Assembly: GCA_963701295.1 (NCBI GenBank) | Contig: OY969585.1 | Span: forward strand, 640,001 to 704,000 | Direction of reading: 5' to 3' | DNA length: 64,000 nt | Origin: Ignavibacteriota bacterium | GTDB lineage: Bacteria; Bacteroidota; Ignavibacteria; UBA10030 | In this document: positions 1 to 64,000 of the stretch, one piece after another | How the letters are laid out: every line of letters begins with the position of its first letter | Numbering within the stretch: the stretch's first letter is position 1 | The notes under the pieces: generated by a model | The model's input: the letters and a program-made list of their open reading frames with translations, nothing else | Databases searched by the model: none | Told to the model about the DNA's origin: nothing | Translations under genes and position numbers: made by a program

Positions 1-309
1 CCATTCATTCCACATATCAAATCCTTTATTCTGTCCATGCATGACTAAATCGATAGAGAGATGCAAGGCAGACATAGGAATATACCACAGTATTTTGCTG
101 ATCGACCCTGTATGCGCACTATAATAAAGTTTCCAAGAATCGTGTTCAGCCCGAAATCCATACCATCCTATCAGGTCAGGCGCTCCTCCAAGTAACGCTC
201 CAAGCAGTACAAGCAGCCAAAGGGGAGAGGCTTTACTGCAAAGACGCGAAATAAAAGGCGCTAACATCATCAATGCGCCCTGGGTCGTATGACATATCGG
301 ATCTGCCAT
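1..309 (-). CDS. YdjM-like membrane metal-dependent hydrolase, 3' end runs off the window
   Basis: Not in the ORF track. Hand translation from ATG 309 gives MADPICHTTQG...LLGGAPDL...AHTGS...LHLSIDL, with the family's His, PD, His and HxxxD motifs and hydrophobic segments. Confidence 0.6.
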   Translation of the reverse strand, partial: MADPICHTTQGALMMLAPFISRLCSKASPLWLLVLLGALLGGAPDLIGWYGFRAEHDSWKLYYSAHTGSISKILWYIPMSALHLSIDLVMHGQNKGFDMWNEW

Positions 310-436
310 TTCTACTTCATTCTTAAATGATATTATCTATTTCCCAACGTCATTCCATTTATTTTGAGGAACGATATATACTATTTAATAATTTGCAGTT
401 ATGCCATAGGCTATTATAAAATCTATTCATACGTAT

Positions 437-1594
437 CTATTGAAAACGATTATAAAATGCAATTTGATCGGAAACAATACATCTTTGATCAAATTCCGCC
501 TGAATCCTTTCTTGCGCGCTTTGCCCCATTTGTATTCTTAGAGACTCAGAGCGTAAAAGCACCTCGAGTTTACCCGCGAGCTCTTTCACATCGCAAATTG
601 GCACGATATACCCTGTCTTTCCATCAACCACAGCAATCTCACACCCAGACGTTGCTGTGATAATCGAGGGTTTCCCCATTGCACCTGCTTCAATAGGGAT
701 ACGAGGAAATCCTTCATGATGTGAAGGATGAACAACAATGTCGACCGCCGCCATAGCAAGAGGAATATCATGCTGGAAACCAGTGAAAACAACTTGAGCG
801 CCAAAAGGTGACTGCTTAACGAGATCTTTAAGGAGATGAATTGTCTTTTGATCGTTGTCTGTTGAAAGGACATCTCCGACATATACTAACTGAACTTGAA
901 TATCGTGCTCTCGTAATTCAGAAAAAGCATAGAAGAGATCGATGATGCCTTTTGCTCCTATCATTCTTCCATAGAATCCTATAGTGAGGATCTCGGATTT
1001 TAGTTGAAACCTTTTGCGAAACTCTTCTATCGCTAGAGCGCTTATTCTGTCAGGGCTAAACACCTCCAAATCAACACCAAATTCATGACGCAGACAGACT
1101 ATCTTTCTCTTTGGCACAAGTACAAACTTTCTAAGTACCTGAAAATCCGAATCGTTAATGGTTATAAAAAGATCCACCATCCAGGAAGTGAGCCATTCTG
1201 TTAAGAAATAAAATGCAGAAAAATTCCATGGTACTCCATTGCCAATAATTGCACCAACAACCGAGTGAACAACTGCAACTTTTCGAATGCCTACCCCAGC
1301 GAACCGCGACAGCAATCCGGCTTTTGGTGTATAGCTATGAATAATATTGATTTTTTCTTCCAAAATTATTCTGCGAAGCGCTCCAATCGCCTTTGGAAGT
1401 GTAAAGGTAACATTGCGAAGATCGATTGGCAGAAGATGATGAACAAAGCCTGACTCCTGCATCTTTTGCAGACCCTCTCCAGGTCCAGAAGCAAACTGAA
1501 CTTGCCATCCCATAGACTTGAGTGCTTGTGCCAAAGGAAATATAAAACGCACTGCGGTTATCGGAACACGTGTCACAAAAAGGATTTTGCTCAT
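437..1594 (-). CDS. GT4 glycosyltransferase
   Basis: IHSYTPKAG, GRMIGAKG and PSHHEGFPRIPIEA (EX7E) GT-B motifs. Confidence 0.9.
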   Translation of the reverse strand: MSKILFVTRVPITAVRFIFPLAQALKSMGWQVQFASGPGEGLQKMQESGFVHHLLPIDLRNVTFTLPKAIGALRRIILEEKINIIHSYTPKAGLLSRFAGVGIRKVAVVHSVVGAIIGNGVPWNFSAFYFLTEWLTSWMVDLFITINDSDFQVLRKFVLVPKRKIVCLRHEFGVDLEVFSPDRISALAIEEFRKRFQLKSEILTIGFYGRMIGAKGIIDLFYAFSELREHDIQVQLVYVGDVLSTDNDQKTIHLLKDLVKQSPFGAQVVFTGFQHDIPLAMAAVDIVVHPSHHEGFPRIPIEAGAMGKPSIITATSGCEIAVVDGKTGYIVPICDVKELAGKLEVLLRSESLRIQMGQSAQERIQAEFDQRCIVSDQIAFYNRFQ

Positions 1595-1604
1595 GCTATT
1601 TTTA

Positions 1605-2504
1605 TTAGGTATCGAGACCAGGTAATTTTATATGAGATATGTACTGAATTTCACGGTTGAAGTGATTGAGTAGATTCTTATCGTCGATTAAACTATTTCT
1701 TCGTGTGAGAAGTATATCCATCTTACCGAGAGCCGAAAGAATACGGACGATCACTGATTTGCAATACGATTTGCACGTCATAAGCGCGATTTCCCAATGG
1801 TCAAACCACAAAGAACCGTATTTTTTATACGATTGACGTTGAAGCACATAGTCACCGAGAAGTTTCCCTGTGGTAAAATTATTCCCTTCCCGGTAATAGT
1901 AAAGAGGCTCGCTCATAACATAAATGTTCAAGTCATTTTTTGAAAAGGCCTGTACCCACAGTTCAAAATCCTGCCCTCTCTGAGATAGAACGTAGGGGTT
2001 GCGTAAAAACCATGATTTTCTCCCAAGTATTGCGCCATGGCAAATTGCGTGACGACCGAGCAGAAGCTGACGTCCTGTTATGGAATCATCCGGCGAACCA
2101 GATCGAATGCCGATGGGACGACTGTCGTTCGTGATTGAGCATACTCCCGTCGTCACCAAATTTATTTCCGGATGGTTATTGAGAATTGCCGCCTGTTTTT
2201 CGAATCGTGTTGGAGAAATCAAGTCATCGGCATCCATCCGTCCGACCAGGTCGAATTTTGCTTCCGCTACGATCTGGTTGAGACGGGATGGGAGGCGCTT
2301 GTTTTGTCCATCAGAAATAACTCGGACACGTGAATCTTTGACAGAATGGGCAATCTCAAGTGACCGATCAGTGGATCCGTCATCGACAAGTAGAAGTTCC
2401 CAGTCTTGATAGGTCTGAGCGAAAACAGAACGTATAGCGTCGGCTAAATACGCCTCTGCATTAAAAAATGGAATTCCGATAGTAATTGGCACAGATGCCC
2501 TCAT
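1605..2504 (-). CDS. GT2 glycosyltransferase
   Basis: IPFFN, VDDGSTD and RMDADD GT-A motifs. Confidence 0.9.
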   Translation of the reverse strand: MRASVPITIGIPFFNAEAYLADAIRSVFAQTYQDWELLLVDDGSTDRSLEIAHSVKDSRVRVISDGQNKRLPSRLNQIVAEAKFDLVGRMDADDLISPTRFEKQAAILNNHPEINLVTTGVCSITNDSRPIGIRSGSPDDSITGRQLLLGRHAICHGAILGRKSWFLRNPYVLSQRGQDFELWVQAFSKNDLNIYVMSEPLYYYREGNNFTTGKLLGDYVLQRQSYKKYGSLWFDHWEIALMTCKSYCKSVIVRILSALGKMDILLTRRNSLIDDKNLLNHFNREIQYISHIKLPGLDT

Positions 2505-2520
2505 GAGATGAAAATATTAT

Positions 2521-3591
2521 CTAAAACAAAAGAGATGGATTGAATTTATAGGGAATAAGATTACTCCAGGCTGTAGTGGTCATCATATAAAAGACGAGAT
2601 AGCCTATGACAAAGATATAACCAACGACGAACCTCGACAATCGATCGGGAATATTTTTGAAAACGATCGGCCACAAAAACACAGCGGCTACGTTGAAATA
2701 GAGACTATAACGAAGGAGACCGGATGGATTCGTACTTAATACCATCGAAACCACGCTTATCATCATGCCGAATAAATACATATTGAGGAACCTATCATAT
2801 TGGGCCCGATCGATATGGATAGATTTCTTAAAGAGGAAGAAAAAGATGCCTAACACAGAGGTGAAACCGATCATAAAGTATCCCCCACCTCTACCGACAG
2901 CTCCATAAGCTTCGTATCGTGTATCAATCGAAGAAGCAAACGCTAAGATATTTTCATAAAACACTGCCGAGGTGAGCCCTACTAATACAATGATCAGATT
3001 GATCCTGAATGTATTTGCCTTATTAAAAATAAAATACACCGGCAACATCATGATGGCTGTCTTGTGAAAAAGATAGGCGAGAAAAACATAGATGCAGTAT
3101 TTTATGAATTTCCTTTCCAATAACGGACTGAGCGCTAACGCGTAAATAGCACAGGCGATCCCCTGTCGAGCCCCATTGAGACAGAATGAATAAATTCCCA
3201 TAGCAATATAGACGAAGAATGAAATTTCAATTGCATCGGAATGTGCAACGATAGACCGTTGATAACAAATGACTACAATGATTGCAATAGTGAAAAAGAA
3301 AGTTATATATTCATTTGAAATGAAGTGTATCAGCCAAATCATGACCCAGAAACCATATTCTCCCATCTTTTTTCCAACAGTGTCGACATCTTCAAGGGTT
3401 TTCACTTTATTGAAATAGCTTACATAATCTCCCGTATCTGTTCCCACACTTCGATCTCGCAAACCTGCCACAAGAACCATCGAAGTGAAAGCAACACCGA
3501 GCAATAATCGCGACAGGATGACGGATTTTGATTTTCTTGCCAGAAATGCAGCCAGAACAACAATAAAGAGGTTTATAAAATAGACCAGCAT
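2521..3591 (-). CDS. wzy: EpsG-family Wzy-like polysaccharide polymerase
   Basis: About 10 hydrophobic segments with GLRDRSVGTDTGDY, RQGIA and FHKTA EpsG motifs. Confidence 0.8.
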   Translation of the reverse strand: MLVYFINLFIVVLAAFLARKSKSVILSRLLLGVAFTSMVLVAGLRDRSVGTDTGDYVSYFNKVKTLEDVDTVGKKMGEYGFWVMIWLIHFISNEYITFFFTIAIIVVICYQRSIVAHSDAIEISFFVYIAMGIYSFCLNGARQGIACAIYALALSPLLERKFIKYCIYVFLAYLFHKTAIMMLPVYFIFNKANTFRINLIIVLVGLTSAVFYENILAFASSIDTRYEAYGAVGRGGGYFMIGFTSVLGIFFFLFKKSIHIDRAQYDRFLNMYLFGMMISVVSMVLSTNPSGLLRYSLYFNVAAVFLWPIVFKNIPDRLSRFVVGYIFVIGYLVFYMMTTTAWSNLIPYKFNPSLLF

Positions 3592-3759
3592 TTCGACTCT
3601 TCAAAATAATTAATGGATTGAGAGTAAACACCGTATTCAGCCCTATCAGACAGATCGTATTGTATCGTCATTTTTCCATCCATCGATGTTTGGTTTCAAA
3701 AGAAATTCTCTAGTGAAGAACCTTCGATTTCATGTCTGTTGCAATGAAAACGAATCACA

Positions 3760-4782
3760 TTATTCAATGACAAAAGAATTGAAAACAGACTTGCCCTTGC
3801 GGTAGCAATCCCGTGCAAAGAACCAAAAAACACGACGGACTTTGGCGAAGGAGGAGCCGCGAATCGCCCGATAGAAATCTCTCGTTTTCCAGGAAAGCGC
3901 ATTGTGCGAATTAAGATATGTCCAATGCTCATCCGTAAGGCGATTCCGGATCAACTCCATCACTCTCCCTCTGTGAGATTCGTCGATAGTATCATGAAGC
4001 CCACGAAAGACATTCAACTGGGATTGAAGCACTACACTTCGATATTCCTCGTAGAGATTTTTTGAAATTAAGAAATCTCGAATCATGTCAAAAATGAAAA
4101 TCCTGTCTGTTATTTTCCAATCCGTCCGATACGTCGTTGCGGATGGTTGAATGCGATAGTAATAAAGTTTTTCCGGAAGAATCATCGGTTTCTGAGCAAG
4201 AAGTACCAGCTGCCAGTGGACAAAAATATCTTCGTAGATACGTCCTTCAGGAAACTTGATGTTATTTGAGCGGACAAAATCTGTGCGAACACATTTTGTC
4301 CAGACCACTCCCATTTGCTGTAAGAGCATTTTTCTGTCCGAAGATCTCAATTCAGACAACGTGGCAGACGCTAAAGTGCTCGAGGAAATTTCGCGAATAT
4401 CTTTGAATTTCATAAAATCATAAATCACCATATCGGAATTATGACTCTTGGCAAGTTCATAGGCTTTGCGACATAAGTCTCTGTCTATGATATCATCCGA
4501 GTCGACAAAAACGATATACTCTCCGGTAACCTGTGATAATGCTCGATTGCGGGCAATGGCCTGTCCTTCATTGGCTTTGTCGATAACCTTGATACGTGAA
4601 TCTTTTTCGGCATACTCTCGAAGAATCGCTAACGAACCATCCTTCGATCCGTCGTTCACGCAGATGATTTCTATTTCGCGGAGTGTCTGATTCACAACAG
4701 AATCCAAACACTCGCGAATGTACCGTTCCACGTTGTACACGGGCATAATAATTGAGACACATATGGAGGGTCTATCGTTCAT
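3760..4782 (-). CDS. GT2 glycosyltransferase
   Basis: IMPVYN, VNDGSKD, ARN, FVDSDD and YED motifs. Confidence 0.9.
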   Translation of the reverse strand: MNDRPSICVSIIMPVYNVERYIRECLDSVVNQTLREIEIICVNDGSKDGSLAILREYAEKDSRIKVIDKANEGQAIARNRALSQVTGEYIVFVDSDDIIDRDLCRKAYELAKSHNSDMVIYDFMKFKDIREISSSTLASATLSELRSSDRKMLLQQMGVVWTKCVRTDFVRSNNIKFPEGRIYEDIFVHWQLVLLAQKPMILPEKLYYYRIQPSATTYRTDWKITDRIFIFDMIRDFLISKNLYEEYRSVVLQSQLNVFRGLHDTIDESHRGRVMELIRNRLTDEHWTYLNSHNALSWKTRDFYRAIRGSSFAKVRRVFWFFARDCYRKGKSVFNSFVIE

Positions 4783-4808
4783 TCTCGAGAAATCTCATTC
4801 ATACAGAA

Positions 4809-6074
4809 CTATGCATTTCCACTATGACCGGTCGCTTGTTTCAAAGCTTCTTCAAGATACCGCAGCGATTTTGCACGCTCTCCCTCTAACATGGTTTCCG
4901 CTTTCGAAAAATCCATTTTCAACGGATCTTCAAGAATCGGCATTTCAGACTTCATCAGTCGTGATGTAAGCCCCAGGAGACTCAGAATACTATAGATGCG
5001 GGTGGCCATCGATGCCGTGCTAAAAGAACCGGGGCGTTCGAAAACATAGAACGGCCTCTTGAAGTTTATAGAAAATATAGTGCCATGAAACGAATCCGTG
5101 CAGACAAGACTTGCATTCTTTACAAGCCCCAGAAATTCTGCTGGGCCGGCATCACTGCAATTTATTGTGTTCGGTCCTTCCATATCACGGTGATCGCGAG
5201 AGACTACAACGAGGCGAAATCCTGTTTGATTACCCAATTTTATTGCGAGGTCCCTGTACACCTGTCCTTCACCTAAGAAATAACATAAGATATACGGTCC
5301 CTGTATATCCGGTTCTATGGCAATGTGATTCCATTGATCATAGTTTAACAACAATGTCGGGTCAAGAACAACTTCGGCATTTCTTCCAGTGAGTTCCTTT
5401 ATCAGATCAGCACCTTGTTTTTCCCGTGAAGATAAGTATGGGATACCATGAATGAATTCTGCCATCTCCGTGCGGAACTTATCAGGAATTTTCGGAATCG
5501 CGATACTGGGGGCATAGGAAATCCTTTTAGCCTTGGGAGCAAAATCCAGGAAATAGGCAGGTTCGTTTCGAGCCTGATCGGGATTCTTGCACATGAACGG
5601 ATTCCATATTTGATCGCTGCCACAAACATACGCATCGTACTGCGGGGAGGATTTTTTCAGTGCTTCGCTCAATGTATAATGATGTTCGGACAGTTTTATA
5701 TACTTACGACGAAAGGAATCAAATCTCGTCTTCCGCAATCCAATAGAGCCATGCGAATGCATAGGAGGCAAAACATCTCCACGATTCTTAATGAAAAGAC
5801 TAAAGTAGTACCGGAAATCCCGTATGTAGAGAGGCATCCGCATAATTCTTCGTCCTATTGACTTTACCAGATATCTTGTTTTCGAAGGAATAGGAGTTGG
5901 ATCAAAATCAATAATTTGACATTCGTAACCAAAACGATCGATTGTCTCTTGAAGTGCATAAGCCAAGAGCACTCCACCGATATTATCGACATAGTGGATC
6001 GTTATCATACCTATTTTTTTCTTTATACTAATTTCATATTCCTTTCGCTTTTTTGTCTTTTCATCCCGGCTCAT
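4809..6074 (-). CDS. Polysaccharide pyruvyl transferase family protein
   Basis: NIGGVLLAYAL, CGSDQIWN, SSRE, LDPTLLL and TDSFHG motifs. Confidence 0.88.
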   Translation of the reverse strand: MSRDEKTKKRKEYEISIKKKIGMITIHYVDNIGGVLLAYALQETIDRFGYECQIIDFDPTPIPSKTRYLVKSIGRRIMRMPLYIRDFRYYFSLFIKNRGDVLPPMHSHGSIGLRKTRFDSFRRKYIKLSEHHYTLSEALKKSSPQYDAYVCGSDQIWNPFMCKNPDQARNEPAYFLDFAPKAKRISYAPSIAIPKIPDKFRTEMAEFIHGIPYLSSREKQGADLIKELTGRNAEVVLDPTLLLNYDQWNHIAIEPDIQGPYILCYFLGEGQVYRDLAIKLGNQTGFRLVVVSRDHRDMEGPNTINCSDAGPAEFLGLVKNASLVCTDSFHGTIFSINFKRPFYVFERPGSFSTASMATRIYSILSLLGLTSRLMKSEMPILEDPLKMDFSKAETMLEGERAKSLRYLEEALKQATGHSGNA

Positions 6075-6145
6075 TTTTGTTCATGCTTCGATGGTATTAT
6101 ATCCTTTTGTAGAATGGAAATTCAAAAGAAATCATGCCGACGTTT

Positions 6146-7384
6146 TTATTTATCTGCTTGAAGTCGATTTTGATAAATTTGAAGCAGATTGTTCAGAGAG
6201 GATTGAATCGAAAATGGACTCTTTTGAACAAGGGCAATTCCTTCTTGTACAGGTATTTTCTTCGAGACAGCTTTCTCGATTTCGTCTGCCCATTCTGTGA
6301 GACTTGCATGCAGGGATACAGTATTTACGCGTTCAGAAAAGCGCCCAGTGAAATCTTTTGTGATTGTGTCGGAACATACCGTGTATAATCCGCTTGCCAC
6401 AGCCTCTAATCCTACGACAGGCAGCCCTTCATACAGCGACGGAAGTACATGCATATCGAACCCGTGAACCATCAAAGAAGGTACATCGTTGAACAGACCG
6501 GGCAAAAATACTCGATGCTGAAGATTTTGTTTTTTTACCATCCGATCGAGAATCGGTCGGAGAGGACCATCGCCAGCCATGAAAAGATGGTACCGCTCGT
6601 TTCTCTTCGCGAGTTCAGCAAAAACTTTCAGGAGGAAGAAATGGTTCTTGACGCGATTGTGCCACATGCTGCCGGCGTGTCCGACAATGATTGCATCGTT
6701 AGGAATTCCATGTGATCTTCGAAAATCATTTCGGGTCCACTTCTTTCTGGCTTCATCAAAACGCTCAAGCGAAACGCCGCAATAGAGCACTTTGCATCGC
6801 TTGTCTCTATCCCAGTGATCTGATACCAGAAACCGTCCAGATTCGTTACTTGCAGCGAGGATATCACTCGCGTACTCAAGAATTCGTTGTCGATCGAGCG
6901 TTCGAAATCGTACTCCTCGCACCCACAATTCTGGATTCCTGCGAAATCTTCCTATCCCTGTCGTATGACAATGCGCAATACGCACTCGTACACCGCAATT
7001 CGCTGCCTTCTTGACGGCATCACCAAGAAATTCTGTGCCATGGGCATGAAAAACGTGATAGTTGCCTCCAGCGAGCACCTCTTCAAGGGTAGAGTCGCTT
7101 TTGCCGAGACCGATAATATTCAGCCGTTTCTGGAGACGGTTTGTCGGCCGAGTTGTAAAAATTTTGCATCCGTAGCTCTTCGCTTCATCCTCGTATGTAC
7201 CGCCGGGTGTTGAGACAATAAAATCAAAATGCATGGCGTCGGAGCGCTGACGCAATACGTTCATCAGCCAGGTTTCAATCCCACCTCTATTCAAACTCCC
7301 GACGAAGTGTAGTACACGAAGTTGTCCGTTATTCAATACAAAACCCTCGAAAGATTTACTTTCATCGGTACATGCATTCATCAT
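6146..7384 (-). CDS. GT4 glycosyltransferase (EpsF-like)
   Basis: LNRGGIETWLMN, VKNH and PSLYEGLPVVGLEA motifs. Confidence 0.88.
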   Translation of the reverse strand: MMNACTDESKSFEGFVLNNGQLRVLHFVGSLNRGGIETWLMNVLRQRSDAMHFDFIVSTPGGTYEDEAKSYGCKIFTTRPTNRLQKRLNIIGLGKSDSTLEEVLAGGNYHVFHAHGTEFLGDAVKKAANCGVRVRIAHCHTTGIGRFRRNPELWVRGVRFRTLDRQRILEYASDILAASNESGRFLVSDHWDRDKRCKVLYCGVSLERFDEARKKWTRNDFRRSHGIPNDAIIVGHAGSMWHNRVKNHFFLLKVFAELAKRNERYHLFMAGDGPLRPILDRMVKKQNLQHRVFLPGLFNDVPSLMVHGFDMHVLPSLYEGLPVVGLEAVASGLYTVCSDTITKDFTGRFSERVNTVSLHASLTEWADEIEKAVSKKIPVQEGIALVQKSPFSIQSSLNNLLQIYQNRLQADK

Positions 7385-7428
7385 TCAGCATGATACTAAA
7401 TCCATTGTGTTACTATGCCACATCATTC

Positions 7429-8421
7429 TCATCCACGTTTGACAGTGTTATCTGAGAGTTCTGTCAAGTGCAGTTTATCTCCATACTCAATTTCATATTG
7501 TGGGGGGGAAAATGGACCTGATCCACCGTGCGGATAAAATGTCATTTCACCGGCATAAACCTTACCACAAATATCATAAAGGTCAACTCGAACAAAGTCG
7601 AATGGACGTGACATTTTCCGAACGACTTCTATCATTTCCTCAAGGCATTTAGGCCGTGCCACTTTCTCATCAGAATTCTTTTTCACCAATTTCACAGGGA
7701 GCAAATTCCACTGTAGATCGTAGAAATTACGACGATGATCACCGAAACGATCAACATCAACATGAATCAGGAGCGGTTCCCCATTGAAGCACAAAAATTT
7801 GTAGTCCTTTGGTATTTGATTGTTGTCATCGAAGAGAACTTTTTCACATATAATACGTGGAGGAATATCCCTGTACGCCCACTCACAATCGAAGTAGTAA
7901 GCATTCACTTTTAAATGATGCTTCAAGATCCGCACTGCCTTTTTCTTGTCGAACGAGCTCTTGTCTAAACAGAAAACATTACCCCCGCTTGCATGGTTAA
8001 CCTTGAGCACGTAGGGAGCGGGAAGTTCATCAAACGGTATTTCGCTTGGTTGTTTATACACACCCAACAAGGGAATCAAATATTTTTCTCCAATTGTCTC
8101 CTTCACATATTCTCTTACAGCGTACTTATCGGCACACTTTACCATCAGAGGGTCGTGTTTGTGTAGTTTGATCCAAGCAATTTTCTCATTAAAAGTACGC
8201 GGGCTATCCAGATTTGGCGAAAAGCCGTAATTCTGAATGAAATGATCACTAACCACATCCCTTTCTCCTTCTCGTGCAATGCGCCTCTTCATCTTCCAAA
8301 TGTGGTACCGGTGATAGGGAAATTTTATATACGGATAAATAGTCCGACGAATTATGGAATCCAGCCCCTGCTGAATAATGGAAAAGACGCTTGAATTCTT
8401 CTTGATCACACGGGTTTCCAT
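7429..8421 (-). CDS. TupA-like ATP-grasp protein (putative amide ligase)
   Basis: PRTFNEK, ADKYAVREYV, VLKVNHASG, DYKF, FVRVDLY and GEMTFYP motifs. Confidence 0.88.
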   Translation of the reverse strand: METRVIKKNSSVFSIIQQGLDSIIRRTIYPYIKFPYHRYHIWKMKRRIAREGERDVVSDHFIQNYGFSPNLDSPRTFNEKIAWIKLHKHDPLMVKCADKYAVREYVKETIGEKYLIPLLGVYKQPSEIPFDELPAPYVLKVNHASGGNVFCLDKSSFDKKKAVRILKHHLKVNAYYFDCEWAYRDIPPRIICEKVLFDDNNQIPKDYKFLCFNGEPLLIHVDVDRFGDHRRNFYDLQWNLLPVKLVKKNSDEKVARPKCLEEMIEVVRKMSRPFDFVRVDLYDICGKVYAGEMTFYPHGGSGPFSPPQYEIEYGDKLHLTELSDNTVKRG

Positions 8422-8452
8422 AAAAACATACCTTTCTTCATCCTTTGCATAG

Positions 8453-8548
8453 TCACATGAGAGTTTCGATACGAAAATAGCTGAACCTTAAAACAGCTAA
8501 TTTTTCTTGATGATTGCTCTCAACTTCAGGTTGGTGAATGATTAACAT
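8453..8548 (-). pseudogene. Possible N-terminal remnant of a PP-loop paralog (31 aa)
   Basis: MLIIHQPEVESNHQEKLAVLRFSY weakly resembles MVVVRRPEIENLIDGNVKLKTVF at the start of 8649..9821. Confidence 0.25.
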
Positions 8549-8648
8549 ACGAACATCCCAATAATTTCCTCTTCAGTAATACGCTGCCTTTCATTGAAAT
8601 TCTCACGATGTGTAGAATCGATAGAATCTGAATTTCTACAGCGCAGAA

Positions 8649-9821
8649 TTAGCTCTTCTTTTTCATTGTCCGTTTTATCCAGTTTATGAACCGGTGTTGA
8701 TACCATGCGAGATAATAACAAATCCGCGGTACGAGACGAAAATCTTTTCTTCCAACCATAGCCTCGTACAGCGCTCGGTAAGAACCCGTTGGCTTTTTGT
8801 AAGCCAATACATACCCAACAAACCATTTTCTATTCTTTCTATAGAGATGGAGATCGAAAACGTTCTGATAAAGTTGAAGCTTGCCTAAGATATCCAGCGT
8901 CAACATAGTCCTCAGGCATTTTTCGCACATCGAGCAATTAGCATCCCCATTCACACAGACATTCAAATAACGATATGAAAGTGGAAATGCGACAACAAGC
9001 TTCGTTTTCTCTACTCGCGTATAACAAGTTCCCGTAGAAAAAAAGGTCAGCATTTCCGTCGATACCATAGGCAAGGAGAAAATATCATAGTCGCAAGATA
9101 ATTCGCGAACAAATTGAAAATCCCTAATACTACTGCCTGACGAACAATAGTAAGTCTTAAACAATTTCTGCAAAGCAAGGGCTGCTGAGACATTTGCAAA
9201 TGTGCTTGTAGCGGCAAAGGGTCTTTCCAATATTTCTTCCATATTAGAGTCTACGACTATAAGGGGCAATCCAAGTTCTTGCGCACATTGACGGACACGA
9301 TTGGTCCTTTCTTGAAACAGCTTCTGTGTCTTTTCAGGGTCGGTCCACAATGGGCTATGCCCACCAACGTTGAAAAACGCGCAATGAGTTAATCTATACC
9401 CCTTGGGTTGCCGCTCCGAAAGAAGATCTATAATTGTACTAAAGGAATCGATTCCACACGAAAGACCAGTTCCGACTCCTCCTGCATTCGAAAGAGGTGT
9501 TGAACTCACGGGACAATCGAAAGGAACCACGTGCCACTCTTTAAAAACATACACCATAGCTTTCTGAAGATAATTGGTTATGGTATAATACAAACGCTCC
9601 GATATCGGTACTTCCATCTTCACAGGTAGATTTCGCTTCATCGCATAGAAGAGCAAGGGAAGAATGAAAGCATCACCACGTTCATGACAGAAGTACTGTG
9701 CAAACTCAGGTGTTGTGGAGTACCACATTTCCTTTTTGACATTGTTCACCTCAAACACTGTCTTTAGTTTGACATTGCCATCGATGAGATTCTCAATTTC
9801 AGGCCGGCGTACAACTACCAT
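8649..9821 (-). CDS. PP-loop (adenylating) protein with C-terminal Cys cluster, EPS-associated, function unknown
   Basis: GLSCGIDS PP-loop-like motif, TRVEK, and LNVC...NCSMCEKCLRT. Confidence 0.7.
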   Translation of the reverse strand: MVVVRRPEIENLIDGNVKLKTVFEVNNVKKEMWYSTTPEFAQYFCHERGDAFILPLLFYAMKRNLPVKMEVPISERLYYTITNYLQKAMVYVFKEWHVVPFDCPVSSTPLSNAGGVGTGLSCGIDSFSTIIDLLSERQPKGYRLTHCAFFNVGGHSPLWTDPEKTQKLFQERTNRVRQCAQELGLPLIVVDSNMEEILERPFAATSTFANVSAALALQKLFKTYYCSSGSSIRDFQFVRELSCDYDIFSLPMVSTEMLTFFSTGTCYTRVEKTKLVVAFPLSYRYLNVCVNGDANCSMCEKCLRTMLTLDILGKLQLYQNVFDLHLYRKNRKWFVGYVLAYKKPTGSYRALYEAMVGRKDFRLVPRICYYLAWYQHRFINWIKRTMKKKS

Positions 9822-9851
9822 CGTAATCCTAGATATTTCCTATTTGGGGAT

Positions 9852-10985
9852 TTATTTAATCTCGTAAGGATATATTTGCTTCCGTTTCTGGAACGACAAT
9901 ATGTGTTCATTTCGGATGATCCCATCATGTATATCAATTGCCCTATGAATTGTGTCATCCCTTTCCCATGATTTCGGACCTCGGGAAATAATATCAAGAA
10001 ACGGTAAAAGAGCTTTCGAAATCTCCCGGGATGCAGCATCCCATAAATATGTCGGAATATGGTCGACCGAGTAATACGAAATTCCGTTCATCAGTGTGAT
10101 AATCGGATCCGCGAATGTCGTCGGTTGTGCGAATGAAAAACCCATACCCTTATCGCAGCTTACATCGATGATAATGGTCCGTGGTTTCAGCGCTTTGATA
10201 GTTGAATCGTCAACGAAAATGAGAGGGCTATCGACATCCTGCAGAACACCATTGCAGATAATGTCTGCTTGCGCGAGTTCATCAATAAGAGGAATTATTT
10301 TACCATCGGGAAGCCGTGCCATAAGAAGCCCTCCCTCATCTATAAAAAAGTTGTTATAGTATACATCCGGATTCTGATCTGCGACCACATGAGACGGCCG
10401 CCGAGTATAGACCTGAATGTTGTTGAACCCTCGTCCTTGGAGAGCATAAATCGCACCTCTGCTGACAGATCCATATCCAAGAATTGCCATCGTTCTTCGC
10501 GGCCCATAATGGCCGTCGATCCCAAGAAGCTGAAGTGTATGAAGTACCGCCGCATATCCGGCTATCTCATTATTTTTATAGAAAATATGCATGAGCTTTT
10601 CACCACCGCTACTCCATTGATGCATCGATTCCCATGAAATCAACGTTAATTTCTGATCAATTGCGGCTTGTGCAATATTCCGTTGCTGTACACAGTGTGT
10701 CCAACCCCAGAGTATTTGATTATTTCTCATCTTTTTCAAATCCTCAATAACCGGCTTCGGCAACACTATGATATCACAGCGTTTAAATAATTCTTCTCTT
10801 TTGAGCATTCCACAACATTTTCCCAAAAAATATTCATTTGGATAACCGAACTCTTCTCCATACTTTTCTTCGAAGATTATGTTATTCCGAATTTCTTCCG
10901 GTATCCAAAGCAAGTGCTCCGGATAAATCGGTACACGTTTCTCATTTTCTTTGAATGAAGTTCTGATAACACCAATTGTTAACAT
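9852..10985 (-). CDS. ceo: N5-(carboxyethyl)ornithine synthase family protein (AlaDH/PNT fold)
   Basis: KENEKRVPIYP, WGWTHCVQ, KNNEIAGY, GYGSVSRGA NAD(P) site, IIDVSCD and VDHIP. Confidence 0.82.
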   Translation of the reverse strand: MLTIGVIRTSFKENEKRVPIYPEHLLWIPEEIRNNIIFEEKYGEEFGYPNEYFLGKCCGMLKREELFKRCDIIVLPKPVIEDLKKMRNNQILWGWTHCVQQRNIAQAAIDQKLTLISWESMHQWSSGGEKLMHIFYKNNEIAGYAAVLHTLQLLGIDGHYGPRRTMAILGYGSVSRGAIYALQGRGFNNIQVYTRRPSHVVADQNPDVYYNNFFIDEGGLLMARLPDGKIIPLIDELAQADIICNGVLQDVDSPLIFVDDSTIKALKPRTIIIDVSCDKGMGFSFAQPTTFADPIITLMNGISYYSVDHIPTYLWDAASREISKALLPFLDIISRGPKSWERDDTIHRAIDIHDGIIRNEHILSFQKRKQIYPYEIK

Positions 10986-11051
10986 AAAGACACGGGGAGA
11001 ATGAGTTGAAGAAAGGGCTATGGATAAAGGAAAAAATATAAAAGATTTTTT

Positions 11052-12575
11052 TTACTTCGACATTGTTGTATTCACTCGACGATTTCCGCCGGGGATTTTC
11101 ACAATTTTTCGATATGCTTTTTTGATAATCCCGTTCAAGAACACTCTATCAAATTCCACAAGGAGCTGTCGTCGCTCGTTCCTTCGCAAGCATCTATACA
11201 ACGCATCCAACATCTCTTGATCACCCGATCGCACAGCAAGATCAATACTTTCCCTGAAAAATGATTTTTCGATTTCGTCGGGAATATGACTTTTTCGAAT
11301 TATCCCGGCTGTAGGAAGAGGCGGAAATGGAGCATCGGAAACACCCAGCAATTTCAGAGGAATCATTGTGCGGAGACATTTTTCACACTTACCACAGTTG
11401 ATATTCATGTCTTGGAAACACACCCGTAAATTCGCCAGCGCCGATTCGCTCTCACATATCTTCTCAATTTTCTCTGTCCGTCTCGCCTCACAGCCGTCGT
11501 GAATGATCTCAGGACAATCATTTGACCATAGAGGATCTATCAGGGGATGCGAACCCAGCGGGATCAGCTGAGTATAAGAGAAAGCCGAGGGAACGTAGAC
11601 ACGATGGAATCCAAGAAGAAGCCCAACGCTGGCTAGGACACTTCCTTGTGTGAGAAGTCTACTCAGGTTATAGCGATATCCGAATGGATAATGATTATGT
11701 TCAACCGGGATAAGGGCCTTACCAAAACTCTGAATGAAATGGGTGTTACGCTCGATCGCCATTTTGAATGTCCCAGTGGACTTACTCGATATTTCTTGTG
11801 GACACGCATCCTCCAGCAAGAATCGGTTCAAAACCTTAACGTCTTCTCCTTGAGGATTCTTTTCAAGTAACTGTTTCGTTTGGGGCCGCAGGTTAACCCC
11901 GTTAAAGCGCTGCGATTCGTAGATTACTGGCCCAGCGATCAAAGAATTGAGATCTCTGATTAATGCCGTTTCAACCATACCAGGATCTGAACCGGAGATT
12001 CGATAATTTGATAACGAGTGCAAAGTTGTTTTCGAAAGCATTCCTTGCAGGAACGCGTAGAGTGCGTTCCAGGGCATCATCAGTCTGTAGGCAAATTGCC
12101 CGAGATCACGAATGTCACCAACCGAAAATGCCGGGCCGTCCCCATTGTTTGCATAGAAATCGAATCCATGCATAAAAACCACATGGCTTATTTCTTCCTT
12201 GCGCTTGAGAAAAGTATATTCACTGTCCACACCTCCAGAAAAAAAAGACATACCACCGGCATGAAGCGGCTCAACAGGGGATGTCGTCGCATCGATGGGG
12301 ATTATCTTCAACTCTTCAGGATTCCATGAGTGGAAGATTTCCTGGAGACGGAAAGCATTCTCAAGTAACTTCAGAGAAACCGGCATACTTGCATCAATCT
12401 CAAGCTTCTCGCCCTGTCTCATCGCCGGAAGAAGTGCGGAGGCTAAGAAAGCATCGCCAGATTTCGAAACTGCGTACGATTTGGGTACTCGATACCACAA
12501 TCGATACCCATCCACTTCTGCGGATACTTCTATCGTAGCTGCTTGTTCTTTGATTTCCCTGTTTGCAACGCGCAT
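11052..12575 (-). CDS. PP-loop protein with Cys cluster and an internal insertion of about 120 aa; paralog of 8649..9821
   Basis: FFSGGVDS, HGFDF, GSHPLIDPLWS, RRTEK and LRVC...NCGKCEKCLRT. Confidence 0.7.
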   Translation of the reverse strand: MRVANREIKEQAATIEVSAEVDGYRLWYRVPKSYAVSKSGDAFLASALLPAMRQGEKLEIDASMPVSLKLLENAFRLQEIFHSWNPEELKIIPIDATTSPVEPLHAGGMSFFSGGVDSEYTFLKRKEEISHVVFMHGFDFYANNGDGPAFSVGDIRDLGQFAYRLMMPWNALYAFLQGMLSKTTLHSLSNYRISGSDPGMVETALIRDLNSLIAGPVIYESQRFNGVNLRPQTKQLLEKNPQGEDVKVLNRFLLEDACPQEISSKSTGTFKMAIERNTHFIQSFGKALIPVEHNHYPFGYRYNLSRLLTQGSVLASVGLLLGFHRVYVPSAFSYTQLIPLGSHPLIDPLWSNDCPEIIHDGCEARRTEKIEKICESESALANLRVCFQDMNINCGKCEKCLRTMIPLKLLGVSDAPFPPLPTAGIIRKSHIPDEIEKSFFRESIDLAVRSGDQEMLDALYRCLRRNERRQLLVEFDRVFLNGIIKKAYRKIVKIPGGNRRVNTTMSK

Positions 12576-12631
12576 GTTCTCTTTTCGTTCATATGGAAAG
12601 TTGTATATCTGTCAATCGTGCAGTTTTAGAT

Positions 12632-12830
12632 CTACTTCAACATTCGTTTGATTTTGTTTATTGTTCGATGTTGGTACCAGGCATGAGAGTAAGAGAGTCT
12701 TGATTCCATTTTCAAACCATTGTTTCAAAGATTTCTCTATATAATACCATTAACACAGCTGATACGTAAGAGCAAGAGTACCAGCATTCCTATAGAGTCA
12801 GAATGTACCAATGGAATCAATCACCTGAAA
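12632..12830 (-). pseudogene. Eroded remnant of another PP-loop paralog
   Basis: Minus-strand fragments YREIFETMV and AWYQHRTINKIKRMLK* match the C-terminus of 8649..9821 (YRALYEAMV...AWYQHRFINWIKRTMK). A broken SG-IDS-like piece lies upstream. Confidence 0.6.
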
Positions 12831-12858
12831 CAATGAGCACATATAGTATCCTTCTGAA

Positions 12859-13899
12859 TCATGAAATTTCATCTTGTTGACCAAAAAACCTTATATAAAA
12901 TATAAAAGAGGTTAGTACGTACATCCTTTTCTTCATGAGATATACAACACATCGACTAAATATTCGAAGCTTTCCAACAGCTTTATAATCTAAAAATGAT
13001 TCGGATATTATTTTACTATTCCTGATGAGAACCAACTGACGTGTAAAATTATCCACTGGTGAGTTCCAAGCATTGATAAGTAAACTAATAAGAAAATTTT
13101 CAATAACTTTTGCATGCATGGATTGCATTATTTGTGCATCGTATGATTTAATATATTTATAAAATTCACGCCATGACTCAAATGTCGTCGTAAGATGCGC
13201 CAAGTAATCATCTTTATATTTCGCGCGAATTTGACCGTTTCTATTTTCTACATAATGATAAAAATATTCATCTGTGGAATAGATGGATTTTGCATAATAA
13301 AATGAATATAGATTGAAAGTGGTGTCTTCTCCATATTTGATACTCTCATTAAAAAATATTTTATTATCTGTGAACAATTTTCTTCTATAGATATTACGTA
13401 CAACAAAATGGAAATTCTTAGAATCATACGCGGAAGAATGAATGATTGGCACTAAATCATGACGGTACAGGACCTTATTCTTTTCAAAATCTGTGCAGAA
13501 TTTTTCTACTTTACCATTTGGTTTTTCATAATAATGGCCGCAATTAACTATATCAACATTTTTATCTACAGCGATTATATACATCGCTGACAACATATCG
13601 CTTTCTATATAATCATCACTATCAACAAATGCTACATATTCACCTTGAGCGAGTTGCATTCCAAAATTTCTAGCAGAACTGGCTCCGCCATTTATTTTAT
13701 GAAAACTTTTAATACGTGAGTCCAATTTCGCGTATTCATCGCAGATGATCCCGCTTCTATCCGGTGACCCATCATTCACCAAAACAATCTCTATCTCTTT
13801 CAAGGTCTGAATGATTATGCTGTCGATGCACCTATGAAGTGTGTCCTCCGCTTTGTATACCGGCACTATGACGCTCACTTTTATATTCAAGCGTTCCAT
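12859..13899 (-). CDS. GT2 glycosyltransferase
   Basis: VPVYK, VNDGSPD, GASSARN, FVDSDD and GED motifs; visibly more AT-rich than the adjacent wzx. Confidence 0.9.
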   Translation of the reverse strand: MERLNIKVSVIVPVYKAEDTLHRCIDSIIIQTLKEIEIVLVNDGSPDRSGIICDEYAKLDSRIKSFHKINGGASSARNFGMQLAQGEYVAFVDSDDYIESDMLSAMYIIAVDKNVDIVNCGHYYEKPNGKVEKFCTDFEKNKVLYRHDLVPIIHSSAYDSKNFHFVVRNIYRRKLFTDNKIFFNESIKYGEDTTFNLYSFYYAKSIYSTDEYFYHYVENRNGQIRAKYKDDYLAHLTTTFESWREFYKYIKSYDAQIMQSMHAKVIENFLISLLINAWNSPVDNFTRQLVLIRNSKIISESFLDYKAVGKLRIFSRCVVYLMKKRMYVLTSFIFYIRFFGQQDEIS

Positions 13900-14103
13900 T
13901 GATAAGCTCCGAGTACGGCCGTCAAAAACACTACGAACAACTGTCTGTCAAAGCGTTAAAAGTGAAACCGAGTTTAAGTTACCTTGTCACGAATGCAAGC
14001 ACGTCAATACAACACTCGTGGTCTAGTGGAATCGCTACCGCAGGGAAGAAATCACCATTTCTATCTACGCTGAAATACTTTACTGCCTAAGGCTCGACAA
14101 ATA

Positions 14104-15603
14104 TTATTTTGCCCGAAATTTCGTTAACAGCGTACTTACACTAAACCCCGATTTTTGTGACAACTGCCTGAGGCAGAGATACGTGACAGGACCCAGAACA
14201 ACAAGATTTATCGCCCAGGTAATAATCGGAATGACATTGAAACTGCAGTTGAGCATCAGGATTACCATAACGGCGGTCGAAAGAAGTACCAACATGAAAA
14301 CGTAGCGATTCCAGGTGGCACCAATCAATCCGTGCATAATGAAGTACATCATCACGGTGTAAGAAAAAAGGACAATCGTAAAAGCGATGCCGGTGCCAGT
14401 AAGCCCCCAGAGCCATGAACAAAAGAAAACAGCAATAACTTGGCCAGCAGCAAGCAACAGTTCAGTAAAAAAATACAACTGGCCTTTACCTTTTGCCAAT
14501 ATCACAAAACCGAGCGGCCAAGAGAAGACCTGACCAAGGACGCCGAAGAGGTTCCAACGGAGGATCGGAATAGCAGCAGTGAACGATTTAGTATAGAAGA
14601 TGCGAATAACCAGAGGTGCGAAGACCATCATTGCAGCCAATGCTGGTAATGCGAGTAGTATTGATATCTCTGCTTGCTCATTAATCATTTGGCGAACTTT
14701 TGTATTGTCACCGGATACGGCAGTCACGCGTGGGTAGTAATCGGTTCCCATAGCGTTAAGCACGAAGCCGACCAGGACTCCGGAGAGGCCGAAGGCAGCA
14801 TGGTAGAGGCCGACACCTTCGAGACTGAACTGACGTACCAGCAAAATCCGAATCAAATATTGCCCTACGGTGGCTACCAGACCCGCGCCCATAAAATTGA
14901 TTCCTAGCGTCAGCAAACGCTGTGCCTCATCGCGGCTGTTGCGCCACGTTAATGCAACTGGCACAATTGGTACACGGCGCGCGAACCACCACGAAGATAC
15001 AAGCGAAGCGATTGCAGAAAGAATAAGACTAGGCACAATCCCTTTCTGTCCCCACAAATAATAACACGGGATACTGATGAGTACGCCATTGACTGTGCCG
15101 ATGACATTGATTTTTGCGATATCGCTAATACGGCGTGTTCCTTGCAAGACACAGCCTTGACCAGATGTGATAGAACTGAGAAGGATAGTAATTCCAAGAA
15201 ATGCAATTGGGAGTGCGTACGTGTCACTGTTAAAAGTGATCCATGATATTGGGATACAAAAGAGAATCATTGCCAGCATCCCGAAGCTGCCGGTCAGCCA
15301 GACTATTCTTCGTAGAGTAATTACCGTACGAGCAATCCGTTCCTCATCGCTTGTACCCACTGACTCAGCGATCTGACGAACGCCGCTACTCCCGAGCCCC
15401 ATCCCTGAAATTCCGCACACCAGTGAGGTGATTTGAGAATATGTTCCTAGTAGACCGACTCCGGCAGGACCGATAAGCATGGCAACAAATTTGGTGCGCA
15501 CCATCGCGATCAGAATTTTGATGAACGATGCCCCACCAATTAACGAAGTCGATTTCAGTATGTTACGGTAGCTACTGCTGTCGTGTTTACTCTCAAGAGA
15601 CAC
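14104..15603 (-). CDS. wzx: Wzx O-antigen/polysaccharide flippase, copy 2
   Basis: 499 aa, many TM segments, ILKSTSLIGG, RTKFVA and DYYPR; GTG start with an AGGAG RBS. Confidence 0.88.
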   Translation of the reverse strand: MSLESKHDSSSYRNILKSTSLIGGASFIKILIAMVRTKFVAMLIGPAGVGLLGTYSQITSLVCGISGMGLGSSGVRQIAESVGTSDEERIARTVITLRRIVWLTGSFGMLAMILFCIPISWITFNSDTYALPIAFLGITILLSSITSGQGCVLQGTRRISDIAKINVIGTVNGVLISIPCYYLWGQKGIVPSLILSAIASLVSSWWFARRVPIVPVALTWRNSRDEAQRLLTLGINFMGAGLVATVGQYLIRILLVRQFSLEGVGLYHAAFGLSGVLVGFVLNAMGTDYYPRVTAVSGDNTKVRQMINEQAEISILLALPALAAMMVFAPLVIRIFYTKSFTAAIPILRWNLFGVLGQVFSWPLGFVILAKGKGQLYFFTELLLAAGQVIAVFFCSWLWGLTGTGIAFTIVLFSYTVMMYFIMHGLIGATWNRYVFMLVLLSTAVMVILMLNCSFNVIPIITWAINLVVLGPVTYLCLRQLSQKSGFSVSTLLTKFRAK

Positions 15604-15672
15604 TAAAATTCTTTACTCCTGTTGTTTTGATGAGCGATTATTGCGCACCTTTCTTTGCGATCCGTTTTTTCT

Positions 15673-16015
15673 TCATTCTTGCTTCGTATGAGCCGTTGAT
15701 AACCTATTACTTTCTATATAATCATCACTATCAACAAATGCTGTATGTTCACCTTGAGCATGTCTCATCCCGATGTTCCTGGCAGAACTGGCTCCACCAT
15801 TATTTTTTGTGATGACTTTTAATCCGTGAATCCAATTTTTCATATTCATCACAAATATCACCACTACGATCAGACGAACCATCATCCACCAAGATAATTT
15901 CAGTATCATTCAACGTCTGACCGACAAGACTATCAATACACTTACGAATCCCAGCCTCCACGTTATGAACAGAAACAACAATACTAACTTTTGGCGACAT
16001 ATTTCCGTGATCCAT
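15673..16015 (-). pseudogene. Frameshifted, truncated GT2 paralog of 12859..13899
   Basis: Two overlapping ORFs join into a GT2 N-terminus. An extra base in the A-run near 15803-15808 shifts the frame, and homology stops just after DSDDYIES. Confidence 0.8.
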
Positions 16016-16051
16016 AATTGATTCTTAATTTGTAGACTGAAGTAAAACCGC

Positions 16052-16978
16052 TCATCGTAGGTTGTCGATCGTGATTTTGAGGTATAGAACCTTCTCTCGA
16101 AAAGAAAAAAGTTTCGACGGAAGAATATTACACATGTAATAAACAGTTTTGTGACGACCTGAATAAAAACGGAATATTATTATTGTTCTGGTAAGTGTGT
16201 TTCTTAATATTCTTTCTACGCGGTTTTTTATCGTAACAAGACCATCATCCCTGGCAAGAGCAATCATAAAATCTCTTGAATTTTGTCTATACATACTATA
16301 AAACATGGCCAATTTTGGTATTGTCGAGAGGGAGGTTTCGTTTTTCCTGTAGTACACTCCTACCGAATGATGGCGATATACTGATCCGATAAGCAAAGAA
16401 CGGAAAACCAGAGGAGCATCCTCTGCTTGGCACCAAGACGGAAGTGGTCCAAAGTATTCGAATATTTTTTTTCTATAGGCCATTGCGGAACCATGGATGG
16501 GCTGCTTATTCCTGTTGCCATAATCCTCTAATTTATATTTGCCTTCGATCTTCTTGTCATTTTTTTTGGGCAAGATATTGCCTTTAATATCTATACTTAT
16601 GTGCTGCATGCTTACTGCCAATATATTCTGGTTCTTCGAAAATATCTCCCACGTTTCTTTAGTGCGATCCGATAGAGAGATATCATCTCCCGCTGCAACA
16701 ACAACGATCTCAGCAGTAGCTATTTTAAATACCTTGTTTATATGAGCACACAATCCGAGATTTGGCTCATTACGGTTGAGAATGATTGTATGTGGCCCTT
16801 CATACTCATCCGCCATTCGAGACATGATCTCGTAAGTTCGATCAGAAGAACCGTCGTCAGAGAGGATGATCTCGAGCGGTGAATAAGTCTGTGACAGGGC
16901 ACCCCGTACGGCCTCTTCGATGAATTGTTCCTGATTGTAGGCAAAGAGGGCAAATGTGATGAGTGGTCGTTCTTTCAT
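16052..16978 (-). CDS. GT2 glycosyltransferase
   Basis: LFAYNQE, SDDGSSD, AAGDDIS and AED motifs. Confidence 0.88.
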   Translation of the reverse strand: MKERPLITFALFAYNQEQFIEEAVRGALSQTYSPLEIILSDDGSSDRTYEIMSRMADEYEGPHTIILNRNEPNLGLCAHINKVFKIATAEIVVVAAGDDISLSDRTKETWEIFSKNQNILAVSMQHISIDIKGNILPKKNDKKIEGKYKLEDYGNRNKQPIHGSAMAYRKKIFEYFGPLPSWCQAEDAPLVFRSLLIGSVYRHHSVGVYYRKNETSLSTIPKLAMFYSMYRQNSRDFMIALARDDGLVTIKNRVERILRNTLTRTIIIFRFYSGRHKTVYYMCNILPSKLFSFREKVLYLKITIDNLR

Positions 16979-17057
16979 AATGTATCAATTCCTTGACCCG
17001 GCGATACGCCTGTCGATTAGTAATTCAAACATCGTTGCTTGAGGCTCAATTGACACA

Positions 17058-18557
17058 TTACTTTGTCCTAAACCTATCGAACAAGGCGTGCAAACCGATC
17101 TCAGATTTTTGTGACAATTGCCTGAGGCAGAGGTACGTTACAGGGACTAAGACGACAATATTGATCGCCCATTCAACAATAGGGCTGACGTTGAGACTGC
17201 AGTTGAGCATCAGGCTCACCATAACGGCGCTCGCAAGAAGTACTAGTTTAAGAGTGCGATAGGTCCAGTTGGTGCCAGCCACCCTGCGTACCACAATGAG
17301 CATCAGCGCAGTGTAGAAAACATAGAGAGTCAGGAAAGCGATCCCAGTACCAATGAGTCCCCAAATCAACGCGAAATAGTAAGTCGCTCCAACAAGCAAA
17401 ACGCAAGCAAAAAGTTCGGTGAGGAAGTACAATTGTCCTTTCCCTTTTGCCAGTATTATGAAGCCCAGCGGCCATGAAAAGACACGACCGAGAACGCCGA
17501 GAATGCTCCAACGCAGTATAGGAACAGCAGCCATAAAGGATTCGGTATAGAAGACACGGATGACTAGTGGTGCGAAGACCATCATCGCCGCTAAGCCCGG
17601 TAGCGAGAGTAGTATAGATATCTCCGCTTGCTCGTTAAACATTCGGTGAACTTTAACATTGTCGCTGGATGCGGCTGTAAGACGTGGGTAGTAATCGGTC
17701 CCCATAGCGCCGAGCACAAAACCTACAAGGATACCAGAGAGGCCGAATGCTGACTGATAGATGCCGACATCATTGAGACCGAATTGACGGATTAAAAAAA
17801 TCCGGATCAGGTAATTCGACAACTGTGCAATGAGACCTGCACCTACAAAGCTAAGCCCTAACGCTAACAGTTGGCGCGCCTCATCACTTGCAGCATGCCA
17901 CTTCAATGCAATAGGCATAATCGGTACGCGGCGTGCAAACCACCACGATGTTATCAACGAAGCTATCGCATAGAGGATCAGGCTGACAACAATTCCCTTT
18001 AGTCCCCAAAAATAGTAACATGGGATACTAATAAGTGTACCGTAAACTGTACCGAGGACACTAATTTTGGCAATGTCGCCGATCCGTCGAGTCCCTTGCA
18101 GTACACAACCCTGGCCAGAAGCAATTGCACTGAGAAGGATAGTGATTCCAAGAAACGCGATGGGCAGCGCATACGAGTCGCTATTAAATGTGATCGTTGA
18201 GATCGGGATACAGAAGAGGATCATGACCAGCATCCCGACGCTACCGGTTACCCAGACTGTCCTTCGCAGAGTGAACACCGTTCGGGAAATTCGTACCTCA
18301 TCGCCTGTACCGACTGCTTCGGCAATTTGACGAACCCCGCTGCTCCCGAGCCCCATCCCTGACATCGTACCCACCACTGATGTGATCTGACTATAAGTCC
18401 CTATGAGACCGACGCCGGTCGGACCGATCAGCAAGGCAACGAACTTCGTGCGCACCATCGAGATCAGGATATTGATAATCGATGCACCACCGATCAACGA
18501 AGTTGATTTCAGTATACTTCGGTAGCTGCCACTATTGGATTCATTTTGCGAATCTAC
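17058..18557 (-). CDS. wzx: Wzx flippase, copy 1 (homologous start codon is GTA; first canonical start is TTG 18497)
   Basis: Colinear paralog of 14104..15603. The open frame extends 20 codons upstream of 18497 (VDSQNESNSGSYRSILKSTS), giving the same 499 aa. Confidence 0.82.
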   Translation of the reverse strand, partial: VDSQNESNSGSYRSILKSTSLIGGASIINILISMVRTKFVALLIGPTGVGLIGTYSQITSVVGTMSGMGLGSSGVRQIAEAVGTGDEVRISRTVFTLRRTVWVTGSVGMLVMILFCIPISTITFNSDSYALPIAFLGITILLSAIASGQGCVLQGTRRIGDIAKISVLGTVYGTLISIPCYYFWGLKGIVVSLILYAIASLITSWWFARRVPIMPIALKWHAASDEARQLLALGLSFVGAGLIAQLSNYLIRIFLIRQFGLNDVGIYQSAFGLSGILVGFVLGAMGTDYYPRLTAASSDNVKVHRMFNEQAEISILLSLPGLAAMMVFAPLVIRVFYTESFMAAVPILRWSILGVLGRVFSWPLGFIILAKGKGQLYFLTELFACVLLVGATYYFALIWGLIGTGIAFLTLYVFYTALMLIVVRRVAGTNWTYRTLKLVLLASAVMVSLMLNCSLNVSPIVEWAINIVVLVPVTYLCLRQLSQKSEIGLHALFDRFRTK

Positions 18558-18620
18558 TAAAATCTTTATTCCTATAGTTATGATTCGTGATGGAATTATT
18601 CACGTTTGTTTTGATCACAT

Positions 18621-19724
18621 TTAAAATTGGCACGATGCCCGAATGGCAGAAATCACCGATTCTGCTTGTCCAAGATTCATATTTGGTCCCATAGGCAGGC
18701 TCAACACCTCGGCATGAATTTTCTCTGTAATCGGAAAAGCACCTCGCCCATAGCCAAGTCCGTTGTAAGCTGGCTGCATGTGCGGCGGGATAGGATAATG
18801 AATCATCGTCCCTATGCCACGTTCAGTCAAACGGCGTGCTAATTCATCTCGATTCGGGTGCCGAACAATATATACATGCCATACAGATTCACAGCCCTCA
18901 ACCACAGTAGGTAACACGAGATCTTTTATCCCTCCAAGCCCATCGGAATACGCCTTTGCAATTTTGTTCCTCAGGGAATTGTCGCCATCAAGCAGAAGTA
19001 ACTTGGCGCGTAAAAAAGCAGACTGTAACTCGTCAAGACGTGAGTTGAACCCTTTCGCTTCATTATGGTACTTGATACGCGATCCGTAGTTGCGTAATAC
19101 ACGGATCTTATCGGCCAACTGAGAATCGTTGGTAGTTACTGCTCCACTATCTCCAAGCGCTCCCAGATTCTTGCCCGGATAAAAGCTGAAACCTGCTGCA
19201 TCGCCAAGCGAACCTGTCCGCTTTCCGGCATATGCTGCACCATGAGCCTGAGCAGCGTCTTCCAATATTTTTATTCCGTACCGTTTTCCAATTTCGGTTA
19301 TCTTTGACATCTCAGCTGCCTGCCCATAGAGGTGAACTGGAATAATAGCTTTGGTTCGTGGTGTAATAGCAACTTCAATCAGCTCCGGATCGATATTGAA
19401 AGAACTCTCACGGGGTTCCACCGGGATTGGCGTTGCTCCTGAATATGTTACAGCCAGCCAAGTTGCAATATAAGTATTGCAGGGCACAATCACTTCATCA
19501 CCCGGCCCGATATTCCATGCTCGCAATACGAGATGTAATGCCTCAAGACCATTTCCGACGCCGATGCAATGCTGAACACCACAGAAAGCTGCAAATTCGT
19601 TCTCAAAAGCCTCGCATTCCTTGCCAAGAATGAACCAACCACTTTCTAACACCCTGTCAAGTGCTTGATGAAATGCTTCACGTTGTCGGAGATTAATTGT
19701 TTTAAGGTCAAGAAAGGGAATCAT
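18621..19724 (-). CDS. fdtB: DegT/DnrJ/EryC1/StrS aminotransferase (FdtB-like dTDP-3-amino-3,6-dideoxyhexose transaminase)
   Basis: [26 protein letters not shown] and NSRLDELQ; adjacent to the FdtA/C fusion. Confidence 0.85.
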
Positions 19725-20664
19725 TTTTTCCTTTTTGTTGTTTGGCATATTCTAAAAAATGATTGTAATCACGGATATAGTCATTTGCATCGTAGGGATG
19801 TGACATCAGAACGACCAACACTGCATCTTTTGAATATTTGTATTGAGTCGTCCAAACACAGGGTTGGACATGTATACCAAGAGAGGGAGTGTCCAACTTC
19901 ACCTCTGCTCTGTTGAGACCATCATCTAACTGCACAACAATTTGGCCTGCAACGCAGAATAATAATTCATGACATTCTTTGTGCGCATGCTCTCCTCGAA
20001 CTTCTTTTGACGGAACATCAAATACCCAGAAACATCGTTTGACGGTAAACGGTAAATCTTTCTCGAATTCAACAACTGATAAACTCCCTCGGAGATCTAC
20101 AAATTTAGGTAATTTATAAATACAGCATCCACCGACACCCGTATCGATTCGCTTGTCTTTATCCACATCGGAGATGTTTACTGTAGAGAACTTCGTCTGT
20201 GTTGTAGAATCATATCCATTAATTACACCCGGATTTCCAACTACAATTGCATTGGGAGGTACATTACGCAAAACGACCGATCCAGCGCCGATCATAGCAT
20301 TCATGCCTATTGTCACACCGGGCAGTATGGTGGCGTTCGCGCCAATAGACGCACCTTGATGGATCGTCGTTAATAAGAGCTTGAAGTGTTTTTTACTTCG
20401 TGGATATAAATCGTTCGTGAATGTAACGTTCGGCCCGATAAAAACATCATCTTCAATACGCAATCCATCCCAAATCTGCACGCCCGATTTGATCGTCACA
20501 CGATCGCCAATTACAACATCGTTTTCAATCAAGCAATGAGAACAAATATTTACATCGTTCCCGATACGTGCACCGGGCAGGATAACTACATATTGCCAAA
20601 TGCGGGTACTGGATCCAATGGCCTTGGTCTGGACATCAGCGAGTGGATGAATAAAATTATTCAT
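19708..20664 (-). CDS. wxcM: WxcM/FdtD-like bifunctional hexapeptide N-acyltransferase + cupin 3,4-ketoisomerase
   Basis: N-terminal left-handed beta-helix repeats ([11 protein letters not shown]) and C-terminal DLRGSL...RGEHAH FdtA cupin. Confidence 0.88.
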
Positions 20665-20860
20665 ATTTTTTTCTTTCGATGCTGAGTCGTTGAGTTCATT
20701 AATCGTAATACAATCATTGGCATTGGGGATCTAATGCCCCCACCAATATTAAAAAGTCGATTTCGAGATGATGGTGGGAGTAACCAGAAGATTGGTTGGC
20801 AGCGCTACTGCCTGCGCCCCAAACTTGACAAAAGCACTCCAGAGGATTTTCCAAAAATAA

Positions 20861-21778
20861 TTAGTCGGCTTTTCTTTTCTGCATCTTGCTTCGTATGAGC
20901 CAATTGTCGTAGTCGGAATACAATTTGATTAACGAGCTGTTAAAATATATCCCACACAACTCAAAATATTCGTTTATTGGAACAGAAAAAAATACTTCAA
21001 TATATGCAGGGAGATTTGTATTGATAAACTTCGAATTATAGGCGTTCAAACCTTGAGAATAATGCACATAATCTCTCACCACATTTTGCGACTTCCATAA
21101 TCTATTTAATCTATTCTTTGATTCCATCACATTCGATATATCGATTGCAATATTAGGAATTAAATCCGACCAAACTTGATATGCCCATATTTCACATTTC
21201 ATACTTGTCAAGTGAGGCTTTGCATTCCAGAAGAGATGATTCGCACGCCGATGTTCGGGATGATTGTCCAATAGAAATGGAATAAATATAATATCAGGAT
21301 TCTTTTGTTTGATGAGATCTGCAAAGAATGCTGCATTTGTCATATCAATAGGAGTGCCCCCATCAGGATATCTAAGAAAAATCGGGTCACCCCCGATCAT
21401 TTTCCATACCTCTCTTGCCTCTTTCTCACGACATAAAAGCATTTCACGTTCGGGAATTTTGCTGGATGCGAGAGAACCATCTGTAATATAAACACAAGTT
21501 ATTTTCGCTCCTGCGGCGGCAGATTGAATCAGCGTTCCACCTGCGCCAATCGTCTCATCATCTTGATGAGGAGCAATAACAAGAATCCGTTTTCCTTGTC
21601 CTGGTGCTTCCCGTACCAGCGTGTTTAGATTGATTTTAAATCGATCGGTTGTAAGGACTTTTACACACGTATCGATGTCACGGATTGAAATCAAATCTCT
21701 GACGACCCATTTGTATGACCTTCTTCCCGCAAACCAACGAATTCGCCTCAATAGATACTTTTTGATTCCTTCAATCAT
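20861..21778 (-). CDS. PIG-L/LmbE family N-deacetylase
   Basis: IAPHQDDETIGAGG, TDG, REKEA and DNHPEH motifs. Confidence 0.88.
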   Translation of the reverse strand: MIEGIKKYLLRRIRWFAGRRSYKWVVRDLISIRDIDTCVKVLTTDRFKINLNTLVREAPGQGKRILVIAPHQDDETIGAGGTLIQSAAAGAKITCVYITDGSLASSKIPEREMLLCREKEAREVWKMIGGDPIFLRYPDGGTPIDMTNAAFFADLIKQKNPDIIFIPFLLDNHPEHRRANHLFWNAKPHLTSMKCEIWAYQVWSDLIPNIAIDISNVMESKNRLNRLWKSQNVVRDYVHYSQGLNAYNSKFINTNLPAYIEVFFSVPINEYFELCGIYFNSSLIKLYSDYDNWLIRSKMQKRKAD

Positions 21779-21929
21779 TTTCCTAATAACCCCACTGTGA
21801 TTTGGTTAACGTTTGAGTATTAGTGTAGGATGTCAACAGTTATTGAATCGTAAAGGAGCAGATGAATAAAAAAGAATTGTCAGTCGGGAATCAACGTGTG
21901 ATAGTGCATCGCCTTTGGTATTTATGCTC

Positions 21930-23894
21930 TCAGCGTATTACCGTCATTGAACGTGTTTTGGAAAATGATCCAGACGTGAATTTATAATAGTAAACACCGC
22001 TTGATACTCCTCCAGCGTTCCACTGGAACTGGTGAATTCCAGACGAATACACACCTTGCGCAAGTGTTTGTATTTCACGACCAAGGACATCAAAGACTTT
22101 CAGGGATGCATACCCGTCAATCGGCATTACGAACTCGATGATCGTGCTCCCATTGAAAGGATTTGGAAAGTTTGGTATAAGAGAATACTTCAGCTGCGTA
22201 GCACTGGTCGGTTGGGTTCCCACTGTCACACGCACACTGTATTGAGCAGTTCCGAGAGACGAAGTAAGTGTAAGCACGAATGTCGTGGTAGTATCCACCT
22301 GTATTGTGTCTCTGCCTATCGTTGCCACGGAACCGATATTGGGACTGATTGAGGCAGAATTTGCATCATTGGAAAACCAGTTGAGTATAACGGTACCCCC
22401 ATTTTTAGGAAGAGTATCCGGTGTAACAGCAAATGTTCCCGTCACACCTGTGGAGCCCGATTCAAATCCTGTGGCTTTCTGGAAGTCTGCAAGAGTATAG
22501 TAAAATATTTCATTAGGGAATGGAGTCGCACAAAATCTTCCCGGACTGTGGAAATGGTTGTTAATGGACGTGACGTTATGCACAACATCAAATTTGTCTA
22601 AGTTAGTATTTGATTGCGTCCCTGTAACATTATTTCCTTCGAGTAATGCTGTACCAGTTCCCAACATAGTAGCAACACCAAGTCCTGTCGCTACTGCGGT
22701 TATCGTATTATTGTAGACATGAGTTTGTCCAGACCCTCCCAAATTTTCCACCGTTCCAGCTTTACAAAGAATGACACTTATTGCCGGCCCAATGCCGCCA
22801 TTGGTTGTGATAAGGTTATCATGAGCCACCCATTGCTCACCATGCAAATAGATTGCGCCTTGAAGGTTTGTAAATGTGCAATATTGAACAGTGTCTCCAT
22901 AATTCAAATACGTATCTACGCCTGAGTCAATGATATTCTCCACGAGACAATGATCCGCAACGCAGGAAGTGTCGGATTCAAAACCTAACCCGCACTGCTC
23001 ACCGCCCTGTGAGATCCCTAATACCCCGTCCATTTCGTTGTTTACTGTATCGTAGGCAAATTTATTGCGAACCCCAAAATAATCATACACTGCGGTTCTG
23101 CTTGTCGAGTCCACATAACACGAATCAATAAGACAATCATGGGTGCCGGTGGAAAGGAACATGGCTTCATTCATACAATTCAACGTCTTGATATGCCGCC
23201 AAATCAAATGGTCGCCCGTGAGAGCTTTCAGTGCCGTCCGGTAATTTCTAAACTCTAAGTTCTGTACGGTGACGTAACTTCCATCTGCAAAACTACCCTC
23301 TCGGAAGATGTGTAGTTGTCCTGGTGCATTGCTGTCATTTGTCCTTACCCATATTGTGTCTGAACCGCCAGCACCTGGGCCATAGCTTGAAGCCACAAAG
23401 CTATCCAGAAATTTCCTTAGGCTATCGGCATTGGACAAATAAAACTGAATCTCTCCCTCTTGATGTGTCATTTGCTGCCACGCGCCTGAATAATACTCAT
23501 ATCCATACGTCTCCACCGTGCGTCCGCACCACGTTTTGTAATAACCAACTCGCCCGGGAACGGCTGTCCATGTATGAAATGACATATCTCCATAGATTAT
23601 CGGTTTCCCACCTGTGCCATACGCATCTATCACTATACGATTAGATGATGTTCCTGTGAATGTTTGAGATATCTCTCCTTCAAAAACGTCTCCCCGTTTA
23701 AGCAAAATATGATCCCCCGCATTGAAACTTGACCGCGATATTTTGGTCAATGTTTGCCACGGAGTCGTTGTGGATGTCCCATTGTTCCCATCATTCCCAC
23801 TCGATGAACTAACGTAATACGTCGTCTGAGCAGACATTGGAACACGATTTAACATCAAAAGAACCATTATGAGGATTCGTTTCACTGTAACCAT
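21930..23894 (-). CDS. Secreted right-handed beta-helix protein with T9SS-type C-terminal sorting domain
   Basis: Likely start ATG 23894 (GGGAGA RBS, signal peptide ending MSA-Q); TTYYVSSSSGNDGNNG beta-helix cap; C-terminal NFPNPFN...GVYYY. Confidence 0.8.
   Translation of the reverse strand: MVTVKRILIMVLLMLNRVPMSAQTTYYVSSSSGNDGNNGTSTTTPWQTLTKISRSSFNAGDHILLKRGDVFEGEISQTFTGTSSNRIVIDAYGTGGKPIIYGDMSFHTWTAVPGRVGYYKTWCGRTVETYGYEYYSGAWQQMTHQEGEIQFYLSNADSLRKFLDSFVASSYGPGAGGSDTIWVRTNDSNAPGQLHIFREGSFADGSYVTVQNLEFRNYRTALKALTGDHLIWRHIKTLNCMNEAMFLSTGTHDCLIDSCYVDSTSRTAVYDYFGVRNKFAYDTVNNEMDGVLGISQGGEQCGLGFESDTSCVADHCLVENIIDSGVDTYLNYGDTVQYCTFTNLQGAIYLHGEQWVAHDNLITTNGGIGPAISVILCKAGTVENLGGSGQTHVYNNTITAVATGLGVATMLGTGTALLEGNNVTGTQSNTNLDKFDVVHNVTSINNHFHSPGRFCATPFPNEIFYYTLADFQKATGFESGSTGVTGTFAVTPDTLPKNGGTVILNWFSNDANSASISPNIGSVATIGRDTIQVDTTTTFVLTLTSSLGTAQYSVRVTVGTQPTSATQLKYSLIPNFPNPFNGSTIIEFVMPIDGYASLKVFDVLGREIQTLAQGVYSSGIHQFQWNAGGVSSGVYYYKFTSGSFSKTRSMTVIR
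23115..23828. repeat. 714-bp direct repeat, copy 1
   Basis: Line-by-line comparison with 36375..37088 (offset 13260) shows no mismatch. Confidence 0.92.
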
Positions 23895-24176
23895 GCTCTT
23901 TGATCTCCCAGGCCACAGCTTCGGCTGCCGTCTTTCCTGGTAAAATTCCTGGATACTCGAAAGGAACATACTGTGATGATTCATGGAATCTCCTTTCACT
24001 AAAGCTTTATGAATTACTAAAAAAATTCCATTTCCAACTGAACTAAAACAATCACGCACTCCTTACGTATTCACATTTGCAATCGATGATAGATCAACAA
24101 CCCTACGAAATTCACTCAAAGTGCATTACAATTGACAGGAAAAGAATAATCGCGATACTAAATAGTACATTTAATC

Positions 24177-25211
24177 TTATTTGATATTCAACGAACAAAA
24201 CCACTCAACAGTTTCCTTCATTCCGCTCTTTACCACGTGGGAAGGAAGGTATCCCAACAATTCTTTTGCTTTTGTGATATCAGCTTGAGAATGTCGAACA
24301 TCACCTGGCCGAAAGGAACCAATGTTTGGCTCTATAGATTTGATCTTCTGGTCATACTCTCCCAACAAGTCCCTTATCATAAAAAATAATTCTTTTAGTG
24401 TTGTCCTGCCGCCGACTGCAACATTATAGACCTGATTCACCGCACTTTTATTCTCTATCGTAGCAGCCAGAATATTTGCCTGTATCACATTATCGATGTA
24501 ACAGAAGTCTCTGCTTGTTTCTCCATCACCATAAATTGTCGAGGCTTTTCCATCCAGCAGTTCACCGATCCATTTGGGAATCACGGCTGCATAAGCTCCG
24601 TCGGGATCCTGTCGCCGACCAAAAACATTGAAGTAACGTAAACCGATGGTCTCAAATCCGTAACAACGGGCAAATACATCGGCATAGAGTTCGTTGACAT
24701 ATTTTGTAACCGCATATGGAGAAAGAGGCTTCCCTATCTTATCCTCTATTTTTGGAAGACCAGGATGGTCTCCATAGGTTGAGCTGCTGGCGGCATACAC
24801 AAACCGTTTCACCTTATTGTCGCGAGCAACAACCAGCATATTCAGCATACCAGTAATATTATTTTCGTTCGTAAAAATTGGGTTCGCAATCGATCGCGGC
24901 ACCGAACCAATAGCAGCCTCGTGCAAGACAAAGTCGACATCTGTGCAGGATTGCTGACAGGTCTCGAGATTCCGGATATCTCCTTCGATGAAATTGAACT
25001 GGGACCACTGCTTTTCACTGACTAGCGATTTTACATCGTATAGATTTTTTTTATGCCCAGTTGAAAAATTATCCAATCCGATAACGACCTGATCGAGCTT
25101 CAGGAGTTGCTCGAGAAGATTGGAGCCGATAAAACCTGCCACACCGGTCACGAGCCATCGCTTTGGCTCCTTTTTTAATTGTCGTATCATTTCTTCGTAC
25201 TTCGTCGCCAT
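24177..25211 (-). CDS. wbpP: UDP-GlcNAc(A) C4-epimerase (WbpP/TviC-like)
   Basis: [41 protein letters not shown] and AYAAVIPKW. Confidence 0.88.
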
Positions 25212-25338
25212 ATAACCTTCTCAATGGTTTATTGATCAATGTGCCATCTTTATCTGTCTGTTTTATTGTTTATAAATATGTTTCAACAAGCCAATATATT
25301 GGCGCTACTCGCGATACGATAAAGTGCAAGCCTTTTGC

Positions 25339-26646
25339 CTATGCTTGATGTACGAACGATATACGATGGTCAGCAATATTCCGTGTATTGAGGATGGGGA
25401 TATTGAAAGATGTGAAATCAATTTTTTTATATTCACTGTGGGCTGTTGCTATAAGGATAAGATCATACTTGTTATTGACATCAACGGATTTTTTTCCCGC
25501 ATAACAAGACCACTCTCGTGAAGGTCGAATCATCGGTACATAGGGATCATTATAGCTGACGATAGCCCCATGTTTTTCTAACTTCTCCATCAAATGATAG
25601 GATGGTGATTCACGATCGTCATCGACATTTGCCTTATATGCCAAACCAAGGATCAAGATTTTCGAACCTTTGAGCGGTTTTTTGTACTCATTCAGTACTT
25701 CCATCGCTCGCTGTACAACAAAGTCCGGCATCGCGCTGTTAATTTCTCCGGCAAGTTCGATGAACCGCGTTGTCATTCCGTACTCGTGCGCTTTCCATGT
25801 GAGATAGAACGGATCTATCGGAATACAATGTCCACCGAGCCCCGGTCCCGGATAGAATGGCATAAAACCGAATGGCTTTGTTTTCGCGGCATCGATGACT
25901 TCCCAAATGTCAATCCCCATTTTCATCAACGTTACCTTTAATTCATTTACTAACGCGATATTAACCGCACGAAAAATATTTTCCAGCAGCTTTGTCGCCT
26001 CCGCTGCCCTCGTATTCGAAACCGGGATGGTCCGAACGACAACTTGCTGATACAATTTCTCTGCGACAACCAATCCTTCGTGTGAAGTTGCACCGACTAC
26101 TTTAGGAATCGTTTCCGTGCGGTAATCTATATTGGCAGGGTCTTCACGTTCCGGCGAAAATGCAGCAAAGAAATCCCTGTCCACTTTCAATCCCTTCTCC
26201 TCAAGAATGGGAATCATCACTTCATCGGTCGTACCGGGATAAGTTGACGACTCTAGAACGATCAATTGTCCTTTTCGTATATAGGGGGCAATTGCTTTAC
26301 ATGATGCAACAATATACTGGACATCCGGTTCACGATTTTTATTCAGAGGGGTTGGCACTGCTATAAGGATGACATCGCATTCACGCGCACGAGCGAACCC
26401 TGCCGTCGCAGAAAACAATCCACTCTTCACGGCTCTTTGGATACGCTCCGACGGAATATGTTTGATATATGATTCACCACGCATCAGGGCATCGATTTTC
26501 TTCATATCAATGTCGAGCCCGATTGAAGTGAAACCCTTTTCGGCGAAACAGAGAATTAATGGAAGACCAACATAGCCGAGACCGATGACCCCAATCACCG
26601 CTTTTTTCTGTTCAATTTTTTGAAAAAGTTCTTCGTGGATTGTCAT
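25339..26646 (-). CDS. wbpA: UDP-N-acetylhexosamine 6-dehydrogenase (WbpA-like)
   Basis: GLGYVGLP, ESSTYPGTT, SPEREDP, KLLENIFR and GPGLGGHCIP. Confidence 0.85.
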   Translation of the reverse strand: MTIHEELFQKIEQKKAVIGVIGLGYVGLPLILCFAEKGFTSIGLDIDMKKIDALMRGESYIKHIPSERIQRAVKSGLFSATAGFARARECDVILIAVPTPLNKNREPDVQYIVASCKAIAPYIRKGQLIVLESSTYPGTTDEVMIPILEEKGLKVDRDFFAAFSPEREDPANIDYRTETIPKVVGATSHEGLVVAEKLYQQVVVRTIPVSNTRAAEATKLLENIFRAVNIALVNELKVTLMKMGIDIWEVIDAAKTKPFGFMPFYPGPGLGGHCIPIDPFYLTWKAHEYGMTTRFIELAGEINSAMPDFVVQRAMEVLNEYKKPLKGSKILILGLAYKANVDDDRESPSYHLMEKLEKHGAIVSYNDPYVPMIRPSREWSCYAGKKSVDVNNKYDLILIATAHSEYKKIDFTSFNIPILNTRNIADHRISFVHQA

Positions 26647-26655
26647 AAAAAGTAT

Positions 26656-27171
26656 TTATCCTCTGCTGGTTTGTATTGCTTTCAAAAGTTCTGCCGGTAC
26701 CTGGACCGAAACAGATTGCTCTATCGCAACAATTGATACAACTACGCGTGCAACTCCTTGCATCCGAGTAACGATCCCCTCTAATCCGATCAACGGTCCC
26801 GCGGTTACTCTTACCCGCTCGCCGACATTGAGATACTGCTCGCGTTGCATTTCTATAGGCCCGCTGACGATCCGTCGAAGCCACTCAATTTGCGATTCTG
26901 GAATCGATGACGGTTTGTGATTGATCCCAACAAACCGAACGACACCGTCAGTTATCAGAATTTCTTCTTTGTCTCGCAGGTCGGTCTTCACGAATACATA
27001 TCCACGAAAGAGCGGTTCCTGAATCTTTTTCTTACGGTCACTCCAGATGTGCACTTCTTCGATGAGAGGGAGAAAGGTTTCTACTTCTTTTTTCCCTAGA
27101 TCCTCGTACACTTTTTTTTCATACCTGCTGCGGAGATAAAGGGCATACCATTGTCTACTGACACCGATCAT
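26656..27171 (-). CDS. upxY: UpxY-family NusG-paralog transcription antiterminator
   Basis: WYALYLRSRYEKKV, WSDRKKKIQEPLFRGYVFV and KOW motif GERVRVTAGPLIGLEG. Confidence 0.85.
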   Translation of the reverse strand: MIGVSRQWYALYLRSRYEKKVYEDLGKKEVETFLPLIEEVHIWSDRKKKIQEPLFRGYVFVKTDLRDKEEILITDGVVRFVGINHKPSSIPESQIEWLRRIVSGPIEMQREQYLNVGERVRVTAGPLIGLEGIVTRMQGVARVVVSIVAIEQSVSVQVPAELLKAIQTSRG

Positions 27172-27743
27172 TTTTTTGAAACGTTAATGATCTGTGTGAT
27201 TGTTGATGTGATAATCGCTGCTGACACAACCACACCAAAGACGTCTCTAACCGTTGACCAAGCCGTGCGATCTACAAAGACAATATCCCCCGGTATCAGT
27301 TGCAAATCTTCCGGCCGAACAGTTGAAAGATTTTCTAGGTCAAGATAAATTTCCCGGCGAGTGATTTTTGCTTCTTCTTTGAGAAAAGCGGAAAGAGTTC
27401 TCTGATCAGGCTGAATATCCTGGCGTACCATCTTTTCTCCGTCTTTAATTATCCGGATGACCTTCACTTTATTCAGTGAACCATCTGTTGTCGGCCCGCC
27501 TGCTAGCGAAATTAGATTCATGAGATCGATCGAACTTGATATTTCATACCTGCCAGGTCGTTGAACATTTCCCATCACACTTACGATCATTGTAATGTCG
27601 TTCGGACGCGCAAAGTAGAAGTTGGTACTTGTCGTCCCACCAGATGTCGTTGAAATCTGATTGTTCTGATCTGTCTGTGCATTCACGGATGCCAAGCATA
27701 ACAAGAGTAAACCTGCAAGTGTACTACTGCAAAAAAATTTCAT
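27168..27743 (-). CDS. SLBB-domain polysaccharide export protein (Wza-like, short)
   Basis: Signal peptide, VSVMGNVQRPGRY, LISLAGG, LIPGDIVFV and a C-terminal amphipathic helix. Confidence 0.75.
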   Translation of the reverse strand: MKFFCSSTLAGLLLLCLASVNAQTDQNNQISTTSGGTTSTNFYFARPNDITMIVSVMGNVQRPGRYEISSSIDLMNLISLAGGPTTDGSLNKVKVIRIIKDGEKMVRQDIQPDQRTLSAFLKEEAKITRREIYLDLENLSTVRPEDLQLIPGDIVFVDRTAWSTVRDVFGVVVSAAIITSTITQIINVSKK

Positions 27744-27786
27744 AAGCTTCTTCTACCCCTTTTTGTGATTATAAACATTGAACGCA

Positions 27787-30117
27787 TCATCTTTTCACCT
27801 CTTTATCGTTGAGATAATATCCGGATTCATAAGCATAGTATCCATAATGATAGCCAGAAGAATATCTGCCATAGGATCCCCGAATATCATAATTGTTCAA
27901 GACTACGCCAAATATTTTTACACCAATGCTCAGAAGAAACTCAACAACCGGCTTGAGAGCATTTGCTTTTGTTATACCTGCTGAAGCAACGATCACCACA
28001 CCATCCGTTTCTCTTGCAAGAGCGGCTGCATCTGTCACCGCTAGCAAGGGTGGTGTGTCAAAGAAAATCATATCATATTTTTCCTTCATAACTTTAATAA
28101 ATTCTTTCATCTTTTTTGATCCTAGAATTTCAGATGGATTATGAGGTGCGGGTCCGGAATTGATGATATCGAGATTTGGAAGAACCTGTCGTTGGATTAC
28201 TTCTTCCAGATCAGCACTGTCTGCCAGAAGATTTGTGAGTCCTATTTCATTCTTCAAACCAAAAAGAGATTGAACCATTGGACATCTCAAATCTGCATTT
28301 ACAAGAAGAACTTTTTTCTCAGCTTGTGCCATTGAGACCGCAAGGTTACACACGGTCGTTGTTTTGCCTTCCTTGGGATTTGCACTTGTGATAACAATGG
28401 ATCGTACATGTGTTTTTGCTTGCAGAAATTGTATATTTGTACGCAAATGGCGGTATGATTCGGAAATAGGTGCCATTGGCCTATAGAAAGTGACAAGGTG
28501 CGGATCGAAGAGACATAGGGCCTTTTGAGTTTTAATGTCTTGTTTAATTCTCTTTATTTCACCATCCATCTGGCTAATCGAAGAGAGGGGGACAAACCCA
28601 AGACGTTTCAAATCCCCCGGTGTTCTTATCCGAAAATCAGCAAATGCCCATACAAATGCTATTCCAACTCCAAGTCCTATGCCAACGAGAAATCCAAGGA
28701 TCAAGTTTCGAAAAATACGAGGACTTACTGGTGTGGTCGGTACAACTGCCCGATCAACAACCTCAACATATCCAAATTGCGATTTTTCTTTGATTGCTGT
28801 TTCATTGAATTTTTCTTCGACGAGCAGATAGAGCTTTTCACTGCTCAAACGAGATCGTTGTAGTTTTGCCAACTCAATGCTTTTTTTCGGGATTTGATTG
28901 AATTTTTTTTCATATTCTCCAATGACCCCATCGAGAGCCATTTTCCTTGCCTCAAGACCCTGCAACTCAATCTGTTGTTCAATGATCTTCTGTTTTGCCT
29001 CTGCTAGGAAGGAACCAGTTCCTTCCCCCTGACCACGTGAACCGGGCATCATTGAACCGAGAAATTGTTCGGTACGAGTCTGTAGGTTTTTTTTTAACAT
29101 TCCGATTTGTTGATTGACCTCTTTCAATTTGTCAGAGTAAATCTGTTGATCAGCTAGTTCGGGATTCTGTGCAATGACGATGTCGCGCTGAACTTCGAGC
29201 TTGGCAATCTGATCCTGAAGAAGACGAATGTAACTGTCGTTCGCTTCGCCCATCTCCTTTGCTGAACCCGGTTCCAGCCTCACAAGTTCTTCCTTATAGG
29301 ATGATAAAGTTTTCTGTTTCGAGCTTTTTTCTACTTCGATACCATCACGCTGAGCCTCAAGTTGTGATAGTTGTTCCACAACCTTGCTTCCCTCAGCATC
29401 AAGGGAAACAACACCGGAGGAACGCATGTAGTTTTGCAGATCCTTTTCATTTGCCTCGAGGCCAGCTTTTTTTGATTGAAGCTGGGTTTGCAGAAATTCA
29501 CGAACAGCTTTTGAGTGGAGACGGCTCGCGTTGAGATTTCTGGTAGAATAAACTTCTGTGTACACATTGGCAATCAGAGCGGCTTCTCTAGGATTTCTGC
29601 TTCTTGTTGTGATTTTGATTATGTCTGTCTCTCGAATCGGTGCAAATTCGACCATACTCAATAATCTATCCCTGACCTCATCAGCGGTCGTTATTGTATC
29701 TTTCCGCACCTCCCGTTTCTCGAAAGTTAAAATTGGAATGACTTCTGTCTTTTTATCGTCGAGAAACATCATGGAATGGAGTGCTGCTGCAACATCTTGG
29801 GCAGTCGATTGGGATTTTAGAATTTCAAGCTCGTTTGCAATTTTGTTGGTAGCTACCGTGCCTGTGGGATCGAACATAGGAAGTGATCCGTCCTTCGATT
29901 GCATGTTGATCAGAACGAGTGAACTCGCTTCATAAATAGGTTTTTCTGTAAAATTGTAGAGAGCAGTAAGACCAATAATCGTGATAAGTGTAAAGAAAAT
30001 TATCCACTTTCCACGAAGGAGAATTGCAAGATATTCCAATAAAGGTGACTCATTCGGTGTATCGTTAGTTTGTCCCTTGTCCCTGTTAAAGTTTCTGGCA
30101 TTTTGAGAAGAATTCAT
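27787..30117 (-). CDS. wzc: Wzc polysaccharide co-polymerase / BY tyrosine kinase
   Basis: Two TM segments, coiled coil, ESYRHLRTN, Walker A SANPKEGKTT, Walker B FFDTPP and Tyr-rich tail. Confidence 0.92.
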   Translation of the reverse strand: MNSSQNARNFNRDKGQTNDTPNESPLLEYLAILLRGKWIIFFTLITIIGLTALYNFTEKPIYEASSLVLINMQSKDGSLPMFDPTGTVATNKIANELEILKSQSTAQDVAAALHSMMFLDDKKTEVIPILTFEKREVRKDTITTADEVRDRLLSMVEFAPIRETDIIKITTRSRNPREAALIANVYTEVYSTRNLNASRLHSKAVREFLQTQLQSKKAGLEANEKDLQNYMRSSGVVSLDAEGSKVVEQLSQLEAQRDGIEVEKSSKQKTLSSYKEELVRLEPGSAKEMGEANDSYIRLLQDQIAKLEVQRDIVIAQNPELADQQIYSDKLKEVNQQIGMLKKNLQTRTEQFLGSMMPGSRGQGEGTGSFLAEAKQKIIEQQIELQGLEARKMALDGVIGEYEKKFNQIPKKSIELAKLQRSRLSSEKLYLLVEEKFNETAIKEKSQFGYVEVVDRAVVPTTPVSPRIFRNLILGFLVGIGLGVGIAFVWAFADFRIRTPGDLKRLGFVPLSSISQMDGEIKRIKQDIKTQKALCLFDPHLVTFYRPMAPISESYRHLRTNIQFLQAKTHVRSIVITSANPKEGKTTTVCNLAVSMAQAEKKVLLVNADLRCPMVQSLFGLKNEIGLTNLLADSADLEEVIQRQVLPNLDIINSGPAPHNPSEILGSKKMKEFIKVMKEKYDMIFFDTPPLLAVTDAAALARETDGVVIVASAGITKANALKPVVEFLLSIGVKIFGVVLNNYDIRGSYGRYSSGYHYGYYAYESGYYLNDKEVKR

Positions 30118-30592
30118 ATAAAATTCCGTTTTATAAAAACATTCCTTAAATCGTGTAATCCTGAATTCTGATAATATGATACCTACACGCTGATTGTTGA
30201 ATATGTCTAAGGATACTAGATCTGAATTATTACAGCTCCGCTTTTTCAGTCACAGCACTATGCGACATGAATGGAAAATAATCAAAAAATGAACCTCCAG
30301 TAGAACCCCAAAAATAAAAAAAGGACCAGATACGAATATCATCCATAGTTTTAGTAATTCATGGCATCTACTGTAGCAGGTCAATTTTGCAATTCTTTTT
30401 GCTCAAAATCAATGTTTATATCAAATTGCAGATAATTTTAGATGTTTGAAACTCAAGACTGATAAAAATAATAAAAATGAATTACTATTTGGATGATAGA
30501 AATCACTTCTTAAGGATAACACGACAACCGATTCGTCGCCGAACTTAAAGACATACATTGGGATGATAGAAATAATTTATTATATTTTTCTG

Positions 30593-31063
30593 ATGAAAAT
30601 CTTATTTGTTTGTACAGCAAATATTTGCCGCAGTGTCATGGCAGAGGGAATCTTCAAGAAACTACTCATGCATTCCACTGGTAGTCCTACGATCGTTGTG
30701 GCCTCTGCCGGTATTGATGCCCTGGAGAATTATACGCCGGATCGAACCACTAACGAGATTTGCATTAAACGTGGTGTTCATATCAGTTCACACAAAGCAC
30801 GACAATTGACAAAGGCAATGTTGAAAGAAACAGAAATTGTCCTCTGTATGGAGAAAGTTCACAAACAACGTATTCTCGGTGCATTTCCGAAGTTCATCAA
30901 GCATGTTTTTCTTCTAAAAGAATACTTGCATGCAACTCCCCTCAATGATGCAGAGATAAAAGATCCTACTGGTAAATCAAAAAAAGACTATGAAAAATGT
31001 TTCAAAGAGATAGAAAAAGAAGTACAAAGGATCTTGCCAATAATTCTTAAGGGTACATCTTAA
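30593..31063 (+). CDS. Low-molecular-weight protein tyrosine/arginine phosphatase (Wzb-like)
   Basis: FVCTANICRS CX5R P-loop and IKDP motif; divergent from wzc. Confidence 0.85.
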   Translation: MKILFVCTANICRSVMAEGIFKKLLMHSTGSPTIVVASAGIDALENYTPDRTTNEICIKRGVHISSHKARQLTKAMLKETEIVLCMEKVHKQRILGAFPKFIKHVFLLKEYLHATPLNDAEIKDPTGKSKKDYEKCFKEIEKEVQRILPIILKGTS

Positions 31064-31169
31064 ATCTCAACACGCCGGAATCAGTCTTTGTATTTGTTTT
31101 TTCATCATTTTGTATCTTCGTTGTCGCCATACTGTTCGAATGATTTATTCTCGATCATTCGAAGAAGTT

Positions 31170-31937
31170 TTACCCGGGTTCACCGATCGTCTTTTTTTGC
31201 GCGACTTCCAACGCATTCATCTCTTCCCGCAAGAGGTTTTCTAGGTTGAACGTGTCTTCTGACGTTTCGATCTGCTTACACATTGCTTCAGAGAGATTCA
31301 ACATGGCACGGACACTAACCGAGATGACATTCATATCCTGTGCAATCACATTGAAGGCTTGCATAAATTCCGCACGCGCCTTTTCTTTCACATTGGGTAA
31401 TAGCGATTGCATGTCTTCTTGAATATTGAGTACCAGCAACGACAAGCTGTTATTCACAATATAGGATAGCGACGATAGTGTTGCGTGAAATAGTTCAGCT
31501 GCTTTCAAATTTTTTTCGCGTGTCTGTTCATTCAATTGACTCCGCATTTTTTCTTTTTTGAAAAGAAAACGCTCATACACGCTGTTGATCGCTATCGGGA
31601 GGTGAAAGATATCTATCGTGTCTTTCGCAAAGTAATCATACGCTCCCAGTTTCATCGCCTCCACCGCAAGGCTCTCAGATCCTGCCGCAGTGAGCATGAT
31701 AACCGGAGTTTCCATTTTTTGTTCATGCATCCATTGCAGTACATTCAGACCGGAAATACCCGGCATTCGATAATCTAATATAACAACATCAAAATGAGAC
31801 ACTCGAAGAAGATTTATTGCGGCTTCTCCACAATCACATGATTCAACAGCATATCCCGAATCAGCCATTGCTGACTCGAGAGCCAATCTAAAGGCATCTT
31901 CATCATCTACAATTAATAACCTTAATGGTGTCGACAT
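31170..31937 (-). CDS. Receiver-domain protein with C-terminal DHp-like helical region (paralog A)
   Basis: IVDDE...LDYRMP...K receiver domain, followed by LSSLSYIVNNSL. Confidence 0.82.
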   Translation of the reverse strand: MSTPLRLLIVDDEDAFRLALESAMADSGYAVESCDCGEAAINLLRVSHFDVVILDYRMPGISGLNVLQWMHEQKMETPVIMLTAAGSESLAVEAMKLGAYDYFAKDTIDIFHLPIAINSVYERFLFKKEKMRSQLNEQTREKNLKAAELFHATLSSLSYIVNNSLSLLVLNIQEDMQSLLPNVKEKARAEFMQAFNVIAQDMNVISVSVRAMLNLSEAMCKQIETSEDTFNLENLLREEMNALEVAQKKTIGEPG

Positions 31938-32020
31938 AGATTTATGTTTCTTCCAATGGTGGATATTATTGTGGTTTCTAAAATTGAACTAAACTATCAG
32001 AAACTAACATTTAAAACAAC

Positions 32021-32054
32021 TTAGAAATCTCTAACATAAATTAGAACTTTCTAA
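32021..32054. promoter_or_regulatory. Tandem palindromic site TTAGAAnnTTCTAA x2 with 20-bp period
   Basis: ttagaaatctctaa-cataaa-ttagaactttctaa; a similar site lies at 40675..40708. Confidence 0.55.
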
Positions 32055-32339
32055 TCTATCCAAGGGGATAGTGCCGTTGCTTGCCTTTCCAATACCCAAT
32101 TGTATGGTTTTTAGGGAACTTTTTCGACCATTTCAACAGAATAAGTCTAAGAAAGCCATGCAAAATGTACAAAGCATTTTACACTACATATCTTTACTCA
32201 ATGATGACGATGCCCTTGTTACCCTGTGGCTGTCCTCTTTCCTGCGTTCATCATCAAATATTTTCTTTTGATCTTTTGCCATTAGATCATTGATGATGAT
32301 GGGTAGTAAGATTTTCTTTCTCAACAATAACTTTAAGTA

Positions 32340-35300
32340 CTATTTAAGTACTAAGAACTTTTTTGTAATCGAAACCCCAGCTATTTCTAATCTGTAGAAA
32401 TATACACCTGATGTTAACTCTACATTATTTTTGGTTTTGGCTATGTCGAATTCTGGTTGATAATAACCTACATCTTGCTCTTCGTCGATCAATGTGCTAA
32501 TTCGTTGTCCGAGTATATTAAAGATAGTCAATTTCACCCATGACTTCTTATAAACAGAATATGGAATTCTCGTGTTTGGATTGAAGGGATTGGGAAAATT
32601 CTGACCAAGCTGGACTATCTCATTCGAACAGAGACCAATGCCGCTTACTGCGACATTGAGTGTAGGTGCCCCACTCCCTGCATTTGTAATGTTGCCATTA
32701 TAATTCTCCACAACAGTTGGAGAAAATCGAACATAAATAGCTCTTGACGATAAAGTATCACTGCTATAGGAGATAAAAATAGATGAATCAAATCCGGCGC
32801 CACTTGTTGTTGACACTTGAAACCCTTTTGATGAGGTTATTGCGATAGTTCCGCCAGCAATCAAATTTGCACCAGAAAGTGTGTATGATTTCTCACGTGA
32901 TATTCCGTTGATTGTCACATAACCGAAAGATAGAGATGCTGCACTAATATTTAAAGAAGCAGCGTTTACACCTGTTCCACTTACTGTCACGTCTTGTGTT
33001 GTCGCTCCCCCTCCATCGTTTGTAATATTGCCGATATAACTCTGCACTGCCATCGGAGAAAATCGTACATAAATCGTGGTTGAAGATAAAGTACTAGTTG
33101 TATAAGGAAGATTGATAGAAGAGTTAAAACCCGAACCACTTGTCATAGACACCTCAAAACCCGACGGAGCCGTCATAATAATATTCCCGCTTAGAGGTGT
33201 CAAGTTTGAACCATGTATTGTGAAAGTCGATTCAGCAGATGTAGTATTTATGGGAACATTTCCGAAGGCTACCGAAGTTGAACTCACAGTAAGCAATGGA
33301 GTAATGCTTTCTCCGCTTACCAACACATTCTGCTCTGACGCTCCACCTCCAATATTTGTGATCGTACCGCTATAACTCTGCACTGCCGTTGGAGAAAATC
33401 GTACATAAATTGTTGTTGAAGACAAAGTACTAGTTGTATAAGGGAGATTGATAGCAGAGTTAAAACCTGAACTGCTTGCAGTCGATACGGCAAAGCCGGT
33501 AGGTGCTGTTATTCTCACAGTATCATTTGCAGGCTGCAAGTTCGAACCAGAAAGCGTGTATGTCTGTTCACTTGATGTGTTAATTATAACATTGCCAAAC
33601 AGCAATGATGCTGGACTCACTATTATCGTCGGTGGTACACCACTACCACTCACATATACACTCTGAGCTGATGCACCACCTCCAATATTTGTGATGTTAC
33701 TAGAATAATCTTGCACTGCTGTCGGCGTAAACCTTACATAAATTGTTTTCGCAGAAAGTGTTCCACCTGTATATGCTATTCTTTTTGACGAAGTAAAGCC
33801 TGTGCCGCTTACAGTTGATATTGTAAATCCCAATGGCGTTGTAATGGTAAGAGAATCAATTGCAGGCGATAAGTTTGAACCGGAAAGAGTATAGGCTTTT
33901 TCTGGAGATATGGTGTTTATTGCGACATTGTCAAACGATAGTAATGAAGGATTTGTTGTTAGTAATGGAGCCGATGTAGATACTCCCATCCCGCTTACCA
34001 ACACATTCTGCTCTGACGCTCCACCTCCAATATTTGTGATCGTACCGCTATAACTCTGCACTGCCGTTGGAGAAAATCGTACATAAATTGTTGTTGAAGA
34101 TAAAGTACTAGTTGTATAAGGGAGATTGATAGCAGAGTTAAAACCTGAACTGCTTGCAGTCGATACAGCAAAGCCGGTTGGTGCTGTTATTCTCACAGTA
34201 TCATTTGCAGGCTGCAAGTTCGAACCAGAAAGCGTGTATGTCCGCTCACTTGATCCATTAATTGCAACGCTCCCAAATGGCAATGATAGTAGACTCACTG
34301 TTATTGCCGGCACTACGCCGCTCCCGCTAACAGGCACATTCACGGTTGTTGCGCCGCCTCCAATATTTGTGATGCTTCCGCTATAAGCCTGCAGTAATGT
34401 TGGGGAAAATCTCACATAGATTGTGGTTGCAACCAACGTACCGCCACTATACACAACAGTAAGAGATGAACCAAAGCCCGTTCCGCTTGTTGTAGACACC
34501 TGAAAACCCGTTGGAGCCGTCACGGTATCATTTCCGCTTGCAGGTATAAGGTTTAAGCCAGAAAGAGTGTATGTCAGCTCACTTGATGTGTTAAGTACAA
34601 TACCACCAAATGGCAATGATGGCGGACTCACTGTCAGTGTGGGTGGTGGTGCAGGAACACCACTACCACTTATCGCAACAGTCTGCGTTGCTGCCCCACC
34701 TCCTATATTTATGATAGTTGCATTGTAATTTTGCACCGCTGTCGGCGTAAACCTTACATAGATTGTTTTCGCAGAAAGTGTTCCGCCTGTATATGCTATT
34801 CTTTTTGACGAAGTAAAGCCAGTGCCACTGACAGTTGATATTGTAAATCCCGATTGTGCTGTAATGGTAAGTGAGTCGGCTGCAGGCGACAAGTTCAATC
34901 CCGTTAACGTATAAGTCAGTTCACTTGATATCGTATTGATGGTAACATTTCCAAATGATAAAGATGTCGGGTTTACCGTCAGAGCAGGTGTTGTAGCGGA
35001 GACACCTGTTCCAGTCACTGCGACATTCTGTGTTGTTGCACCGCCACCTGCATTTGTGATATTGCCAGTATAACTCTGCACTGCCGTTGGAGAGAACCTG
35101 ACATAGATTGTTTTCGCAGAAAGTGTTCCACCTGTATATGCTATTCTTTTTGATGAAGTAAAGCCTGAGCTACTATCAGTTGATATTGTAAATCCCGATG
35201 GTGCTGTAATGGTAAGTGAGTCAGCTGCAGGCAATAAATTTGAGCCTTGCACGGTATATGTCTGTTCACTCGATGTTGTATCAATGCGAACGGTCCTAAA

Positions 35301-37160
35301 CGCAAGTGATCCGGGATTAATGGTGATGACCGGTGAAGTACTGCTGATACCAGCGCCGGTTACCGCAACATTCTGTGTTGTTGCACCGCCACCTGCATTC
35401 GTGATATTGCCAGTATAACTCTGCACTGCCGTCGGAGAGAACCTAACATAGATTGTTCTTGAAGATAACGTACTGCCTGTATAGGAGACATTCAATGATG
35501 AACCAAACCCAGAACCACTTGTGACAGATACTTGATATCCGGATGGAGGAGTTATGATAATACTTCCGCTTGCCGGCGATAAATTTGAGCCTTGCACGGT
35601 ATATGTTTTTTTGCTCGAAATCGTATTCACGATTACATTGCCAAAAGAAAAGGATGATGGAGTGATTGTCAATGTTCCTGTTGGTGAACTTGCATCCGAA
35701 TTCCATACTGATCCCGATTCGAGTCCTGTCGCTGCTTGGAATGCTGATAATGACGTGTAAAATACTTCATTAGGATACGGCGTTGCATTAAACCGTCCCG
35801 GACTATGGAAGCTATTATTTATGGATGTTAAGCCAGTAGTAGCATCAAATTTATCCAAGTTAGAATTCGATTGCTGTCCGGTAACATCGTTATGTTCAAA
35901 TAATATTGTAGCAGAAGTGCCGAAAACAGATTCAACGCCTTGTCCTGTCGCAAAACAGTTTATCGTATTATTGTAAATATGGTCTTGACCTGTTCCACCT
36001 AATTGTTCTACTGTTCCTGCTTTACAAAGAGTGACACTTATCGCGGGGCCAATATCACCACCCGTGATGATATTATTATTATGGGCTACCCACTGTTCCC
36101 CGTGCAGATAAATTCCACCTTGCATCCCGATGAAAGTGCAATATCGAACAGTGTCTCCTAAATTTAAATACGTATCAACACCCGAATCAATCACATTCTC
36201 CACAAGGCAATGATCTGCACCACAAGCATTGTCGGATTCAAAACCTAATCCGCACTGTTCTCCACCTTGTGAGATTCCTAACACGCCGTCCATCTCATGA
36301 TTTACTGTGTCATATTTAAACCAGTTGCGCGAACCAAAATAATTATAGATACAAGTCCTGCTTGTTGAATCACAATAACACGAATCAATAAGACAATCAT
36401 GGGTGCCGGTGGAAAGGAACATGGCTTCATTCATACAATTCAACGTCTTGATATGCCGCCAAATCAAATGGTCGCCCGTGAGAGCTTTCAGTGCCGTCCG
36501 GTAATTTCTAAACTCTAAGTTCTGTACGGTGACGTAACTTCCATCTGCAAAACTACCCTCTCGGAAGATGTGTAGTTGTCCTGGTGCATTGCTGTCATTT
36601 GTCCTTACCCATATTGTGTCTGAACCGCCAGCACCTGGGCCATAGCTTGAAGCCACAAAGCTATCCAGAAATTTCCTTAGGCTATCGGCATTGGACAAAT
36701 AAAACTGAATCTCTCCCTCTTGATGTGTCATTTGCTGCCACGCGCCTGAATAATACTCATATCCATACGTCTCCACCGTGCGTCCGCACCACGTTTTGTA
36801 ATAACCAACTCGCCCGGGAACGGCTGTCCATGTATGAAATGACATATCTCCATAGATTATCGGTTTCCCACCTGTGCCATACGCATCTATCACTATACGA
36901 TTAGATGATGTTCCTGTGAATGTTTGAGATATCTCTCCTTCAAAAACGTCTCCCCGTTTAAGCAAAATATGATCCCCCGCATTGAAACTTGACCGCGATA
37001 TTTTGGTCAATGTTTGCCACGGAGTCGTTGTGGATGTCCCATTGTTCCCATCATTCCCACTCGATGAACTAACGTAATACGTCGTCTGTCCATACGTGAG
37101 AGATACTGTGATGAGACTGCAATAAAAGAAGTATTGTATTTTTAATACCGGAAAGCGCAT
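32340..37160 (-). CDS. Large T9SS-secreted protein: beta-helix head, 9 Ig-like (ASH/choice-of-anchor-D-like) repeats, C-terminal sorting domain
   Basis: Signal peptide ending G-Q; nine units of about 113 aa (TxxPxSLxFGxV...IYVRFxP...VxGxG); QNFPNPFNP...GVYFYRL...KKFLVLK. Confidence 0.85.
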   Translation of the reverse strand: MRFPVLKIQYFFYCSLITVSLTYGQTTYYVSSSSGNDGNNGTSTTTPWQTLTKISRSSFNAGDHILLKRGDVFEGEISQTFTGTSSNRIVIDAYGTGGKPIIYGDMSFHTWTAVPGRVGYYKTWCGRTVETYGYEYYSGAWQQMTHQEGEIQFYLSNADSLRKFLDSFVASSYGPGAGGSDTIWVRTNDSNAPGQLHIFREGSFADGSYVTVQNLEFRNYRTALKALTGDHLIWRHIKTLNCMNEAMFLSTGTHDCLIDSCYCDSTSRTCIYNYFGSRNWFKYDTVNHEMDGVLGISQGGEQCGLGFESDNACGADHCLVENVIDSGVDTYLNLGDTVRYCTFIGMQGGIYLHGEQWVAHNNNIITGGDIGPAISVTLCKAGTVEQLGGTGQDHIYNNTINCFATGQGVESVFGTSATILFEHNDVTGQQSNSNLDKFDATTGLTSINNSFHSPGRFNATPYPNEVFYTSLSAFQAATGLESGSVWNSDASSPTGTLTITPSSFSFGNVIVNTISSKKTYTVQGSNLSPASGSIIITPPSGYQVSVTSGSGFGSSLNVSYTGSTLSSRTIYVRFSPTAVQSYTGNITNAGGGATTQNVAVTGAGISSTSPVITINPGSLAFRTVRIDTTSSEQTYTVQGSNLLPAADSLTITAPSGFTISTDSSSGFTSSKRIAYTGGTLSAKTIYVRFSPTAVQSYTGNITNAGGGATTQNVAVTGTGVSATTPALTVNPTSLSFGNVTINTISSELTYTLTGLNLSPAADSLTITAQSGFTISTVSGTGFTSSKRIAYTGGTLSAKTIYVRFTPTAVQNYNATIINIGGGAATQTVAISGSGVPAPPPTLTVSPPSLPFGGIVLNTSSELTYTLSGLNLIPASGNDTVTAPTGFQVSTTSGTGFGSSLTVVYSGGTLVATTIYVRFSPTLLQAYSGSITNIGGGATTVNVPVSGSGVVPAITVSLLSLPFGSVAINGSSERTYTLSGSNLQPANDTVRITAPTGFAVSTASSSGFNSAINLPYTTSTLSSTTIYVRFSPTAVQSYSGTITNIGGGASEQNVLVSGMGVSTSAPLLTTNPSLLSFDNVAINTISPEKAYTLSGSNLSPAIDSLTITTPLGFTISTVSGTGFTSSKRIAYTGGTLSAKTIYVRFTPTAVQDYSSNITNIGGGASAQSVYVSGSGVPPTIIVSPASLLFGNVIINTSSEQTYTLSGSNLQPANDTVRITAPTGFAVSTASSSGFNSAINLPYTTSTLSSTTIYVRFSPTAVQSYSGTITNIGGGASEQNVLVSGESITPLLTVSSTSVAFGNVPINTTSAESTFTIHGSNLTPLSGNIIMTAPSGFEVSMTSGSGFNSSINLPYTTSTLSSTTIYVRFSPMAVQSYIGNITNDGGGATTQDVTVSGTGVNAASLNISAASLSFGYVTINGISREKSYTLSGANLIAGGTIAITSSKGFQVSTTSGAGFDSSIFISYSSDTLSSRAIYVRFSPTVVENYNGNITNAGSGAPTLNVAVSGIGLCSNEIVQLGQNFPNPFNPNTRIPYSVYKKSWVKLTIFNILGQRISTLIDEEQDVGYYQPEFDIAKTKNNVELTSGVYFYRLEIAGVSITKKFLVLK
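36375..37088. repeat. 714-bp direct repeat, copy 2
   Basis: Identical to 23115..23828. Confidence 0.92.
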
Positions 37161-37575
37161 TGTGGCGAGAGAGAGCTTTTGTCTGCCTCTAATTCTGATG
37201 ATGATGGTTTAAAATCACTCTTAATATTGGAATTCTTCCCTCTGTGGATACGTTATAAAATAACACAATACTGCAGAAACGCAAGTTTCTATATCAAATC
37301 TTAGGATAAGATTTTGGATGCTTTTTAAAAAACCACTTTTATGATTTTCCCACAATGCTTACAAATGTGAAATCACAGAATGTTTGCAGGAACTATGATA
37401 TTTTACTCTTGTACGTGTGCAAAGCAACGCACTGTAATCAGATAGAACTTTGATTGAGGTTCATATTTCACAGACATGTTTAGTGTCTTGATTCCACCAG
37501 TTGCTATTGACATATCTCCATTTTCTGCCTAACTTTTGACGTTCTTTCTGGGGCGTTCAATTAAAACAATATGTT

Positions 37576-38295
37576 TTGATGCATCTCCCCCCTCCACCAG
37601 AATCAGAGTTGAGCAACGTGCATATTAAGATCCTTTTAGTTGAAGATGAACGTAAATTAGCCCGTGTTATCGGACGCCAACTGACACGAGCAAACTATGA
37701 AGTCGATATCGTGCACGATGGACAAAGCGCTATTAACAATATTCTCTCAGAAGAATATCATATTATCGTTCTTGATCTAAATATACCGAATAAATCAGGA
37801 ATCGAAGTTCTTAATGAAATTCGATCAAAATCATATCTTACTCCAGTCCTGATTATATCAGCACGGGATACTGTAAAAGATAAAGTGATCGGACTTGAAA
37901 TTGGTGCCGATGATTATCTCACCAAGCCTTTTGATTCTAGCGAGTTGCTTGCCCGCATTCAGGCAATCCTCCGGCGATCGGGAACACTTCGCACCGCGAT
38001 CTTGAAAGCCCACGACTTGAGCATGGATATGGTCAAGCGAACCGTTATGCGAGGCGACAAGAAAATCAATCTCACACAAACTGAATTTTCCTTATTAGAA
38101 TTTTTTCTTCGTAATAAAAATACCATCCTCACAAGACGCAGGATAGCCGAACAAGTTTGGGGATACAAGTTCGAGACAGGAACAAATATTGTCGATGTCT
38201 ATGTCAGCTATCTGAGAGATTCTATTGATAAGGAATTTCAAAAAAAGTTGATCGAAACAATCCGCGGCGAAGGGTTTATGCTGAAAGATACTTGA
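37576..38295 (+). CDS. OmpR/PhoB-family response regulator (CusR/CzcR-like)
   Basis: LLVEDE, LDLNIP, GADDYLTKPF, LTQTEFSLL, TNIVDVYVSYLR and TIRGEGF; start may be GTG 37618. Confidence 0.9.
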   Translation: MMHLPPPPESELSNVHIKILLVEDERKLARVIGRQLTRANYEVDIVHDGQSAINNILSEEYHIIVLDLNIPNKSGIEVLNEIRSKSYLTPVLIISARDTVKDKVIGLEIGADDYLTKPFDSSELLARIQAILRRSGTLRTAILKAHDLSMDMVKRTVMRGDKKINLTQTEFSLLEFFLRNKNTILTRRRIAEQVWGYKFETGTNIVDVYVSYLRDSIDKEFQKKLIETIRGEGFMLKDT

Positions 38296-38298
38296 GGT

Positions 38299-39690
38299 AT
38301 GGGCGGTCACTCATTTCAAGAAACTCGTGGAATTCTTTGGTTCAGTGGTATTTCCATTGGAATAGTATTGTGTTCAATTTTTGTTTGGTTTCTTGTTTTG
38401 CAGGAATCTTCTGAAAAGAAAATAGATCAAACGCTGCAGCAAGAGGTTCGTACGATCAATGTACTTTTCAAAGTTCTCGTCACACGCAACATTCCATCTT
38501 CTCTGATGATGAGTGAGATTACTCGTCAAGTCTGTTCAGATCAAAGAACGTTATCTTTAGAGATTCGCGACACCCAAGGGAACTATGATATAAAGACAGG
38601 TTATTTTGACTCTTCTCTTATATCCCTTGGATGTGTATCGCTCATGCAGCCAATCACCATAACATTGAAGGATGGTGTATACCGTGCTTATGGACAAATA
38701 TTTGACGGATATTCCATTTGCGTTGCTGTCCAAATGCCTACATATTGGAATCTCCTAAAGGAAAATTATTCAAGTCCTTCCATTTTGTTCCCCTTTTTAA
38801 CTATCGTACTTGCGGTAATAGGAATATGGAGCATCGTTCGGCTTCATCAACCAATCCAGCGACTTGACCAATATCTGCAGACTCTTATTCAACAGCCTAT
38901 TGGGAATGAACTTCTCAAACCTCCGCCATCTCCCAAGGGAGATGTGTACCAATTGACTCAAACGGTAGCTAAGATCGTCGAACGACTTCATGCATCAAGA
39001 AATCAAGCACTCCAATTTTCTTCGTTTGCAACCCATGAGTTGCGAACGCCGCTTTCCATCATTCGTAATCAGTTAGAATCTGCCCTTGCTTCCCAATCTA
39101 GAACCAAGGAACTCCGCAGCGTCGTTGCATCGGCATACGATGAAATGCTCCGGCTCAGCCGAACTGTCGAAGATTTGCTCAGTCTGGGAACGATGCAGGT
39201 AGGAACCTTGACTCTCAACCTCGAAACAATCTCTCTCTTTAAATTTCTCAATCAGTTTTATGATGAAGCGTTGTTCCTCTCACGTCCAAAAAATATTACT
39301 GTCGTCCTAAAGAAAGGTCCGGAAGTATACTTGAAAGTTGATGTCATACGATTGCGTCAGGTGTTTTTCAATTTACTTGACAACGCCATTAAAAACACAC
39401 CTTCCGGTAACCGTATCCGACTGAGCTATCATATCGAAAACAACGATGTTGTCATAGTATTTGCCGATACAGGGATCGGCATCGCACCAGATAAGCTCGA
39501 GAAGATATTCGAACCGTTTTTTACGTACACAAAGAAAAGTGAAATTCATCGAGGCGCCGGTCTTGGTCTGGCGCTGGTCAAATGGATTATTGAGCTTCAT
39601 CGAGGAAACATTACTGTGTTCAGTGAAATTAATAAAGGGACAGAATTTATGATTTCCTTGCCCTATGAACGAGTACTTGAGAAGTTGTGA
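38299..39690 (+). CDS. Membrane sensor histidine kinase
   Basis: Two TM segments, H-box THELRTPL, NLLDNAIK, DTGIGI and GAGLGL. Confidence 0.9.
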   Translation: MGGHSFQETRGILWFSGISIGIVLCSIFVWFLVLQESSEKKIDQTLQQEVRTINVLFKVLVTRNIPSSLMMSEITRQVCSDQRTLSLEIRDTQGNYDIKTGYFDSSLISLGCVSLMQPITITLKDGVYRAYGQIFDGYSICVAVQMPTYWNLLKENYSSPSILFPFLTIVLAVIGIWSIVRLHQPIQRLDQYLQTLIQQPIGNELLKPPPSPKGDVYQLTQTVAKIVERLHASRNQALQFSSFATHELRTPLSIIRNQLESALASQSRTKELRSVVASAYDEMLRLSRTVEDLLSLGTMQVGTLTLNLETISLFKFLNQFYDEALFLSRPKNITVVLKKGPEVYLKVDVIRLRQVFFNLLDNAIKNTPSGNRIRLSYHIENNDVVIVFADTGIGIAPDKLEKIFEPFFTYTKKSEIHRGAGLGLALVKWIIELHRGNITVFSEINKGTEFMISLPYERVLEKL

Positions 39691-39814
39691 TATTTTAATA
39701 TATTTCCGCTGGGATTTTTCCCGTGCGGTTCAACTTGAACAGACTTGCGGAGTTTGTGCACACTTAATGATACACTCTTTGTTTATTACGAAAAACATTT
39801 AAGGAAGAGACAGT

Positions 39815-40606
39815 ATGCAAAGTCCTTTTGAAGAAAACACAGAAGAGACAAGAAAAATTCATGTCCTTATTGCTGATGATGAAGAATCTTTCCGTAAATC
39901 CATCGTCTTTTTTCTTAAATCCACGAATCGGTATGACGTGGACTCGGTAGAATCCGGTACCGATGCATTGGATGCGCTGAAACAACAGACGTATAACGTG
40001 CTCGTCTTGGATTACAAAATGCCTGGACTTACAGGTTTAAATGTATTGCAAAAAATGATTGAAGAGAAAATAGATACACCGGCTATCATGCTCACCGGTG
40101 CAGGCTCAGAGAATATTGCGGCAGAAGCAATAAAGCTCGGTGCCTATGATTATATACGGAAAGACCTCTTCGACCTTAACCACCTGCCGATTCTTATCAA
40201 TGGAGTTCATGAACGGTATCTGTTCAAAAAGGAGCGGATACTGTATGAGGATCTTCATAGACAGAAAGGACATAACCTTGCAACCGCTGAGCTGACCCGC
40301 AACTATATTTCGATAAACGCCCAACTTCTGAACACAACGCTCTCAATGATTTCCATGGTTATGGAAGACACTGAAAAGGAACTTAAATTGAACCTCCCAC
40401 AGGAAGCGAAACTTCATATTGAAGAAGCATATGGGACTCTCAAAGAAAGTTTTAGAATCATCTCTTTTGGCTCAAAGTCCCTTCTGAATCTCACTCGTAC
40501 GATATCAAGCAGACTTGAAGGGACTATTGATGTCCAACATGATATTGAAGAGCTTGATGCCAAGTTGGTCATCCTTAAAGAAAAAATGAAAACCATGATG
40601 AGATAG
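39815..40606 (+). CDS. Receiver + DHp-like protein (paralog B)
   Basis: IADDE...LDYKMP receiver domain, followed by INAQLLNTTL. Confidence 0.82.
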   Translation: MQSPFEENTEETRKIHVLIADDEESFRKSIVFFLKSTNRYDVDSVESGTDALDALKQQTYNVLVLDYKMPGLTGLNVLQKMIEEKIDTPAIMLTGAGSENIAAEAIKLGAYDYIRKDLFDLNHLPILINGVHERYLFKKERILYEDLHRQKGHNLATAELTRNYISINAQLLNTTLSMISMVMEDTEKELKLNLPQEAKLHIEEAYGTLKESFRIISFGSKSLLNLTRTISSRLEGTIDVQHDIEELDAKLVILKEKMKTMMR

Positions 40607-40674
40607 ACATGATGTTTTACTCCTGTACGATTTTTTAAAATACCTTTTTTTATGATCATTACAACAAACTTATT

Positions 40675-40708
40675 TAAATAAGTTCTAACAGACGTTAGAA
40701 CATTCTAA
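40675..40708. promoter_or_regulatory. Tandem palindromic site upstream of paralog C
   Basis: taaataagttctaa-cagacg-ttagaacattctaa, same 20-bp period as 32021..32054. Confidence 0.55.
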
Positions 40709-40771
40709 TTTGCATTCTGTATGTTTTCCCTTTAACTTTTTAGAGAATATTATAATTTGAAATAGGACAAA

Positions 40772-41545
40772 ATGCCTAAAACTCTTACAATACTTTTTGC
40801 GGAAGATGAACCATCCTTCAGACTTGCTGCATCTACATTTCTCTCCTCTCAGGGATTTCAAGTTGAAGTGTGTGAGTCAGGAAAAGCCGCGGTGAAAGCA
40901 CTCGCGCGTTCACAGTTTGATGTTGTGATTCTCGATTACCGCATGCCGGAAATGTCGGGACTGAACGTGCTGCAATGGATGCACGAACAGAAGTTTGAGA
41001 CTCCGGTTATCATGCTCACCGGTGCTGGTTCAGAAACGATTGCTGTTGAGGCACTCAAACTCGGAGCGTATGATTACATACCCAAAGATCACCTCGAGTT
41101 TCATCATCTGCCCATTGTGATCAATGGGGTGTATGAACGCTATTTATTCCGGAAGGAAAAGAGACTTCGCGAAGAATTTGACCGGCACCGAGAAAGCGAT
41201 CGTACAACATTAGATCTTTTTCATTCAACCCTTACTTCGCTCTCTCATATTCTCAATAACTCTCTCTCTTTACTTGCCTTAAGTCTTGAGGAAGATTTCA
41301 AACCTCTTCTTCCGTCCCTTTCGCAAGAAGGACAGCAACATCTTCAAGGCGCATTTGCAGAAATGCGACAGCAATTTGATGTTCTCTCCTCCGGTATAGA
41401 CTCATTACTGGCCCTCTCTCATGCAATACATGAAAAACTCGTTGGCACAAAAAGTTATGAAGAGGTACAACAAGATGTGAGCAGGAGCATGTCTAAACTT
41501 ATAGAAGAACACAAAAATGCCATGAACCATGACACTAGAAGCTGA
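40772..41545 (+). CDS. Receiver + DHp-like protein retaining H-box His (paralog C)
   Basis: FAEDE...LDYRMP receiver domain; LTSLSHILNNSL resembles the HisKA SHE(I/L)NNPL box; no HATPase domain. Confidence 0.82.
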   Translation: MPKTLTILFAEDEPSFRLAASTFLSSQGFQVEVCESGKAAVKALARSQFDVVILDYRMPEMSGLNVLQWMHEQKFETPVIMLTGAGSETIAVEALKLGAYDYIPKDHLEFHHLPIVINGVYERYLFRKEKRLREEFDRHRESDRTTLDLFHSTLTSLSHILNNSLSLLALSLEEDFKPLLPSLSQEGQQHLQGAFAEMRQQFDVLSSGIDSLLALSHAIHEKLVGTKSYEEVQQDVSRSMSKLIEEHKNAMNHDTRS

Positions 41546-42077
41546 ACCGTTGGTGCAGGGTTCTCATATACCCTTCTCCCCCTCCGAGTATTCTTTTACT
41601 CCGAAGTTTCACCTTTTTATCTACCAGAAATTTTTATTCTGCTTGACTATGTTGCCTTTTTTCATCCCTTGAGAAAGCAAACGTGCATAGTTCATATGCA
41701 AAGAGTAAATATATCGATTTATTTCAAGGAGTTCGTTTCGAGAAAATAGTCACACATTTCTCAGATCTTCATCAAAGTTCTCTTATAATGATCGATATGT
41801 ATCTGTAAATATTAAAATTTTTCTGCTTCTTCGGTCTGTGCGAAGTTGTTCAATCGCATCTTGTTTTGTTTCCATCGTCGTTGTTTTTTGGGGAATATTC
41901 GAAGAGTCATTATTTATTCTATTAAATGATGGTTCATACTGAAAGGTTTCTAAGAAATGAATGGAGAATATGCTTTATCGAAGAATTGAAGTGTAAACCC
42001 AACCAGAATTTGTATGCTTGTGCTCTGCAGCAACAGCGCAGATAGTGCAAAGCTATCTATTAACAGCTATGGAAATA

Positions 42078-42662
42078 TCAATTCCTAAATAGTATGTTGA
42101 TTTCTTTTCCGGATATTTCTCTAAAAATGGGCGTTAGGAGAGCTTTTGCATTATTCTTGCACGTTTCTTCATAGCCCGTTTTTCCCGCTTCTTCAATGAT
42201 CGTCATTTCGGCAGTTTTATATGCCTCGTCCACTAAGTTCGCCGTAGAAAATCCACCCCATTCAATATTATATATTTTTGATTTTTCGTGATTGACCTTA
42301 GACATGAGGATCTCCGGCTTCGGTAATGTAATGGTAATCTGAGTTCCGGAATCGGCGATATCATCTCTCTGTACTTTTTCGAGGTCTATTCCTGCAATCA
42401 CTTCACCGGCGATAATCAGGACAGCCTTTGCATTCGGCAAAAAGAACGGCCTTTCACTTGTTTGTTCCAGGACATCCTTGATGTTCACCTTGACTAACTC
42501 AAGTTTTCCCATTTTTTCAATTTTATCAACGGAAAGCAAGTGCTCTGACTTATACTTTTCTGTCATACTCCTATAGAGAACGATGCCTATAATACCGCTG
42601 CCACACACAACGATGATCAAGAGAATGAGGAGAATTAATATTCGTTTCATGGGTATCTCCAT
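42078..42662 (-). CDS. DUF4230 family membrane-anchored protein
   Basis: N-terminal TM; GKLELV, GEVIAGIDL and ITLPKPEI. Confidence 0.75.
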   Translation of the reverse strand: MEIPMKRILILLILLIIVVCGSGIIGIVLYRSMTEKYKSEHLLSVDKIEKMGKLELVKVNIKDVLEQTSERPFFLPNAKAVLIIAGEVIAGIDLEKVQRDDIADSGTQITITLPKPEILMSKVNHEKSKIYNIEWGGFSTANLVDEAYKTAEMTIIEEAGKTGYEETCKNNAKALLTPIFREISGKEINILFRN

Positions 42663-42741
42663 GGAATTGTCTTTGTTGCACTCATAGTGCTATTTCCTCT
42701 AATACTTTTAACACTGTTGTACATTTCAATTCTTGATAAAA

Positions 42742-43788
42742 TCAGGAAGACTGCGTATTCGTTTTAATCGTTCCGACAAGCTTTTCAATAATACTTAGAA
42801 TTTTATCGCCGATGGCATTAAACGCCGATACCGTTTTTGCATCGTCAAGATGAATGCGGATAGAATTTAAATCTGCCATCTTTGCTACGATATCGAGCAC
42901 TTGATTCTTCAGCTCTTCATCGGCATCTGGTGGAGACAAGGAGGTTGTGACTAACAATTGATCGGTGATATGGCTAAGCCGATTTTTTATTTTCCCGAGA
43001 AACGGCTGGAGTAGTTTTTCGCGTTTACCGCCATAGAGCGACGACCACAAGTGATTAAACTCAAGGAGCCTCGTGGCAACAACGTTCTGCCAAGAGTTAT
43101 CACCGGCTTGAAGTGAGGCGGGTGTGATTGTGTTACGAAGCTGAACACCGCCAGCTAAGTTATCATTGAGCAATGAGAGTTCTTTACTTATTCGTTCGAT
43201 ATTTCGGGAAATTTTTTCCACTTCATTGATCAGACCGTGTCCACCGCGCTGAGTAATATTGCTTAATCTCCTGTCAGCGGTCAGATCAAGCACTTGTTCG
43301 GTAACTCTTTGCGTGTCCTTGAGACCTCCATAGAACGAAATCTTGACTTCGTACGTCAAGGGCTGATCGTTTCGTTCGAAAAAGAACGCTGTGGTGGAAT
43401 CGACAAACGTCCTGATATCATGATTGGGTGAAAGAGATGCAATTCCATTTTTGATAATGGCGAGTTCGCTTATGTCTTCTCCGGAATTGCCGATGAGTTT
43501 CGGCCTGAATTGGATCCTGATATCCCTCGCAGTACTTTTACCGATATTTTTCACAACGAGATAGATTATCTTTTCTTCGTATGCAATATCAAAATATACG
43601 ACGACGTACGGCGCAATCTCCTGATCTCTCGCTTCTTTCATCACTTGCAAACTGAGGGCGAACACTTCTGCTGCTGCTTGTGTAGCAGATGAGATGCGCC
43701 ATGTCTTGATGACATAAATGATCAAGATCACCAGAATCAGGATTTGTGTAATTGGAATTACAATTTCAAGAATTTCTTTGCTTATCAT
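42742..43788 (-). CDS. Hypothetical protein with N-terminal TM helix
   Basis: 348-aa ORF; TM segment followed by PYVVVYF...VKNIGKSTARDI. Confidence 0.65.
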   Translation of the reverse strand: MISKEILEIVIPITQILILVILIIYVIKTWRISSATQAAAEVFALSLQVMKEARDQEIAPYVVVYFDIAYEEKIIYLVVKNIGKSTARDIRIQFRPKLIGNSGEDISELAIIKNGIASLSPNHDIRTFVDSTTAFFFERNDQPLTYEVKISFYGGLKDTQRVTEQVLDLTADRRLSNITQRGGHGLINEVEKISRNIERISKELSLLNDNLAGGVQLRNTITPASLQAGDNSWQNVVATRLLEFNHLWSSLYGGKREKLLQPFLGKIKNRLSHITDQLLVTTSLSPPDADEELKNQVLDIVAKMADLNSIRIHLDDAKTVSAFNAIGDKILSIIEKLVGTIKTNTQSS

Positions 43789-43945
43789 AAGCGAATCCTT
43801 CTTCGAGAGAGGGATAACACAATACTTTTTATTGATTTTCGGTCTACTTGCCCATTTGAAAGCATTGCTATAGAAAGTTTCTTGTGAAAATGGTACCCAG
43901 TTTTCTATTCAATCGCAATACAAAATCCTAGAAAAAAGTTAGCAG

Positions 43946-43986
43946 GAAAAAATAAAGCCCGAACGTTCAACGAACCCTCGGGCTTT
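43946..43986 (-). terminator. Probable intrinsic terminator after the DUF3078 gene
   Basis: AAAGCCCGA...TCGGGCTTT stem followed by a T-run on the minus strand. Confidence 0.55.
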
Positions 43987-44009
43987 CTTTCAAGACAATG
44001 ATTCTCTCT

Positions 44010-44858
44010 TTACATCAGCGTGTAGTTGAATCCTAACGCAAGAGTCTGTTTAATCTGTGTCCTCGCCTGCACTTGAGGGTCGTTGAGAAGATAGACATTC
44101 AGGTTCATGGAAAGGAATTTATTCACTTTTGCCGAAAGCGTATTGTCACTTCGAATGGTTGTTAGATTAAAATGCTTCACTGGCGCGAATATTTCCAATT
44201 TGGCATTGAGAACAACATTTTCCATCACGGTCCATCCGACTTCTGTAACCGATTCCACACCGCTTTCAACCTTCACAGTTTTTGTTGAATCGCCAATGTA
44301 TGCCTTCGCATAATTCTTTGCAATAGTTTCACGCAAAGCAGCACCCAAGCGTGTTTTAACTATCGGGCCGGGCTGATATCCAACACCCACGGTTTGCATA
44401 ATATACGCCGGATCAAAAAAGTTAGAGACCTGTATGGCGTGACCTGTCGCATCGTACAAGACACCTTCTGCAAATTGAGTGTTCAAGGAAGCGGATGCAA
44501 ACGGGTTAATATATGTTCCGATTTTATAGGTCAGGACACTTCCCAGATCGATCTTGTCATCCGTTTTTCGGATGCTTTGTGACCCAAGTTTCGCCTGTCC
44601 ATAACCGAATTTATACTCATTCACCCATTCGATCACATTGACTGCATATGTGGATTTCCCTTCCAGAAACAACGCATACGCAAGAGCATTTTCACCGCCT
44701 TGCGCCCAATCGGTGAACGATACTTGCGTAATATTTGCACTGATAATCATCGTGTGCTTCCACGACGTGTCAGCCGATGCAGGTAATACGGATTTGGAGT
44801 CTTGCGCTAGAGCAGCGCTTGCAGCAACCAATAACAATAACGATATCATGGTTTTCAT
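44010..44858 (-). CDS. DUF3078 family outer-membrane beta-barrel protein
   Basis: Signal peptide from ATG 44858; QVSFTDWAQGGENA, RKTDDKI and terminal LGFNY. Confidence 0.78.
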   Translation of the reverse strand: MKTMISLLLLVAASAALAQDSKSVLPASADTSWKHTMIISANITQVSFTDWAQGGENALAYALFLEGKSTYAVNVIEWVNEYKFGYGQAKLGSQSIRKTDDKIDLGSVLTYKIGTYINPFASASLNTQFAEGVLYDATGHAIQVSNFFDPAYIMQTVGVGYQPGPIVKTRLGAALRETIAKNYAKAYIGDSTKTVKVESGVESVTEVGWTVMENVVLNAKLEIFAPVKHFNLTTIRSDNTLSAKVNKFLSMNLNVYLLNDPQVQARTQIKQTLALGFNYTLM

Positions 44859-44886
44859 AACATTCCTCGTATGATAGATGTGGATA

Positions 44887-45309
44887 CTATTTAAGAGCGG
44901 CTGTACAATGTCCACAACGTTTTGCATTAAGAGGGATCACCATCATGCATTCTGGACATTCTTTCGTTGTGGGGATTGCCGGTGCAGGTTCCGGTTTCTT
45001 CACCAATCGGTTCATCGCCTGAATAATTACGAACATTGCGAATGCGACAATCAGAAAATCTATGAGAATATTAATAAATATTCCATATTTAATCACGACG
45101 GCTGCGTGATCTGCGGCGGCTTCCTTAATGGTAATGCCAAGACTGCTGAAATCCATCCCTCCGACAAGCAAGCCGATTGGGGGCATTAAAATATCGCCGA
45201 CGAGCGAACTAATAATCTTGCCAAACGATGCGCCGATAATAATACCGATCGCCATATCGACAACATTTCCGCGCATTGCAAATGATTTGAATTCTTTCAA
45301 CAATGACAT
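44887..45309 (-). CDS. mscL: Large-conductance mechanosensitive channel
   Basis: [23 protein letters not shown] and YGIFIN...DFLIVAF. Confidence 0.95.
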
Positions 45310-45527
45310 ACAACCTCCTTTATTGATTGTGTAAATATATATCGAGAAAAAATATTTATTATTCGTAATTGGTAAACACGGACTAAAACAGTAATGTATA
45401 GCTAAATAGTTCCATATATAGAGAATGCTTTTTTTGAAAAGAAGTCAAATTCCCGTAGGTATGTTTAGAATGATTTGGCATGAGAAACTTGTTTAGTGCT
45501 GACAATTTAAGACGTTTTATATTCCTT

Positions 45528-45908
45528 CTACTTTTTACTTTCCAGCACCACAAAAGCAACAACTGTATTGTCGGTATGAGAGAGCGAAAGATGAACTGTA
45601 CACTGGTCCAATGCCTTGGCAACATCGCGGGATAACAGAATGTGCGGCGCTCCGGATTGATCGTTTATTACTTCGATATCTCTCCAATGAAACGCCCCAC
45701 TCCAGCCAGTGCGCATGGCTTTTGCTACTGCTTCCTTGGCAGCAAACCGCGCACCGAAATGAATGTATGGTTTCTTACGGGTTTTGCAATAGGCCACTTC
45801 CATGTCACTAAACACTTTATCGAGAAACACTTTTCCTTGTTTCTCCAGCACCTCTTTCATCCGCTGCACATCCACTACATCCACACCGATACCGAGGATA
45901 TTACTCAT
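45528..45908 (-). CDS. acpS: Holo-ACP synthase
   Basis: GIGVDVV, ARFAAKEAVAKA and LSLSHT. Confidence 0.95.
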   Translation of the reverse strand: MSNILGIGVDVVDVQRMKEVLEKQGKVFLDKVFSDMEVAYCKTRKKPYIHFGARFAAKEAVAKAMRTGWSGAFHWRDIEVINDQSGAPHILLSRDVAKALDQCTVHLSLSHTDNTVVAFVVLESKK

Positions 45909-46597
45909 AGCTGCACGTTCCGATTTTCCTCTTTGACGATATCGATGAGCTGAGTGATGTCGTCAATATCATAATTGGCATTGGATATCTCTGTACCGAA
46001 AGTGTTGCCGTACCGTGCAAAAACTGTTTTCATCCCAACTTGTGCCGCGCCAAGCACATCGCGTTCAGCCCAATCTCCCACCATGAGGGCTTCACCAGGC
46101 TCTATCTGCAGCATCTCCAATACTTTTAGGAATGGCTCCGGATTTGGCTTCCGTTTGCCGGTATCATCGAATGTGACAATCGCATCGAAGAGGTGATGAA
46201 AGTTGAGATAACAAAGGCGAAGCCACGCTTCCTTGCCCGGTGCATCCGAGACAACTCCAAGTTTTAACTGCATCTTCGAAAGCTTAATGAGTGTCATCGT
46301 GACGTGCGGATATGGAACAAGTGCTGCTTCCCGCGCACGGCGGTATGCGATGACACCGGCGGAAAGGATTTTATGATCGACCTTGCTGAACTCGCGGTAG
46401 AGCAATTCATCGAAAACACTTTGGAATTCAATTCCACGCTCTTTATAAATCTGATCGATACGCTGGCGGATTTCATCTGTGGAAAGTTTGAGCCCTGCAT
46501 CGCGCATAGCATTAATAGCTGCATCGATAGCTTGATTTTTCATCAGCATAAAGTCGACAAGTGTATTATCTAAATCGAAAATGACAGCTTTGAGCAT
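45905..46597 (-). CDS. HAD-superfamily hydrolase
   Basis: FDLDNTL, KRKPNP and VGDWAERD. Confidence 0.88.
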   Translation of the reverse strand: MLKAVIFDLDNTLVDFMLMKNQAIDAAINAMRDAGLKLSTDEIRQRIDQIYKERGIEFQSVFDELLYREFSKVDHKILSAGVIAYRRAREAALVPYPHVTMTLIKLSKMQLKLGVVSDAPGKEAWLRLCYLNFHHLFDAIVTFDDTGKRKPNPEPFLKVLEMLQIEPGEALMVGDWAERDVLGAAQVGMKTVFARYGNTFGTEISNANYDIDDITQLIDIVKEENRNVQL

Positions 46598-46698
46598 GAT
46601 AACATTCAGCTTTCAGCAGTCAGCAATTGACCGTTCATGCGTGGTGCATGAACCAACACAATTTGACCCTTCATCATTTGTTCCCCAAAACCCTCAGT

Positions 46699-47124
46699 TC
46701 AGCTCTGTTCGAGAATGAATTCCACTGCCAATTCATACCCCCGCGCACCGAAGCCTGCGATAACTCCTTTGCATACGGGTGCAATGACTGACTCACGCCG
46801 GAATTCCTCACGCGTATGGATATTACTCAAGTGCACTTCAATGACCGGAACCTTCAACGCAGCAGCAGCATCACGGATAGCGTATGAGTAATGCGTAAAT
46901 GCTCCAGGATTCAGCACAACACCGCCGATGGAACCATCCAGCCCCTTGTGCAGAGCATCGATGATGGGACCCTCGCTATTCGATTGGTAGAATTCTAGTT
47001 TTACTTTCGGAAATTTTTCCTTCAACCTATTCTCAATATCCCACAGGGTCATGGTACCATAAATTTCCGGTTCACGTTTGCCGAGAATATCAAGATTCGG
47101 TCCGTTAATAATAAGAATACGCAT
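46699..47124 (-). CDS. aroQ: Type II 3-dehydroquinate dehydratase
   Basis: INGPNLDILGKREPEIYG, NPGAFTHYS and EVHLSNIHTREEFR. Confidence 0.95.
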   Translation of the reverse strand: MRILIINGPNLDILGKREPEIYGTMTLWDIENRLKEKFPKVKLEFYQSNSEGPIIDALHKGLDGSIGGVVLNPGAFTHYSYAIRDAAAALKVPVIEVHLSNIHTREEFRRESVIAPVCKGVIAGFGARGYELAVEFILEQS

Positions 47125-47305
47125 AGTGTTTATCCTTTGCTAAATCTTTACACAGAAGACAGAATTCTGAAATCAGAAAGAATGAATCTCCAATCCAAAG
47201 CAATACATCATACACAATATCCAAATTTCAAAGCTCAAATTCCATTTTCATTTTGGATATTGTCGTTTGAAATTTTCTGTCTATTCGTATAGTCTCTTGA
47301 TGCCA

Positions 47306-47572
47306 TCAGGTTTTTGCTGTACGTGCAAGTTCATCTTCTATATATTCACGCACAGCGGGCTTCAGGTACATTTCATCAATACCAACTTCTGCAAGTCCTT
47401 GCGCCAACACAGATATGCGGCGTGCCAGTGCCAACCGTTTATTGATAACAATGAGGCGTTCCGCCTTCAGCACACAATAGCCGCCATCGAAATCCCCTTT
47501 TTCGTAACGGATGGAGATTCCGCAGTTCAATGCAAGCTGTTCAAGTTCAGAGAGAATTTGTTCGTGGGTCAT
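47306..47572 (-). CDS. Small hypothetical protein
   Basis: 88-aa ORF (IRYEKGDFDGGYC...YLKPAVRE) co-oriented with its neighbours. Confidence 0.7.
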   Translation of the reverse strand: MTHEQILSELEQLALNCGISIRYEKGDFDGGYCVLKAERLIVINKRLALARRISVLAQGLAEVGIDEMYLKPAVREYIEDELARTAKT

Positions 47573-47691
47573 CTGTATCTCTTGTTTCTATCGTAATTCT
47601 ACATATAATGTGCTTATGAAACTTATCGCATTTTGATGTGATGTGCAATATGGCAAAGAGCAACAGGCTTTTAATCCTAAACAATTTTTTT

Positions 47692-48636
47692 CTACCCGCT
47701 CCTCTCTCTTTTTACCTCCCACATTTTTCTTCGTTTTTCCCACCATAATTGAATTTTTTTGCCGCTCCAAATCGTAAACACAAAAAAGAGAACTCCGCCC
47801 AAGAGATCAATAATGTAATGATAACGTAGATAGACTGTGCCTACAATGAGCAATCCAGCAAGGGTAGTCATAATCCAGCGTGTCTTGAGCTTATACCAAT
47901 GGCCTACATAAACAACAATGAGTGTGAGCTGCGTATGACCGCTGGGAAAGACATCGCGCTGAACATGTTCGGCTGCATTAGCCATAGTGAATGAAATCGA
48001 CTCGCCTGCGTTGATAAAGTCCCTCATCCATGATGTGAAGAAAAGACCTGGCAATTCTTTGTTGATCGCATAAAAATCATGAAGTGTGAATCGCGGTCCG
48101 ATAGCCGGCAGAAGAAAATATCCGAGATAGGAAAGATAGAATCCGTACACGACAAGAAATGCACCATGATCAAACTCCTCAATCGTATACCTGCAGTAGA
48201 GCTCCACTCCGAGCAGAATGAAAAGAATGTAATACGAAAAATAGGCGATCTGAAATATTTCCGTCAACACCGGATTGGCAAATTGCATTATCCATTGCGT
48301 CGGATTCACACCGAAGATCCACCGGTCGATGGAAATAAAGAGCCAATCATAATCCACTGGATGGATGGTGTGCACCATAAGATAAATTTCTTTGAAGACG
48401 AAGAGAATAAAAGGATACGCGTACAAGCGATGTAAGCCAATGAACAGCCTAGTCTTTTTTGTCTCAGCCCAATAAGCCAGTGTGAAAATTATTGCTATAA
48501 CCGCTACATCGATGGCAATAATCTCCAGCCAAGAAGAGACCCTGCTGAAGAAGACAAGATTGAGTCCGATGAGAAACAATAAGAAGACGATGGAGACAAC
48601 ATCTACAGAAGACAGATAAGAGATAATTTTTTTCAT
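47692..48636 (-). CDS. PAP2/Aur1-like membrane phosphatase or phosphotransferase
   Basis: PAIGPR, DVFPSGH and YLRYHYIID motifs; multiple TM segments. Confidence 0.85.
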   Translation of the reverse strand: MKKIISYLSSVDVVSIVFLLFLIGLNLVFFSRVSSWLEIIAIDVAVIAIIFTLAYWAETKKTRLFIGLHRLYAYPFILFVFKEIYLMVHTIHPVDYDWLFISIDRWIFGVNPTQWIMQFANPVLTEIFQIAYFSYYILFILLGVELYCRYTIEEFDHGAFLVVYGFYLSYLGYFLLPAIGPRFTLHDFYAINKELPGLFFTSWMRDFINAGESISFTMANAAEHVQRDVFPSGHTQLTLIVVYVGHWYKLKTRWIMTTLAGLLIVGTVYLRYHYIIDLLGGVLFFVFTIWSGKKIQLWWEKRRKMWEVKRERSG

Positions 48637-49415
48637 TGTTTCATAATATTGTTAATTGAGTCAGACAAGTTCAGAAATTCATCTACACTCAAATCCTCCG
48701 GCCTTTTCTTCAAATCAAAGTGTATCTGATCAAGTACGGAATCATCGAGATTGAGAGATTTCAATCCATTACGCAGTGTTTTTCGACGCTTACCGAATGT
48801 TGCGCGGACGATCGAGCGAAACAAATTTTCATCAACCAGCGGCAATTGGTCTTTAAAATTCAATCGCACAACAGCGGAATCCACTTCCGGCTTTGGGTGA
48901 AAACAATTCCTCGAAACCTTAAAGAGTATCTCGCACTCAGTATAGAACTGCGTGAAGACCGACAGGATGCCGTATTCCTTATTTTTCGGAGGAGCAACAA
49001 GCCGATGCGCGACTTCCAACTGCATCATAATGGTTGCATCGGTGACAACCATTCGCGCATCGAAGAGCCAAAAAAGAATTTCACTCGTTAAATAATATGG
49101 AATATTACCGACAATTCTGAGTTTTTTCCGATGCTTCTGTGAAATTTCCCGAAGATCAACATCTAACACATTGACGTGGAGAATGGTCATCTTTGCGCCA
49201 CACCTGTGCTGTAACAATTCTATTGCTCTCTTGTCAACTTCAATGCCGATAAGTGTGATCGGAAGGTCAATAAGATGTTTCGTCAGCGCACCTTGTCCCG
49301 GTCCGATTTCAATGACGATGTCACCATCGCGGAGATTGAGACCTTCCACTACCTTTCGAAGGATATTTTCATCTCTCAGAAAGTTTTGGCCAAGTGATTT
49401 AATGGGTTTGAACAC
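48633..49415 (-). CDS. rsmA: 16S rRNA m6,2A dimethyltransferase
   Basis: KSLGQNFL, EIGPGQGALT, GNIPYY and FGKRRKTLRN. Confidence 0.95.
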   Translation of the reverse strand: MFKPIKSLGQNFLRDENILRKVVEGLNLRDGDIVIEIGPGQGALTKHLIDLPITLIGIEVDKRAIELLQHRCGAKMTILHVNVLDVDLREISQKHRKKLRIVGNIPYYLTSEILFWLFDARMVVTDATIMMQLEVAHRLVAPPKNKEYGILSVFTQFYTECEILFKVSRNCFHPKPEVDSAVVRLNFKDQLPLVDENLFRSIVRATFGKRRKTLRNGLKSLNLDDSVLDQIHFDLKKRPEDLSVDEFLNLSDSINNIMKQ

Positions 49416-49524
49416 GCTGGATTCCGTGATAATGACGAGACAATATACCGAAGAGTATGAGGAAGTTCAATGAACTAAGTTCTGGATCAACAATTCGATT
49501 GCTGAGATCCGCGCCGGCAGCATG

Positions 49525-50733
49525 TTACTTTACAACTGTCAACACTTCCTTTAGTGCATCTCCAAGAATCTGAATTCCTTTTTCGATCTTCTCTTCCGGC
49601 GTGTGTGAATATGCCAATCTGAAATGAGAATTATCTTTGCCTTCAGGATCAAATGTTTTTCCGACAACGAAGACCGCACCCTTTTCAATGCTGCTCTTGA
49701 GTACTGCCATAATATCAAGCTGCGGCGGTAATTTCAGCCATATATAAAATCCGCCTCTTGGCTCGTTCCAAGTAATTTCTTCTGGAAAATATTTTCGTAT
49801 TGCGGCAGCCATCGTGTCTTTTCGCCGTTTATATATCACACGCATCCGCTCGATGTACTTTTCCATCTTGCCGCTTCGCAGAAACTCATTCGCCAGGACC
49901 TGCGTAAAGTTGGGAGAACATGCATCCATCGATTGTTTGACCAGTTCTGCTTTTTGATATATCTCAGGAGGTACAAGCATCCATCCCAGCCGGAAACCAG
50001 GCCCAAGAATTTTGGAGAACGTCCCCGTGTAACAGATTGTCAGTTCGTTTTCGTATAAGGCCTTCATCGGCACAACTCTTTTTCGAGCTTCGTCATCGAA
50101 ATACAATTCGCCGTACGCATCGTCTTCAATCAACGGCAAATCGTGCTCTTTCAGCACGGGTACGAGTTCTTTCTTCCTTTGCTCTGTGTACAGCGTACCG
50201 GCTGGATTGTGAAAATTCGGTGTAATATATAAAATTTTTGGAGGCACGGATTTATTTCGTTCGAGAAACGCTTTGAGCGATCGAACATCAATGCCGTTTT
50301 CATTCAAGTCGATGCCATGGATGTCTGCTTGATACGATTTGAATGCCGAGATGCCGCCGATGAAACACGGATTCTCCGTTACTACCGTGTCTTCAGGATC
50401 GATAAATACTTTACCAAGAATGTTAATCGCTTGCAACGATCCCGTTGTTATCATCAATTTATTTGTCTCAACCGGCATGCCTTTCTTTTTCAGGTATACT
50501 TTCAGCGATTCAAGAAGCGGTGGATAGCCGGGAGTTGGGCCGTACTGAAAAGCTGTTCGCTTGATATCGAGAGGCAAATGATTATAAATCTCATCGATCT
50601 CTTCCACCGGAAACAGTTCATTCCCCGGCATCCCGCCGGCAAAGGAAATTATGTCCGGGTGAGTTGCAAGTCCCATAAGGTCACGAATCTCTGATGTGCG
50701 AAGAGAGGAAACAGATTTTGAAAAACGAATCAT
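49525..50733 (-). CDS. Class I/II PLP aminotransferase (LysN/ARO8-like)
   Basis: SEIRDL, ISFAGGMP, PNFHNPAG, EDDAYGEL and TFSKILGPGFRLGW. Confidence 0.88.
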   Translation of the reverse strand: MIRFSKSVSSLRTSEIRDLMGLATHPDIISFAGGMPGNELFPVEEIDEIYNHLPLDIKRTAFQYGPTPGYPPLLESLKVYLKKKGMPVETNKLMITTGSLQAINILGKVFIDPEDTVVTENPCFIGGISAFKSYQADIHGIDLNENGIDVRSLKAFLERNKSVPPKILYITPNFHNPAGTLYTEQRKKELVPVLKEHDLPLIEDDAYGELYFDDEARKRVVPMKALYENELTICYTGTFSKILGPGFRLGWMLVPPEIYQKAELVKQSMDACSPNFTQVLANEFLRSGKMEKYIERMRVIYKRRKDTMAAAIRKYFPEEITWNEPRGGFYIWLKLPPQLDIMAVLKSSIEKGAVFVVGKTFDPEGKDNSHFRLAYSHTPEEKIEKGIQILGDALKEVLTVVK

Positions 50734-50782
50734 AGACTTTGAATTTCAGAATTGTTTATGATTTGAGTTTTGGGTTTTTTCT

Positions 50783-51208
50783 CTAAAGTTCATAAATCTC
50801 GCTTGCTCTCAGCAATTCCAATTTGTGTTTCTGTAAAACTGTGATGGTTTGCTGAACCGCTTCGGTGCGGATAATGACCGTCGCACGATCGCTTAAGGCA
50901 AATGCGTACATATATTCCACGCTGATTCCTTCAGAGGAAAGAATTTGCAGCGCTCTATGCAATCCTCCCGGTTCGTTGGGAACCACCAAACCGATAACTT
51001 CTGTAATGTGAACAGAAAGCCCCTTTGCCTTCAGCAATTGTTCTGCTTGTTCCGGCTTGCTGACAATCATCCGGAGGATGCCATAATCAGCCGTGTCAGC
51101 TACGCTGAACGCGGAAATATTAATAGACGCGGAAGCCAGCGCTTCCGTTACTTCGGTCAGGCGTCCTGATTTATTTTCCAGGAAGATAGAAAGTTGTTTG
51201 ATTTTCAT
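50783..51208 (-). CDS. Double ACT domain protein
   Basis: QLSIFLENKSGRL, ADTADYGILR and PGGL...VEYMYAF. Confidence 0.88.
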   Translation of the reverse strand: MKIKQLSIFLENKSGRLTEVTEALASASINISAFSVADTADYGILRMIVSKPEQAEQLLKAKGLSVHITEVIGLVVPNEPGGLHRALQILSSEGISVEYMYAFALSDRATVIIRTEAVQQTITVLQKHKLELLRASEIYEL

Positions 51209-51214
51209 AAGTAC

Positions 51215-52516
51215 CTACGTTAGTTTTCTTTTGTCTATCACTCGTTTGGCTTTGCCTTCACTGCGCTCGATGGTTTTCGGTTCGACAAGTTTCACCAACG
51301 CGCTAATACCCAGCGCAGATTCTATGTTGTGCTGAATTTTTTTCTTAAGTCCTTCTAACTTTTTGATTTCATCCGAGAATAATTGTCCATCGACTTCCAC
51401 CCACACTTCCAGCACATCGAGATTGTTCACGCGGTCAACGATCAGAAGGTAATGCGGCTTGGTCTCGTTCATCTCAAGAAGCACAGTTTCAATTTGAGAT
51501 GGAAACACATTAACGCCGCGGATAATGAGCATATCGTCAGACCTGCCCAAACATTTTTTCATGCGCACGATTGTGCGGCCGCATGAACATTTTTCTGCAT
51601 TCAATACCGATAGGTCGCGTGTGCGGTACCTGAGCAACGGCAGAGCTTCTTTGGTTACGCATGTAAAGACCAGTTCACCGATTTGGCCATACGGAAGCAC
51701 TTCGAGCGTTTTTGGATCGACAATTTCCGGAATAAAATGATCTTCAAACACATGTAGCCCGCATTGATCCATGCATTCGGATGCAACTCCCGGGCCGATA
51801 ACCTCGCTCAATCCGTAAATATCGATCGCTTTGATTTTCAATTTGCTCTCAATCTCGCGGCGCATTTCTTCTGTCCATGGTTCTGCACCGAAGACGCCGG
51901 CTTTCAACTTGAATGATTCGACCGGCATTCCCGCTTCAGCCATCGCTTCTGCAAGAAAAAGAGCATAGGACGGCGTGCAGGCGAGAATCGTCGAGCCAAA
52001 ATCCTGCATCAATTGTAATTGACGCTGTGTGTTGCCGCCGGACATAGGAATAACCGTTGCGCCGATTTTCTCCGCGCCGTAATGCACGCCGAGTCCGCCT
52101 GTAAATAATCCATACCCGTACGCAACGTGTAGTACATCCATCTTTCCCGCTCCTGCAGAAGTGAGCGTACGAGCCATAACTTCAGACCAGATATTGAGAT
52201 CTTTTCGAGTGTATCCCACAACCGTCGGTTTTCCAGTTGTTCCGCTGGAGGCATGCAGCCGAACAACATCTGCCGCGGGTACAGCAAACAAACCGAAAGG
52301 ATAATTATCGCGCAAATCCTGCTTGGTTGTAAACGGCAGATGTTTTAATTGATCCACACTTTTGATATCGCCCGGTTCGATACCGTTTTTTTGAAACTGC
52401 TTTCGGTAGAACGGCACATTATAATAGAGTCGTTCTACCAGAGTGGACAATCGCTCGCTCTGCAGCTTGGTGAGCTGCTCGCGGTCCATACATTCTATAT
52501 ATTCATTCCATTTCAT
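51215..52516 (-). CDS. paaK: Phenylacetate-CoA ligase
   Basis: [31 protein letters not shown] and [16 protein letters not shown]; start placed at ATG 52516. Confidence 0.9.
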
Positions 52517-52716
52517 AGTCAAAGAGCTTTTCTTGAAATTGTTTGTGAAAGTTCCATTCAATTAATCATTTTTTTCTTTAAGAATAAACAACTTTTCCTG
52601 AAATGTTCATGCTTGCGCACCAAGAAAAATATTGACCGCTCCAATTCCATGCCGCTTAATATTTCTATTGTCTTGGCGAGAGAGGTTTGCCGGCGGTATA
52701 AATAATTTTGTACAAA

Positions 52717-53205
52717 CTAAACGAACTCCCTTCGAGGCTTGGATTGGTCCGGACCGACTCGTCCAGCTACGATGTCTGCCATGAAATAGTTCTCACCTTT
52801 GATTGGTGCGCCAAAAAGATGACGGAGCATGGCAAGCTGACCGACATGCGTGAGTGTATCAGCTATTGGGCCCTGAATTAACTTTTCTAAAGGGCAGGCG
52901 ATCGTTGAAGAACCCGCCAAGTACGTATCAAATTCTTTAACGGATACATAAAAGCGATTTACCTCACGATCCCAGGCTTGCGGCGGAGAATCGTGCCATA
53001 CTCCCCTGCCTTTAGCTATTGTCAAAGCCCAATCAAAAAGATCTCCCATATGTGCAACGATTTCAACCGGTGTTCTCGATTGAGGATTAATCCGGAATTT
53101 CTCAAAATCCGGCGGTGCGTCACGTAATGTTTTAGCTCCGCGATAAACGATGGTCGCAATTGTATGTCGAACTATTTCACGCTGAGAATCAATGTTTGAT
53201 GCCAT
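52717..53205 (-). CDS. DinB/YfiT-like four-helix protein
   Basis: RTPVEIVAHMGD and DTLTHVGQLAMLR. Confidence 0.7.
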   Translation of the reverse strand: MASNIDSQREIVRHTIATIVYRGAKTLRDAPPDFEKFRINPQSRTPVEIVAHMGDLFDWALTIAKGRGVWHDSPPQAWDREVNRFYVSVKEFDTYLAGSSTIACPLEKLIQGPIADTLTHVGQLAMLRHLFGAPIKGENYFMADIVAGRVGPDQSKPRREFV

Positions 53206-53301
53206 GGTCTAAATTTATTTCCTTTTTTAAAGTGGTTTGGTTGCGCACAGAGTTTGTATGTCTTTAGTTCAAAATGCTTTTGCATTTTGTAAATATTTCT
53301 A

Positions 53302-53330
53302 TTGACAAGCTCAATAAACCATGCTATTTT
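53302..53330 (+). promoter_or_regulatory. Sigma70-like promoter for the candidate ncRNA
   Basis: TTGACA at 53302-53307, 17-nt spacer, TG-n-TATTTT extended -10 at 53322-53330. Confidence 0.6.
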
Positions 53331-53336
53331 AAATAT

Positions 53337-53416
53337 GGTTGTTGTAAAAGGTTCCGCCCCATCAATAAGTGCCCACTGTCGGCACTTCCGAAAGGATAGT
53401 TGGGGCGGTCGTTTTT
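53337..53416 (+). ncRNA. Candidate DUF3800-associated Y-shaped (three-way junction) RNA
   Basis: P1 CCGCCCCA/TGGGGCGG, P2 AAGTGCC/GGCACTT, P3 TCC-GAAA-GGA, then a T-run; abuts the DUF3800 stop codon. Confidence 0.65.
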
Positions 53417-54077
53417 AATAGAAGATCGTTGTTCCATTCGCTAGCACATCAAACTCACTTCTAATACATTTTTTAATAAAATCATAGCTCCTTCGTTCTC
53501 CTCTTTCCCATTTAATTTCAACAGCCCAATTAAGGTAATCGACAATCTGTAAATTGGCGTCAGATTTTGATGCAAAATGATATATGTTATAGCTGGAATT
53601 AAAACCTTTAACCCAAGACTTTAATTCGGTTTTTAATGCCTTTGTCTTAGCTTGTCCGTGCTTGCCGGTTGGCGGAGTATCGGTAACGACAATTATTTTA
53701 TTAAATCTGCCACCATAGAAATTAAAAACATATTTTAGAAGAATCTGAATAAATATGCCATAGAATCTTACTATATCGTTTTGTAAAACTGGGTTAACCT
53801 TATTCTTTTGAATTACAATGGTGTCAACACTGATTGTATCGGCATTGGTCTGAATAAATTCAAATACAATATCTCGCACCGTCTGTAAATCTTCTGCGGC
53901 TCGGAAATATTCTAATTCAAGGTCTCTATTCCAAATTTGGTACTTCAATTCTGATATACCAGACGTGTGCAACAACGGAGTTGTCGTGGTTAATGCGGAA
54001 AGAGTATAATATCTTGTTCCTTTATTGCTGAAATCAAAATTTCCACCTTCATCAAGAAAAATATAAAGTTCAGACAT
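53415..54077 (-). CDS. DUF3800 family protein (RNase H-like, QxxD)
   Basis: N-terminal YIFLDEGG and C-terminal SKSDANLQIVDY; AT-rich. Confidence 0.8.
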   Translation of the reverse strand: MSELYIFLDEGGNFDFSNKGTRYYTLSALTTTTPLLHTSGISELKYQIWNRDLELEYFRAAEDLQTVRDIVFEFIQTNADTISVDTIVIQKNKVNPVLQNDIVRFYGIFIQILLKYVFNFYGGRFNKIIVVTDTPPTGKHGQAKTKALKTELKSWVKGFNSSYNIYHFASKSDANLQIVDYLNWAVEIKWERGERRSYDFIKKCIRSEFDVLANGTTIFY

Positions 54078-54287
54078 GCCTTATGTTCTCTTCTCCAACC
54101 ATGTGTGGGTCAACGAATGGCACCTAAGTTGCCGCACTGATAACGTTAAAAGTTGCTGTGAATGAACCGAGTTTCAAATTGATAGCTTCTCCTTGTACCT
54201 TGCTCAGCGGAAATATGTTCTTTCTTCAAGCAAAAAGCAAGCACTTGGTATTCAGAACTTAGAAGTTATCCAAAATGTTGAGAAAAA

Positions 54288-54382
54288 GTCATTGCGAGGA
54301 ACGAGGTAACGAAGCAATCTGCAATTCTCAACGGAAAACAAAAGCGAGATTGCTTCTCCCGATAAATCGGGATCGTAATGAC
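54288..54382. repeat. REP/RPE-like palindromic element
   Basis: GTCATTGCGAGG...GAAGCAATCT ... AGATTGCTTC...CGTAATGAC inverted arms with an internal TCCCGATAAATCGGGA hairpin. Confidence 0.65.
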
Positions 54383-54452
54383 ATGTTTCACTTATGAAAA
54401 ACCTGAAACTCAAGAGAACGTTTCGTACGTTTCATAATATAGAGCTTAGATC

Positions 54453-56774
54453 TTGAAGTCTGATGAACATACCGACAATTTTCTTCGGCTCGCCGTCGCC
54501 ATTCGCGGCGCTGTGCAGGGTGTTGGATTTCGTCCGTTTGTGTACAAACTTGCCGCAGAAATGCAAGTCAACGGCTGGGTCTCAAATACATCCCAAGGAG
54601 TTTTTATAGAAATTGAAGGTACAAAAGAAACACTCGACCGATTTCTCCTGCGCCTGCAAAAGGAAATCCCGCCACGCGCATTCATCCAGAGTTTAGAGTT
54701 TTCGTTCCTTGATCCGATCGGATTTGAAAAATTTGAAATTCGCAAAAGCGACACCGGCGGCGCCAAAACGAGTATCATACTGCCGGATATCGCTACGTGC
54801 CCCGATTGTTTAAAAGAAATCTTCAATCCATCGAATCGCCGCTATCTCTATCCGTTTACCAATTGCACGAACTGCGGGCCGCGCTTCTCTATTATAGAGG
54901 CAATACCATACGACCGCCCCAATACATCGATGAAAAAGTTCGAGATGTGTCCCGAATGCCAGACAGAGTATGAAAATCCGCTCGACCGGCGTTTTCATGC
55001 CCAGCCCAATGCATGTCCCAAGTGCGGACCGCAACTTCAACTCTGGGATACCAACGGAAAGAAATTAGCCGGACAGCACGATGCACTTTTACAAGCAGCA
55101 AGCGCGATTGAAGCCGGAAAGATTGTTGCCGTGAAAGGCATCGGCGGATTTCATTTGATGGAAGACGCGAGGAACGATGAAACCGTCAGGCGACTGCGCG
55201 AACGAAAGCATCGGGAAGAAAAACCGTTCGCACTCATGTTTCCATCACTGGAAGACGTGAAAAAAGAATGCGAGGTTGATGAACTCGAAGAACGACTTCT
55301 CTCTTCACCAGAGTCTCCCATCGTTTTGCTGCAAAGGAAACACTTTGCAATCGATAATCGCAAATCGACTATCTCCCAATCCGTCGCCCCCAACAATCCA
55401 TACTTAGGCTGCATGATTCCCTATTCACCTTTGCATCACATCTTGATACGCCAGCTTGGATTCCCTGTTGTGGCTACGAGCGGAAATTTGTCCGATGAGC
55501 CAATCTGCACTGACGAATACGAAGCACTCGAACGGCTTCACGAAATTGCAGATTTATACCTTGTTCACGATCGCCCCGTTGTTCGGCATGTAGATGATTC
55601 CATCGTGCGAATTATGATGGGACGAGAGTTGGTCATAAGGCGGGCACGAGGATATGCACCGTTACCGATTACTGTAAAGACACAGCATGCTGTGTCCCTG
55701 CTTGCGGTCGGTGCACATTTAAAGAATACCATCGCACTTATGTCGGATTCAAATGTTTTCATTTCGCAACATATCGGCGATTTGGAAACAAAAGAATCTC
55801 TCGATGCATTTCACTGTGTTGTCAACGACTTTCAGACAATGTACAATTGCAAACCTGATTATATCGTCTGCGATCTTCACCCTGATTATCTCTCCTCAAA
55901 GTTTGCCTGGAGTACCGGCATTCCACTTTTAGAAGTTCAACACCATGACGCACACGTCGCCTCTTGTATGGCAGAGAATCAACTTGAAGGTGAAGTGCTT
56001 GGTGTATCGTGGGATGGGACCGGCTATGGACTTGATGGCACGATTTGGGGCGGTGAATTTTTACTTGCCACAAAGACATCGTTTGAGCGCGTTGCGACTT
56101 TCCGTCCGTTTCGGCTGCCGGGTGGAGAAAAAGCCATCAAAGAACCGCGTCGTGCGGCACTGGGAATGTTATATGAACTATTCGGCGATGAAGTCTTTCA
56201 TCGACAAGACTTGCCTCCACTGAATGCATTCACATCTGCGGAACTTGAACTCCTCAATCAAGTGTTATTAAAGAGAGTGAATGCACCTGTCACCACAAGC
56301 GTAGGTAGAATCTTTGATGCTGTCACTTCAATAATCGGATTACAGCAGAGAGTAAACTATGAGGGTCAGGCGGCGATGGAGTTGGAATTCTTAACACATG
56401 GTATGAAGAGCGAAGATCGTTATCTCTTTGAAATTAATGAAATGCCAAATGTAAAATTAGTTGACTGGCGATCAATCCTTGATGGGATCATGACAGATAT
56501 GAGAGACCACATCAGTCGTTCAATCATCTCTGCAAAATTTCACAATACGCTCGTTGAAATTATCATTGCAGTCGCAAAAATGATTGGCCAGCCGCGTGTC
56601 GTTCTATCAGGCGGATGTTTCCAAAATCGATATCTTGCGGAACGGACAGTGATGCGATTGCAAGAAGAGGAATTTCGACCGTACTGGCATCAACGAGTTC
56701 CGCCAAATGACGGGGGGATTGCCTTAGGACAGGTCTATACCGCTCTGCGTTTACAAAAAGCAAATAGACCTTGA
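54453..56774 (+). CDS. hypF: Carbamoyltransferase HypF
   Basis: GAVQGVGFRPF acylphosphatase domain, Cys zinc fingers, RRARGYAP, QHH and PPNDGGIALGQ. Confidence 0.95.
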   Translation: MKSDEHTDNFLRLAVAIRGAVQGVGFRPFVYKLAAEMQVNGWVSNTSQGVFIEIEGTKETLDRFLLRLQKEIPPRAFIQSLEFSFLDPIGFEKFEIRKSDTGGAKTSIILPDIATCPDCLKEIFNPSNRRYLYPFTNCTNCGPRFSIIEAIPYDRPNTSMKKFEMCPECQTEYENPLDRRFHAQPNACPKCGPQLQLWDTNGKKLAGQHDALLQAASAIEAGKIVAVKGIGGFHLMEDARNDETVRRLRERKHREEKPFALMFPSLEDVKKECEVDELEERLLSSPESPIVLLQRKHFAIDNRKSTISQSVAPNNPYLGCMIPYSPLHHILIRQLGFPVVATSGNLSDEPICTDEYEALERLHEIADLYLVHDRPVVRHVDDSIVRIMMGRELVIRRARGYAPLPITVKTQHAVSLLAVGAHLKNTIALMSDSNVFISQHIGDLETKESLDAFHCVVNDFQTMYNCKPDYIVCDLHPDYLSSKFAWSTGIPLLEVQHHDAHVASCMAENQLEGEVLGVSWDGTGYGLDGTIWGGEFLLATKTSFERVATFRPFRLPGGEKAIKEPRRAALGMLYELFGDEVFHRQDLPPLNAFTSAELELLNQVLLKRVNAPVTTSVGRIFDAVTSIIGLQQRVNYEGQAAMELEFLTHGMKSEDRYLFEINEMPNVKLVDWRSILDGIMTDMRDHISRSIISAKFHNTLVEIIIAVAKMIGQPRVVLSGGCFQNRYLAERTVMRLQEEEFRPYWHQRVPPNDGGIALGQVYTALRLQKANRP

Positions 56775-56820
56775 TTATGGATTCAGGAATGAGAACATTG
56801 AAGATGGAAAGGAGTTTATA

Positions 56821-57072
56821 ATGTGTTTAGCAATCCCCGGAAAAGTGGTGGAAATTGACTCGACTGTCTCACCGGTTATGGGTAAAGTGAGCTTCGGCGG
56901 TGTCAAGAAAGAAGTCTGCCTTGAGCTCGTGCCCGAAGTGAAAATCGGTGAATATGTCATTGTACACGTCGGCTTCGCTATTAGCACGATGAATGAAACT
57001 GAGGCGCTTGAAACGTTGAAACTATTCGAACAAATGGGGGAATCAATAGATGAAGCAATTGATCCTGTATAG
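56821..57072 (+). CDS. hypC: Hydrogenase maturation chaperone HypC
   Basis: MCLAIPG and GEYVIVHVGFA. Confidence 0.95.
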   Translation: MCLAIPGKVVEIDSTVSPVMGKVSFGGVKKEVCLELVPEVKIGEYVIVHVGFAISTMNETEALETLKLFEQMGESIDEAIDPV

Positions 57073-57242
57073 TTATTTATCTCATCAATCGGATCAATCA
57101 CATATTGTTACCTTGTCCTTCCTTACATTTCACAGTTGCACTGTGAGAATGATTTTCTTAGTATTGGTAGTTATGGAGAGAAAGGATGAGTGCCTTATCG
57201 CCAAAATTCTCACACTCACATTCCAAAGAACATTGAGGCAAC

Positions 57243-58334
57243 GTGCGATTCATAGATGAATTTCGTAACGGTAAGACAGCCGCAGCGTATCTTGAACGCA
57301 TCCATGCTGTCAGTGCTCATCCGTGGACAATTATGGAAATCTGCGGCGGACAAACGCATACAATCGTCAAATCCGGAATTGACGATCTGCTTCCTTCTTC
57401 ACTCACATTGGTTCATGGGCCAGGCTGTCCGGTCTGTGTTACTCCTCTCGAAATCATCGATAAAGCTGTAGCCATTGCTTCGCAGGCCGATGTTCTCTTC
57501 ACATCATTTGGTGATATGCTGCGAGTACCGGGTTCGGAGAAAGATTTGCTCACTATCAAAGCACAAGGCGGCGATGTGCGCATCGTCTACTCTCCTCTTG
57601 ATGCAGTAAAACTGGCACAGCAGAACCCTGATAAAAAAATCGTATTCTTTGCCGTCGGTTTCGAGACCACGGCGCCGGCAAACGCCATGTCTGTCTGGCA
57701 GGCAGCGCAGCTTGGATTAAAAAATTATTCGATTCTGTGTTCGCATGTACTTGTGCCGCCGGCGATGGAAGCGATTCTCTCTTCGCCGGCAAATCGTGTA
57801 CAAGGATTTCTCGCCGCAGGCCATGTCTGCACAGTCATGGGATATGAAGAATACATTCCACTTGCAGCAAAATATCGCGTTCCAATTGTTATTACCGGAT
57901 TTGAACCTGTCGATATTCTTCAAGGGATTCTCATGACGCTGCAACAGCTGGAAGAAGGCCGCTCAGTTGTTGAGAACCAATATTCTCGGTCTGTACGGCG
58001 TGAAGGAAATCGTCCTGCACAAGAACTGATCCAAAAAATATTTCAGATAACCGATCGCGCTTGGCGCGGCATTGGATTAATTCCCAAAAGTGGTTACCGT
58101 GTACGCGACGAGTATTCGGCATTTGATGCAGAAAATATATTCGATGTCGCAACTATTCAAACACACGAGTCACCGCTGTGCATTGCAGGACAAGTAATGC
58201 AAGGATTGAAGAAACCGCGCGAGTGTACTGCTTTTGGCATTCAATGTACACCGGAACATCCTCTCGGAGCACCTATGGTTTCTTCCGAAGGAGCGTGCGC
58301 TGCATATTATCATTATGGAAAAATGCGTCATTGA
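57243..58334 (+). CDS. hypD: Hydrogenase maturation protein HypD
   Basis: [27 protein letters not shown] and MVSSEGAC. Confidence 0.95.
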
Positions 58335-58396
58335 AAATATATTCGATGCAGAGATTTCGCGTAGAGACTTCTGAGCGTTAAGAAAGGATACGGCAC

Positions 58397-61300
58397 ATGA
58401 AAAAACGTCTATCCATCCAGACAACTTCTTGGTTCCTCATCACCATTTTCCTGTTCTTGGTGGCGGGCATTCTCATCACAGGATTTCTTTTCTATCAAAA
58501 ACAACGTGAACGTATCAAAACGGAGGTTCAGAACAATCTCGCAGCGATCGCAGATTTGAAAACAGAACAAATTGCACGGTGGCAACAAGAACGCATAATC
58601 GATGCCAAGCTTGTCTATAACAACGCAGCGATAGCTCGTCAAGTTGATGCATATTTCAAGACCCCGAAGAAAACAGGTCCCAAACAAGATCTCCTTAAGT
58701 TGATGAAATCCTTCCAGGAACAGGCGGGATACAAGTCTATTCTGTTACTTGATACAAAAAGAAATATTCGTTTGTCAGTCTCCAATCACGATGATTCTGT
58801 TTGTTCGTATGGACAAACAATTTTTAGAGAAGCACTTCTTTATCGGCGAATTACTTTTTCTGATTTACACATATCGAAGAGTGTTCCGTATGTACACATC
58901 GATTTGATGGTTCCCCTTTTATCTCCAGATCGGAGTGATAGTATGATCATCGGTGTACTCATCCTGCGAATCGATCCGAACGATGTTCTCTTCCCCCTTA
59001 TCCAATCTTGGCCAACACCAAGCCGCACATCCGAAACACTCTTATTGGAACAAGATGGAGACAGTATTGTCTATTTGAATGAGCTTCGTCATCGAAAGAA
59101 TACGACGCTGACATTACGCCTGCCGATTTCCAACGAACAGCTTCCCGCTTCGAAGGCAGTCCGCGGTATCAAAGGAGTCGTAGAAGGTATTGATTATCGC
59201 GGTGTATCTGTGCTTGCAGCGATTAGAGCTATTCCCGATTCTCCTTGGTATATGAATGCAAAAGTTGACCAGAAAGAAATTTATGCGCCTCTTCGTTCAC
59301 AAGCATGGATAGTAGGCATTGGGATGTTCCTCCTTATCTTATCAACTGGCAGTATTATCGGTTTCTGGTGGCGGCATCAACGAGCTCTCTTCTATCGCGA
59401 GAAGTATTTGGCAGAACTTGAGCGCCAAGCGCTGATCAAGCACTTTGATTATATCATCAAGTATTCTAATGATATCATCTTATTGGTCAATATGGATGGT
59501 AGGATCGTTGATGCCAACGATCAAGCATGTAGGAACTATGGCTACACACGTGAGGAGTTATTCCAATTAAGTATACGCAACCTCCATTCGCCAAAAACTC
59601 ACTCTCAGGTTGAGAAACAAATGAAACAGGTTGAAGAGCAAGGTGGATTAGTGTTTGAAACAGAGCACCGGCGAAAAGACAGCACAGTGTTTCCAGTCGA
59701 AGTAAGTTCACGGTTCATTAAGATTGACGAAACGAGATTCTATCAAAGTATCGTTCGCGATATCACGGAGCGCAAACAAGCGGAGGAGAAGTTGCGTGAG
59801 AGCGAAGAAAAATATCGGAGTCTTGTTGAGAACTCTCTCGAAGGAATTGGTCTCTCCAAATATAATCAGGTAATCTATGCCAATAAAGCTTTGCTTGAAA
59901 TCTATGGCTACGATGACATTGAAGAATTCCTTGCAAAACCGCTCCTAAACTATGTCGCACCCGAATCGCAAATAAAAATTCAAGATATGCTCACAAAAGC
60001 TAAGGAGGGTAAACCACACGAGAAGAGTTTTAGCTACAAGATTATTCGCAAAGACGGCGAATTGAGAGACATAGAGATAACTACTGATCATGTAAAGATT
60101 GGAGATGATCTTTATACACAAAGCACTTTCCGCGATATAACCGAACGTCTACGAACGGAGGAAACACTCCGTAAAAGTGAAGAAAGATTTAAAAATTTAT
60201 CTATTTTATTGCCCCAAATTGTTTTTGAAACAAACGAAAATGGAAATCTGACATTCATCAACCGTCAAGGATTTATCGTTGCAGGCTATACGGAAGAAGA
60301 TATTGCTAAAGGATTGAATGCCATTCAAATGTTTGCTCCGCAAGATAGAAACAGAGCATTAGAGAATATGCTCAAGCGATTGAATGGAGAGGAAATAGGA
60401 CAACAAGAATACTTACTAACCAAGAAAGACGGCAGCACGTTTCCCGTGATTCTCTATGCAAATAGAATTATGCAAGATAATAAGCCTATAGGCTTGAGCG
60501 GGATCATCATAGATATTACCGACCGCAAGCAAGCAGAAGAGGCGCTGCATAACAATGAAGAGCGTTTTCGTCGATTAGTTGGATCAGTGACCGATTATAT
60601 TTATTCCGTAAAACTTGAATCCGGTCATCCTGTTGCTACATCCCATGCTCCGGCATGTGTATCAGTAACCGGCTATACGGCGGAGGAATATGCAGCCGAT
60701 CCGGATCTTTGGTATCGAATGATCTACGAAAAAGATAAACAGCTTGTAACAAATCTTACAGAAAAAATACTTACTGGATTTGAAATACTGCCTCTCGAGC
60801 ACCGCATCGTTCATAAAAATGGTTCTCTCCGATGGGTAAAAAATACAATCGTGGTCAAACAAGATGCCAATGGCGTTCCTATCTCGTACGATGGTTTGAT
60901 TGAAGATATTACCATGCAAAAGCAGGCAGATGAAGTTCTGCGAGAGAGCGAAGAAACGGCATATGCACTCCTGAATGCATCCAGTGAGGCGGCATATCTC
61001 TTAGATACCGAACGAAGAATCATCGCTGTAAACGAAGCCGGTGCGCAGAGATTTGGAAAAAGCATTGATGAGTTACCTGGTGTATGTGTTGATGACTTAT
61101 TCCCGTCGGAAACAGTAGAATCAAGAAAAACATTCATAGATCAAGTTTTTCGCATACGCAAACCGGTTCACTTTAAAGATGTGCGATCGGGAATACATTT
61201 AGAAAACTCTCTCTATCCTATTACTGATGCGGAAGGGAACGTAATAAGAATCGCAGTCTATTCAAGAGATATCACCGAACGCATTCGGATAGAGGAAACG

Positions 61301-63565
61301 ATCCATCGCGAGCGCAACCTTCTCCGGACATTGATTGATAATCTGCCCGATGCAATTTATGTCAAAGACAGTGCTTGCCGCAAGACTATTGTCAACCCAG
61401 CCGATGTGAATAATATAGGCTGCCAATCAGAGTCCGAAGTTTTAGGCAAGAATGACTTTGACCTTTTTCCGAAGGAATTAGCGGAGAGGTTCTTTGCCGA
61501 TGATCAATTAGTCTTCCAAACTGGAAAGCCAGTGCTTAATAGAGAAGAATATGTGCTTGATGCGGAAGGCAAGAAACGTTGGTTGTTAACATCTAAGTTG
61601 CCATTGCGGGATGAAAAGGGTCAAATCATTGGTCTGGTTGGTATTGGTCGCGACATCACCGAACGCATACAGACAGAGGAGGCGCTGCGGCAAAGTGAAT
61701 CTCTCTTCAGAATGTTGGTCGAGTCCTCTCCTGTTGCAATTGCCGTTTTCTCCGGGCCATCAAAGAAGCTCGACTATGTCAGTGATAGGTTCGCAGGACT
61801 TTTCGGGTATGACAAAGAAGATATTCCTTCGATGGATGCGTGGTGGCAGCTTGCGTATCCGGTTGAAGAATATCGCAATCAGATAGTAATAAAATGGTGC
61901 GAGACTCTTGTAGAAGCGCAGCGCGAAGGGAGCGTTATAGAACCGCTGGAATCTGTCGTCACGTGTCAGGATGGTTCTACAAAGTACATCGAATCTACCT
62001 TCACATCGATTGGCGAAGATACTCTCGTCTTTTTCACTGATCTCACGCAGCACCGCTTGGCACAAGAAGCACTCCGCCAAACCCATGCATTCAATGAATT
62101 GCTTATCCAAACGATGCCCTTCGGAATGAACATTGTTGATGAAGAGGGGAATATTTTATTCGTTAGTAAAGCTATGAAGGAAATGCTTACTGTTGACGTG
62201 GTAGAGATGTGCTGCTGGCAAGTGTATAAAGACGATAATCAGCAATGTGTTGACTGTCCGTTACGGAAAGGGATCACCTTCGGAAAACCTGATATTATCG
62301 AAACCACGGGAATCTTAGGCGGAAAAATCTTCCAGATCAGTCAAGTTGGAATGATGTACGAAGGGAAAAAAGCGATGCTGGAAGTTTTCCAGGATATCAC
62401 AGAACAAAAAAAGCTCCAGCAAGAATTAATACAATCGCAAAAACTTTTAAGCATTGGCACGATGGCGGGCGGTATAGCGCACGACTTTAATAATATCCTC
62501 GCAATTATCCTCGGGTATTCTTCCCTCCTTCATTCCATTAAAGATAATCCTCAAAAATTCTCCGACGCAGTGAGTGCCATACGGCAATCCGTCGATCGGG
62601 GCGCAGGGCTTGTACGGCAAATTCTCACATTCGCTCGCAAAACCGATATCTTATTCGAACCACTCAGCATATCCGAACTTGTCAAGGAATTAGTATCGAT
62701 GCTGCAGCAGACTTTTCCCAAAATCATCACCTTCAACACACGTATGGAAAAACACCTTCCGTACATCAAAGCAGATCATACACAAATACATCAGGCACTT
62801 CTCAATTTGTGCGTCAATGCACGCGACGCAATGCCAAATGGCGGCGAGATATCCATTGCGATAGAAAAAGTACCTGGAGAGAAATTGAGAGGGCGATTTT
62901 CATCTGCAACGAACCCATGGTATATAAACCTCAGTGTGTCCGATACCGGCATAGGAATGGATGAAGCAATTCGTAATCAGATCTTCGATCCGTTCTTTAC
63001 AACAAAAGAAAAAGGAAAAGGGACCGGTTTGGGCTTGTCTGTTGTCTATGGTATCGTACAAGCACACCATGGTTTTGTCAATGTCGAAAGTACTCTTGAA
63101 CGCGGAACGACATTCCTTCTCTATTTCCCTGTGCCACAAGAAAGCAGTGCCGCAATCGAATCTCATAAGCAAGGCGAAGAGCAGCTTTCCGGCGGGAATG
63201 AAACGCTTCTCTTGGTGGAAGACGAGACTCTTCTGTTGGATATGGTGCAGATCCTTCTCGAATCAAATGGGTATACCGTGTTCACCGCAAAAGACGGAGA
63301 AGAAGCCGTCCAGGTGTATCAACAGCATGCACATGAAATTGCGCTTGTTATCAGCGATATGGGATTACCGAAGTTGACGGGAGTGTCTGAATATGAGAAA
63401 ATGAGAGAAATCAATCCTGCGGTAAAAATTATCTTTGCCAGTGGATTCTTTGAACCTGACAGCAAAGCCAAATTGGAAAACGCAGGGGCAAAGGGATTTC
63501 TCCAAAAACCGTATGTTATTGAAGAAGTTCTTTCAAAGATCAGGAAGGTACTGGACGCAAACTAA
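58397..63565 (+). CDS. Hybrid histidine kinase: TM, Cache-like domain, TM, 8 PAS/PAC, HisKA, HATPase, receiver
   Basis: Eight D(I/L)T PAS ends; [28 protein letters not shown] and C-terminal LVEDE...SDMGLP. Confidence 0.92.
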
Positions 63566-63612
63566 GATTTCTGGAACTAAAGAATTGCGCGAGAGAAAGA
63601 GAAATAATTCTT

Positions 63613-64000
63613 ATGAATGAAAATCCGATGAACCTGAACGATGGCTTCACATGCCCGTTGCCGCTGATGGAGTACAAGAATGTTCTGCTGGCACACGGCG
63701 GCGGCGGCGAGCTCTCGCACCAGATGATCCAGAAAATATTTATATCGCAATTTAAGAACGATCTTTTCGATCCATTGCATGATGGTGCAATGTTCACTCT
63801 TGGCGGTACACGATGTGCTTTCTCGACCGACTCGTACGTCATTAATCCCATATTCTTTCCCGGCGGCGACATCGGTGCTCTTGCCGTCAATGGAACGGTG
63901 AATGATCTCGCTATGTGCGGCGCCCGCCCGCTGTACCTTTCCTGCGCTTTTATTATTGAAGAAGGATTGCCGATGGAAGATTTATGGCGCGTAGTGCTCT
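63613..64000 (+). CDS. hypE: HypE, truncated by the window end
   Basis: Hand translation gives CPLP...LAHGGGG...[34 protein letters not shown]. Confidence 0.92.

Follow-up and report, generated by a model that had tools for sequence, protein, structure and literature searches.

The 64-kb window, that is, the whole stretch of DNA analyzed here, contains a polysaccharide locus in which four minus-strand genes follow one another, P0004 first, then P0003, P0002, and P0001, separated by gaps of 66, 30, and 227 bp. These genes and the other features needed for their interpretation are as follows:

11052-12575, minus strand: P0004, 507 aa, predicted QueC-fold enzyme with a PP-loop and four cysteines, from a Ceo-linked clade
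9852-10985, minus strand: P0003, 377 aa, long-form Ceo-like reductase of the AlaDH/PNT fold, predicted NADPH-dependent opine synthase
8649-9821, minus strand: P0002, 390 aa, predicted QueC-fold enzyme with a PP-loop and four cysteines, from a branch often beside pyruvyl transferases
7429-8421, minus strand: P0001, 330 aa, TupA-like ATP-grasp amide ligase (PF14305, E 3e-53; ATP-grasp motifs present)
4809-6074, minus strand: polysaccharide pyruvyl transferase family protein (PF04230, E 2.6e-36)
25339-26646, minus strand: NDP-sugar dehydrogenase, TviB/WbpA-like (TIGR03026 above cut-off, TviB-like match below cut-off)
24177-25211, minus strand: TviC/WbpP-like epimerase (TviC-like match below cut-off)
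18621-21778: FdtB-like aminotransferase, FdtA/acetyltransferase fusion, and PIG-L deacetylase

The open reading frames bear out the four genes of the first-pass annotation, their S(G/C)GxDS and NCxxCEKCLRT motifs, and the position of a Ceo homolog between two PP-loop genes and near a TupA-like ligase. The span of 7429-12830 given there holds for the genes but not for its far end, as no module gene lies in 12576-12830 and the last one ends at 12575. The pyruvyl transferase, two genes past TupA, is the sole one found in the genome; the annotation overlooked it, although it bears on the role of P0002. The locus also has the uronic-acid-forming dehydrogenase that had been claimed for it (25339-26646); with the epimerase, this gene forms a pair about 12 kb upstream of the four genes on the same strand (24177-26646), likely the source of a HexNAc uronic acid, and it may serve another glycan of the large mosaic cluster. 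With 0.42-0.46, the four genes resemble the genome as a whole (0.42) in GC content, which gives no sign of recent transfer. The promoter scan stayed at chance level (12 found versus 12.9 expected), terminator-like sites numbered 8 versus 4.5 expected and were all weak, and no glutamine amidotransferase that could supply ammonia was found in the cassette.

Ceo (EC 1.5.1.24) catalyzes the NADPH-dependent condensation of pyruvate with ornithine or lysine, and R forms of carboxyethyl-lysine exist. By its sequence, P0003 belongs to the Ceo branch: its long-Ceo clade is the sister of the Lactococcus-type Ceo in the tree (SH 88-92, not starred), where L. lactis is represented by a plasmid protein that bears the Ceo name in RefSeq and is assumed to equal the assayed enzyme. 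AU tests reject a grouping of P0003 with AlaDH (p 0.002) and with LKR/saccharopine dehydrogenase (p 0.02, a weak test involving two bacterial LKR-like rows only). The alanine dehydrogenase model TIGR00518 gives 61.6 bits against a cut-off of 391.85, and the genome carries a separate AlaDH elsewhere. The AlaDH/PNT fold and the YKN-x(3)-AGY motif are common to P0003 and the L. lactis Ceo, as are basic residues that follow the second Rossmann strand, at a place where AlaDH has Asp; we take these residues to indicate a preference for NADPH. However, P0003 is about 65 aa longer, has DH where the L. lactis protein has PN in the C-terminal motif, and belongs to a type found in glycan loci beside ligases; the neighbors of the L. 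lactis gene, on its plasmid, are stress genes. With 27% identity to the L. lactis protein, the amine and keto-acid substrates predicted for P0003 are not fixed.

Analysis of 63 non-redundant Ceo loci, counting a ligase if it lies within 1.5 kb, revealed an amide ligase of any type beside Ceo in 42 of them, which supports opine amidation. The ligase is an ATP-grasp protein in 34 loci (TupA in 23, RimK-like in 11, ATPgrasp_ST in 1, with two in one locus), and the type beside Ceo is interchangeable between TupA, RimK-like, AsnB, and others. The pairing of Ceo with an amide ligase in glycan loci, as proposed in the annotation, is thus strongly conserved. No ligase was found in 11 more distant Ceo-like loci, two of which (L142 and L145) adjoin a Lys9-type saccharopine dehydrogenase. 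The PP-loop gene is absent from 50 of the 63 Ceo loci, among them the E. coli glycan loci with Ceo and an ATP-grasp gene, and P0004 is therefore dispensable. A Ceo-like gene was detected in none of 60 close relatives and none of 201 Bacillota genomes. In a sample of 201 genomes, the PP-loop family occurs in 24 and a Ceo-like gene in one other genome.

P0001 matches PF14305 with 181 bits (cut-off 25) over profile positions 1-240 of 241. It appears to share the TupA-like ATP-grasp fold with the C-terminal amidoligase of Cj1438 from the C. jejuni HS:2 capsule, and in both cases the polysaccharide locus also encodes a uronic-acid dehydrogenase. The Cj1438C domain is reported, in the accessible part of the source, to amidate the C6 carboxylate of GlcA (PMC11800379). 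P0001 differs in being a stand-alone protein and in its predicted amine, an opine instead of serinol or ethanolamine (phosphate). A carboxyethyl-lysine galacturonamide exists in P. rustigianii O14, the O35 structure of P. alcalifaciens has alanopine attached to Qui4N, and lactyl ethers occur in glycans in both R and S configuration (PMC10609480). The main text of the Proteus O-antigen paper, as far as available, does not address the opine.

The two PP-loop proteins carry SCGIDS at 121 and NCSMCEKCLRT (P0002), and SGGVDS at 113 and NCGKCEKCLRT (P0004), with a fourth invariant Cys located 7-8 residues ahead of CxxCxxC in both. Their models are of high confidence (pLDDT 95 for P0002 and 93 for P0004) and predict a QueC/Cap9 fold in which the motifs for ATP and zinc are intact: QueC and Cap9 both match P0002 with Z 12.0, while P0004 matches QueC with Z 12.8 (rmsd 3.2, 172 aligned) and Cap9 with Z 11.9. 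The features of the QueC superfamily, namely the SGGxDS loop, the C(x)nCxxCxxC site, and the QueC fold, are thus all present, in line with the suggestion that these proteins are adenylating enzymes. In the accessible part of a QueC-family paper, QueC and Cap9 are described as converting a carboxylate to an amide using ATP, and YxQxHxxE, VPxRN, and YPDC are given as QueC motifs (PMC13329287). QueC (PF06508, PDB 3bl5), Cap9 (9nto), and QatC (9y01/9y02) share the SxGxDS PP-loop and a four-Cys zinc-type site with P0002 and P0004, and QatC aligns along the full length of P0002 (TM 0.40). Contrary to these proteins, P0002 and P0004 score below all family cut-offs, carry about 110 aa more at the N-terminus, as a separate domain, as well as C-terminal helices, and occur in a glycan context; P0004 is further set apart by a helical domain inserted at approximately residues 141-266 (about 125 aa).

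Canonical QueC (preQ0 synthase) is rejected for both proteins: its three motifs have no match in alignments of 89, 62, and 128 rows, and Pfam QueC matches neither protein. QatC is likewise rejected: NF041925 matches none of the window proteins, reaching at best E 1e-4 in 4 of 128 members of the wider family, and the neighbors are glycan genes instead of qatABD. The structural comparison proposed in the annotation singled out QueC and Cap9 as the best matches. Asparagine synthetase/AsnB amidotransferase, defined by an Ntn glutaminase plus an Asn_synthase domain, did not hold, with no Pfam match and structures at Z ~5.5 only. MurL, which may still be a relative, does not appear among the NCBIfam and PDB matches listed, and its partner MurD2 was not seen at the locus; the available part of the source describes an enzyme that turns ATP into AMP for one-way epimerization of a cell-envelope precursor via a proposed carboxyl adenylate (PMC8788868). 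For P0004, Foldseek found no match to the model at E<=0.001; its QueC/Cap9 matches came from a wider structure search. A PDB sequence search with P0002 gave nothing and the family profile only weak PP-loop matches; ESM Atlas returned only unnamed clusters, the nearest named ones being DUF6395 (0.90) and QueC (0.88). Clustered at 50% identity, the family falls into about 2,500 groups; its members number in the thousands, and Pfam has no entry for it. Five distant members occur on viral contigs. The accessible text of a 2026 QueC-family survey makes no mention of the family and has no match for polysaccharide, glycosyltransferase, or pyruvyl. P0002 and P0004 are 25-26% identical over two patches and are indeed paralogous, but as distant relatives: a sister relationship, as expected from local duplication, is rejected (AU p 7e-37).

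Mapping the two branches on their genomic neighborhoods shows different partners. A P0004-type gene is found in 13 of the 63 Ceo loci, alongside three ligase types and sometimes no ligase, and among the contigs of 119 P0004 homologs, 15 are equal in size to those of Ceo homologs (chance mean 0.9, maximum 5). The Ceo-linked members form a 99% clade, sampled via Ceo, and the pairwise distances of P0004 and Ceo correlate over 11 loci (Mantel rho 0.54, p 0.004), although this co-inheritance can reflect joint transfer only. L122 represents a separate PP-loop branch (AU p 0.018), and its gene is 28 bp away from Ceo. The branches that are sister to the P0004 clade (L172, L173) have GNAT, AsnB, and ATP-grasp genes as neighbors but no Ceo, a setting compatible with amino-acid substrates generally. 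The clade was detected in none of 400 genomes of the class, with two weak partial matches only. P0002 relatives have Ceo in 0 of 77 loci and TupA in 1 of 77, and carry a pyruvyl transferase in 28 of 77, versus 1 of the 63 Ceo loci; none was detected in 49 of the 77 loci or in 37 of 57 unbiased loci of the wider family. Natural fusions (P0113 and P0466) tie the P0002 type to pyruvyl transferases, and the enzyme at 4809-6074 is likely its partner here. A syntenic Ignavibacteriota locus (L001) keeps P0002 and lacks Ceo, TupA, and P0004; P0002 is probably part of an older core here. The nearest P0002 and P0003 homologs have one ENA contig size in common (12,832). The expected co-occurrence thus stands for the P0004 type and fails for the P0002 type, contrary to the proposed grouping of Ceo, TupA, and the two PP-loop genes in a single module. 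No locus besides the window had all four genes, and the locus is a mosaic instead of one four-gene module.

The four genes likely make an opine and join it to an acidic sugar. P0003 would use NADPH to condense pyruvate with lysine or ornithine at the side-chain amine, and P0001 would attach the opine through an amide bond to a uronic acid of the polysaccharide unit, at its C6 carboxylate. P0004 would adenylate a remaining opine carboxylate for an amide cap, while P0002 would perform the same chemistry on the pyruvate group set by the pyruvyl transferase. From the genes, motifs, predicted folds, trees, and co-occurrence we infer all substrates and products. Opine synthesis plus ligation appears quite probable, and a role of P0004 in the opine pathway slightly favored; whether it yields an amide or an epimer is about evenly balanced, and the pathway as a whole has an even chance of being correct.

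Alternatively, Ceo and TupA could make the opine amide while both PP-loop enzymes are passengers that modify another glycan carboxylate (a uronic acid or pyruvate ketal), linked to Ceo by cassette inheritance only. The lack of Ceo in all 57 unbiased loci of the wider family, its near absence from the 201-genome sample, and the E. coli loci are consistent with this, but P0004-type genes stay beside Ceo with three ligase types, the second branch in L122 also adjoins Ceo, and P0004-type genes form a divergent pair with Ceo without glycan genes seen nearby in L097, L104, and L105 (probably one lineage), making passengers unlikely. Rather improbable is a MurL-like role, in which P0004 (and P0002) would adenylate the carboxylate by a 1-carboxyethyl or amino-acid stereocenter and invert it from S to R with release of AMP. 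The MurL reaction and the occurrence of both lactyl ethers would agree with it, an amine donor gene would not be required, matching the cassette, and an optional role would suit the patchy distribution; nevertheless, the nearest structures, QueC, Cap9, and QatC, are amide-forming or proposed to be so.

The amide might also be reversed, with TupA or P0004 activating the opine carboxylate to acylate an amino sugar, as for alanopine in O35. The aminotransferase, acetyltransferase fusion, and deacetylase of the window could fit such a sugar. Moreover, of the 10 in-group Ceo loci that lack a nearby ligase, 5 carry a P0004-type gene, a hint that P0004 might itself be a ligase. However, two of these five are short contigs, L122 has an ATP-grasp gene 2.6 kb off, and the sole TupA-like enzyme with a reaction reported in the available source activates a uronic acid (PMC11800379), leaving this arrangement with a small probability. 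Finally, P0003 could use another keto acid or amine (e.g., 2-oxoglutarate and lysine, as lysine-ketoglutarate reductase) or just feed alanine to the ligase. Its VDH-P motif resembles the VDNLP of LKR/SDH rows, unlike the VAN-P of AlaDH, and L142 and L145 point the same way; the AU tests, the low AlaDH model score, and the separate AlaDH render it very improbable.

Carboxyethyl-lysine amides are known from O-antigen chemistry, and our search, with most subscription literature outside it, found no paper linking them to genes. Under the preferred pathway, Ceo and its exchangeable ligase provide testable gene candidates for these amides. That one PP-loop branch partners Ceo instead of a pyruvyl transferase suggests from gene context that the family may act on pyruvate-derived carboxylates, O- or N-linked, and narrows the substrate to a small molecule accessible by enzymatic synthesis, so that the family function could be assigned with a simple ATP assay. 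More tentatively, and with considerable doubt, the QueC-fold family could serve generally to tailor the 1-carboxyethyl(idene) groups that glycans acquire from pyruvate, most branches acting on the O-linked group of pyruvyl transferases and at least two being recruited to the N-linked Ceo group. If so, two undescribed decorations (amidated or epimerized carboxyethyl groups) would be made here, and the locus, where each of the two kinds has one member next to the pair of enzymes that attach pyruvate, would constitute a built-in specificity test.

The window contains a long Wzx/Wzy polysaccharide cluster on the minus strand, and the four genes and the motifs named in the first-pass annotation were confirmed there, in the order P0004, P0003, P0002, P0001 between 12575 and 7429. 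The module had been drawn out to 12830, an extent that does not hold, as 12576-12830 carries no module gene. The relevant features, in window coordinates, are:

4809-6074, pyruvyl transferase family gene
7429-8421, minus strand, P0001, TupA-like ATP-grasp ligase
8649-9821, minus strand, P0002, PP-loop/four-cysteine protein
9852-10985, minus strand, P0003, reductase resembling N5-(carboxyethyl)ornithine synthase (Ceo)
11052-12575, minus strand, P0004, PP-loop/four-cysteine protein
24177-26646, TviB-like dehydrogenase and TviC-like epimerase

In the 3.64 Mb genome, TupA, the Ceo-like gene and the pyruvyl transferase gene occur once each, and the only PP-loop family members are the two in the window. 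Two closely similar Wzx flippases (14104-15603 and 17058-18497) are each followed by a GT2 gene, the GT2 gene at 12859-13899 has a low GC content (0.33), and the cluster looks mosaic. Two secreted beta-helix-like proteins (21930-24059 and 32340-37160) are near-identical over several hundred N-terminal residues; a comparable duplicated pair occurs in the glycan locus L001 of another Ignavibacteriota genome.

The Ceo of L. lactis joins pyruvate to ornithine or lysine, using NADPH. P0003 has the AlaDH/PNT fold, scores far under the AlaDH cut-off, and is 41-44% identical to RefSeq-named Ceo of Streptomyces and E. coli plasmids. Its identity is 26-27% with the short forms from Lactococcus, Enterococcus and Vagococcus, and 20-24% with AlaDH. 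In quick-method trees of 59 and 22 rows, the long clade to which P0003 belongs is the sister of the short Ceo clade (support 88 and 92). Grouping of P0003 with AlaDH was rejected (AU p 0.002), as was grouping with LKR/SDH, represented by two LKR/SDH-like rows (AU p 0.02). Its substrate is predicted: we infer that P0003 would most likely yield N-(1-carboxyethyl)-lysine or -ornithine.

The surroundings of Ceo were analyzed in 63 loci, obtained by reducing the top 80 among 471 metagenome matches at 95% identity, with neighbors labeled by HMMs built on clusters from those same loci and representatives named by Pfam. An ATP-grasp gene lies within 1.5 kb of Ceo in 34 loci (TupA 23, RimK-like 11, ATPgrasp_ST 1; two in one locus). 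Counting AsnB-like and AMP-binding enzymes, 42 of the 63 loci have an amide ligase at this distance, bearing out the proposed association; in the 31 loci whose flanks reach 1.5 kb or more on each side, the numbers are 18 and 22. The strongest indication that the Ceo product is amide-linked is this exchange of unrelated ligase folds next to the gene. Enolase-like and histidine-phosphatase (phosphoglycerate mutase-like) genes accompany Ceo and ligase in eight of the 63 loci (L103, L106-L108, L112, L118, L132, L137), where they perhaps supply PEP/pyruvate or dephosphorylate a product. In the glycan locus L138 (10001-12385), a Ceo-like gene precedes an octopine-dehydrogenase-family gene (PF02317), placing two opine-forming folds side by side. 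No amide ligase was seen by more distant Ceo-like genes, assigned by tree or similarity, in 11 loci. Two such genes directly follow a Lys9-type saccharopine dehydrogenase (L142:8587-11122, L145:568-3134), possibly as an opine or lysine catabolic pair.

Neither PP-loop protein passed a Pfam or NCBIfam cut-off, and the literature search found no paper describing the family. The predicted structures are confident (pLDDT 95 for P0002, 93 for P0004). The comparison with QueC that had been proposed, made against 48,161 representative chains, placed QueC among the best matches of both: P0002 matches QueC and Cap9 (Z 12.0 each, rmsd 3.2 and 3.1, 177 and 170 residues aligned) and P0004 matches QueC (Z 12.8) and Cap9 (Z 11.9), while the top Foldseek match for P0002 is QatC (E 2e-5). 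Across the family, the ATP loop and the four cysteines vary little or not at all, and the QueC substrate motifs are absent; the deepest split in the family separates P0002 from P0004. A profile of P0004 relatives matched 2,519 clusters at E<=1e-30, some of them through an inserted domain. This insert, a helical domain of ~125 residues right after the PP-loop region (11778-12155, about residues 141-266), has no Pfam match, occurs in 43 of 62 aligned homologues, and recurs as tandem repeats in the unrelated protein P0367. Three P0002-type proteins in the Cyanobacteriota sample reach ~625 residues (L193, L195, L196); L193, the one scanned, ends in a D-Ala-D-Ala carboxypeptidase domain (PF00768), a hint that part of the family may act in peptidoglycan metabolism. 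Five viral contigs (L240-L244) carry distant family members, several amid tail-like genes.

The claimed co-occurrence of PP-loop genes with Ceo stood for the P0004 type, assigned where the P0004 profile gave the highest score and found in 13 of the 63 Ceo loci (within 1.5 kb in 11), and failed for the P0002 type, found in none of the 63. The order PP-loop, Ceo, ligase is repeated with TupA (L082, L126) and RimK-like ligases (L128, L135, L141), and AsnB and AMP-binding ligases are the partners in L087. In L097, L104 and L105, P0004-type and Ceo-like genes are divergent, and neither a ligase nor glycan genes were seen in their vicinity. Eleven Ceo-linked PP-loop rows form one clade (99% support); the L122 gene, placed on a different branch (AU p 0.018), likewise abuts Ceo. 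As the P0004-type loci had been found through Ceo, co-occurrence was also checked independently: 15 longest contigs were equal in size between 119 P0004 homologues and 119 Ceo homologues (chance 0.9, maximum 5 in 120 shifts), against 1 for P0002 homologues. Pairwise distances of P0004-type and Ceo-like genes are correlated (rho 0.54, p 0.004), which, for the sequences compared, shows joint inheritance rather than function.

P0002-type genes keep other company. Among 77 GTDB loci, none has Ceo, 28 have a pyruvyl transferase (26 within 2.5 kb), 11 an FrhB-type Fe-S protein and one TupA; in Bacillaceae and methanogens, many copies are located away from glycan loci. In unbiased samples of four phyla, 20 of 57 loci have a pyruvyl transferase, including some low-scoring assignments without Pfam confirmation, and none has Ceo or TupA. 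Ceo loci, though mostly glycan loci too, include a pyruvyl transferase once in 63. Natural fusions of a PP-loop protein to PF04230 were confirmed (P0113, P0466), and in Azospirillum brasilense Sp7 a PP-loop and pyruvyl transferase pair stands alone. P0002 appears to belong with the locus core, since L001, the closest named locus, retains its orthologue (57%) and pyruvyl transferase, GT2, GT4, Wzy and GT2 orthologues (50-57%) and lacks Ceo, TupA and P0004. One qualification is that the window arrangement probably recurs, because the nearest P0002 and nearest Ceo homologues have an equal-size contig in common.

By analogy with Cj1438C, the model for the amide-linking step (PMC11800379), TupA would form a uronyl phosphate and then link the alpha-amine, giving a product like that of P. 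rustigianii O14 (PMC10609480). P0004 would adenylate a leftover carboxylate. Since QueC takes a carboxylate through an amide to a nitrile, and a protein amine is the proposed target of acylation by QatC (PMC13329287), amide capping is favored by a small margin over epimerization of the MurL type (PMC8788868). With either partner, Ceo or pyruvyl transferase, the glycan would end up carrying a carboxylate derived from pyruvate, so the whole family might tailor pyruvate-derived 1-carboxyethyl(idene) groups, O- or N-linked. This seems the less likely reading; against it, the branches sister to the P0004 clade (L172, L173) are surrounded by genes for GNAT, AsnB and ATP-grasp proteins, and neither Ceo nor pyruvyl transferase is among them. 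No paper tying Ceo to glycan decoration was found; the supplements of PMC5560731, outside the search, may bear on gene assignment.

The window combines a putative opine-amide cassette and an optional, Ceo-linked candidate tailoring enzyme of QueC fold. These are interspersed with a core locus, which contributes a distant relative of that enzyme. In E. coli, a RimK-like ATP-grasp and Ceo pair occurs in 5 of 5,426 genomes. The one plasmid locus read (L160:3855-13104) is a compact cluster of WecA-like, ATP-grasp, Ceo, Wzx, GT, Wzy and epimerase genes with no PP-loop gene, and would offer a culturable source for the predicted opine-amide structure.
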